A stretch of DNA of 55,943 bases, filler included, from Porpidia crustulata (taxonomy: Eukaryota): the NCBI GenBank assembly GCA_964255105.1. It is 3 parts of 3 records of this genome, joined end to end, with 100 filler letters (N's around TTAATTAATTAA, not from the genome) between each part and the next. Parts side by side here need not be neighbours in the genome. Positions count along the whole stretch, not along the records: positions 18,685 to 37,265 come from CAXUWE010000173.1; 2 more parts are not named here. One strand, given 5' to 3'. Position 1 is the stretch's first letter. Every line of letters begins with the position of its first letter. The translations under genes and the position numbers were made by a program. Below the pieces are notes generated by a model, which worked only from the letters and a program-made list of their open reading frames with translations, ran no database searches and was not told where the DNA came from. Positions 1-55,943 of this stretch are shown in pieces.

Positions 1-874
1 GGATTATCCCTTGTAGGCGAGGAATCGAGGAGTGTCGGTTATACTGGTATATAGAAGCTCTTCTTCGTGGGGTGTGGCCGGCGATGGACTTGACACCGGT
101 GGCTATGATTTCGATGATGAATTTTGGAGCAAGGGATATATACGATGGTGGTAATATAATATACATAAAAACCAAGCGTGATTGGTAAAAAAAGATATGG
201 TATATACAAAAAACAAACATGAGCAAGAAAAGAATCTCGATAGGTTTCTCCTTGTGCGTGCCGACGGCTATCGTGGCAATTCGCTGTTGAGGCGGTCTGT
301 TTGCTTTCGTCGCGCGGTTGGATCTGACACTATGGGGATCGGAGAGAGTTCGGTCTCCGAGCGAGCGTTGCGGGTATCTATGGGTGTTGCGCTGCTGGAT
401 CGGGAGGCGGACATGTGGCTTTAAGAGCCATGACAAGATGAATTTTGTGACGACAGTCATCTCCACACTTTCTGTTGAGAAGCCCTTGTAGTGGTAGCAA
501 CCACGACTGGTGGTGCATGTCGAAGGTTCGCCAGGCTTTGCTGTCTGGTCGTCGTAATCGTGTACCGCGATCGTTCCGCGACTATGCGAAAGGCTGACTG
601 CGTCAAGACTTTTTGCTTGGATGGTGCCGCAGTGGCCTGGCTAAATGGTCGATAGGTTTGTTGTACGTAAATGGCTCCTGTATTCAAGGACTGGTAAGTG
701 ACATAGGCTTAAGTGCCTGTCTTGGCCGGTCTGAGCTCCGAGCACGAGTCGAGTTCGCTTAGGAAGTCGACGATATTGGCCTTTCAATTGGCCGGAATCA
801 CCTTCTTTCAACAGCGGATGCGGTTGGTTCGCTGTCACGTGAACGATTGCGAGGATTCGCTTGTCTCTTCTTGC

Positions 875-2273
875 TCACACCTCTCCATCCCTTGCAAGCT
901 CCCTCGTACTATCGCTCATACTTCCCTTCGATCTCCTCCGACTCTTGTCTCCGATAATCTCAATCCTCGGAACCGACTTGCCTCTTGACGGCATCCTCGC
1001 GGCACCATTGAATAGCATCTTGACAGCCGCCCACGATGTCGTAATGTATATGACTGCGTTCCAAAATCCCATAAGTGGAAGCACAACACTCGAGGCGTAG
1101 GTGAACGGGACCGAGACAAGCGAGGGGTAGATGAGGGAGTATACTCTATTGATAGAAGAAGGGACCCATGTGATGAGAAGGGAGGCAAAAAATAGTAAGG
1201 CAACTTTGGTATATCCCCAAGCTGCGGCGTTGGCATCCATGGCTGGGTTCTTGTGCCTATATTGCAGTGATGGCGTAGGAGGTCCATCGATGCCAGGACT
1301 CATCGGTGCAGACGCAATAGTGACGCTGTACTGATCATAACCATGGCTCGTCGTTGGCCGTCCAGCGGAATCCATCTGGGCCATAATATCGGAACCTCCT
1401 GGAGGTTTGACAGGTGCCAGCTCGCTGGTGATATGAATTTCGGTGGTTTTGAAGCTTGTGAAAGGGTTCTCAATCTCATAGGGGATTTTCGAAGTATTGC
1501 CGAAAGCTCTGAGTTGTTTTCGTTTGGAAAAGATTTCTCTGCCGGCCATGGCGTAGATGACAAAGGAGACGATGATGCAGATCCTGGGGATGGGGTCAGA
1601 ATGGTGATTGGTGGGGAAATTGGGGGGGCTTACCATGCTGGTGCGTAAAGCAAGGCGACACGTAGAGCAATCCATTTGAGGGATATCCAGCACCACAGCT
1701 AATGCATGAATTAGTAAATTGGAACGAAGTGAAATCTGAACCTTGAGAATCACCGTAGCTGGCCCATATATTCGACCTCTCTCTGGAGTATTGATGAAAA
1801 GATAGACAAATGCTACAAAAAGCGGTACGCCGTAGCACAAGATATGATATCTCCATTCCAATGCTTTGAGTTGCTCGGCGTTATATTTCTTGAACAAAGT
1901 CAGGTAAACGTTTATGGCCATGGCCAAGTTCCAAAGCGCGTCAGCAGGTAAGAACCTACGGCTCAATATTAGCAAGGTGTCGATTAAGACAAAGCGCGTC
2001 GAACTCTTACAGCTGGATCAAGAAACCCTGAAACTGGCATAGATGCGAATCCGGACCGGCTCTGATGCCCGACTGTGACATCAAAGTTGCCACATTACAA
2101 AGAGTATTTCCCCATGATGCGTAGAATATCATCCGGTTGATAGGCTTTCGGAATAGAGGAGAGTACACAAAAGTAAATAGAATGAAACTTGTCCCGACTA
2201 GCGAGAAGACAGATGCAATTCGTTCCGTCAGCTCCAAAGACGCCAGCTGAGAAGGCTTTAAGTGCGTTGTCAT
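875..2273 (-). CDS. cAMP-receptor-like (Dicty_CAR-like, fungal class V) 7TM G-protein-coupled receptor
   Basis: Splicing three GT-AG introns (2010-1956, 1753-1699, 1633-1584) joins the ORF pieces in frame: ERIASVFSLVG...FRKPINRMIFYASWGN...CQFQGFLIQLFLPADALW...IYGPAT|LWCWI...APAW|ICIIVSF...AAWGYTKVALLFFASLLITWVPSSINRVYS...VLPLMGFWNAVIYI. These motifs are typical of fungal cAMP-receptor-like GPCRs. Stop TGA at 875-877. Confidence 0.88.
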
Positions 2274-4159
2274 GATGAGAAAATTACTTGGGGTTTCTGA
2301 GTGAGACTTGTGGGTTGATCAAGAAAGGAACGCAGCAGACAAAGCAATCCCATAAGGAAACGAAGTCCACGATGCAAAACTTTGTGACAATAGAGAGTGA
2401 ACACACTGCGACAATAAGGCACAGATCGAATCACGAGAACATCAGCCGATCTGCCAAGAGATATAATGGATGACCGAGGCAATTACGAGCGACTCAGCTG
2501 GGCCGCATGTTTCGGAACGGCTAGACACGTTGTGTAAAAAGACCGAACCCACAACGGATCAACCGCCAGAAGCAGACAACATGGTGGCTTCAGACGAGCG
2601 AATTACGGCGTGGTTACCGGGTCCCCTTGCTGATGGTTACATAGGAGAACTGTCAGCCCAATGCTAGAACCACACCAACGCTGACCATCCCGCGGGCTGG
2701 CAAGGTTCATTGTTAAGGACAAGGGATGAAATTCAGCTCAAACCCTGCAAATGGCGTGATGATAACTGCATACGGATGAAAGAGATATAAGCCGATCAAA
2801 ATTATCCTGCAGTGTGATCCGAAACAAAGCTGAACGTCGACAATCTCATGTAAGGTATACCACATTCGCCTTGTGAGGCAGGGAGCATGGCATGGTGGAG
2901 TGGATCTAGGGCTGATATATGTCCTTGCAATGTACAGTGGAGCATATGCACGGTGAATGCAACATGTAATCGTCGGAACGTCGATGAGAGGACGGGGAAC
3001 AGTAAAGTGCACGGCAGAATGAATTGGCGGGTGGGGAAAATGATGAAGATGGTGTCCCCGTGTTACAGCTGACTCAAATGGGTGAAAGATTTGCGGTGCC
3101 CAAGTAGGAAAAGGTCGGTTGCGGGATCGATTGCACCGAAACCGACGAATAATGTCAGGGGACAAGCGAGTTGCATTAAAGTCTGTAAGTCTGGGCTTCT
3201 GAGCTGGTCGAGCTGGTCCGTGCCCCTTAGTAATCTACTAGTCATGTAGAGCGAGTGGTACGGTACCTTAGAACACGTGGAAGATGCTGGCGCTAGCGTC
3301 AGGAACAAATCTTCGGAGACTCACCGAGATCTGTAAAGTCCTAATCGGGAAGGTAAGATGGCATGGTCGGAAAGGCATTGGCTCAGAAGCCGTCAACCCA
3401 GGTATTCGTGAAATTGCCATAATCACATCTTTTGCTCATGGCGTTTCTAGCTATCGAAAGCCATCGTCCACGAGGCTCCTGAGCGTACAACCAGGACATC
3501 TCCGTGCCTGGTGTGGGGCATATCAGACTAGCACCATGTCGCTAAAGACGGGAACGAGATAGCACCGTCGGATCCAAACAAGCCAAACAGTGGTGTGCAG
3601 GAACGACTTTCCCCACGAGCGGTTAGGTTGTCGAGACTCTAGAGCACTTACTATTAGGCAGGGGCACGGTCATGGCCGAGATGTCGGCCATACTAACGCT
3701 GGCCTGAGCAAGAAACACGGACATCGACCTGCCTGGGAGGGGCAGGTGGGCATTAGTAAAGATCATCAGAAGTAGTGCCTATACTTGTACCGATCCCAAT
3801 GGCGCCATGGAAAGCAATCAAATCACTACTTGCGAGGAGCTGAGACCATACATGGAGGACTCTCATAGCTTTGGCAGATTCCCTCATGAAATTCCGATCC
3901 GGGTTATGAGAGTCCAATCCTAGTGATTTTAGTCAAGCCACCCCCATGAATATGTATGCTAAGCTTAGTCGTGCCAAGCTTCGACCTACCACCCCGAATC
4001 GCACACATAGAATTCTGTAATTTCGTATGAGATCGATTGATGACTAGATCAGCCCGATAGAACGACATGGCTTGTTTGGTGGCCGCCTACTGCACGTAAT
4101 CACGGTAATGCTGCCCCGGTTCTGTTCGCTGTACCCTGCCCTTACTCACAGTTGCCTTT

Positions 4160-5114
4160 TCACCCTTTCAGTAAGGAGAGGGATGTCCGAATTTGATGCT
4201 GCTTTTTCATCTTCTTCAACTTATGGTCATCGGCCTTTTTGAAGAAGATACTGCCATCGTAAATACCGCGGATGTCCTCCTTACGCATCACTCCGTCCGC
4301 CGGCCAGATCAAGAGATAGGTCGCTAACCCTGTCCGAAGTCAGCTCAATTTTCACCCAGGCCGAAACGAATGGTTGCTTGTGAAGCCTCACATTCGAGGA
4401 CCGATGCACCCCACCCGAAGAAGTCAAAGATCAGGCGCTGGCCCTTCCAGAAATCTAGAAGGTCCGAAAAGTCCAGGCCCCCTTTGTTACCTTTGTCGTA
4501 CTTGGCGAAGATATCTTCAAAGTTCTGTGGCCTGAAGCGACCCTCGTTGTCATATGTCATGCTATCGCTCCCATGCTTGTCCTTGTAGAGACGGGCGGTA
4601 TAGATACGAAAGAACGGATCAGGTAGAAGGCCGGGAATCGTAGGGTATGAAAGATTGAAATTGATAAGGAAAGCAACAACGAGAGAGAGCGGAATGCTCC
4701 AACCAAAGCCACGGCAGCCTGTGTACGTATCTTGAGGCCAGATAATACCATCATGATCTTGGTCCCAATAGTCTACATGTTGAATGATAACCTATAGACT
4801 TCTTAGCATTTATCTCATGGGTATGGAATCAACGAGATCAATACAGTTTGATGCTGATGATCCTTTGCATAGTTGCCTTCCACGGTCCCCTCTGGACTCT
4901 CCTTCGATGCAGCGATGGTTGCTCTGGCCACGCCAGCCTTGATCAAATGATCACCATCTTGGGGAACGTACGGCTTCCGTAATTGAGTGATAGGCTGCTC
5001 TATGATAGTAGTCTTCAAAGGCTCTTGAGGTGCTGTGGTACTGATAGTATGTCCGAGGGCACTGCTACCTTTGTTATTCAAGTCACCAATAGATGTATTG
5101 GAACTATCGTCCAT
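4160..5114 (-). CDS. Caleosin / peroxygenase (lipid-droplet EF-hand heme protein)
   Basis: Introns 4844-4792 and 4391-4330. Spliced protein has TVIIQHVDYWDQDHDGIIWPQDTY (catalytic His plus EF-hand), proline knot SYPTIPGLLPDPFFRIY, KHGSDS, GRFRPQNFEDIFAKYD and EWLATYLL...KEDIRGIYDGSIF. Confidence 0.92.
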
Positions 5115-5745
5115 GCTTGTGTAGAACTTGTTGTTGCTCGGTGCGGCTGTTCTGCACGATACTCACTCTGTGGAGAATAGAGGGGAAAAGACCCTCTAAT
5201 GAACATTTCTTGTGTGTCACATGTGAATACGTGTAGAATCTCATTGCACCAGGGAATAAAGAACGTCATGTGGAGATACATTGACAGGTGATTCACGGCG
5301 CTCTTCCTCGGTAGGGCTGAAATTCCTAGTCAAGCTGAATAGGATGTGAGAACTATCAAAGGCTCTGCAAGCACGCAAGCAATTTTATCTTCCAGTGCAT
5401 CAGCAGCCGCAGAAAATCATTGTCGTGGATACCCCCGTTGATTTGAAGGAGATGCACCTAGCTAACATGTAATGGACTTCTATGCATGAAATTTATGCTG
5501 TCATACAGGGCTTTGCAAGTGCCAAATAGTGGAGAATATCAGCGATATTAAATACTCCTGCTCTCAGACCTTAAGGAATCCTTCTCCAGAACGACTGTTC
5601 TCTAACCATGCGTGAAATGATCCTTCGCCCACCCCGACTACCCTCTTAGTCCAGTCTTGCGGGTACCTCAGCTGTGACTAATACCGTGCTTCACTAGAGA
5701 TCTTGGATCTAGTATTTAATACTGCTACTGACTAGGCTCGTGGGT

Positions 5746-6911
5746 TCAAGCTGTGCCAGCACCAAAGAAGTGATCCAGGCCGTGCATGCCTTGAGCTTCG
5801 AGATCCCCATACATCGTATCGGTGCGGGAGGGGCTGGGAGGGATGTGGCTCCCAAACCTCGTGTTTGTAGTGTATGTTGGGCTCAACGTTTCGTTTGAGT
5901 TAAGCCCTGCTAAAATAGGTCCCTGGCTGGTAGAATTCGAATCGGGACGTCCAAAAAATCTATTATGACGTTGTACTCCTCGGCCTTCCTTCGGGACTAG
6001 ATTAGTTGAAGCCCACAACGAGGACAAGGGCAGGAAGATGGTGACCAGGGTGAGAACATTGGAGCTCATAGCCGGGAGATTTGTGCAATATTGCAGAATT
6101 GAAAATATGGCTGGGTTATTGTTAGTATGACTAGAGGGCATTGAATGTAGCCATACGTACCTGGAATAAATAGAGTCTGACAACCCATAATGAATATAAT
6201 CCTCATTGGACCGAATTGGTCGACCCCTAGCTTTCGTCGCTGGTACAATGCAAAACCGAGTTTGGCGATAAATACGACGCAGACACAGCAAATGGCGAGG
6301 GTGAAAGAGATGTTCGCGGCACTGCTCAGCCGAGCAAGGTCAAGTTCGTAGGCAGTTGTGAGTATAGCCCTGATATTTGCAATGCAGAGGGCTAGACGGA
6401 AGCCGAAAGCGACCAATGCAATCAAAACCATCAATATTGTAAGGGCGTCGCGGTAGATGCTGCGGAGAGTAACGCAGACAACACGCATCTGGATTATCAA
6501 GGAGATCTCGATGCAAGCATAGAGGATAACGTCAATAATGGTACTAGCAACCGATGTAGCGTAGTCCCCCTGCGTAACTTTGGAGTAGTCTCGAGCAAAA
6601 ACTGAATATACTTCGACCCAGTTTCCCGTAAAAAAGACAGCGGAGGTAGCCATCCGAATGACGTTGAGGGTAAGAGCTAGGACATTGAAGATGTACATTG
6701 GGGATTTGCGCCTATCAGTCTTGGTGAGTAGGACGATGACGACCAGGAGGATAAGAGAAGCTCCGAGCTGTGCTGCGTAGTTGATGCAGATCTTGACATT
6801 GTAGTAGATGAAGTCATTCAGCTGAGGGATAGAAACGTTGAAAGGAGTCCCATCAGTCGTGAGCAGGGTAAAGGATTGCGCAAAAGGATCGAACAGAGTG
6901 GAATTCTCCAT
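5746..6911 (-). CDS. STE2: Ste2-type (alpha-factor class) mating pheromone receptor
   Basis: Starts MENSTLFDPFAQSFTL at 6911. One 50-nt intron (6160-6111) gives QFGPMRIIFIMGCQTLFIP|AIFSILQY...TLVTIFLPLSSLWAS. INYAAQLGAS and LPLSSxWA are diagnostic Ste2/PRE-2 motifs; seven hydrophobic segments. Confidence 0.93.
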
Positions 6912-7137
6912 GTTAGCTCTTTCTGAGGGTCGATTGGGAGCTCGAGATGATAATAAATTGAAGCCTAGCTGAGTAGCTTGATAGCTGGTACCAAAGGAAT
7001 TTATCAAGAGACGAAGTTGATCTGATGATGCCGTCTTCTTAGAGTCGAATTGAGGTATGAAGGCATAGGTTGAAGGAAGCAAAGGTATGAAAGTAGATCG
7101 GAAGGATTAAGTAGGCAGGTCGCTATGGATGGTTCGT

Positions 7138-7690
7138 ATTGTCTTGCCCTGGGAGATGAATCGGAAGATGTCTCCTTGGATAATAATCGGAAGCCTGCGT
7201 ATGCAGGCAGCCCTGATGTTTTGGAAGATTCACGAACAATACGAGTCTTAAAGGCAGGATCCAATGTGAAGTAGTTGAGAGTATTTTCATCTTGCTATTG
7301 TTCAGACCATCATAATGGCGGCAGGACCTAAGAGAGAAAGCAATCCTCCAACCCAATTCTAGCCAGGAGAGTGAATCAGTGAAAGTTAAGAAAGATCATA
7401 ATGCTATAGCCGAAGAGGAGTCTACAATTGCTATAGGTAGAGAGACCACGTAGGTATGCCTAAATCGGGTAATGAGGTACAAAAGCAAGACAATACGAAA
7501 AGCTGGGTAGTCAAAGGGACTTCCTTAGTATTGTTATCGACACGTGCCACCTCATCTGAATGTTACCTGATAAGTTATCGAGAAACCATTCGGCTTACTT
7601 AAGGTAAGTCAGATGATACTTGCCTCCCGTACTTCGGTAAGGAGCACAATTAGACTTGATAAATTGAAGCTTTCCGAATATAGCCGTATT
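7138..7690. promoter_or_regulatory. Putative HMG-box (ACAAT/ATTGT) and Mcm1-like site cluster upstream of STE2
   Basis: ACAAT or ATTGT at 7138, 7236, 7297, 7424, 7490, 7530 and 7646. CC-N6-GG box ATGCCTAAATCGGGTA near 7456-7471, plus near matches TTACCTGATAAGTTAT (~7563) and TCCCGTACTTCGGTAA (~7625). Function is inferred only. Confidence 0.35.
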
Positions 7691-8111
7691 AGATCTGAAG
7701 AGTAAAATTGGAGTTGGCTTGCTGATGAAGCAAGAACGGAAGAGAAGCTACACATAGATCACCCCGACATCGCGATCGTTGATCTGATTCTTCACTTTGA
7801 GGCAGATGAGATGGAATACTTACGTACATTATTTGTTTTGAGGGTGGGAGGGTAAGAATTGAGTTAACTTCCTACCTCTATCACTCGCACATTGGCGCAC
7901 TAGGGTGATACTAGTCATGTGATGACGCGCCGTAATTTTAAGTTTTAGAACGCACAACGTGACAGTTTATGACATCATAACATCATACACGCACAACGGA
8001 AACTCGAAAGATCGGACGTGACAAATGGATACAATCTACAAACCTTCTTAGCCATGAGTGCGAATAGCATTGGCCATTCTCTTCCATATACTGATCATTG
8101 GTCTACTCAGC

Positions 8112-10035
8112 ATGCCTGGCGAAGGGATCTACCTCACACAACATTTTCAAACGCAAGCACCTGCGAGCCATTTTCTTGAAGTAAGCCAGCAGTCGAGCGT
8201 TACAAAATACTATCTTTCTCTCTCGTCGAGCAAAGGTTTGAGCGATCTCGATGACCATATCAGAATAAACGGCCATGGTCTCATGGAAAACGGCAGCTGC
8301 GCAGCCGTACTGCGTAAATACTCCCTATTCCCAGATCTCAATGGAGGACAATATCGTGCCCTAGTCTAGTAATTGCCTTGCCGATGATCAGCATATGAAG
8401 ATCCACAAGCTCTGGTTTCTCTACGTTAAATTAGACTAATCTGGTATCTTTCGTTCAGATATTTCTCCAAATACGGTAGCTCTCGAGGCGCTAGTGGGTT
8501 GCGTCAAGATCAGATCGCCAGGATGGGGACCTTCCGACCTGGACGATCAAGAATTGAGCATCAGCCCGTCTACTCAGGAAACAAAATTCTTGACTCCGCT
8601 CCGTCCAGATGACGTGTTTCTGATTGCGAGCAAGACGCTCAGCGTGGAGGTCCGGCACCCAGGGCATTTAGCAAAATACGCGGAAGTCCAAGTCACCTCT
8701 TCCACTGCTTCTGGACATGACATCGATATGGCACAGAATATAGTTGATCTCGAAGATAGGCCGATTAATGGGTCCCTTGACCGTGACCTCTATCAGGCCA
8801 ATCTGCCGAGCACAACCATCATATCAGACCATCGACCGTCAACGCCTCCGAAGCCCTACCACCGTCCTCTGGCTGTACTTGAAACTCCAACAGCGGATCG
8901 TACACGCCAAGTAATGACCGACCCTGTCGCGATTATGAGTAGTATTGACGGGAGCGGCACGAAAAATCTACCAGGTGTGGACGCCGAGACCGCCGAACGA
9001 CGGACAGTCGAGCCCGCTACCATTATAAAGCACAATGAGGATCATGTGGGCCAAGTGACCATCAACACTCCACATGCTATTGATTGCCAGTCTGCTAGCA
9101 CGACTGAAGAAGACTCCGATGATTCCGCGCCCATACCACAACCAGAAACCTCAGTAAGGAATATGGACCCAAACCAGGATAGTATGAGGAGCACCGTACA
9201 GGTAGAAATTCCGATTACGAAAAAGCCTCCGTCAGAAAAAGCACAACTTAGTAGAAAAAGGAAAGCAAAATCATCTCGAAATTCCGCAGAACCAACTTCA
9301 TCCAGCAGAAGCACACGATCAAATCCTAGGGAAGGCTCAACCTCTTCCACTTTTCCACATTCCGACATAAAAATCTTATTTGCCAGCTCTACCTCAAGTG
9401 ACAATTCGCCTCAGTTTGCGAAATTCCTGAAAAAGCAAGGTGTCAAGACCGTAAAATCCGTGACAGAATGCACAGTTCTTTGTGTCGGCAAAGGTGTGGA
9501 GTTGAAGAAGACGAGCAATCTCATTCTAGCGGTTGCATCTGGGAGAGATATCATCACGGATGACTGGATAACTCAAAGCGCTACCAAGGGTGAGATCTTG
9601 GATTTCCAGGACTTTCTCGCGAAAGATCCAAAGAGAGAGGTGGAATGGGGGACGACACTCAGCGAAGCTATTAAACGCGGTCGGCAAGGAACGAAACCGC
9701 TTCTCGGATACACGATCCATTTCACGCTAACAGCTAAACATGAGCTGGGCAAAGGCTTCACAGACCTCAAAGAAATCGCTGTATTCTCCGGTGCCGAGTG
9801 CATCAAGACAGCCGTACCCCGCAAATCCCCCGATGAATCACCTATGACCATGGTCATCGCTGCCAATGATGATAAGGATTTCCCGACGTTGGAGGAGAAG
9901 TCCTGGAAAGCCTTTAGCAAGGAGATAATCACTCTGAGCGTGCTGAGGGGATGTCTCGATCTAGATAGTGATGAGTTTCGACTGAACGGGCCAGTGCATA
10001 AGCAAAGCGGCGTAGGGAAGAAGCGGAAAAGATAA
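8112..10035 (+). CDS. Tandem C-terminal BRCT-domain protein (MDC1/Mdb1-like DNA-damage mediator)
   Basis: Exon 8112-8313 and intron 8314-8458 (GTAAAT...TTCAG) join in frame to ORF 8494-10035. S/T/P-rich linker, then KILFASST...LCVGKG..LKKTSNLILAVASGRDIITDDWI and a second repeat PLLGYTIHFT...SKEIITLSVLRG. C-terminal NLS-like KKRKR. Start codon uncertain. Confidence 0.72.
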
Positions 10036-10378
10036 TGAAGAGTTGTTCAGCCTTGGGCTGGTGTGAAGGAGCATTCTACCGGAGGTTGGCGTTCACTACT
10101 GATTGATACCCTACGGCGCTTTGTTCATGCATTTTACCTCAAAGGGATTCTACTGGCTGATATTGTAAACATTCGTGCTTTATTGAGTCGATGAATTTTC
10201 CATCACAATGCATTCATGTTAGATTATCGAACCATGGCAATCCTGCTTTCAAGTTTGCTCTTTTATTGTTATGATTGCAACAAGCACAATAACATGGACC
10301 ATTATTCATTCTCAAGTCCCAATTTCCATTCATGACTCAAATAGATACCTAATCCATGAATCGGATATTCGATCTAGG

Positions 10379-10855
10379 GACGGTCCTGCCCATGGTTGAG
10401 GGGCCAGGCGGGATTTTGATCCATGGGTGAAACATGTGAATCATGAATTGAATTGAATTGACCTATGATTCTGATTGCAACGAAGTGAATTATTATTGAA
10501 TGTTCTGCGAATAAGTTATCATCTTTTTTTGGAGGGGGGGGGGGGATTATTTTTGGGGTGTCCGAAGTTTTTGCAGCATTGACGATAGGTAGAACCGCTA
10601 TGAAAAGTGGTNNNNNNNNNNCCCCCCCCCCCCCGCCCCCCGCCCCCCCCCCCCCCCCCCCCCCCGTCTGTATGGAGTGTCCGAACTTTGTGCAGCGATG
10701 ACGATAGGGAGAACCGCGATGACAAGTGGGTTTGTTAGTCTGTAAAATCGTCCTTGCGGTTTGATCAAGTCATGAGCGTAAGACATTCTATGGAGGAAAT
10801 ATCTTATCCATGAATAAAACCCCGATTGGGCTCCTCATCCATGGGTGGGGCTGTC
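10379..10855. mobile_element. Possible degenerate MITE/foldback relic bounded by ~48-bp imperfect inverted repeats
   Basis: The reverse complement of 10379-10426 matches 10808-10855 at 33 of 48 positions without gaps. Region is non-coding, has six CCATGG in 10232-10927 and spans a gap. Confidence 0.35.
10531..10731. other. Assembly gap with G/C homopolymers and duplicated low-quality flanks
   Basis: Ns at 10612-10621, poly-G before and poly-C after. The stretch at about 10555-10611 is a noisy copy of about 10675-10731. Confidence 0.8.
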
Positions 10856-11209
10856 TGTGAACAAAATCCCACCTCCATGGATGCCGCAGAAGTATCCACC
10901 AACCATGTGCAAATCCCTATGCCATGGGAGAGTACATTGGAATATTCACAATGACAATAGGATGAGTCAGTCCGAATGATCAGGAGTTGCCGGTTTGCTT
11001 TTTAATTGGTGCAAAATGAATTTATTCCATAAATGGCATTGTTTCGGAGCTGGATTTCTTTTTTGTAAATATATATATATAAGAGACTGGATGCTCACAT
11101 TTTTTTGCTCTCATCATTTCAAACCTGGGGAACATTTTAAGATCTGTACTTTTTCTTATACTTTTTCACGCTATCTTTGATCAGTAAGATCTTGTTCATA
11201 GCTAACAAG

Positions 11210-12179
11210 ATGCAAGGCAATATGATGAAGATCGAGGGTGGCGCTGTGCATTTAAGTTCATTGGTCTAGTGTCCGTTGATATTAGGTACTGATTCGACCG
11301 CAGGCAGATATAAAGGAGGAAGCTTCAGCTCCGGAGACTGTTCTGGGAGGTCCAGCACCAAAACTTACTAGCCTGTCCTTGGAAGTGCTAGAAATAATTA
11401 TAGCCTGTGACTTGAGCCCACGACCCAATGGGTTTATACCAGGTGCCGACTACTCGTTCATGGATGGAGTTTCCCATGCAGGCACACCGCGCAAACCAAC
11501 ACAGCGGCTTGATGGACCTTTGCAAACTGCATCGGGACAAGTATGCCAGCTGTTGAGGTATGCTGTGCAGTATCAGATGTGCCATAACGCTACCTTGAGC
11601 TTCATACACGATGACATGAAAAAGACAGTGGCGGTGTTAGAAAGCCTCTACCGTCCTTGTCGAGACGGTATCAAAGGGATTCACATCACTTACCAACGAG
11701 AATGCCCTGCGGACTTGAAAGCGTTCAAAAGGCTCTGTCAAATATTGAAAGACATGAATTCGCTGAAAGCACTGCGTCTGGAATTGCCCTTCAACGCGAC
11801 CCCCAGGCAGAGCTATACTGTCGCGCCAGAGCCAGGCCTGATTAACATGATCGTCCGGCACAAGGACAACATTCTGAGGCAGCTGGGCCTTGCAAAAAAG
11901 GTCCTTCAAGGTTATGCGTGGAAGAATTCCCGCAGGGCATCCTGGGTGCAAGATCTTCTCACCGTAAATGGAAAGGTCGAGGGAAGTCTTAGTGAGTTCG
12001 AACTCACTACTGGACGAGTACCCCAGCTCCTGCGACTCAAAGACTACCTCGAAAACTACATGTGCGAGGAGAAAGAGATTCGGGATGCTCAGATCCGCCG
12101 GCTCCAGGCGGAGACGTCCTGGTTGAGCATGCTCACTTTTGAGGGGCTGTTGACTACCGTCCGTGAGCTGAGGATGTAA
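11210..12179 (+). CDS. Hypothetical protein, weak F-box-like N-terminus
   Basis: Open exon 11304-12179 follows a branch/acceptor (TACTGAT...CCGCAG). Plausible first exon 11210-11245 with a GTGCAT donor in matching phase. PKLTSLSLEVLEIII resembles an F-box start. No firm family assignment. Confidence 0.5.
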
Positions 12180-13004
12180 TGCCCACCAAGAAGGGGATTT
12201 ATCGGAGTGAGGAGGCGTTGAGGCACTACTGGTGGTTATATAATATAGGCGGGGATATAGAACAATGCGGGAGGAATAGAAAGTTGGAGAGAAAAGATGC
12301 AATTAGGAATAGTATTGGATGGAGGCTTGTAGAGAAAGAGAAGGAATAGCTGCAAATTGGATCCAGAAAAGTAACTTGCAATTTTACTAGTTCTTGGAAT
12401 TACATCTTAGGACAGAAATCGACCTGGTTTTGTACACCATAACACATGCGGTAGACAAATGAAGAGTATCCCGTAGAACAATCATGAAAACATCCTGGCC
12501 AAATGCCCGATCAATAGCCAATCGGAAGACACACAGAAGAGGCGTGATATCGATAACAGCGTTCAGCAGATGCTCTCCATCATACCGAGTCTACAATTTC
12601 CTTGTCATATCTATATCCCTTCAACATCCCCTTCCTATCCCACATCGTTACCCTTTTGCTTCAACTTACTACAAAAAATCTGCTGCTTGATAAATTGCAC
12701 AGTCAGTGACTTACGAGCTAGCTATTATATCGCTTTGGTCGGAGCTCGCTAGGAGGGTGTAGAGGGGAGAAGATGACTCTACTGGGGTTGGTGATGATGA
12801 GCGTTGATGTAGATGAGGATGGGAGGTGAAAACGTGAGGTGAGCGAATGGGGAGTTTAGGATGGAATTCTGGTTGAGGTTAGGGTTAGGTGGCCGCTAGA
12901 GCTAGCGCCCAGGCCTCAACCGAGAAGCCTTCCTCCAAGCCTTTTTTTCCGGAACACTTGGACGAATCCAACGAACTCAATGACTAGGAAACAACGACTG
13001 TCGA

Positions 13005-14520
13005 TACTGAACCTCTCAAATCAAGTATTCCAGGATCGTTACACCGCCGTGTGCAGGGAAACAAGATATGATATGGAACTTGTAGATGGATAGAGTCCAT
13101 TTGGTCCACTTCTTCGTGGATTATTAAGGCCTGGGTTATTGAATTTTACAGCTCGCAGGAAATTGTTTGAACTATTAACAATGAAAAAGATACAAGTCAA
13201 TGTCCTAGTGAACGATGAGTCTTGCCATTTTTCTGTCCCATTCATATATGAAGAATATTCAAGTATTCGTTACGATCTTATATATTCAATTCTTACATCG
13301 ACTATCCTTCTAATCCACCAACTCATGCGGGCCAGAGACGTCAACTCATAGTACGGAGATATCAAGTCTTCTCCGTACTATGCGTCCTCTTCATGACTTC
13401 CACATACTTCGTTGTCCAACTCTCTCATCTTGTATATTAGTATACGCGAGACCAAAAATACTGCACAGCATATTTGAACTATATTACTTACAGGATGAGA
13501 CTCAATAGAAGTATAACCTTACCGCTCAAAATCCAGCGACTAATACTTTCCTTGCAATCAGCTGACGGTATAGAGGAACGGACTTCCAAACAGAGCATCG
13601 GAAGATGACTACAGGGTGTACAGACTACCAGCATTATTTTGTGTGTTGCTTTCTTCTCCACTATCTCGATAATTTTTGCCTAATTCTTCCTAAGACAAAG
13701 TCACTATTTGCACATGACTTCCTTCAGACATAGAAGGTTAAGACCGAAACGTCGTATTAAGCACGCTCAAAACCTTTCTATGTAAGCTAAGACGGTCAGA
13801 TTTGAGTTATGTTGGCATTTTCTTTCAACCTCCGAACAAAATTCCTACACTTTAAATCCGAGTAGCCGCGATAACCTCAGGTCGAAGCTCAAGATATTGG
13901 ACGGAAGTATGATCAACACATTCGACGTAACGTTCCCTCGAAGGCAACTACACCAAAAAGTGTTTCACGGTCTATTCGTATACAACGCTAACATCTGACA
14001 AATGCAATCAGTAATGAATAAGACTAATGAAGAAGGAGCTGAAGCAAATCCGCATGCCCATCTTCGTCTCAAAACTCATCGGCTGTCTACGCTCTAAAGC
14101 TAATTATTGGCTTTTGAATGAGAGCATTACGTTTACTATGGGATTCTCCATCTATATACCGACTCAAATACTCCTGATTACTTCAGAGATGCAGGCCAGG
14201 TGACATCGAAACCTCCAACTGACTTCTCGTAATCACATCAAACCAGAAGTCTACTTGCCGGTGACCGAAGAAAATTGACTATCAACTTCCTCTGAGATCT
14301 ACCCGCCCGATCTTATTGAGTTCCAGATATTCGCTTTCTGCAATAGAAACTGAAAAGCTACCAATGGAGCCGGATTGATTTCGATATTTGCGATTGGATC
14401 TATGGCCTCTTCATATTTGTGGTAAATATTTTTTGAATCATGAAGGAAAAGATAAGAAGTTACAGGACCCGCTGGGCACGAAGCCTGAGGGATATGGAGT
14501 AATTCCCTAGCAAAATTCAT
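13005..14520 (+). pseudogene. Degenerate coding relic of unknown family
   Basis: Protein-like stretches broken by stops (RYDMELVDG*SPFGPLLRGLL...). Later hydrophobic segments SITFTMGFSIYIPTQILLITS and DWIYGLFIFVVNIF*IMKEK. No long intact ORF. Confidence 0.25.
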
Positions 14521-15101
14521 TCAAGATTTTCCTTCCGAGCGTACTGAATCTAATAATACTGCAGCACAAGACAAAATAACAAAATTGAAAAAGATACAGT
14601 CAAGAACAAAGTCAATAAATGTTTACTAAACGACAATATTTATTTTTAAATTTAGTCGATCGTTGGTGGCAATATTCTGTCAACGTTGAGCTTGTACAGA
14701 ACACATTAACTCAATAGGAAATTGATTAGCAACACACGTAAAACGATGATCATTTATCTGCATTCGCAAATTTTATCAAAGTCGAAAGTATGTGGATGCT
14801 TTTTCTCATAAGAGCTGACGACTATAGTACTGGTATCCATGCAGATCATGCGCAGGAAGGAACAACCTTCGCTTGAAGCTATTCTTCTTCCTTCATTCAC
14901 AATCATTGTGCGCTCTGGATTATCTTTTTATTGCATTCTAGCGATTCCTGCCGAATTCTCGCGACAAGCTGCTTAGGTGGTTACGTGTTGATACTACGAT
15001 ATTCTTCTTTTTCTTATCAATATAACCTTATACATATACATATATACTCTACGACAGAGAGAGCGTGTGCGATAGCCATATTCAGGACGATTGAGTTGAC
15101 T

Positions 15102-16452
15102 ATGGAAGTGCCGCCTCCAGAGACCTAAGTGCCATACTTCAAGCGACTTTCTGGAAACGGAGCTTTCGTTGAGATATCATTCGTTGGCAGCACGGATCAT
15201 ACTAGGAGCCGGATTGCGAATAAGTTAGAGGGACCAAGACAATTCTTAGATACAAGAATATCCAATACGCGACAACATTATGTCAGACGATGTCTGGCGA
15301 CCGGTTCCTACCCCCTCACGGGGGCAGGTTTCTCTGTCACCCCAGCAGGAACCTGTTTCCGAACCGGAAGCAGACCTAGAAGACAACGAGTGTATGATTT
15401 GCTGAATCTGCCGGCTTCTTCTCGAATTTAGGAAACGGCAAAGTGTATTGCCATTTTGGTGAAAACACGACAAATGCTATGATAATCACCCCAAAGAACG
15501 CTAGTACCAAAGAAGCTTTACTCTGCCAGAGACACGCAAATAGCGACGACTACAAGACGGTAATTGAATGAAGACATAATTGCTCACAAAAGTTATTGCG
15601 ACTAATGTTACGCCCACATTATTGGCGGGGACAACCACTATGGTCAGGGAATCACAAGAGTGCCTCAAATTTTACCCTCCGTCGCCGCTTTTGTCTCCCG
15701 AGCTAAAAGAGTGTTAGCTATTTGCCAAAACGTAATGAGACTGGAAAGGCCAGAGCAGACGGAGAACTCGATGAAGTCCTTTTGATTGCCCTAAACTCAG
15801 TAAAAATGTCTTTTGCCTATACAAAAGCGACAAGGACTTTGTACGACTGATAGGATGTCAAGGACTGTTCCATAAAAGCTGACAACTGAAAAATCAAGGT
15901 TGATGAAGGAACGGGATCAGGATCCATTTGAAGAACCTTCATTGATAGAGGAAGCTAAGCTTCGCCGGAATCCGCTTCCTCTGAAGGCATGAAATGATCT
16001 TTTCACAAAGAAGCAGATAATTGGGAAGGGCTACCCTTCCTGAGATCTTTGGAGATTCTCCATCCTCTGATTTCTGGTCCGACGCGTGGCCATTCGATTT
16101 TGCGGACAATGTCACCGCCAAGCCACATCAACAACGTGGAGAGGGCACCCCGCGGCATGGACTCTGGCTATCTGAAATATTTAGTAAAATGAGACTAAAC
16201 GTGTTCAGAACAGGACCAATTTCTCCCTTCAAAGTCAACTGGACAAACCACATTGAAGACAAACTAAGTCGACAACTTTTCGGCTTGGACCCGCACCAAA
16301 TCAAACGATTCTTCCCTCAATTTCGGTCTATTTTGTATCTGGGCGAACATCCGAGTGGGCAAAAATTAGGAAACAATGCTCTGGCACATGTGGATTGCTA
16401 TCCGAATAAAAAAGAAACGGGTCATTATACAATTAAGATTGCAACGGTTTAA
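15102..16452 (+). pseudogene. Disrupted fungal hypothetical-protein gene
   Basis: Fragments separated by stops and frameshifts. PFKVNWTNHIEDKL in 16021-16452 recalls a WTxNLxDHL motif of an uncharacterised fungal family (from memory, unverified). Confidence 0.3.
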
Positions 16453-16660
16453 ATTAGATCAACGAGTCATTTAATTCTAGATGCAAGAACACTCTCCTAG
16501 GCTCAGCAAAATCGTCATGAAGCATTCAGCAATATATCTTACGATTTCAACAATCCCTCATTTAAGAGAAAATCAACAGTCGGTAAACGTCCGGGAGACT
16601 TGAGGGACGTCTCCTTACGCGCGGGATTCCCTGCGGCCGTCGGTAGCACACGACGAGTAA

Positions 16661-17725
16661 ATTTACATACAACCAAAAGCGTACTTGAATAAAGAAGACA
16701 ATGAGATTGAGCAGAATGTCGACATGAAATCATAAAGACGAATTTTACAGACTGGACCCGTATAAGTGCTAGTTTGGGAAGAAGCTTTCGATCGCCACGA
16801 TGGAGAACTATTCGCGCTCATGGTGCATGACTGATGACATGGAAATCGTCTTGTGTTCAAGAGACATCGTCTCTATGAAAGTCTGATGTTCATAGTCACG
16901 TCTTCGATATGCCATCACATTATAGCTATAGACTTTACCACTTCAACAAGTGTCACCCTATAAGCGATACTGCTCGAATATTATATTTCTGAACATTCGA
17001 TTGATGACAATTATTCTCCTTCAAGCATTGTGTCGGATTTGCCGTCTCGAACAGCAGCATTTCATTCATGTCTGAGTACTAATACTCGCGCAAACACATC
17101 TATAATCAGATGCTTCAAGCTCGCTATGCATTCAAGATAATTCGATTTCGACGATTCGAAAATCTTCTCATCTGAGCTTCTCATGCTGTTAACGTTGCAA
17201 GTGAATTCTTCTTCATCTTCTGCTTCGATTCGAAGTCGTGTAATAATTTCGACGAGTCGTCAGTTTACCAACGCTTTGAAAAGGACAAAATACATGAGAT
17301 AAGAATCATCATATATTCAGGTATTTATGAGAACATTTGATACGATTCGTTATTAGAAACACGCAAAGCGTCTTTCACGCGACTCGACTTTTACGACTAT
17401 GCAGCAACATTCTCTGTCTTGCGGTAGTCTTTTATATGTTTAAAGTACAATTCAAGTCCAGACGATGAACTTACGTGACTTTTTGAAGCAGAAGAAGAAT
17501 CCAAAAAGTCAAGCAGTCATCGACTCAGTGCTTGGACCTTCCTGGGGACGAGTTGCTCTTGTATTGATAGAAAAATATACACTATGGTTGTCAGCAGATT
17601 GGAAAATTATTGATGACTCTTTTTTCCAAAGTAGTACTAAACGACACATCATGAAATATCCAAAGACTCGAAAAATCGCTACAAGCCTTGTCGTCATCAT
17701 CGCTCCTCGTTCCTCGATACCATGA
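16661..17725 (+). pseudogene. Hypermutated (RIP-like) gene or repeat relic
   Basis: One frame reads IYIQPKAYLNKEDNEIEQNVDMKS*RRILQTGPV*VLVWEEAFDRHDGELFALMVHD**HGNRLVFKRHRLYES. Strong CC/GG depletion in 16861-17460. Residual ORF at 17465-17725. Confidence 0.4.
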
Positions 17726-18584
17726 AATCCGTGGGATTAGGCGCCTCCTAGACCACAGCCACCTCAATTATCATTTGCTATAGGTGCCTATCCATTTGAA
17801 TGCTGCTCTCTGACAACGATATCAGGCCTCTACAGCGTATCTGCTTCTACACGGTATGGATGGCCTATGCCTGACCACCTCCCTTCCGGCCTCCAACGAT
17901 TGCGACGGGGAGAACATCAACTCTCGCAAGCTTGCAAGGCCTCTACCTTAGGCTAGAACAAACCAAAGATATGGAAGTCACACGTTCTAAGTCATGGTCC
18001 TGTTACTAGGTCACAACTCCCTCAATGCTGTACATCTTCCTTTCCCCGTTTCCCAATTTTCAGGAATTGATTGATTTCAAAGGTCCACCGCCAAAGACAG
18101 TCAGGGGGGAGATACGCATATTTTCAAGGTGGTATGTGGTTTCTCCGAGAAGATAGGTGGTTTTTGCTATGGGAGCAGGTAATATCTTAGATGTTATTGG
18201 TTTTTTTGGAATGGGTGTTTGCCAGCTTCCCAATATCAAGATTATCGTGGTCCATTAAAGAACATTGGGTATTTCAATCGGACTACGACAAGATATATTG
18301 AATGAAAAAGAAATCGCAGGAAGAATCGATAATCGATAAAAGTACGCGGGTCCTAATCTGGAGCTCGGAAAGCACTGGTTTCTATATCAAATGAATGGCG
18401 AAAATTGTACACATCACAACCCGTCACAAAATCGATAAAAATTCCAATTACTTCAAATTTTCTCAACGACTGAACAAGTCAGAAGATACGTTGCTGTAAC
18501 GGTTGTTCTAATAACAACACAAGATATAAACAGAGATGCAAATGAGTAACGAACTCCTATAGCTACTAGACTTGCAGGTCTGGG

Positions 18585-18684
18585 NNNNNNNNNNNNNNNN
18601 NNNNNNNNNNNNNNNNNNNNNNNNNNNNTTAATTAATTAANNNNNNNNNNNNNNNNNNNNNNNNNNNNNNNNNNNNNNNNNNNN
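18585..18684. other. Scaffolding gap with artificial six-frame-stop linker
   Basis: 44 N + TTAATTAATTAA (18629-18640) + 44 N, exactly 100 bp. Confidence 0.95.
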
Positions 18685-19902
18685 GATCTCCCTGAGCCGT
18701 AAGGAATGCTCTCGCCCTTGACAGTTAACAACACACCCCCTGCTTTGTTAATGCACTTTATCCCAGACGCGAAGTATCTTATCTCCTGATGCCACACCCC
18801 CCACAGTCCGAAGATCAACAGAGCAATGGGGCCCATGATTAGCTTCATCGGCACTAGTCAGTCATCATGCACCACAATCTGCACCCCACGCTCCTTCGAG
18901 CAGCTTCCCTCCCAATTCGTCCAGTATCAGCATCTGCTAACCTCTTTGGCGACGGTAGCTTCCTTCAAAGACGATTTCCGATTGGAGCAACCGCCAAAGG
19001 CCAACAGGGAGCGACCGTTCTCGGATATAGAGTTTTCCGGCTGAATGTTGGCCTGCAGCTGAAACACGAACGATATCGCACGTTCAACGTTCTTCTTCCG
19101 GCTTTGGGACTCGCATGGGCTTTGGGCGCATTAGAGAGGGGGTTGGATTTTCTACATTGTGGGAGGCCTTTCACTGAAAAGAACAACGTATACTACAGGC
19201 ACACCGCCGACATGTACTCTATGATATGGCAGATGGAATGGAGTGTTCGGGTGAGTGAGGTCAGGTTTGGTGCTCTACAGCTACGAGGTTGGCTTGATTA
19301 TACTTTGGTTCCAACAGAGTCGGATTTCAGGCATCGCATACACTCAATGCAAAAGATCATATTTGGATGCAGCATGCTGTTTAATTGACTGTCGAGGCTG
19401 GAACGACTGTGATTGCGGAACGCACGACTAATGCTATCATGCGAAAGTATGACCATGTTAGGAAAGCGCATGAAATGAGTGTAATCGCTGCAGAGCAGCA
19501 AGGCAAATAGACTGACGAATAAACATGTTGCATTTTGGTATCTTCTCCCCAGCAAAGCCTCAGAGGGAAGGGCAAGCGTGATGCGATTCCAAACGTTTAG
19601 CACAGTACAGGCATGTAGCTGCTTTGGCCTGGCGGCCGTTTCCGGCCTGGTTGAGGTATCACAAATCTCCTCCCTGCTCTCGGCTGCGTGTGATGAGCAA
19701 GCACTTTCCCTTGACGGATAGGCGAAGTTCTTGGCATTCAAGAGGCCGGTGGCAGCTTCATGACCTGGAGGTGCTAGTGAAGTGCAGGCACTTGTTTGGG
19801 CACGTAGGATCATGCAAGAGCATTAGGGCCTGTTGTAAGCTTGGATTATCCGTTCGACTTAGATTCGTCTCATGGTATCTCTCCTGATTGAAGTAACCCC
19901 AA

Positions 19903-22900
19903 TCAATCATAATTTCCCAGCCCAACTTGACTGGCAAATGCAGTAGAGACACTTCGAAGGTCGTCTTCTCTAGTGGAACTTCCACCAAAACCGCTGCCGT
20001 CGGTGCTACGGCCGCCTGATTCAACGTAACGCTTCAGGCGATCGGATTGACTCAGGCTGGTTTGCTTGGCATCATTGATACTGAGACCAGCCAAGCTGAC
20101 ACCGCCTTGCCCAACGGATTTACCGTCCACCGTGCTGGCTCCATTGATGTCTGACTCTGTGGCGGCAGTGGATTCACCTGCGATACTCTCAGTGGCTCGA
20201 CTCTTAGCACCATTGGGGCGACGGCCGTTAATTGAAGGCCAAGTGTCTTGAAAACCGGAGAACATTTGCGGATAGGCAGATGGGACACCGACTCCACCAA
20301 TCGAAGACGAGTGAACCGACGACACATCATCAGGAATATAGCCTACGATAGAACCAGATTCATTGTATTCTTGACGAGTTCCATTACGACCATTGGACAT
20401 GCCGCTGGCCATGTCAGATGCGCGCTGATATGACATCTGGTAACGTTGAGGGCCGCGGTAAGATTGTTTTGGACGACTGAATTGCAGCAGAGATATCTGG
20501 AGATTGGATAGAGGTCCTTCGACAAGGCAGTTCCGTTCCTTAAAGTGCAGAAGGAGATAATGCCACAAGGGATGTTTGGAGAGGACCTTCGGGTTACCAA
20601 GGATAACCAAGCCGTATTTTGCGCGGGTGAGGGCAACATTGAGACGACGCGGGTCGCTCAAGAAACCGATACCTTGGTGATCATTCGAGCGAACACACGA
20701 GAGAACAATAAAGTCTTTCTCACGGCCTTGGAAAGCATCGACAGACGCGACTTCAATTTCTTTGTAGTTCTCCTTCTTAAAGGTTCCATTGGTCTGCATC
20801 GAGCTGACGACATAGCTTCGCTGGCCCTCGTATGGTGTGATTATCCCAATGTCACTAGGCTGTACACCAGCTTTGAAAAACCGGGTGATAATCTTCTCGA
20901 CATTCGAAGCCTCAGTGCGATTGAGATACGACGTACCGGAAGCCGAGATCTCTTCGTTTCCGAGGTTAGACCAGAACATCATTGGTGAGTCGATGACTGG
21001 CCAGGGGAAGTCCACATCACGGCGAAGTCGCTGCTGCATGGTCACTCCGTTCTGCAGAGATCCTTCGTAGAACATGTTCGATGGAAATTCGGACAAACAC
21101 GGATGCATACGGTACTGTACATTCAAACGGATAGGAGCACAACCAAGTATGACAAGACGCTCAAACAGTGATTGGTTAAGACCTGCTTTGGCGGCCTTTT
21201 TGTTCATGATGACCGGGCCGAGTTGCTGATGGTCACCAACAAGCACAACTTGCTTACAGCCAAGCACTAGGGGGATCATGCACTCAGGCTCTGCAGATTG
21301 GGTAGACTCGTCAATCAGAACAGTGCGGAATTTGAACCTAGAAAGGCGTGGATCACCAGCCCCGACGCAGGTACAGCAGATGACGTCCGCGTTGGTAAGA
21401 ATCTCGCGTTCAGCGCTTCGCGTAAGTTGCTTGTACTTTTTCTCGTCCTGGCTAGATAATTCTCCCAGCTCGCCCTTCAGCTGGTTGAGCTTGACCAACT
21501 CCACATTGCTATCGTTCATGCGGACCTGCTCATGAAGAGAAAGAAACCCAACAGGGGATTCCACGTCCTCGCGAGATTTCGCAGTTACTCGAACAGTCTT
21601 TAATCCCGTTTTATGTATGCGCTCACACAATTGATCCACGGCTACGTTAGAAGGCGCACAAACAAGCACTTGGCCACCGTTGATCTTGGCCAAATGGTAT
21701 ATGATAGTTGCAGAGGTCACAGTCTTGCCAGTACCGGGAGGTCCTTGAATCAGACTCAATGGTTTCTGCAAAACACTCTTTACAGCGTTGATCTGACTAC
21801 CGTTGAGTTCCGGCAAGCCAGGTACGCTGGATTTCTTAGGCATCTGTGTTTTCATAGGCGCTGCTGCAACTTCATGGCCAAGAAGTCGATGAAAGATGTA
21901 TCCGGATACACTCATTTCATCCACTGCAAATGTCTTCATAGCCAATTGCATACGATCAAAGGAGGTTGCTTTCCATACGTAATCGGCACTGAAATTATGA
22001 GTGCATTCGGTGGGCACGGATTTATGGTCACCCTTTGCGCGAAGTTCGATCGTAACTTCGTCAGACTGATTGTTCGGAATCTTTATGACATAGCCGACAC
22101 CTTCCCACTGTGGACGAAGCTCGCCTGTATATTTGATACGCATTTCATCCCCAACCGCGAGCTTCACGTCGCCGAGTTCGAGCTTCGGTAGCACAAAACT
22201 AGCAAGGTGCTTATTGTTAAGTCCAAAGTCCCAACGAACGACAAGCCCATCTTGTGATTGTGACTCTTTGAGCTTTCGATCGTAGTCGGCCTCGATCTTT
22301 ACTAACGGGCCAAAAACATTCTGATATTGGTATGCATCATCATAATGAAGCAATACCGGGGCCGGCTCATCATCCACACCCGCACCTTTTTCCAGATCTG
22401 CAACAGTCGCTCCGGCGTTGTCCTTCCACATCTCCTCAAGCTTAGCAATCATCTGAGGGCTCAGATGGCGTGCACGGAGTTGCTCTTGATCTGATGGTGC
22501 AGAGACAAGCCAAGTCAGAAAGGAGCGGTCTTCGATAAGCGGCTGCCATCGCGACACATCCCAATTCATATCTTTTGACGAGGGCATAGCGGCACATGGC
22601 TGGCGGCAAAGGAGGACCACAACCGTATCCGACTTAGCGGGTATGAAACCCAATAGGAAAACGTTCTTGGTCCCACAGTTGTAGCATTCCAAAACAGTGT
22701 CTCCCAACGAGGAACTAGGATGGAGCTGTACCTCCTTGTGCCTGGCACGAACGAGATGGTTGATGATATGGGAAGATGAGGTGTTACCACGAGCGCTACA
22801 GAACCACTTACTACAAGCAAGACATCTCACGACAGAGCTAGGATTATGGATGCCGCAATAGCTAGCATGAATGATGTCAGTCCAGCCTGTGCCATACTAT

Positions 22901-23216
22901 GAGAGTAGGGCTATGCTCACGCGCACGCATGTGGCGGTAGTTCTTTTTCTTCTTCAGGTCTTATATTCGGCTTGCCATTCGCTCCATCCACTGGCATGCT
23001 TACCAAACTCTCTGTGTCGTCGTCGTCAAATGCCTCTGTGCCTTCGTCCTCATCATCATGGCGACGTCTTCTGGGCCCTCCTGTCAGATTTCCTCTGCCG
23101 TATTCTCTATCAAGAATGTTTTCATCTGGATCGATTGTTGAAAGATCATCCCCGGCGTTTATAGTTGGTCCAGAGTCTGAGACAATAGAATTGTTGATGC
23201 TATTGAAGAACTCCAT
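19903..23216 (-). CDS. UPF1: Regulator of nonsense transcripts 1, ATP-dependent SF1 RNA helicase
   Basis: Intron 22920-22862 gives [29 protein letters not shown] (CH zinc domain). Also [39 protein letters not shown] and [13 protein letters not shown]. Confidence 0.98.
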
Positions 23217-23672
23217 ATCTCACACAACTCGTTTCCCCGCCAGTTGTGCCCAGCTTTTAGACCTAGAATATCTCTCTTCCTGCGTCCGCCAGTGTAGCTT
23301 TTGGGTGGGAATGAGGTTGTAATTTTGGTGCTATGGGGATGAGGGAGTTACGAGTTAAGTGTATTGTAGTGCGGGCTTGACGCGTTTTGCAAAGGGAAGT
23401 GATCGTATGAGATGTAGGATATTTCCTTCAGCGCCAACCAAGACTCCAAAGAAAATGGAATGATGACCAGTGGAGGAAACTTCCAAGAAGTCCTGGCGAA
23501 GTGTCGGTAGGTGCGCAAAGGAAGCGTTCCTGGATCTGATTCGCATTGCTGCGGGTGACCCCACTAGCCGGAACAAATCTCCATCACTCTACTACACCAC
23601 TGATCTTGCTTCTTACCTACAATCATTTGAAATCGTGTTGGTAATGGGAATCAGACCATTTGTAACACAAAG

Positions 23673-24625
23673 ATGATAGTAAGACTTTTCAAAACCCCTC
23701 TGCGATAAACCCGCATCCAAACCCCCACTAACCCACCGTATAGCGACGGCAGGCTCGCCAACGGCGAGACTACCTTTACCGTCGTGCCCTCACTCTCCGC
23801 GATGCTGAAACCGCAGAAAAGCGTGCCAAACTCAAGGCCTCCCTAGCCACCGGCAAACCCCTCGATCCCTCTATCGCCAACGATAAAATTCTCCGAGAAG
23901 ACTACAAATATGACGAAACAGCTCCGAACGACATTCAAGAATCACTCGACGACGAATATGCCCATCTCTCTGGAATTGTCGACCCCCGGCCCTTAGTCAC
24001 AACCTCCCGATCCCCCTCCACCCGACTCTCCGCTTTCGCAAAAGAAATACGACTCCTCATTCCCACCTCCATTCGCCTCAACCGCGGCACACTCGTCCTC
24101 CCAAATTTAGTCAAGTCAGCCAACTCGTCTGGCCTTAGTGATCTTCTCCTCCTTCACGAACACCGCGGAACTCCGACCGCTCTTACAATTTCCCACCTCC
24201 CCCACGGCCCTACCGCATCCTTTTCATTACACAATGTCCTCCTCCGACACGACCTGCCTTCACCCTCACGCGGCACCGTCTCGGAGTCTTACCCACATCT
24301 CCTTTTCGAAGGCTTCGCTACTCCGCTTGGAAAGCGCGTCTGTCAAATCCTCAAACATTTGTTTCCCCCTCGTGAGGCCGCGACGTCGAACCAAAAGGTT
24401 GGGAGCCGCGTGGTTACATTCAAGAACATTGAGGACAGTATTGAAGTTAGACATCACGTGTTTGTGCGGACGGGCTATCAGAGCGTAGAGCTGGCGGAGG
24501 TGGGTCCGAGGATGACGATGCGGCTGTTTGAAATCAGGGGGGGAACATTAGAGGATAAGGCGGGAGATACAGAATGGCATATGAATCAGTATACTCGGAC
24601 GGGGAGGAAGAAAGATTACCTCTGA
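23673..24625 (+). CDS. IMP4: U3 snoRNP / SSU processome Brix-domain protein
   Basis: 6-nt first coding exon ATG ATA, intron 23679-23743 (GTAAGA...CTAAC...TAG), then RRQARQRRDYLYRRA...LDDEYA...TTSRSPSTRL...LHEHRGTP...HLPHGPT...VELAEVGPRMTMRLFEIR...RKKDYL. Most of it is missing from the ORF track because the start is split. Confidence 0.95.
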
Positions 24626-25787
24626 GGTTTTTGGTGGGTATGGAATATACATGCTTTAGACTCCAGTCCTATCTGTGGTCGGTGGGAGGATTCATCCTGA
24701 GATACCGAGTAGTTCGATAGCCATTACCTAGCTCAACGAGAGGGCGGATATTTTCGAGCAAAAACGATACATGTTAGGATGTCGGGCTGGGCAGAGTTAC
24801 ACTGCAGAGGAAAGAGGGGAAGAGGGGGTAGATATGGGGAAGTGGGAGTAGATATAGGAAAAAGAGGAGACTCAGGGTTCCAAGGTGTCAAAGGTGGTAT
24901 CAGTTGTGCATATACTCTAAATGATGCGTCCGGAAATCTTCAAATGGAAAACCTGCAATCTAGAAAGGGTTCCGTGTTGTTGAGGGCCACAGAAGCCTAT
25001 GCAGAATGGAGGCAATCTTTCTTGAATATGAGATGCCTACGCTATACGGCAGACCTTCGCGGTTGGTGTCACATGGAGGAAAGAAAAGGCTTCTACGTGG
25101 CCAATTTTGTATATATAGTTGTTGTTAGAAAGGCTTATCTACTTCCATCGTTCGAAGTTTGAAAGCAATTGTAATCAATGATTAAGTCGAGTAGATATGA
25201 CGAGATCTTTATTCGAAAGCTGAGTAGGTGAAAGACAATAAGTCAAGAGATGAAATAGGGTAGTAAATGCGATAATCTCGATGCCAGTCTCACGTAGCCC
25301 GAAGAGCTGCACAAGGCATTGGTATCTAATGTGCTTACCTTCCACATAGTCACCTAATGAACCAGGCAATCTTTGACTGTATAGAAGAGAGCCGTTGATA
25401 TGCACAGTGGCCAGAACGTCCATAAAGCTGAGAATTGTCGCTGTTGATCTAGATAGGTCAAATACAGGGCGCAATGTTTGATATTGGACGTGTCAGAGCA
25501 TCATCTCCCGGTAAAAGGAATTTATGCCAAGGACCTGGGCTCAGCCCTAGACTGCTACCTGGCGTGCCTGGTTGATAACAGCGCAGTCAAGATCGGTGCT
25601 GATCATATTGACCACGCCTCAACCTACCACATCTGATCAATGGTGCGATCGATAGAAGGCCCATTTAAGTGTTTCGTCATGCTGTTGGTATTCAGGTAGC
25701 CTGTCATCTCATTCTTTCTCAAGACATATCATTTATCACACGAACAAGTCGTTAAGAATAGGGAATACTTTTCGATACCTTTTCATC

Positions 25788-27584
25788 ATGTTAAATTCTA
25801 AGAATGAAGTGGAGCTGGAGAGCTTTGGTGGGGTTAGCGATGCTGCTGCGAAGGGCAAAGAACTCGATTCAGCCATTTCAGGGCCGTCAGATCAATCTTC
25901 GCGAAATCTCACTATGGTGAAACCGACAAACCACGAGGACCCTGGCTTGCCACAGATATCCCGCTCTCGGGCTTCTGTTATCATCTTCCTTCTCACGGGC
26001 GTGAGTTTCCTCAATACTATGGGCTCTGGAATTTTGACCGTTGCGCTCCCAACTATCGCGCGAGACATTGGTTTAAGCGAGAATTTGTTGCTATGGCCGG
26101 CCTCTGTCTATGCTCTCGCCGCGGGATGCACTCTGCTCATCTTCGGCTCTGTGGCGGACGTTGTGGGCAGCAAAAGAGTATGGTTGGCTGGGGCGGGTTT
26201 TTACATCGCATTTACTCTGGCCTGTGGGCTTGCCAGGACGGGTCTGCAACTCGTCATATTTCGAACAATGCTTGGGATAGCTATTTCCATGTGCTTGCCT
26301 AGCGCTGTTAGTATCACCACAAACTCCTTCCCTAGAGGAAAACGACGGAACATTGGATTTGCGTGTATGGGCATGGGACAGCCCCTAGGTTACTCAATAG
26401 GCCTGATACTGGGAGGCGTCTTTACGAACACCATCGGCTGGCGGTGGGGTTACTATCTAAGTGCCATCATAAATGCAGTACTTTTCGCTGGAGCGATATG
26501 GGGTCTACCATCCGAAGTCCGTAAAGAAGCTGTTTCTTGGGGACGCCTATGGCATGAAATCGATTGGATCGGAGCCATCATCATAAGCATCTCACTCGGA
26601 TTTTTATCATATGTTCTGGCGTAAGTTTTCTAAAGTCCAACCTTCTGACAAGTCACTCTAAAATATATAGCATGGTTACTGCGAGCTACTCTCGTCTTGG
26701 AGACGCTCCAAACATCGCCCTTTTAGTAATGGCAATTGTTCTCATGCCAGCATTTGTTCTCTGGGTGGCCCGACAAGAACGCTTGGGAAAGCCAGCAATC
26801 ATCCCCAACAGTCTGTGGAAGAACGTTCCATTTACTGCAACTTGTGTTGCAGTCTTCTTCACTTGGGCAGTCTTCAATTCCTTCCAATATTTTGCCACGC
26901 TCTAGTAAGTTTTCATGGAACTCTTGGTAATTCACCAGCTTATCAGCTCTATCTAGTTTTCAGCGCGTCCAGGGCCTGTCAGCCATCCAGACATCTATCC
27001 GCTTTCTGCCTATGGTAGTGGTAGGAGCTGGGACGAATATCGTCACGGGATTCCTTGTCGACAAAGTCCAAGTTCGAACGCTAGTAGTTATCTCAGCGGC
27101 CATTACGCTTTTGCCGCCTATTCTGATGGCAGTCATCCAACCACGATGGATCTACTGGTCAGCTGCATTTGTAGCAATGTTACTTTCACCCCTTCATCCT
27201 GATGGTCAGTACGCTCACTTTATAGATAGCCGTGTCCCCGGGTTCTCTTACTCAGTCTCGCTAACACCAGCCTCAGTCTTGTTCACCGTCTCAAATCTGA
27301 TCATATCAAACGCATACCCTGGAAAGAACCAAGGTCTCGCAGGAGGAGTTTTCAATGTCATGTCCCAGATTGGAAATTCTGTTGGGCTCGCAGTGACAGC
27401 GGCAATCGCGGCGTCCGTTACAATTCACGGGACGCCTAAAGATCTAAATCCAAATGGCCCCGAGGCATTGTTGAAAGGATATCATGCAGCGTTCTGGACC
27501 ATGCTCGCCAGTATGGTGTTTGTATGCTGCATAGCCTTTTGGGGTCTGCGGAAAGGGGGAAAAGTGGGCAGGAAGATCGAATGA
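25788..27584 (+). CDS. Major facilitator superfamily drug:H+ antiporter (DHA2, 14-TMS type)
   Basis: Introns 26621-26670, 26905-26956 and 27205-27276 join in frame. Motif A-like GSVADVVGSKRV, GGVFTNTIGWRWGYY, QGLAGGVFNVMSQIGNSVGLA. Confidence 0.92.
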
Positions 27585-28496
27585 TGCTGAGGGAAAAGAA
27601 GATGATGATGATAACAATGTATGACAATGTGTTTATGATTGGATGATTCCAGCGATTAGATACCCTTAGATCAGCTTCTTCTACAACTAGCAGCTAAAAG
27701 AGATGCAGCTGCGGCGAGCAGTCCAGCGTACAAGTGTTCCAGCTCGAAGTGCTGAACCAGCAGCCCGGCTCGCCAACCCGAATCTTCAGGCAACAATGAC
27801 TCAACGGGAGCTTCACTCGATGGGGCAGTAAGGCGCCGTCCGGGTGCAGGCCGCTATCCGAGACGCATCGTTGATGTTTCAGAACAGGCATACAGAACAC
27901 AATTGAATGATTACTATCTTTGACGCGAAAGAGTCTCGACAAGAGCATGTTCTGCCGCGGATGAAGCCTCTAGTCCAGACATGTCGATCAACTGCACCTC
28001 CGTACACTCGGGAGGACTTATGCCAGCCACCTGAATCGAAGGAAAATGCCTCAATCACACCCAACAGGATCCAAAACAGCATCAAATGCAGCGCTAGTGC
28101 CAAGTCAGAGGCCATTAGGTGCCGCGCTGCGTCCACATTGGTGGTGATGTTACTTTGTTTTCGATCTCTGGAATTGGACCAATTCATCTCAGATCGATGG
28201 ATAACTCGCAGGTCTGGCGGTCAGGTGAAGCCTCTCGAAGCCTTAGATGCACTGACATCAATTGGGATATTTGCAACAATACGGTTTGTTTTGAAATCTA
28301 AGTCTTCCTACCACAAACGATGACGTCGCTGAGTTACCAATAGTCTACAACAGAGCGATGCGAGCTCGTACGACTCATATCAAGACTCCAAGTCTTCTAC
28401 AACCGATGCGTTGGATTTGGCCGGAAATCAACATCGACGATCAATTTCCGTTGTCTTCCTTGTGCGATGTCGTACAACTTCTACACTGTAGACTTC

Positions 28497-31400
28497 TCAA
28501 GTGTATTTCCTTGCAATTTCTTCCGCGCGATTAAGACGTGCAAGGGTTTCTTCTCTTTCTGCCCGTAGTCGCGTCGTGGAGTCATCTTCAGCCCCCAGCT
28601 TCTCCACTGTTTGATCATCCAAGCCTCCCACGTATAGTGGAGAGAACACAAGAAGTGGTCCTTCGGGATCATCGAGGTAGCGCTCCACTATCAGCCGAGT
28701 GACGTACTCGATGAAGTCATTGAGGGCGATCTCGTAGTAAGATTTCAAGGTGTCGTGGATCTCGTCTTCGAGGTTTTGAGAGTTGCTCATGTGCAGCTCA
28801 GCAAAGAGGGCTGCTGTATCTCGCATATCGATGATCAATTCCGATGTAGGGTTAGCGAACAATGGTGCGGGTGGCGATTTTCTCGAGGATCTGTATCGCT
28901 CCAACGCCTCCTGGAAACGAAATAGTCGGGCCTCGCTGATCTTTTTCTCGAATGCCTGGTTGTTGGTTTGCAGATGTTTGGTGAGAATTTCATCCAGCCG
29001 CTCGGTAAGTTGGCCGACCCTGCGGCTGGTCGCTTGCTTGTTGGCTTGATGAATGAGAGCCATTATCCGTGTGCTCGTATATTTGTCGCCGCACGTCGTT
29101 TCCACTAACTTCTCTGCCACACTGACAGTCATCTTCTGTACTTTGTCGAAATGTCCTTCGGACTTAGCGCGCCATCTGCCGGCTTGCTTGTGGAAAAGGA
29201 CGGGCAGGACATCAGGATTGAGGGTTCCTTGAAGTTCGGTCCCTCTACTAGCTTTGACCTCGTCTCTGATCCACTGGTATATTTGACTGTCTGCGCGGTG
29301 GATCAAGGTTCTTCCCGGAGTCTTGGGATTTGGCGTTGGCTTGTTCAAGCCGGATCCGAAGAGGCTGGGTTTCCCAACAGCTGGTCGAGAGTCCTCGTGT
29401 GACCCNNNNNNNNNNNNNNNNNNNNNNNNNNNNNNNNNNNNNNNNNNNNNNNNNNNNNNNNNNNNNNNNNNNNNNNNNNNNNNNNNNNNNNNNNNNNNNN
29501 NNNNNGTGCCGGATCCGAAGAGATCGGATTTTCCACCAGCTGGTCGAGAGTCCTCGTGTGACCCGGAAGATCTGAAGGCTGCAGATGTGCCGAATGCTGA
29601 TTTTCCGGGTCCGCCCTCGAGAACGGCCGCTGAAAAAGGATTTCCGAAAGCACTGGGGGCGCTATCTTTAGGGGTTATCGATGGTCCCCCGAAGAGACCA
29701 CCTGAAAGCATCGTGGAAGCGCTACCGTTTGCGGCACCCGGTGTCGCTGAAGTTGATTGTGCCTGAAGATAATCGTTTAGCCGAATCTCCTCAAAAGATC
29801 TACTCCGATAGGCTTCCATGGACGGAATACTTTGGAACACTATTGTCGTGGGAGGTTCTTCGATTTCCGAATATGGTATGAATGGAGGGGTGCTGAACCG
29901 ATAATTCTGGAGACCTACTTTCAAAGACCCAAACCCACCAAGAATCCCGCTGTCATTACTAGCTTGCGCAGGTCGGGACTCTGTGGATGTTGTGAAAGGT
30001 GACCATCTCGAAACATGGCTCAAATCGTTTGGGGTGTCCTTACTTGTTGGAATGTCCACAAATGGAGTTGAGTGACCGTCGGTTTCCATATCTAGCGCGA
30101 AATCGTCGTTGAGCTCTCGAATCTTCGTCCGGAGCCTCAATGCCAACGCCGAAATGGCATGGTATCGACCATTGACAGCTTGGTCAGCAAAGGAATGGAA
30201 ATTGTACGCAATATTTGCCAGGTATGTCCTTTTCTGTCCCACCGTTTTCCGCGGCATACCCATGGACTTCAACAATGTTTGGACCGAAGTTTGGCGAGCC
30301 TTGATGGTCGAAAGAATTGTGGGGAAATTGGCTTCGATACGGTTACACAAAAGAGCTGCTAAGTATTTTTTAAGTGGTTGGGTGCCGCGACGAGTTTCTG
30401 GTAGCATAAGCCAAGGTTGGGTGTCAAAGAAGCTTGTCTCTCTCATATGGCGTTCAAGAGGCTTCAGTCCTTCTACAGCTTCAGATGGCGTACGGTTCCG
30501 TACAACAAACCACCCGTGATCAAAGTGCTTCTCCCTATTCTGTGCTAGCTCCAACACCTACTCGATGTCAGTCACTCTGGCCTGCTGAAAATGCTTTCAA
30601 GAATTACCTGATTCTTATCCTGAGCAATGTCGCACTTAGTGATCACTCCTACCGTGCGCGAACCCTTAGGATCATGATAGGACGCCATATCGAACACAGA
30701 CTGAGTTGCTAGGTCATTGGTAGCGCTCGCAACGCATCTAACCAGGTGAGAATCCGGCGTGTCGCCAGCAAATCGCGATCTACTCACATGATGATACTCT
30801 GCGGCCTTGCCATATATGATGTCACCATCTTCTTGACGCCCAACTTCTCTTCTGCTTTCAACCCCATTGTCAATGATTGAAATACCCCCGGTACATCAAC
30901 AATGCTAAAGTACGACCGCGATGGTCCTGATATTTCGATTTTCAATACATCGTCGGAAAAGTGTTTCGGTTCGACTCCTGAGGGAGTTTTGTGTTGCTCT
31001 CCAAGTGATACCGACGCAGTTGTGATTCCCATCAAATCTGTTGCCTGGATATTTCTTCGTCAACTTTGATCAAACAGGGTCCTACGCAATGACATACTTC
31101 CTGCACTATAGCCATAAAAGCTTCAGCTGTGATGTGGGGACTTTCACGAGTGAAAGAAGCATAGTTTTGAGCGCGAACCAGGTGGTCCACCGGTTGATCT
31201 CCACCGAACGACGAACGATGCACGGCTTCGATTGATATTCTCGTGTTCTCAGGTTTGTCTGGCGTTCGACGAGATAAAATTAAGGTTGGGAACCGAGTAC
31301 AGAGTCTTCCTGAGACGGGAAAAGGAATATCCGTCAAGCTTTGAAGGAGGGACGACTTTCCGACCGATTGATCGCCGACGATGACGAGCTAATTGCGTCA

Positions 31401-31590
31401 GTGCTGTTGATTACGATGTCGTGGGATCGATGAGACACATAGTTACCTCTGGAAGATCAACTTCGTGGTTTGCGCCACATGTTCGAAGCTCGTCAATGGC
31501 TTCGAAGAGCTTCTGGCTCTGCTCACTCTTGAAAGGATCCTCACTGAGGAGAGGATCGACCTCGTTCTCAGCAGAACTATTGCTGGTCAT
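28497..31590 (-). CDS. Mx-like dynamin-family GTPase with a GLEBS/FG-repeat insertion in the stalk
   Basis: Introns 31446-31389, 31097-31045, 30787-30738 and 30607-30558 give DLPE|LVIVGDQSVGKSS (G1), LCTRFP (G2), IVDVPG (G3), GVITKCD (G4), HGWFVVRNR, stalk SRGTELQGTLN and a GED-like end (LKSYYEIALNDFIEYV...AEDDSTTRLRAE). Contains a 100-N gap at 29406-29505. Confidence 0.9.
29347..29565 (-). repeat. Coding tandem repeat (~54-57 bp, GSHEDSRPAxGKxxLFGS) on both sides of a gap
   Basis: CAGCTGGTCGAGAGTCCTCGTGTGACCC and CCGGATCCGAAGAG occur on both sides of the gap with some diverged positions. Copy number unresolved. Confidence 0.8.
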
Positions 31591-32635
31591 TGTGAACAAT
31601 GAGGTATATTCAGCAGTGAGGGAAGACACTGATTTAGCTCTGTAAAAGTTCGACTCATGTATTTATCAGAGCTAGACTCCGATTTTTTTTTAGAACAACA
31701 GATAGTGCGTGACAGGGAGGAATAGGGGGGTGGTTAGTCAGGACCCGCCCCCTGCTCCCGAAAACGTTCAACACAAAAGTTATAGATCAGGGGCCTTATC
31801 GTACTATTTTAGAAAGCACGACCAAACTGTGGGGTCCATAATCCTAGGATTGGGAGGCGCGCACAACGGGGGCGTCCCGCGGATCAAATGGGATCCTCAG
31901 CCAGCCAATCATGATGCCGCGTTATGCGCTACTTGGCTGGCGATGTGATTTCAAGCACAAAAATGTTCACATTCTCCTGTGCAGACACATCATGAGCGCG
32001 AAATCTTCCGCGAGCAGGCAAAGCAGAGGCAAACTTCTCGGGGTTGTACGTTAAAAGTGACGATGAATGCATGTAGATAAGTCTGCGCTAGGAGTTCAAA
32101 GCTGCTGTCGTCGCCTCGAAGCAAGACTCAAGGTGATCATGTATGTATGGGCATAGATTTGGATTTCGCGCTCGAAGCAACAGCCCGTTTACGTTATTGC
32201 TGTGCTCGAAAGATCAATCGTACCGCAAGCTCGGGTATCTTTCTTTCGGCCATGTAACCAAGTTCCCTGGACCAATTTAAGCCACATCGTTCATGGCCGT
32301 CTTGCATGGTAAGAGGTTGGCACGGGCGTTCGAGACGGCATATTTCTGTTTATCGTTAGTCTATTTACAGTATGTAAATTCAATCGATCTTTGGGGGCTG
32401 GTCTCATGGCTTGAGCACTACCCTGCAACCCAATATTGTTGTGGCGTTTGATAGTCCAGTACAAAGCGTCTATATAATCAATCTCTTTTTATTCCCGTGT
32501 TGCCGTTGGCATATCAGGCATGGAATTGATGGCATTTAGGAGGTGCTATCTTGGGGGTGAAAAGGAAGGTCTGAGAACTCTGCTAGCGCCCAAATCATGT
32601 GAGGCGGAGATCTCCAAGCCCCCTAATTCCAACAG

Positions 32636-33890
32636 TTGCAAGCTGACAGCCTTGTGATCCTCAAGCAGTTGAACTGCATTTCTATATGCTATAATCACGG
32701 AAATCGCAGATCTAACACAAGAAATTACACGTATGTGATGAAAGACGGACAGTCGTTCACTTTGAATCAATCTTCTGAAACCGTCATGACTGATATCAAA
32801 ATAACTTTTTACCAATCGCGATGCCTAGCAGACGCACGGATATTGGTTTCAAAAATATCGATAGACTTGTCAGGAATGTTAGGAGCACACTTAATCGATA
32901 CTGTGAGATTGAACCTACGGTGGCGACTGATCTCCATATCTAGGCACAAGTCACGTGGGTACCTGCCTCAATGGTTCCCATGGTACGAACGTTACATTCA
33001 GGTTTCTGAGTTTCATGCTGAACGGCTTCCATTTCATGATGTTCTAGGATTTGCTGCTTTCCATGGGTGTGGCAAATATGTTTTACGTCATACGACCTCT
33101 CACGGTTGTACTCGTGAAGAATTGGATTACCTGCTTGCATGCACAGCGATGAGAACAGATCCATATCCTGGTGTCATGGACTCTTTCACTTTTATCGGTG
33201 AATTATTGGGCCAAGGAGCTGATCCAAACTTATCTATTGATTTCTTATCCCATAGGCTTTCCATTCATAGCTATCATATTTCATCATGAACATTGTTTAT
33301 TGAATGATTACCGTTATTCCTTACTAGCTTTTTGGTCTTACCAGGATCTTTCCCGATTCTTCCGCGCTGGAAGTCATTAATGGACTTATTCATATCGCAC
33401 GGTGCAAATCTTGATACCGGTATTATTTCGCATGCGATTCCATTTTCTGGAGGTCCTTCCGAACATACGATATACACACAGTAGAAGCATCATCGCTCTC
33501 ATATGTTGAGAGCTTTCCCCCCCTAGAAAGTACCCGAAGTGTGGAGACTCTCGACGACTCGCTGGGATCTTGTGTAACATTACTGCGATCATATGGTGCG
33601 CTGCAGCGAAGACGCATTCATACCATGAATAAAGATTTCGAGCAGAGTCGTAGCTGATATCAATTGTCATAGGAACAGTCAAATCGCCTGTGTGAGGTAT
33701 GGCCATGGGATTATACTCGCAGTGAAGAACTCATTACGAATCGGAATTTTTCGGAAAGTGTGTTCAAATCCATCAGGGCTACCCTCACGAAAGCCGATCT
33801 CATCGACCCTTCGAATACTTTACTGAGGATTCCCTTACTCCGAAACGAATCAGATTTGGTAGAAAAAACCGGTGACATGGACATCTGACC
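32636..33890 (+). pseudogene. Ankyrin-like C-terminal relic, possibly of a NACHT/NLR-type gene
   Basis: DVLGFAAFHGCGKYV, ELLGQGADPN, DLFISHGANLD and LLRSYGA are ankyrin-like. In-frame TGA at 33287 and 33305 (ISS*TLFIE*L) and an apparent frameshift near 33470. No P-loop visible upstream. Confidence 0.5.
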
Positions 33891-33906
33891 TCGCACCTTT
33901 TTTCAC

Positions 33907-33947
33907 ATAATCGTGGGCACTTACCTCCGGTAGGTGCCCACGATTAT
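33907..33947. repeat. 41-bp near-perfect palindrome/hairpin
   Basis: ATAATCGTGGGCACTTACC-TCC-GGTAGGTGCCCACGATTAT: 19-bp arms with 18 Watson-Crick pairs plus one T:G, 3-nt loop. Confidence 0.9.
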
Positions 33948-34813
33948 CCGTTACTCCTGACTGCACGAGTCCTTCGCCAACGTTCATCAGTCGAGCCCGA
34001 TTGACCAAGAAGAACGCCAGACAAAAGGTCTACATACATTTCGAAGCAGCTTGGCTGAGATTCAGTGTTGCTGGTTGATAGTATAATTGAGAAAGCGAGG
34101 GTTTCCTACTACTTTCGACATCAAACTCTACTCCTCACGTCTACGACACAGACATGGAGCGGCCAGGTTTCTGGTTACAAAGTTGCGACTGAACGATACT
34201 CTCCCTTCTTTGTTCGGGATATCGAGGCTCTATGGAACTGTTTGTGGATTGTTGTTCTACACCGACATGCAGCAACCAACTTTCCCATTCGGTTAATCCG
34301 TTACCAGCAATTTTGGTTTTCTTCATACGGCCTTGAAGTTTCGCCGGGCTGCTTATGGGTCTATTTGGGTCTTCGTCGTATAGAGGAGTGCTTGGTTTTG
34401 AACGCGTCTTTATCTGTCCAGGAGGATCAAGAGCGAAGTATGGCAACCGAAAATTTGGGGAAGTTACAGAGATAATGGCACATACAAGGGTCACAATACG
34501 TTTTGTCGCGAGACTGGCGCTAGGCCATTTTTGGAATATCAACGCATGATGACTATGAACAGAGTCTTAAGATGCAGTAATCTTTTAAACGAAGAAGGTC
34601 TAGGCCCCATTCATACATCTTCAATCTTTGTCTAAGGGTCTAGCCCGATTCTTTAATCCTGAGGGATTGTAACGGTATCGAGACTACAAGCGGGGTCATC
34701 CTAAACCATTATAATAGCACAGAGAATACCAAGGTCGGCCTCATCAGTCTGAAACAACAAGTCTTAACTTCATCTACTCCAAAAGATGTAAAGCCAATAG
34801 TTTCGACTAAAAG

Positions 34814-37079
<2,266 letters not shown>

Positions 37080-37220
37080 AACTTGGGAGAGGTTCTGTGA
37101 GCTAGAACTATCAAAATTGCCATCTATAGCAGATAGGTTTTTTGAAACAGTAAACAAGTGCCCTTTTGTCACAGAGTCAGCTGTCCGTACAAATCAACTA
37201 TCGGGCTAGACCTAACACTA

Positions 37221-37265
37221 CTCGTTTCCACCCCTTAACGGAACACACCCCTCAACGGAACAACT
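37221..37265. mobile_element. Probable terminal inverted repeat of a pogo/Fot1-like (Tc1/mariner) DNA transposon at a contig end
   Basis: 45 bp following a TA (37219-37220), containing two 17-bp direct repeats CACCCCTTAACGGAACA / CACCCCTCAACGGAACA, then the gap. The partner TIR is not visible. Confidence 0.4.
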
Positions 37266-37365
37266 NNNNNNNNNNNNNNNNNNNNNNNNNNNNNNNNNNN
37301 NNNNNNNNNTTAATTAATTAANNNNNNNNNNNNNNNNNNNNNNNNNNNNNNNNNNNNNNNNNNNN
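37266..37365. other. Scaffolding gap with artificial six-frame-stop linker
   Basis: 44 N + TTAATTAATTAA (37310-37321) + 44 N. Confidence 0.95.
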
Positions 37366-37773
37366 GCGGTCTGTCGGCTTGATTATCTTCAAGAAGTCAA
37401 GATCACTCAGCATAATACTCGACGCTTGGTTTAAATGGGGTTTTCAATGTCTGGAGTGAAAAATCCCCCATAAAATATGAATTGTAAGCTATTTACAAAT
37501 TTGCTATCGTCTGCTACTGTCCGAATCTAATGCTCAACTAGCGTATCGTACATACTAGTACTACCTATCGAAAAAGAAAAAGTACAAGAAAAAGATAAAG
37601 ACCCTGGAACGACAAAAGTATAGACGATGAAAACTAATCCCTGGCATGCTTCGTATCCAACAACCAACGTTTCCTTACTCTTCCCCAATGCCATCCGTGG
37701 CTATCCAAGAACGCCCGTCATGCACAAACCCTCCCCCATATGATACTGATTGCGAGTTCTATACGCGCCCTCG

Positions 37774-39246
37774 TCATTCCTTTCCCCTCAACCAGACCAG
37801 CTCTAATACACTGTCGAGATCCGCACCTACCCCTGAGTGCAGATACGTCTGCCTCACTCCTCCATCGATGACTACCGAGTCCATCAACCTATATTGTACC
37901 TTATCTTCCTCCAGGACCATCTTCCGTCTCGTTGGCCCAAGGGAGTGCGCTGTTCCCGCATTGACGGAGCCTTCCACAATAGAGGGTGTGTCCCAGGTCT
38001 CCTCGATTTTGTTGAGGTTCATTCCACCTAGATCGCCTTTGGGATACATCGAAATTGAGAAGCCATTGCTAAGAAGCGTGTCTTTGCCGAACTGCCAGCG
38101 TTGCAAAAAGCAGTCCCCGCACACATCCGCGACAAGATGCATTACGGGTAAGTCGTACCCTTTTCCATCTGGACCTCCGCTTTTCCAGTGGTGTAAAGAG
38201 AGAGGCATATGACCACTCTCGTAGATCCCTGATAAATCATTGTGGACATCGATCTGATGCAACTCCGGCACGTTTGTTAGTTTGGTGTTGGTGTTGTATA
38301 TGATACACTCCATTATTCTTATATCTCCTGCGCTGCTGTGTGAGTCTGATTTGCAGTGATCGTAGTTTTCGTGTATTGATTCCGCCATTGCGACGGAGAG
38401 GAATATCCCAGCGCCGCCGAAACCCATCATTCCATAGCGCACCACAGACCACCAATCCTCTGATAAAGCACCAATGTAGAATTGTTCGCTGGCATCATAC
38501 TCCGCAAGCATGGATAGGACAGATGGCACTGAAGGGAAAAAAGTGTCGTCGTCCATCAGAGCCACCCATTCAGTGTCAGGGCTGCGGTAGGCGTACATGA
38601 CTTCGACAAGAGAAAAGTATCGTTCGGCGAATATGTCTTCTTTGCGCAAGGGTTCAACCAGTGTCACATCGAGTCCAAGTCCACGCATCTTCTGTTGCAA
38701 TTCTGTGACTTGATTGGTATCCGCGGCCACCCACGGGGTTTCTTCATTGACTTCCCCTGCTTCTATGACGACGACGAATAGCTTTATATTGGTGTTTGGC
38801 AGCCATCGCATGAGTTGAGGTATGGTACCATCTAGACGCTTGAGAGTCGTTGAAATGCCGAAAATCACGTGGGAAGCATCCATGGGTGATTTGGGGGGCG
38901 AGGGTACATCCAGGACGAGAGGATCTTTGCAATGTTGCATGTCCACCTTCGAGTCATCGCTCAGATCTATCGTTTGGAATTCGGGAAATAGTTCATGCTC
39001 TATCTTGGTGACTGGGTCGCGCTTGGCTTTGGAAGTAGGACGAGTGATAATATCACGATGGGCGTATCTGATGGGATATGTGAGATTGAGGCGGTCGAGC
39101 CAGTCGAGTCGGTCCGGACATTGTTCGATGGAATGGCCACCGAGCGCAGAGGTCCAATTGCTGCTGTACAGTTGTACGATGAGTATAAGGGAGATGAGGG
39201 AGAGAAGGCAAACAAAAGCAGTGGTGCCGCTACGCAGCAGCATCAT
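37774..39246 (-). CDS. Fringe-like glycosyltransferase (GT31/DUF604-like), type II membrane protein
   Basis: Intronless ORF with an N-terminal anchor, IFGISTTLKRL, ERYFSLV, WVALMDDDTFF (DxD), YIGALSED, MGFGGAGIFLS, LHQID and PLSLHHWKS. First ATG at 39246. Confidence 0.88.
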   Translation of the reverse strand: MMLLRSGTTAFVCLLSLISLILIVQLYSSNWTSALGGHSIEQCPDRLDWLDRLNLTYPIRYAHRDIITRPTSKAKRDPVTKIEHELFPEFQTIDLSDDSKVDMQHCKDPLVLDVPSPPKSPMDASHVIFGISTTLKRLDGTIPQLMRWLPNTNIKLFVVVIEAGEVNEETPWVAADTNQVTELQQKMRGLGLDVTLVEPLRKEDIFAERYFSLVEVMYAYRSPDTEWVALMDDDTFFPSVPSVLSMLAEYDASEQFYIGALSEDWWSVVRYGMMGFGGAGIFLSVAMAESIHENYDHCKSDSHSSAGDIRIMECIIYNTNTKLTNVPELHQIDVHNDLSGIYESGHMPLSLHHWKSGGPDGKGYDLPVMHLVADVCGDCFLQRWQFGKDTLLSNGFSISMYPKGDLGGMNLNKIEETWDTPSIVEGSVNAGTAHSLGPTRRKMVLEEDKVQYRLMDSVVIDGGVRQTYLHSGVGADLDSVLELVWLRGKE

Positions 39247-40604
39247 CCGGCTAATGGCACTATATGAGTTGTAAGCGCCATGCGCTGAATACACTTTAGA
39301 AACGTCGAAACACTGGCTTCATCGTCTCGCGGGGTGTGAAAGGTCGAGTGAAATGTGGGAGTTGTCGAGGAACGACAGTATTTGATGTTTCGGCTTGGGT
39401 GGGGCGGATCAGCCTTCGGGGCAATCTAGCTCTGCTTCGAGCACCGATCGACTCGCGCCTCGTCGCATTGCCGCAAAGCGCATGGCGCCTTCCTAACGGC
39501 GATGTACAAATTTCGTAAATCATAAGAAAAGTCGTCAATCTTCTCACAGCGACCGCTTCATCTGATGTATTTCCAAGCTTTTTCAGTATTTGCTTGATTA
39601 ACGAGGCGTGCGAGGCAAACCTTGACCGAGTCACATGACATTTGGCTGATCTGAATACATTTAGGTAATTTGTACCATAGCATTTATTGATTCTTTCCGG
39701 CCAACGACGAAACCCAGCCGTGGTGCTGGCGTGGCTGGCTACGGACCTGGTGCTTATCAGAAGAGCCTAAAGATTTCGGACAGCAACTTGATCAAATCGA
39801 CAAGTCGCTGAGCACTTGACATGCCATCGAGATCTTTGAATTACGAGATCGTTAACTTGTCAGATAGATCTCGGAGCAGATGACATACATTGGGTCGCTA
39901 AGAACGTGTCGATTTGCAAAAAAACACAATTAATCAGATAACGATATCGAGAAGAAACTCAGATGATTAAGTATCGAAAAGAAGTTCATTTGATTATAGT
40001 TGAACTAGATGGTTCAACATCGAACTGTCTTTTAGTCCTGCTAGAAGAGAAATCATCAAAAATAAATTTATCTAGTTCTATCTGTCCGAGCTTCCGGGCC
40101 ACCCAATGTCATGTCTAAGCATGCCACATCCGTGGCGTGGACGTGTAATGGTTTTGCTGCGACGCAACGAACTCGCCTCGCGTCCGAGATACGCAGTGCC
40201 ATGCACGTCTGGTCGCTATGTCTTGATTGCGCTTGTTGGCTCTACGCCTAACATGACCATGGCCAGAGCCTCTTCGCTCGACAAAACCTCCCCATCTCAA
40301 GCACAACTCCACCCATGAATGTACACGCTGGAGATATACGCTGGAAAAGCCAAGCCGCATGAATGTCATCATTACCTGCGCCCTCGATTGCAATTGCTGT
40401 ACACTTTATCTGACAACAGGCACATGTCAACAATCGAGCATAAAATACTGGCACCCGCCCAAATCCAACCTGCGAAGCGCAGCAATGCTGGAAATATAGT
40501 TGAACATGGTACACAAATATGAGGCAAGGAAAAGCTCGGGTATCGTAAGGCGCGTCAGAGCTAAATCAAATCCAACAGTTCGGATCCTCCATGACTTGGT
40601 TGGC

Positions 40605-43600
40605 TTAGCTGTAAGGAGGCGGTGGAGGGCCAGGGCCAGGTGAAGGCTCCGGGGAGGGTGGTTCAATGTCTTGGGCCTCATCGACTGCTTCCCCCAGAGC
40701 ATCAAATTCAAGCTTTTCTTGCTGAGCTACTGCCTGAGCTGAGACTATCTCTGCTAACCGCTTCAGGCGTGGCGTTTGTAGCCAAGACGGCGTATATGTT
40801 TCCAAGGCTGTGATGACACGAGGTTCGGCGATCTCATATGGCCCGCTGTCCTCCATGTCGACGGCGGGAAGTAGAAGCACGTCTCCTTTTTCAGTGACTC
40901 GTGAAGCGACTGCCTTCATAATGTCACCATTGATTGGTTGTTCATAATCGGCAACTAGGTACTGGTTCAGAAGCTTTTGGATCTGGTTTGGCGAAAGCCT
41001 TCGAACGTAATCGTCAGTAGAGACAGTAAGATGCTAATTACAGATTCCACTCACATCCAGCAGATATCTTGGATAATCTCAATATCATTCAGAGTAGCTT
41101 TTTTCAGCTGGAGTAGCTTTGTCGCTTGCTTGAACGAAGTCAGTAGGCAGCATCATCCAATGGCGGAGAAACTTACCATTAGATGCTCGAGTTGTAGGGT
41201 GCCCTCGGGCATATCATGACTTTTGCACCATTCCTCAATTCTAGTGATATTGTAATTGATCTGTAGGCCACGTTTCCAAGATAGGAAATTCCGACGCATA
41301 AGTAGATCATTGAAGGCCGTAACACCCACGAGCCTCAGCAGCTCTGTCAACGTTTGAGTGATGATTGAGTCTTCCAGATAGTACGCCTTCATAGCTTTGA
41401 AGGCATTATTTAATAAGCTCAGTAAGTTGTCCATACTGTAGGCTGGCGTGTTGTTGGATTGTAGAAGCTTTCCGAGGAACCGGTTGCTCTCGCTTGTAAC
41501 GAAGCCAGGTAACGATTGTGATTCGATAATGGCCGGTACTATCATCTTTTGGAGCTTCTTCTTCAGGACCTTCATCCAGGTGTGGTAGATGTTAAATTCA
41601 AGACTTTCCAAATCATGTTTCACAATTTCTAGCAGTCGGTCGTACTCGTAATTATCGGTCTTTTGCGCTTCATACCAGTCTTCCGCTAGAAAAACAAAAG
41701 AGAGCATCTCATGGACGTTGGATAGCCAGAAAGCCCCAGGGTTTATGGCATCTTCCCCCTCGTGTTGCATCACCTCTTGCTGGACAGACTGCATGACATT
41801 TGCAAGGAATCTCTCCGATTCTTTGACAAAGCCATTGTTCCACATTTCTGAGGTAACAAGATTAATCAAGTAAGCTGGGAACAGGACCTCTTTGTCCGTG
41901 GGTGAGGGCGTGGTATTAGGGGTTGGAATCTTAAGATTCTTGATGAGGCCCATTGTGACCTCTTCGTTCAATCCGTCCTCGTCAGAAAGCAGATTTTCGA
42001 GCTCATATTCAACATTGTCTAAAACAGGGCTGAAGGTCGATCCTGATAAGTTCTGGTGATGGGTATTTGTGTTTGCTATGGCCATCGATCCTGGACGAGG
42101 ATTGTACACCGAGCTGAATCGGTCTGGCTCCATCCTCTCCGCCCCTGCACTTCTTCGTTTGGGCTTTCTCGTAGAGACTAAATTGATCAGGCCATTGCTC
42201 TGATGCTGAGGGGCGTGGCCGTTCGTCAATTCACCGTTCGCAGGAACTGCTCTCTTGGCAAGGTCTAATTGATCTTGAAGGTCTACAAGCTGTTGACGCA
42301 AGGAGATCTTCTCGGTTTCGTGATCAATCCCTGCTTGTTTAGCGTTTCCGAGTTCAATGTTAGTGACTCTGAGAGACTCTCGAAGATTCCTCCCTTCTTC
42401 TTGTAAACGTTTGGTATTGGCCGATGATTCGTCGAATGCGTGTTGTAGCCTTCTCATGTCTTCTTCCATAGCCTGCAATCGTGCCGCCGTTATACCAGCT
42501 TGATTTGCCTCAGCTTGAAGCTCTTTTGACCGGCTTTCGAGAGCATTGTGTCTCGCCTTCCAGGATCTTAACTGATTCTCATAGTTCTCAACCTGGGATA
42601 ATAGAGCCTTGTTCTCGCGCTTTATAGTACCCAGTGATTGCGTCAGCTCTACAACTTTATTTTCCAATTTGTATGATATCTGCTTTAGATCCCGAGCCTC
42701 CTCACGTATAGTCTTGTAACCGCGCCTTGCCGTCTTCCCACGCCACAGACTTTGGATAATGACAATCTTCTTACGGTACTGCCGCCAGGAGCGCAATTGC
42801 TGTCGCGCCCGCCAGGACCGCTGTATTGTACGTGACGCATTTCCAACCTTGGTCTCCATGATCTTTCTTCTGCAAAGGTAACCTTTAGTAACGCCCTGGA
42901 GTAACATAATATTGTTGCGAATCTGGTTAAATCGCTTCTTCTCCTTGTGGCCTCGCCACACCTTCTGGATGTTCGTTGCGGCTCTTACTTGCCGCACATC
43001 TTCGGCGCGCTGTCGAGCGTGATAGCCTCGAGAGAGAGTTTGCAACGATATGATTGAAGCCCTAGCTTCGAGGTACTTTCTCCGATAATACTTGCAACGT
43101 AGGTTTTTCTGTATCAGGATAGCGCAGTCATTGAGCCTACTGGTGCGTAGATTTTCCAAGAAAGCTAGCATACCAGCACGAAAAAATATCTTCGTTAAAC
43201 CCAATTGGTATTTGTCGAGACCTCTTTCAGTGCTTTGCCCGAGAGCTTTCTTGAGTATCGCATTCGCCATCTCCCGTATCTCAGATGTCCATGACTGAGA
43301 AGGGACCAGCATATAGTACCGTAAGGCAAACTCCTCGTAGGTCCATCGAGTTGGGTAGCCAGCGCAACTAATTCTGACAGTCTCTAGAACACCGCAAGCT
43401 CGCAGTTGGCTCAACACCATTGGCCCTTCGAAACCCCAGGCCTGCTTACTTTCATTTGGTTTGATACAACGAATGTAGTGAACGTCAGTCGAATTTATCG
43501 TCTGCATTAGCTCAATAAGTGACGACTTGAAGATGCCTCCAAGCGTTGGTTTTCTATTTGCAGCCACGCCCATTCTTCTGCCAGAGGTTGCTACAGCCTT

Positions 43601-45658
43601 AGAGGTCGCTGCAGTCATCGATTCCTTTTCCCGCACAATAGAGGCGGCTTCTAGGACTTCTCCTAGGAACGAGTTGGAAGAGAGTCGAAGGACCTCCATA
43701 TGCTCATCTGGTACAGTATCTCTGTTTTTCTCGATGAAGCCATCTGACTCATACGTAACGTCAATAGCGTAATGACAGACTGTGAAAGCTGATTTGCCAA
43801 ACCGAGGCTTTTTGTAGAACTTTGACTTGTCATTGGCATAGTTGTGGTGTAGCTTTGTGACAAATTGTTCATCGGAACCCATGGGTAGTCTCGATTCCTC
43901 ATCCAGCAACGCGAGGACTCCAAGCTTCGCCTCAATGAGGTCAATGCATGGTTGATTATCCGAGAAATCGATGAAAGTCCAGTCAATCTGCTCACGCAGG
44001 TACTCTTCCTGTTCCAACTTGAAAACATGCTGATTAAATTCCTGCTGCAACTTCTCATTTGCATAGTTGATGCAGAACTGCTCGAAAGAATTCTTGGCGA
44101 AGTGTTCAAAACCATAAATATCGAGGACTCCAATAAAGGAGGCGGCTCTGCTGGTGACTTCCTCGGTCGCTAATCCCGCATTGATATTTTCTACCAACCA
44201 GTCGAATATGGCCGAGTATACGAATTTGGCAACAGAGTCGCGAACCACCAAAGCCTGCTGTTGAGTCAAATTTGACTGGATCCGCTCTCCTCGGGTAATC
44301 AATTGCTTCTTCACGGTCCACTTGGCAAAATCGTTAGCATCGACACCTAGCATCTGACAGGCTCGGACGAGAGATTGCTCAGTAGAAGCAAGCACTGAGT
44401 CGGTTCTTGTAGCCGTGATCTTCACATTTCCGAGGTGCAACAGAGCACCAAGCAAGCCGAATATCTCTGCTTGCTTAGCTTGACTGACACCTATTGTGGT
44501 AAGTGATTGACGCGTGGCGTCGAAGTCGGCTTTGTCGTCCACGCCTTCAATGACTGGTGCTCCACCCTGATTGAGGTAGTCAAAGTGTTCCACAGGGAGC
44601 AAGCCCCACTCTTGTCGCTCGGTATCCGTGGCTCCAGCCACGAGCTGGTAAAAGATGTGGTAGTTTCTCTCTTTCAATGGCTGAAACACTAGTCTTGAGC
44701 GTTCGAGCAGGTATGTCCTTATCTTGGCTCCGACGATTTCGGTCTTTTTATCAAACATGATCTCTATGTATTTCCCAAACCTGGAGGAATTATCATTCCG
44801 CGTGGTCTTGGCGTTACCAAAGGCTTCCATGACAGGATTTGTTGCCAGAATTCGTTCCTCCGTTTCACTCATTGTGTCCGCAACCCCCTTGGCGCGTTTG
44901 CCTGGCTGGTCTGGCGATTCTCGAGTAGCAAAATATCTCATTATGTACTTTGCACTCACAGTCTTACCTGCTCCCGACTCTCCAGATACGACTATGGTCT
45001 GGTTATTGTTGTCTCGTAGCATGTCCCTATTTATGTCAGTTTGTAGCCTTGCAAAGGTAGATAGCATGAATTCCCTCACGCGAAAGCTTCCTCCGCTATA
45101 GCAAAGAGGTGCGGCGCTTGCGAAGAGCGTTGTTTTCCAGCATAAACTTGAACCATGCCAGGGACATACAGCGAGTCCACCCGAGCGAAAGGATTGGTTG
45201 CAATTAGGACGATCCCGCTGTATGTATAGATCTCCTTTTGGGAATATCGAAGCTTGATGGCTTGGAGGACTGTGCGTAATCTTAGCTTGGCACGAAATAC
45301 TATCACGAATCCTTTTCTGTACCTGCAGGTTCATTGAGATGGGACAGGTTAGTGAGATCATCGCTGGCCTCGAGTATGGCAGGATTCATCAGTGGAGGTA
45401 GGGAGGCATTGTTATCGTCTTGCAGGGCTACTACTGTCGTATCTATTGACCTGGTCTATCAGGTCACCCAAGTCAGTGAGGCCACATTAGACCGGCAGTC
45501 TTCAAGGGTGGAGCGTTTCCCACCTCTCCGTTGGCTAATTGAAACACGAGCGTGACTTTATCGCCTTGGATTTTCTTCGATTCCACTTCCGATGCAACCC
45601 ATCCCTCGGTGGAATCAGACTGCCATGCCCGCGTCCCAACGTCATAGTTGTGCGCCAT
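40605..45658 (-). CDS. MYO2: Class V myosin (Myo2/MyoE type)
   Basis: MAHNYDVGTRAW start, IYTYSGIVLIATNPF, GESGAGKT P-loop, NDNSSRFGK, LDIYGFE, IQ motifs (IQKNLRCKYYR, IQKVWRG, IQSLWRG), coiled coil and DIL cargo domain (FNDLLMRRNFLSWKRGLQINYN). Several short introns at both ends. Confidence 0.96.
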
Positions 45659-46722
45659 GGCAGCTGTGGAAGGGGGTCCAGTCGTGCGGCCAGTTTGGAT
45701 GGTATAGTCCACGGTTGTGGCCGAGTGTCATTCAATAGAGTCTTGATATTGTCCCGAGCTACGTTACTGGATCATCGAACGAAAGATAGTAACGTCTCCA
45801 TTAGAATAAGACCATATATGCCGACAAAATATGGTAGAAAATGGGGGGGGGTTTATCTTTTTCTGACCGAAACGGAGCGGACGCGAGCAAGCGGGCGCTA
45901 TTCGCGGCAGGGGTGTTCTCCTTTTCTGACCCCGGCTTTCTTTCACATGGCAGTCGTGCAACAATAAAGAACTTCGCCCATCACGGAAGCAGAGTCTAAT
46001 TCTAGATCCTTAATGCATCTATGCACAGCATGGAAACTAGAGCTACTTATGTATTGTTTCCCCTGCATATCATTATTCATAAATCATGATACTTAGGCCG
46101 TGGTTCGAAGAATCGTTCCACTCCTCGTACATTGCGGAACATTAGACTCTGTTCCAATCGCATTCCCCTTCTCCTGGCCTACATCAAAGACCATCGGCTC
46201 GGTCACAAATACTACACAATACAAGAAACACAGGCTCTGATTTCTGACATCGGCTCTTTCAAATAGAATTCCAATCCGGCGACAAACATTATACTGGTCT
46301 CTTCTCTCTCTTCCGTATGGTCTTCATCGCAAGAAGGCGCAAGAGTCAATTACCTATCGTAGTGTTGACTAAGCCATGTACATTTTTTCTGCTGACGAAT
46401 CTGACGCAGCCATCTCCAAAAGTTCTTTAAATCTCGTTACATTTTCCGAGGTACCTCGATCATTATACTTGCTGTTGAAGCATTAATGTCGCTGTCTATA
46501 ATTTCATGATTGCGGAGAAGCAGCCTCGCCAAATACTAATTCAAAAGGATAACCAATGATACAGAATTGACTGAACGTTGAAGTCTTTTATGCACTTGTA
46601 TACATATTCCCGGACTCCATCAAACGCAATTGTAGGTAGTGTCAGAGTGTGACTTACAAGTCTCGTCGGAGAGACTCGTCGGAGCGACTCGTCGGAGCCA
46701 CACAGTGGTTCAAAAGTTCTGG

Positions 46723-48416
46723 TCAGTAGAGCACTCGTGTCATAATCCGGGCTATAAAACGTCAGTTTCAGCCAATGTAAAGCGGAGGAGAAGGTCATAC
46801 AGCTCAGACTTTCCAATTGCTGATACAGATCTGATATTTCGCGAACATTGACATCGCTTATGTCCGCCATCAGATAGGCAACCTATTAGGTCAATAAGTT
46901 GAAGGTTCTAAGTATACGCAAAAACCTGCAACTTACATCACCTCGACTATCAGTCATCTGCTTATCGACGTTGTGGTCGCCAAGAACCTCGTTCACTATC
47001 GCGTTCAGCATCTATGTCAAAGGTATTGAGTACGATCTGGTTCACCTTTTCTTAAAACACCAGGGACATTATGGTGGATATAAATCACTCGTACATGATT
47101 CGGCTGATCTATCGTCAACGAACGTAAATTTACTTCTGGTAGATTAACAGCGCCAAGTGTCGTTCCTTCGTTAACGTAACGAACAAGAGCTTCGCTGACT
47201 TCGGTTCCAATGGCGCTTTGGGCTTCTTCTGTGGACCCACCAATGTGCGGAGTAAGAATGATATTTTTAAGACTTCTCAAATCGTCAGCCCATGGATTCA
47301 GATCGTTCGTGAAGTAGTCTCCATTGCCTGCAGGCTCAGCGGGATATACATCGAGTGCAGCTCCGGCAAGCTTTCCGGACCGAGAAGCATTAATGAGTGC
47401 TGAGATCTCAATGACACTCCCACGACTGGCATTGATGAGATAACTACCATCTTTCATAAAGGAGAATTCTTCGGAACTAATCATGTTTTTGGTCTCGGGA
47501 ATTTCTGGCACATGGCAAGTGACGAAGTCAGAGCTTTCGAGTAGAGTCTTGAGCGTCGGAACTTGTTTAGCAGTACCCATTGCCATGAGATTAACGGCGT
47601 CATAAAAAATCACATCCATGCCCATGGCCTCGGCCAATACAGAGAGCTGGGATCCAATATGCCCGTACCCGATTATCCCTAAGCATCTCGTTAAATCTCT
47701 GTAAATGTTGTTGCTCCGGCAGACATAGTACCGAGCGTCTTCCCCCGAATCTCCCAGCAGCCGTTGCTCACTTTTTTCCAAGTTCCATGGTGTAGCTCAT
47801 TTGACCGATCCCCAAGTTGCCTAGCGAGAGCAATGATCTCCGCAACGACAAGTTCAGCCACGCTACGGGAATTGCTGAAGGGAGAGTTGAACACGGCAAT
47901 ACCGTGCTTAGCTGCGTACTGTGTATCGACTTGATTCGTTCCGATACAGAAGCACCCAATAACAATCAGACTCTTGGCCTCCCGCAGCACACGAGCGGTG
48001 AGTTTTGTTTTCGAACGGATGCCAATGACGTGGACATCACTGTTATCGATAAGCCTGAGAGCTTATACCACGGGGAGGGATGGTAAGGTACCCTACCGTA
48101 TCTTATGGATCAATTCATCTTCGGATAGGGAGGTCTTCAAGAATTCAACCTGGTATCCTTGTGCCGCAAGTTTGTCCCGGCCAGTCTGATTGACATTTTC
48201 CAGAAGCAGGATCTTGATATCTTCGGTAGCAAATGGTTTCAATGGTTTCACTAACCCTGGCGTAAAGGTACGATGCAGCGATGTTCCGCCGGAAGAAGGC
48301 GAGTAAAATATCGGTGAGGTCGAAGTTCCAAAACTAGAGGAAACTTGCCTAAATAGTTCGTTCGTAGTTAGAGGAATGTCAATATTGGGAGGTGAAGAGC
48401 GCATTTTAATGTTCAT
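46723..48416 (-). CDS. SER3: D-3-phosphoglycerate dehydrogenase
   Basis: LKPFATEDIKILLLENVN, IGCFCIGTNQVD, FNSPFSNSRSVAELV, GIIGYGHIGSQLSVLAEAMGM, LINASRG, TPHIGGSTEEAQ, ACT domain HHNVPGVL. Last exon SRIMTRVLY*. Start at 48416 or 48404. Confidence 0.95.
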
Positions 48417-49043
48417 CTACGGAAGCGACATACGAACGCAGATGGGGATGGACCCCGTTCTTGTAATCAGTCATCGGCGCATATTTTGGTTCAGCGCCGA
48501 TTTCAAATTATCGTGTAGGAAGAAGGAAACGGAAGGTGAAAGTTGTGGTTGGTCAACGTTACTCAGTTTGTCTATACTTACCGACCTGCAATGCCACCGA
48601 CCTAGCGTAACTCGTGACCATGATTGACTTGGATTTTAATAGCCTAGTATATTTGTATACACGAATTTCGTTTATATCAGATTGCTTAGTTATTTAAGCT
48701 GTAGATGAGATTGCAAAACTCGTGATCGACTTGAAGACTTTTGTATTCTTAGCCCATTAACCACCGTCATTTCATCAACTGTCCTGCCATTCTACCACCC
48801 CCTTGTGCCAAACATTGCGAGATATTTAGCCCTAAAGCTACAATGCCAAGATGCTATTTAGGTGCTGGCAAATGAGCAGAACTTTCCATCGACCGTGACC
48901 ACCAGTGTCATATTTAAGCGACGCAGCCTACAAAGAAGGGTCCAGTCGCATGTCCTTTGAGTCACACGTACTAGGTGAACTAGCATATTTCCAAGCCATA
49001 CCAGTCGAGGCTGCTGGAGATTGGAGTCGTAGATATGATGTAT

Positions 49044-50503
49044 CTAGCTCTGCTTGCATTCAGCAGCCTCTTGCTTTGGCTTTGAGCTATCGTCCTAGAG
49101 ACAATAATTAGTGTACCATTGACTCACCCTCATTCTTTACAATTGAAACCTACCTCCTCGTCAGACTCATCTTCATCATCTCTATCCTCACTGAGATCGT
49201 CGTCCTCTTCGTCGTCTTCATCCTCAAAATCTCCTTCCTCGAGATCTTCATCGACTTCCTCAAACCGCAAGGCCTCCCCAGTAAACCAGTCGATAGCTCG
49301 AGGGATCAGCTTCTCCTTGATATCCTCGCCGAGTTGATAGTCAAGTTCCAAGCGCTCCTCGACATCAGATGATGCCTCATCCTCATCTTCACCAGGAGCC
49401 TTCGGAGGGTCGAAAAAGTTGAAGAATGATTCAGTTGGCACGGTCTTCTTCACAACACGAGTTTGCTTGGTGTCTACGTCTGGTGTAAGCCAACTTGGGA
49501 CATTTAGATTTGAAAAACCTTACTCTTATTACGCTGCTTCTTGCTTTCAATACGGACTGTGAGGTCCTTCCCGGCTTTCCAATCGATCTTATTCCCATCA
49601 GCGTGATCATAAATGAAGTCTCCTCCATATCCGCTTTCTTCTTGGTAGTAGTACGTCTTAGTGATGGTACTGTTGATGAAGAACTCATTCTCGGAAAATT
49701 CGAATATCAGACGGAATCCGGGCTGCTCAAGGTACTCCATACGGATATCGGTCAAGAATTTTAAAGCCTCTTCGTCCCTGTCCGTAACCAACTCCGCTAA
49801 CGAGACCTGGTTTTTCATGGCTGACAGCCAAAATTCTGGGATACCAGCGACATTTTCGTTCGATTCGTCTTTATCAGCAGAGTCTTCCTTCTCGGCCTCG
49901 TCCTCTTCCCCCTCGTCATCCTGTTCGCCAACTTTGACCTCCTCTTCACTTGGTTCTGCAGCCCCGTTCACAATCTTGGCACGCTTCTCGTATAGAGGAG
50001 TGAATTTAGCAAAGTACTTTTTCTCCAGCTGTAACACCTCCTCCTGAAATTCGACCTCGAGCTTAGAGTGCTCTTTCTGCACGCCCTTGAGACCAGCAAC
50101 ACGACGACGCACAGGTGCTGGAAGAGATTCAATGTAGCCTGATGAACGTCCTACAAGTGAGCCGAGTTTTCCCTGTATCATAGAGACTAATTTAGGATTT
50201 TGTGCGAATATGGAGGCAGCAGCCACGCGATCGAGATCCTCTTTAACGAAGAGTTAGCATGACGTCCGGTGATTATAAAATTGAATCCGATATGTAGGCT
50301 ACGGCTCCATCACAGATTCTTACCTTCTTTGATGCTGGCGACACCCGGCTGTTGGGCATGGGACGAGATCGGAGCATTGTTTGCCGGAGTGTTCTGTGGT
50401 GTACTGTGAATTTCGATCAATTGCTTGCTCATTACGCCGAGAAGGTACCGACTTACGGTGCTGTTGTGAGATCGAGCTTCTTATTGCGTATAGGCTCCGA
50501 CAT
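49044..50503 (-). CDS. NAP1: Nucleosome assembly protein 1
   Basis: MSEPIRNKK start, [67 protein letters not shown], acidic tail and C-terminal AECKQS* (CaaX). Multi-exon. Confidence 0.96.
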
Positions 50504-51275
50504 GTTGTAGATAGAATAAGGAAAACCTGATATTTAGTGCGTGGTGTTACAGTACTCAGCTTTCGGTTCGATGGTGATCTGAATAAAATTATTGTAGTGG
50601 GATTTTTCCTTTGCGTGGAACACCGTGGATCTGAATGAGATTTGACACTACGAGTAGCGCGGAGGCAAACAGCGCTACAAGGTTTCTGGCTTGCTGTTCG
50701 GGCTCGAGTGTAGCAGAGAGATTGATACAAACGCGGTATGCCTCTTAGAAGAAGCTGAGGAAGAAATCTATTCAATAGAAACGGAAGATTGGTCGGTATC
50801 TACAGTGCAGGGTAATCTAGAATAAATTGTAGTTTTCATGGATCCAACTTGAATATAATACAGCTAGACACATTAGGTTACAGATTGTGTTGAGAGAACA
50901 AGCTCAGGATGGCAGGTGGGGCAGTCATTCGCGGTATGGAAATCTAGTGTAGTGATACCCCCCACGCTCCGTATCAGATTCCCGATACTGTATTTTACCT
51001 AGACTTCCCCAAAGCAAGATAAGCCGACTTTAGCCGCAACCCGACACGCACCAAGGCGAGGCGCCGACTTTCACATTTAGTACTACTTTCAATCTCTCAA
51101 GATTCGATTATACAACCTCTTCCATCTGCCAGTCAGCGTGTGCATGTGGAGCCTCGAGGTAGATCTCCACATGTAAGTCTGAGAACGATGGACGGTGGAA
51201 TTTTACGCAGGCGGAGGTGGCAATGGATCGCCTAAGTCCACTAGATTCGAAGTGTCTACGGACGCATATGCTACA

Positions 51276-54200
51276 ATGAGTACCTACAGCCCGCGTCCCG
51301 TGGCGCATCAGCGGATGAGTAGTTCGAGGAGCAAAAGGAGAAGTAGTGTAGTGAGCAATGGCGATCGTGTTGCACCTCTTTATCGCCGAGACTCCAACAT
51401 GAGTACAAGCAAGTTCGGCTGCCCTTCCAGCTTCTGGTCTTGGAAGGCCCTGACATCGTAGTAGCGCGAGTTTTGTTTCTGATGTAGAGATGGCACATGA
51501 TGAGGTTAGATCTTCTTGCGGCTTTGTTTGTTACACCTGTCAGAGGTCTGATGTACTCAGGTATTCTCGGGTCCCATGTCAGAAAGTGTCCCATCGAGCT
51601 TGACAGGATTTGCCCATCGGCAATCCAGAGCAGACTCCGTAACAAGTTTTACTTATTTTCAAGAGGATCAAGAGTCGCCTGAGTGGCCCGCGGACGAGGG
51701 AGCTATCTTAGAACAAAACGAAGAAGACCCAGATGATGCTCATAAGCAATTCGAAAGTGACGTTGAATCGGTTGAGACGCCTCCAAAGAGACGGAAATCC
51801 CTGGGACAATCAATGACATCTGCGGAAGATCCTCTCCTCTCCCGCTTTGATTCAGCAAAGACTGATGCAAGCAGTCTTGGGCATAAGGGTAGAACTAATC
51901 AAAAAATATACGTCGTGACCGAAGACTTGACCATTGTAGTTGCTGGATTTACCACAAGATTAGCAGGTTTTATTGCATATGTCATTATCTGCGTATGCAC
52001 GCTAGGTCTGGGCTACCTTGTATTTCGTTGGATCCCTCGTTGGCGAGTATGGCTCACTGGATCGCCGAAGCCTTTACGAGAATGTACATGGGTTGTCATC
52101 GAGGTAAGATTAAATTTTGTCGGAGTGCATCGAAAACCACAAGCTAAAGTCGATCAGAATCAATGGGCCGAGTTCGCAGTTCAGTATATTGCGAGAGTAC
52201 AGTACGGCCATGCCATCTCGACTGTTTTTGGGTCCGCGGAAAAACAGGGGGTGGATGGTTACGACGAAGACGATGATCCTGTCATGATGCACCTTCGTTT
52301 CTTAGACTATCGCTATATAAGATTCTGTTATCATCCACTGAAGGACAAATTTGTGCTTTCTAGTAATTGGAAGGACACTTCTTGGACGGACGTGAAGTCA
52401 GTGAGAGTTGGCTTGGACAGCGATGAACGTTATAGACGAGAGCAAGTATTCGGCATGAACCAGATTGATATAAAACAGAAGGCTGTTCCGGAATTACTCA
52501 TTGATGAAGTACTTGGATGCATTAGCGTTTCCGGAGTCCTTGAGCTAATTCAAGACAGGCGTTTCATCCATTTTATGTATTTCAAATCGCGAGTCTTATT
52601 CTGTGGTCCCTAGACCAGTATTACTATTATGCAGTATGCATCTTCTTCATTTCCCTAGTCAGTATCACTACCACCTTGCTCGAAACAAGATCGGTAAGTT
52701 GACTGGCTTACATTCATCTCGTCTTGTGTTTTAATTGATCGCTAGACCATGAAACGACTTCGTGAGATATCTCGTTTCGAATGTGCAATTAGAGTTTTGC
52801 GAAATGGCTTTTGTGAGTATTACCTGTGTGCATAGCCATCCAGTAATCTAACCAAAGTTAGGGCGACAAGTCGGTAGTACTGAACTCGTACCTGGCGACG
52901 TATACGAAATTTCAGATCCATCATTGACCCAATTTCCGTGTGACAGCCTACTATTAGCCGGCGACTGCATCGTGAACGAAAGTATGCTTACTGGTAGGTC
53001 TCGCAGGTCCGCTGAAAAGATTTATCTGCTCACTAATCCAGGCGAGTCTGTACCTGTGTCCAAGGCTCCAGCCACCAACGAATCCCTACATATGCTAAAC
53101 CCGAGCGCGACATCCCTAAATCCTGAGATCGCTAAACATTTCCTGTTCAGCGGTACCAAAATCATTCGTGCAAGAAGGCCCCAGGACGGCCAAGACGATG
53201 AAGCAGTAGCCCTTGCTATCGTGGTTCGAACGGGGTTCAATACAACCAAAGGTGCTCTAGTACGCTCGATGATGTTTCCAAAACCGTCAGGATTCAAATT
53301 CTATAAAGATGCGTTCCGATATATCACCGTCATGGCTGGAGTTGCCGGCCTCGGCTTCATTGTCTCGTTCACAAATTTTGTTCGACTCGGAGTAAGTCTT
53401 AAAGCGCTATCTATTCACAGAAGGGACTAATTGTATATAGATTGTATGGCATCTAATTGTAGTTCGTGCACTGGATTTAATAACCATAGTTGTACCCCCT
53501 GCTTTGCCAGCGACGCTAAGTATTGGCACCAACTTTGCGTTATCGCGCCTCAAGAAAAAAGACATATTCTGTATCAGCCCTCAAAGGTAGCTATAGATCG
53601 CACTCACTGTTCCAAAAACGGTAGATTTTCTAACGTCGTGTAGGGTTAATGTGGGTGGTAAACTCGATATCGTGTGCTTTGACAAAACCGGGACCTTGAC
53701 AGAAGATGGGTTAGATGTCTTGGGAGTCAGGGTCGTTCATCGGCAGGCAAAACGGTAATTAATAGCAGCCTCACTCGATTTCAAAGCAGCTCCCTGATGC
53801 TTTTGTAGATTCAGTGACATGCTCAGTGATTCCTCGGCTCTACTGCCTGCTTCCGCCTACGAGCGCGACCCAACAGTCGACTACAAAGCTCACAGGGCCG
53901 CTCTTCACACAATGGCAACATGCCATTCATTACGGATGGTCAATGGCGAGTATCTGGGGGACCCACTTGACCTTAAGATGTTCGAATATACAGGATGGTC
54001 CTTCGAAGAGAATGACCAGAAGACCAATCTCTCGGAGGACGACGAAAGCGAGAATCAGCCTACTCCCGTAGCAAGACCGCCTCCAGGGCTGGATTACGAC
54101 ATCGATGAATCGTATGATTCTACAAGAGTATGTTCGCTATGCATACTTGTCATTAGTAGAATGCTGATTTCGATTTCCAGACTGAATTGGCTATCCTGAA

Positions 54201-55943
54201 ATCATTCGGATTTGTGTCGCAACTGCGCAGAGCTAGTGTTGTGGTTCGGCAATTAGGTGGCCGTGGTGGCGATATCTATGTAAAAGGCGCACCTGAGTGT
54301 ATGAAAGACATATGTCGCGCTGATAGCTGTAAGCTTTCCAAGTGTGAGCTTCTAAGATCTACTAGAGCTGACTGCTTCCTTACTTTTAGTCCCCGTAGAT
54401 TACGAAGATTTGCTTGGTTTCTATACGCACAGAGGATTCAGAGTTATTGCTTGCGCAACTAAACACGTATCAAGCTTTGACGGCCACAAGGTACACAGTC
54501 TGAAGCGCGCGGAGGCGGAGTCGGATCTTGAATTCATAGGCTTCATAATCTTCGAAAACAAGTTGAAAGCCGCAACTCCCAAGGTCATCAACGAGCTAAA
54601 TGAAGCTGGGATCCGGCAGGTCATGTGCACCGGAGATAACATCTTGACTGCAATCAGCGTCGCTAGGGAGTGCTCATTGATCGACCGTACCGCTCATTGC
54701 TTTGTACCTTATTTTCTTGATGGTACGTATTAGCTAGCATTGGCCAAACACCTCGAACTTCGTCTAATCACTACCTAGGCAACTACCAGGATCCAAGAGC
54801 TCGCCTCGTATGGCATAGCGTTGACAATCCGCTCTTTGAACTGGATGAGCATACCCTAACAGTATGAATATCCTAGCCAGGTTGGATGTATTTCGCTCAC
54901 AAGTCTAGCCTTTACCAACGCCGGCAGAAAGCGATACCTCTCTGCCCTATGAAATGTCAAACCTTCGAAATTACTCGCTTGCTGTCAGCGGAGATGTGTT
55001 CAGGTGGATCATCGAATTTGGAAGCGAAGACATCTTGAGACGGGTGAGTACTTTAACAAGATAAAGCTTGGGGACAACCGGGGCTGACTCAAACAACGAT
55101 AGATGCTTGTCTCCGGCCAAGTCTTTGCAAGAATGTCTCCCGACGAAAAGCACGAACTGGTCGAGAAGCTGCAAAGTGTAGACTACTGCTGCGGCTTCTG
55201 TGGTGACGGTGCCAACGACTGCGGTGCTCTCAAGGCTGCAGATGTTGGCATCTCATTGTCTGAAGCCGAGGCTTCCGTGGCAGCGCCATTTACCAGTCGG
55301 GTATTTGACATCTCGTGTGTGCCTGAAGTCATTCGGTGGGTAGTTCTGGAGACCAGCGTGTGGAACGTTGCTGATACATTCGACAGCGAGGGTCGTGCAG
55401 CTCTAGTCACAAGCTTCTGCTGTTTTAAGTACATGAGTTTATACTCTGCGATTCAATTCACCTCTGTCAGCTTTCTATACGCGTCCGCCTCGAATCTGGG
55501 AGATTTCCAGGTGAGGAGTCGTCCCATTTGCTTACTCAATTACGAAGCTGACAACCGCACAGTTCCTATTCATAGACCTATTCCTAATCCTTCCCATTGC
55601 CATCTTTAGTGAGTAGAATTCCACGAACATCTTCCGTGGTACCATGTTAACCGTGACGTAGTGGGCTGGACTGGTGCCTATCCAAGCCTCTGTCGCAAGC
55701 GACCAACAGCAAGCTTAGTCTCGCGAAAGGTCCTGACCCCCTTGCTCGGCCAGGTGATAATCTGCGTCCTGATCCAAGCGGTGGCATTCACGGCCGTCCG
55801 ACGACAACCATGGTGCGCCAAGTCCCCCCTTACCTCACCGAAAAAAGTCAACTAACCCCTTCCCCGCCCAGGTTCATCCCCCCCAAAATAAAAAAGGAAA
55901 AATCCAACATCAGCAACTCGGAAAACACCGCGCTCTTCCTGAC
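51276..55943 (+). CDS. YPK9: P5B-type ATPase (Ypk9/ATP13A2-like), 3'-truncated by the window end
   Basis: [21 protein letters not shown] (P5B signature), CFDKTGTLT (~53675-53701), [35 protein letters not shown] and [14 protein letters not shown]. Many introns. Start (MSTYSPRP) is tentative. Confidence 0.93.

Follow-up and report, generated by a model that had tools for sequence, protein, structure and literature searches.

By sequence comparison, a gene of Porpidia crustulata codes for an Mx-like dynamin GTPase whose stalk carries a Nup98-type nucleoporin module, a GLEBS hairpin between FG repeats. The gene lies within a stretch of 55,943 nucleotides (three joined parts of assembly GCA_964255105.1, filler included), referred to here as the window. 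A Nup98 FG-GLEBS module in an Mx-like stalk appears to be a new architecture, although the connection between Mx proteins and the nuclear pore is itself known from MX2.

The gene model was built by a tblastn comparison of the full-length homologues P0014, P0059 and P0036 with the window and by reading the GT..AG borders. The coding parts outside the stalk insert are as follows:

28497..31590, minus strand: whole gene, five exons, ATG at 31590 and stop at 28497-28499; about 960 codons, 34 of them touched by an assembly gap
31447..31590, minus strand: exon 1, 48 aa, N-terminal BSE helix region
31098..31388, minus strand: exon 2, start of the G domain, with G1 (GDQSVGKS) at 31353-31376; Pfam Dynamin_N, 33.4 bits
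30788..31044, minus strand: exon 3, G domain, with G3 (DVPG) at 30886-30897; Pfam Dynamin_N, 19.1 bits
30608..30737, minus strand: exon 4, G domain, with G4 (TKCD) at 30629-30640; Pfam Dynamin_N, 18.1 bits
30072..30557, minus strand: first part of exon 5, BSE and stalk as far as DDFALDMETDGH, matching Dynamin_M over profile positions 3-149
28500..29282, minus strand: remaining stalk, with the C-terminal helices of the GED/BSE; 24.9 bits with Dynamin_M over profile positions 170-234

The sequence-only reading had proposed an intact dynamin-type GTPase gene, and G1, G3 and G4 were indeed all read intact. Exon 5, the last, is a single open frame of 686 codons. Its first part matched Pfam Dynamin_M with 82.6 bits (E 3.7e-23) and, through the family profile, aligned to MxA as far as about residue 416, while the product of 28500..29282 aligned to MxA 422-655. 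The Dynamin_N scores of the window come from exon-sized pieces; full-length relatives score 61.9-109.8 bits. The same reading had expected Pfam matches to the GED and to Nup98_GLEBS as well as to the GTPase and middle domains. Dynamin_N and Dynamin_M were found, but the other two families stayed below their cut-offs in the window: GED was absent from its matches at E<=1, and relatives reach the cut-off for this family (P0008, 30.0 bits; P0020, 30.7 bits). The AF2 model of a homologue, P0106, has a pLDDT of 77.3 and shows long stalk helices.

When compared with the PDB, the family profile matched MxA best (3zys_B, 3.4e-62) and MxB second (5uot, 1e-58), and more weakly CmDnm1 (6fgz, 5.3e-52), a Vps1 GTPase-BSE construct (1.3e-50), Drp1 (8.1e-49), dynamin-1 (2e-45) and Mgm1 (about 1e-29), a spread of E-values that is partly an effect of construct length. 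Constructs of the G domain only scored almost equally, with 179 bits for MxA and 176 for Vps1, so the preference for Mx derives mainly from the stalk; a stalk-only construct of MxA (3ljb_A) was also matched, at 1.2e-7. The two top matches in a Foldseek search were both MxB (4whj_A, 4e-21, and 5uot). Exon 5 alone gave no match to the PDB at E<=0.001 with phmmer, which means that the family profile is needed for these matches. The profile alignment to 3zys_B and 3szr_A also placed the following element:

29226..29249, minus strand: SRGTELQG, equivalent of MxA loop L2 (YRGRELPGF)

This loop is almost invariant within the family, and the alignment bears out its earlier assignment as the counterpart of an MxA stalk motif. 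Insert-less relatives are misannotated as 'VPS1', 'Dynamin-A' or 'Mx2'. With MxA and MxB as the best solved relatives by both profile and fold, the predicted gene product is an Mx-like (fungal MxF-type) dynamin GTPase, as first proposed, and is closer to Mx than to Vps1, Dnm1/Drp1, dynamin or Mgm1/OPA1.

The stalk is interrupted between DDFALDMETDGH (30107-30072) and IYQWIRDEVKASRGTELQG (29282-29226), where an insert of roughly 250 aa had been noted; we count 263 codons, from 30071 to 29283. The insert lies one short (12-residue) helix ahead of the L2-like RGTELQG loop, and across most of the equivalent insert the model of P0106 has a pLDDT below 50. It contains these features:

29283..30071, minus strand: disordered insert, FG, GLEBS, FG repeats; 263 codons as assembled, 34 of them touched by the gap, the real length being larger or uncertain
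29928..29939, minus strand: GGFG, FG motif upstream of the GLEBS
29760..29900, minus strand: GLEBS hairpin of Nup98 type, both arms, residues 220-266 of exon 5
29352..29702, minus strand: FG array downstream of the GLEBS, with GGLFGG, SAFG twice, SDLFGSG and SLFGSG; tandem units of 27 aa (81 nt)
29406..29505, no strand: scaffold gap of 100 N within the FG tandem repeat

The 42-residue peptide from STPPF to RLNDY, noticed before as a GLEBS, was located at 29894-29769. We built a profile HMM of the fungal nucleoporin GLEBS from 28 of the 41 matches of a nucleoporin search, the 13 missed by an anchor regex having been dropped. On the window protein this HMM of the Nup98-type hairpin gave 44.0 bits over positions 12-59 of 62 (domain E-value 1.7e-13, 198 sequences searched). 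Shuffled controls reached at most 10.4 bits (2000 shuffles of the pre-gap insert) and 8.5 bits (2000 shuffles of the matched 47 residues). Comparison of the nucleoporin and family GLEBS profiles with hhalign, both sets having been pre-selected with the anchor regex, returned a probability of 99.7 and an E-value of 3.3e-25 over 54 columns, and in a PDB search with the insert the four best matches were Nup98 GLEBS chains of Rae1 complexes. Thus, the assignment made in the sequence-only reading holds for both arms with our own HMM, whereas Pfam's Nup98_GLEBS model (PF21240, cut-off 27) gave 20.3 bits on a 173-aa piece and 18.4 on the whole of exon 5, and covered only its C-terminal half (profile positions 18-39 of 39). 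Among 54 of the 108 relatives scanned with the Pfam model, 12 matched at E<=0.01 and none reached 27, the best being the closest relative, P0001, with 26.5. Nup98_GLEBS was nevertheless the only GLEBS-type Pfam family to match pieces of the window at E<=1.

The EE of the window's SFEEIRL corresponds to E201/E202 of Nup98, in alignment with SLEELRL of 3mmy_B, and the pair is retained in 90 of 92 family segments. These glutamates are reported to form salt bridges to Rae1 R172/R216, and their Nup116 counterparts, E154/E155, to be required for Gle2 binding (PMC3783196, in part). The autoproteolytic, pore-anchoring domain PF04096 was present in the true nucleoporins searched but absent from the window pieces at E<=1 and from 70 other proteins at E<=0.01, so that the window protein lacks this hallmark of a Nup98/Nup116 orthologue. 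As far as alignment can tell, the insert is a Nup98-type module over both arms of the hairpin, with the salt-bridge glutamates retained.

The FG motifs listed in the sequence-only reading could all be placed: GGFG at 29939-29928, GGLFGG at 29702-29685, SAFG at 29654-29643 and 29600-29589, and LFGS at 29522-29511 and 29363-29352. The 100-N gap covers in-frame FG tandem repeats. Contigs of run X1, which are DNA contigs with introns and possibly from the same sample as the window, enter the gap; by arithmetic, the frame is kept by each of their joints (36 and 81 nt) and by a bridge of 22 letters. The periods of 81 and 36 nt come from these joints; Tandem Repeats Finder returned nothing at 29200-30200, because the repeat is split by the gap. 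In the window there are 6 FG in the 230 known residues of the insert, and no match to Nucleoporin_FG (PF13634) at E<=1; of 54 relatives, 7 matched this family at E<=0.01 and one (P0052, 41.1 bits) at the cut-off. FG density per 100 aa across the family is 2.14 within inserts versus 0.15 outside, GLFG being the commonest context in inserts, and is several-fold under that of a true nucleoporin, P0105 (54 FG in 1016 aa).

At the shared stalk site, the GLEBS HMM matched 90 of 109 family sequences; of 89 insert-less relatives it matched none. The insert is open at that site in 105 of the 108 relatives with both flanks, in many as an uninterrupted single ORF on other contigs. Since about 90 relatives from many taxa share the ORF-internal insert at this site, the link between GTPase and insert, for which a misjoin had been considered, is genuine. 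The fusion also proved to be a conserved family feature and not a one-off; a description of an Mx-like GTPase with a Nup98 FG-GLEBS module was not found in the literature, in keeping with the novelty first suggested. Named carriers of the insert are Lecanoromycetes, Peltula, Sarea and Sarcosagium, and the aligned sequences indicate that the module is conserved at one site over a class-level clade of mostly lichen-forming ascomycetes. Its GLEBS columns are conserved to the same degree as the stalk core. About 11 family members are without a GLEBS and keep FG or have S/R/K-rich loops, and in the sister classes Leotiomycetes and Sordariomycetes the orthologue is present without any FG or GLEBS. 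Across the whole fungal family the insert site is hypervariable, with 12-195 aa in 50 relatives. Outside this clade, a protein of a separate deep Mx-like lineage, P0352, carries FG and GLEBS on a tail at its C-terminus, and the tail of P0310 bears FG only. In a tree of the proteins from this analysis, the stalk-insert clade tracks fungal classes, as a conserved orthologue would. The neighbours of the gene are ordinary (UPF1, Brix and an MFS transporter; secure neighbours are those on the middle piece, 18685-37265), and the idea that it sits in a defence island was rejected on this ground. Tree and housekeeping neighbours together mean that a cellular role fits as well as an immune one.

The segment coding for the hairpin has intron-like borders and forms a candidate 'exitron':

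29763..29918, minus strand: candidate in-frame exitron of 156 nt (V214..Q265), bordered by GTAGGT...CTTCAG; its removal would take out exactly the GLEBS

Borders of the form GTA-NGT...CAG enclose exactly the GLEBS in the window, in L001/L003 and in L012, and three NCBI gene models of relatives, which are probably ab initio predictions, splice out exactly this segment. In 80 of 82 sequences the border V is followed by R, G or S, the residues of an NGT codon. A pattern of R, G and S after this V can also come from single-base mutational neighbours. Candidate branch sites, judged by eye, are imperfect (CTAAAC, CTAAGC and CTGAGC). Some transcripts, or all of them, might lose the GLEBS segment. A separate proposal, that the whole insert is an intron, was rejected in view of a frame that remains open and a conserved protein sequence.

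Like human MX2/MxB and MxA, the window protein has a G domain, a BSE, a four-helix stalk and an L2-type RG.EL.G loop; unlike MX2, it belongs to a host, a fungus, without an interferon system. The fungal MxF proteins, uncharacterised, distinct from Vps1, Dnm1, Mgm1 and Fzo1 and grouping with animal Mx, were described by Langley et al. (PNAS 2025, PMC11789081); the main text of that paper uses neither 'nucleoporin' nor 'disordered' nor 'lichen', so the FG/GLEBS module is not described in that part of it. With the GLFG nucleoporins Nup98, Nup116 and Nup145N the window protein shares the order FG, GLEBS, FG, both hairpin arms, the glutamate pair and GLFG as the most frequent FG context, but in contrast to Nup98 and Nup116 it is without PF04096, its FG density is several-fold lower and the module is embedded in the stalk of a GTPase. 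Other dynamins display target-binding elements at the end of the stalk far from the G domain, namely the PH domain of dynamin, InsB of Vps1, the variable domain of Drp1 and loop L4 of MxA. The window insert appears to follow the same logic of display; those elements, however, lie between stalk helices 3 and 4, whereas the insert splits the helix aligned to MxA 397-438.

We favour, with modest confidence, the view that one loop of an Mx-like stalk has been enlarged to a copy of the FG-GLEBS-FG region at the N-terminus of Nup98/Nup116, serving in docking at pores or in pore-like assemblies and in the control of cargo. The hairpin would recruit the WD40 mRNA-export factor Gle2/Rae1 and the FG repeats would engage transport receptors and other FG domains; an oligomerising GTPase with both would dock at nuclear pores or form pore-like assemblies in the cytoplasm. 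MX2 acts at or near pores and reportedly builds condensates that hold FG nucleoporins and serve as nuclear-pore decoys (10.1101/2023.06.22.545931, in part). It does so by recruiting nucleoporins in trans through its disordered N-terminal region, without FG or GLEBS of its own, whereas in the window protein a pore mimic would be hard-wired in cis, in the stalk. By analogy with MX2, the likeliest role would be the control of pore-dependent cargo, such as particles of retrotransposons or viruses and their RNPs; the Gag3 protein of Ty3 is bound in vitro by the FG region of Nup116 (PMC5918913, in part). More tentatively, and to our minds doubtfully, Mx GTPases with a built-in pore mimic may be old, recurrent restriction factors of fungi, in which GTP-driven oligomers form decoy pores by means of a Gle2-loaded module borne on the stalk or, in the second lineage, on the tail. 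Such decoys would catch retrotransposon or virus particles on their way to the nucleus, or would offer viral export blockers the Rae1-Nup98 surface at which these aim, the in-frame exitron may toggle the display of the GLEBS, and the pore link of human MX2 would be an ancestral theme and not a vertebrate novelty.

An immune role is not needed if the protein is a housekeeping remodeller, a constitutive helper on the pore's cytoplasmic face that uses GLEBS-bound Gle2 as an RNA or RNP adaptor in the remodelling or release of mRNPs or pre-60S particles, or in pore assembly or quality control. The class-tracking clade, the ordinary neighbours and a GLEBS conserved like the stalk core all suit this explanation, as do the need of pre-60S export for GLEBS-anchored Gle2 and the binding of ssRNA by the Rae1-GLEBS complex (PMC3783196, in part). 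We think it unlikely, however, as fungal Mx-like genes are reported to be dispensable and to vary highly in copy number, from 0 to 5 (PMC11789081, in part), the orthologues of Leotiomycetes and Sordariomycetes do without FG or GLEBS, and some members of the lichen clade have lost the GLEBS. Less probable again is a protein that titrates Gle2/Rae1 off Nup98-family nucleoporins, shutting down mRNA export in an abortive or stress response and possibly toggled by splicing. Over-expression of the Nup98 GLEBS in HeLa cells does mislocalise Rae1 and lead to a build-up of poly(A)+ RNA in the nucleus (PMC3783196, in part), and the intron-like borders, the three gene models and the R, G or S after the border V would all fit a splicing switch. 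Against it stand the probable ab initio origin of those models, the imperfect branch sites and the mutational route to the same residue pattern, and it leaves the FG repeats unexplained.

The WD40 protein Bub3 is a paralogue of Rae1 that binds the GLEBS motifs of Bub1 and Mad3, the motifs and their WD40 partners forming paralogous pairs, and an EE pair occurs in both the Nup98 and the Bub1/Mad3 kind of motif. The hairpin could on these grounds bind Bub3 and not Gle2, with a tie to the spindle checkpoint, yet we regard this as very improbable: the 44-bit match is of Nup98 type across both arms, the sole GLEBS-type Pfam family found in the window pieces is Nup98_GLEBS, and the flanking FG repeats resemble those of Nup98/Nup116, not Bub1/Mad3. 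Hardly credible, finally, is an artefact, with the insert being an intron that went unrecognised, a product of misassembly over the gap or non-coding filler. The gap does lie inside the insert and the window does consist of concatenated contigs with stop-codon linkers, but the linkers are 8-11 kb from the gene, and on the same side of the gap, in one open frame, lie the GTPase and the first stalk half together with the GLEBS and four FG motifs. Within the gap the joints have lengths divisible by 3, conservation of the GLEBS is seen at the protein level, and the open insert recurs at its site in nearly all relatives with both flanks.

The classic antiviral effectors include the Mx proteins, whose MxF relatives in fungi are without a known function; the pore-copy reading that we favour would be a first concrete functional lead for them. 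Conservation across lichen-forming fungi suggests a link between Mx-type proteins and the nuclear pore that is far older than the vertebrates. The stalk- and tail-borne modules offer a natural, genetically simple system in which to ask if mimicry of the pore goes back to ancestral Mx proteins, and the same system could address how GLEBS and Gle2 act outside the pore and how FG valency behaves on a GTP-driven scaffold. In two Mycena proteins, P0200 and P0220, a Nup98-type GLEBS has likewise been captured by a protein that is not a nucleoporin. P0200 scores 33.9 bits with Pfam Nup98_GLEBS, over the cut-off, and P0220 also has FG repeats. In these Basidiomycota the fused partner is a BMT5-like rRNA methyltransferase in place of a GTPase. 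Thus, nucleoporin modules can be captured by other proteins.

The gene encodes an intact Mx-like GTPase whose stalk bears a conserved FG-GLEBS-FG module of Nup98 type. It lies on the minus strand, with an ATG at 31590 and a stop at 28497-28499, and comprises five exons, the borders of which were set by tblastn of three full-length relatives together with GT..AG sites.

Exons of the Mx-like gene (all borders from tblastn and GT..AG sites)
31590-31447, minus strand, exon 1
31388-31098, minus strand, exon 2
31044-30788, minus strand, exon 3
30737-30608, minus strand, exon 4
30557-28500, minus strand, exon 5

Exon 5 is open throughout: a single frame of 686 codons, of which a 100-N gap touches 34. 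The G1 (GDQSVGKS), G3 (DVPG) and G4 (TKCD) motifs are intact, and the peptides quoted in the sequence-only reading were all found where it had placed them. That reading had also predicted which Pfam domains would be matched. Dynamin_N was indeed detected on exons 2-4 and Dynamin_M on exon 5 (82.6 bits), but Nup98_GLEBS, aligned only over profile positions 18-39, scored 20.3 bits (E 5.6e-4), under its cut-off of 27. The Dynamin_M match is split by an insert at 30071-29283, bounded by DDFALDMETDGH and IYQWIRDEV, with profile positions 3-149 before it and 170-234 after it.

A profile built from 74 full-length sequences, family members together with relatives, was searched against the PDB. The best match was human MxA (3zys_B, 3.4e-62), followed by MxB (5uot, 1e-58; 4whj, 5.6e-58); CmDnm1 (5.3e-52), the GTPase-BSE of Vps1 (1.3e-50), Drp1 (8.1e-49) and dynamin-1 (2e-45) were matched more weakly. 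The preference for Mx comes mainly from the stalk, because MxA and Vps1 are barely told apart by score when the construct comprises the G domain alone; the stalk-only construct of MxA, 3ljb_A, was matched by itself (1.2e-7). In the profile alignment the RGTELQG loop, nearly invariant in the family, is paired with YRGRELPGF of MxA, in agreement with the earlier proposal that SRGTELQG is the counterpart of an MxA stalk motif. We take YRGRELPGF to be loop L2, residues 440-448. The AF2 model of a Cladonia homologue, database protein P0106 (pLDDT 77.3, pTM 0.64), had MxB as its two top matches in Foldseek and TM-scores of 0.78-0.81 to MxA chains. In Langley et al. (2025; PMC11789081), fungal proteins of this kind are defined as MxF1 and MxF2; they are said to be uncharacterised, to be misannotated in many cases and to vary in copy number from 0 to 5.

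In the P0106 model the insert is preceded by helix 460-478 and followed by a helix of 12 residues (683-694), which runs on into the RGTELQG loop, and in the profile alignment its site falls between MxA residues 416 and 422. Together, model and alignment indicate that the insert leaves the stalk about one short helix from the L2-bearing end, the one remote from the G domain. Across the whole fungal family the site forms a hypervariable loop, of 12-195 aa (median 59.5) in 50 relatives and of 105-502 aa (median 210) in 24 lichen-clade proteins. Among the 50 relatives, FG occurs in this loop once each in P0164 and P0198 and 3-4 times in two Geoglossum proteins, and otherwise not at all.

The four top PDB matches of the 173-aa part of the insert that precedes the gap were Nup98 GLEBS chains of Rae1 complexes (3mmy_B, 7byf_B, 4owr_B and 7vpg_B), weak (E 0.19-0.3) yet cleanly aligned over 25 residues. 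A 62-position GLEBS HMM was made from the GLEBS region of 28 of 41 collected fungal Nup98-family nucleoporins, those caught by an anchor regex. On the whole window protein this HMM scored 44.0 bits over positions 12-59, covering both hairpin arms (residues 220-266; 29900-29760, minus strand), whereas the best of 2000 shuffles of the insert reached 10.4 bits; the Nup98-type GLEBS that had been read from the sequence alone is thereby borne out. The HMM matched 90 of the 109 family sequences (domain E-value <1e-3) and 0 of 89 insert-less relatives. Alignment of the family and nucleoporin GLEBS profiles with hhalign gave a probability of 99.7 (E 3.3e-25, 54 columns); because the same anchor regex had pre-selected both sets, the whole-protein HMM is the cleaner test. 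The family motif reads kVr...P.T...PF.......FQsI..m.pY..FSFEELRLSDYlQ, with S conserved at 98%, EE at 99%, RL at 100% and Q at 89-91%. The glutamate pair (E201/E202 in Nup98, E154/E155 in Nup116) forms salt bridges to Rae1/Gle2 arginines and is required for Gle2 binding, according to parts of one published account (PMC3783196).

FG is 14-fold enriched in the inserts (2.14 versus 0.15 per 100 aa outside), the top contexts being GLFG (57), GGFG (38) and SLFG (29), out of 461. FG motifs lie C-terminal to the GLEBS in 83 of 91 inserts; in 46 they flank it on both sides. The density is several-fold lower than in the true nucleoporin P0105, with its 54 FG in 1016 aa, and Nucleoporin_FG was matched at the Pfam cut-off in only one of 54 scanned relatives. 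The autoproteolytic, pore-anchoring Nup98 domain was absent by Pfam. Thus, with a Nup98-like module and no pore-anchoring domain, the protein is not a Nup98 orthologue.

The Ns, at 29406-29505, fall within a direct repeat of the FG array, and GSHEDSRPA.GK..LFGSG reads on both flanks. Contigs of sequencing run X1, which are DNA (introns are present) and may share their sample with the window, reach 89 letters into the gap. Within it they show a bridge of 22 letters, one joint that steps back by 34 with 2 intervening letters (giving a 36-nt period), and another that steps back by 81. All three keep the reading frame by our own arithmetic, and additional xFG motifs, scored by eye, are encoded by the X1 gap sequence. 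From the joints and flanks we conclude that the gap is a tandem FG repeat that has collapsed, its units being 27 aa and 12 aa long. The insert length as assembled is nominal.

Three NCBI gene models omit precisely the stretch that starts at the conserved V, ends at the conserved Q and is present in their siblings: P0040 (Lepraria; sibling P0020), P0060 (Squamulea squamosa; sibling P0041) and P0065 (Seirophora lacunosa; sibling P0038). In the window and at three loci of relatives (L001, L003 and L012), V and the residue after it are encoded by GTA-GGT or GTA-CGT, and Q by CAG; L001 hardly differs from L003, and both are related to the window. In the window these borders delimit one feature.

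29918-29763, minus strand, candidate in-frame intron of 156 nt with GTA-NGT / CAG borders

The residue after V is R, G or S, residues with NGT codons, in 80 of 82 sequences, and branch-site matches in the candidate intron are imperfect. Possibly the GLEBS segment is an exitron that toggles the GLEBS, or the borders may do no more than mislead gene predictors. This lead leaves the fusion standing, given the strong constraint on the segment at the level of the protein.

A first search gave 104 dynamin-like relatives, the named ones all Lecanoromycetes (Teloschistales genera, Stereocaulon, Lepraria, Dirinaria) or Peltula (Lichinomycetes). Carriers in Cladonia, Xanthomendoza, Sarcosagium (leotiomyceta incertae sedis) and Sarea resinae (Sareomycetes) were added by a G-domain search, in which relatives from Leotiomycetes, Sordariomycetes, Pezizomycetes, Orbiliomycetes and Eurotiomycetes had neither FG nor GLEBS. 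One of the two Geoglossum proteins with loop FG has a degenerate GLEBS tail. In a library of 1.84 billion proteins, 42 of the best 150 cluster representatives carried the GLEBS, 35 of them in the top 43 ranks. In a quick IQ-TREE tree (LG+G4; 66 proteins, 685 columns, insert columns removed), 21 lichen-clade rows fell on one side of a branch with weak support (SH-aLRT 74). The HMM is positive for 18 of these rows and weak for P0056 and P0081, and P0046 is without GLEBS. The clade adjoins a Leotiomycete/Sordariomycete clade, with the Geoglossum group nearby, and the tree would fit either a single gain followed by loss or two gains. Roughly 19 family sequences gave no clear HMM match: in five the motif is weak or damaged, three are the excising gene models and the rest have FG-only or S/R/K-rich loops. 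A GLEBS-less sub-group (L014-L018; P0044, P0058, P0073 and P0102) has an S/R/K-rich loop (..SRSPSRWSQASTPSKSK..) with a few FG; at L014 and L017 the open frame begins inside the insert, so that an intron or break lies upstream. Two Mx-like proteins are annotated as fused to other domains, P0108 (1314 aa, Haloplaca sp.) to a short-chain dehydrogenase and P0156 (1101 aa, Cordyceps javanica) to WD40 repeats; both may be gene-model fusions.

P0352 (912 aa) belongs to a separate deep Mx-like lineage, set apart in the tree by branches with support of 100. It is without a stalk insert; its post-GED tail has four FG and then, at the extreme C-terminus, a GLEBS (...FYSIT......SFEELRLADY; 18.4 bits, domain E 1.3e-5). 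This is a single database protein and may be a gene-model fusion. Its relative P0310 (937 aa) has an FG-only C-terminal tail, where the final 165 residues hold 9 FG, and P0311 (900 aa), of the same lineage, has an FG-only insert at the stalk site. Judging from these sequences, the module here is apparently an independent second version, and the combination recurrent. In Mycena, the GLEBS is joined to a BMT5-like rRNA methyltransferase domain in P0200 (M. rosella, 751 aa; GLEBS 33.9 bits, over the Pfam cut-off) and in P0220 (M. olivaceomarginata, 802 aa; also with FG repeats). This fusion is a further capture of the module, and a suggestive one in view of the role of GLEBS-anchored Gle2 in pre-60S export.

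The sequence-only reading had allowed that the fusion might prove common and already described. It is conserved, in 90 of the 109 family sequences, but no description of a dynamin GTPase with GLEBS/FG was found by full-text searches of the main text of openly accessible papers. Nor are nucleoporins mentioned in the main text of the relevant fungal Mx paper (PMC11789081). The GTPase family is known and the pore module is known; their combination is undescribed and conserved.

By established knowledge of GLEBS, the hairpin would bind the top face of the Gle2/Rae1 propeller, and by that of FG domains the repeats would bind transport receptors and other FG domains; oligomerisation would multiply this valency. 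The closest functional precedent is MX2 (human MxB). Its condensates, according to one report (10.1101/2023.06.22.545931), gather FG nucleoporins and importin-beta-type receptors and are pore decoys for capsids. Another report (PMC5918913) describes binding of Ty3 Gag3 by the FG region of yeast Nup116, and signs of conflict between pore genes and Ty elements. These precedents lead us to favour a pore-docked or pore-mimicking Mx acting on nucleus-bound parasites or their RNPs. We lean towards engagement of Gle2 and the FG system as the mechanism, and hold an immune role of a pore-linked Mx with less confidence.

Other readings appear less probable. That the protein is a housekeeping export factor or pore remodeller is unlikely, though worth keeping in view, and that it is a Gle2 sink or switch is more doubtful still. 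Bub3 is an improbable partner for the hairpin. An artefact is barely credible; the open frame across the gap is no accident of the 100 Ns, and the piece of the window at 18685-37265 holds the gene well inside its ends.

Spacers at 18585-18684 and 37266-37365, each of 44 N, TTAATTAATTAA and 44 N, are six-frame-stop linkers, and the window is thus three concatenated contigs (1-18584, 18685-37265 and 37366-55943). Gene neighbourhood across the linkers is no real linkage. The middle piece also carries UPF1 (19906-22896, minus strand), a Brix protein, an MFS transporter and a GMC oxidoreductase, none of which suggests a defence island. Further genes in the window, all of them ordinary fungal ones, include a class V myosin and a Ste2-type pheromone receptor (41156-45385 and 6069-7106, both minus strand), a caleosin, NAP1, a P5-type ATPase and a 2-hydroxyacid dehydrogenase.
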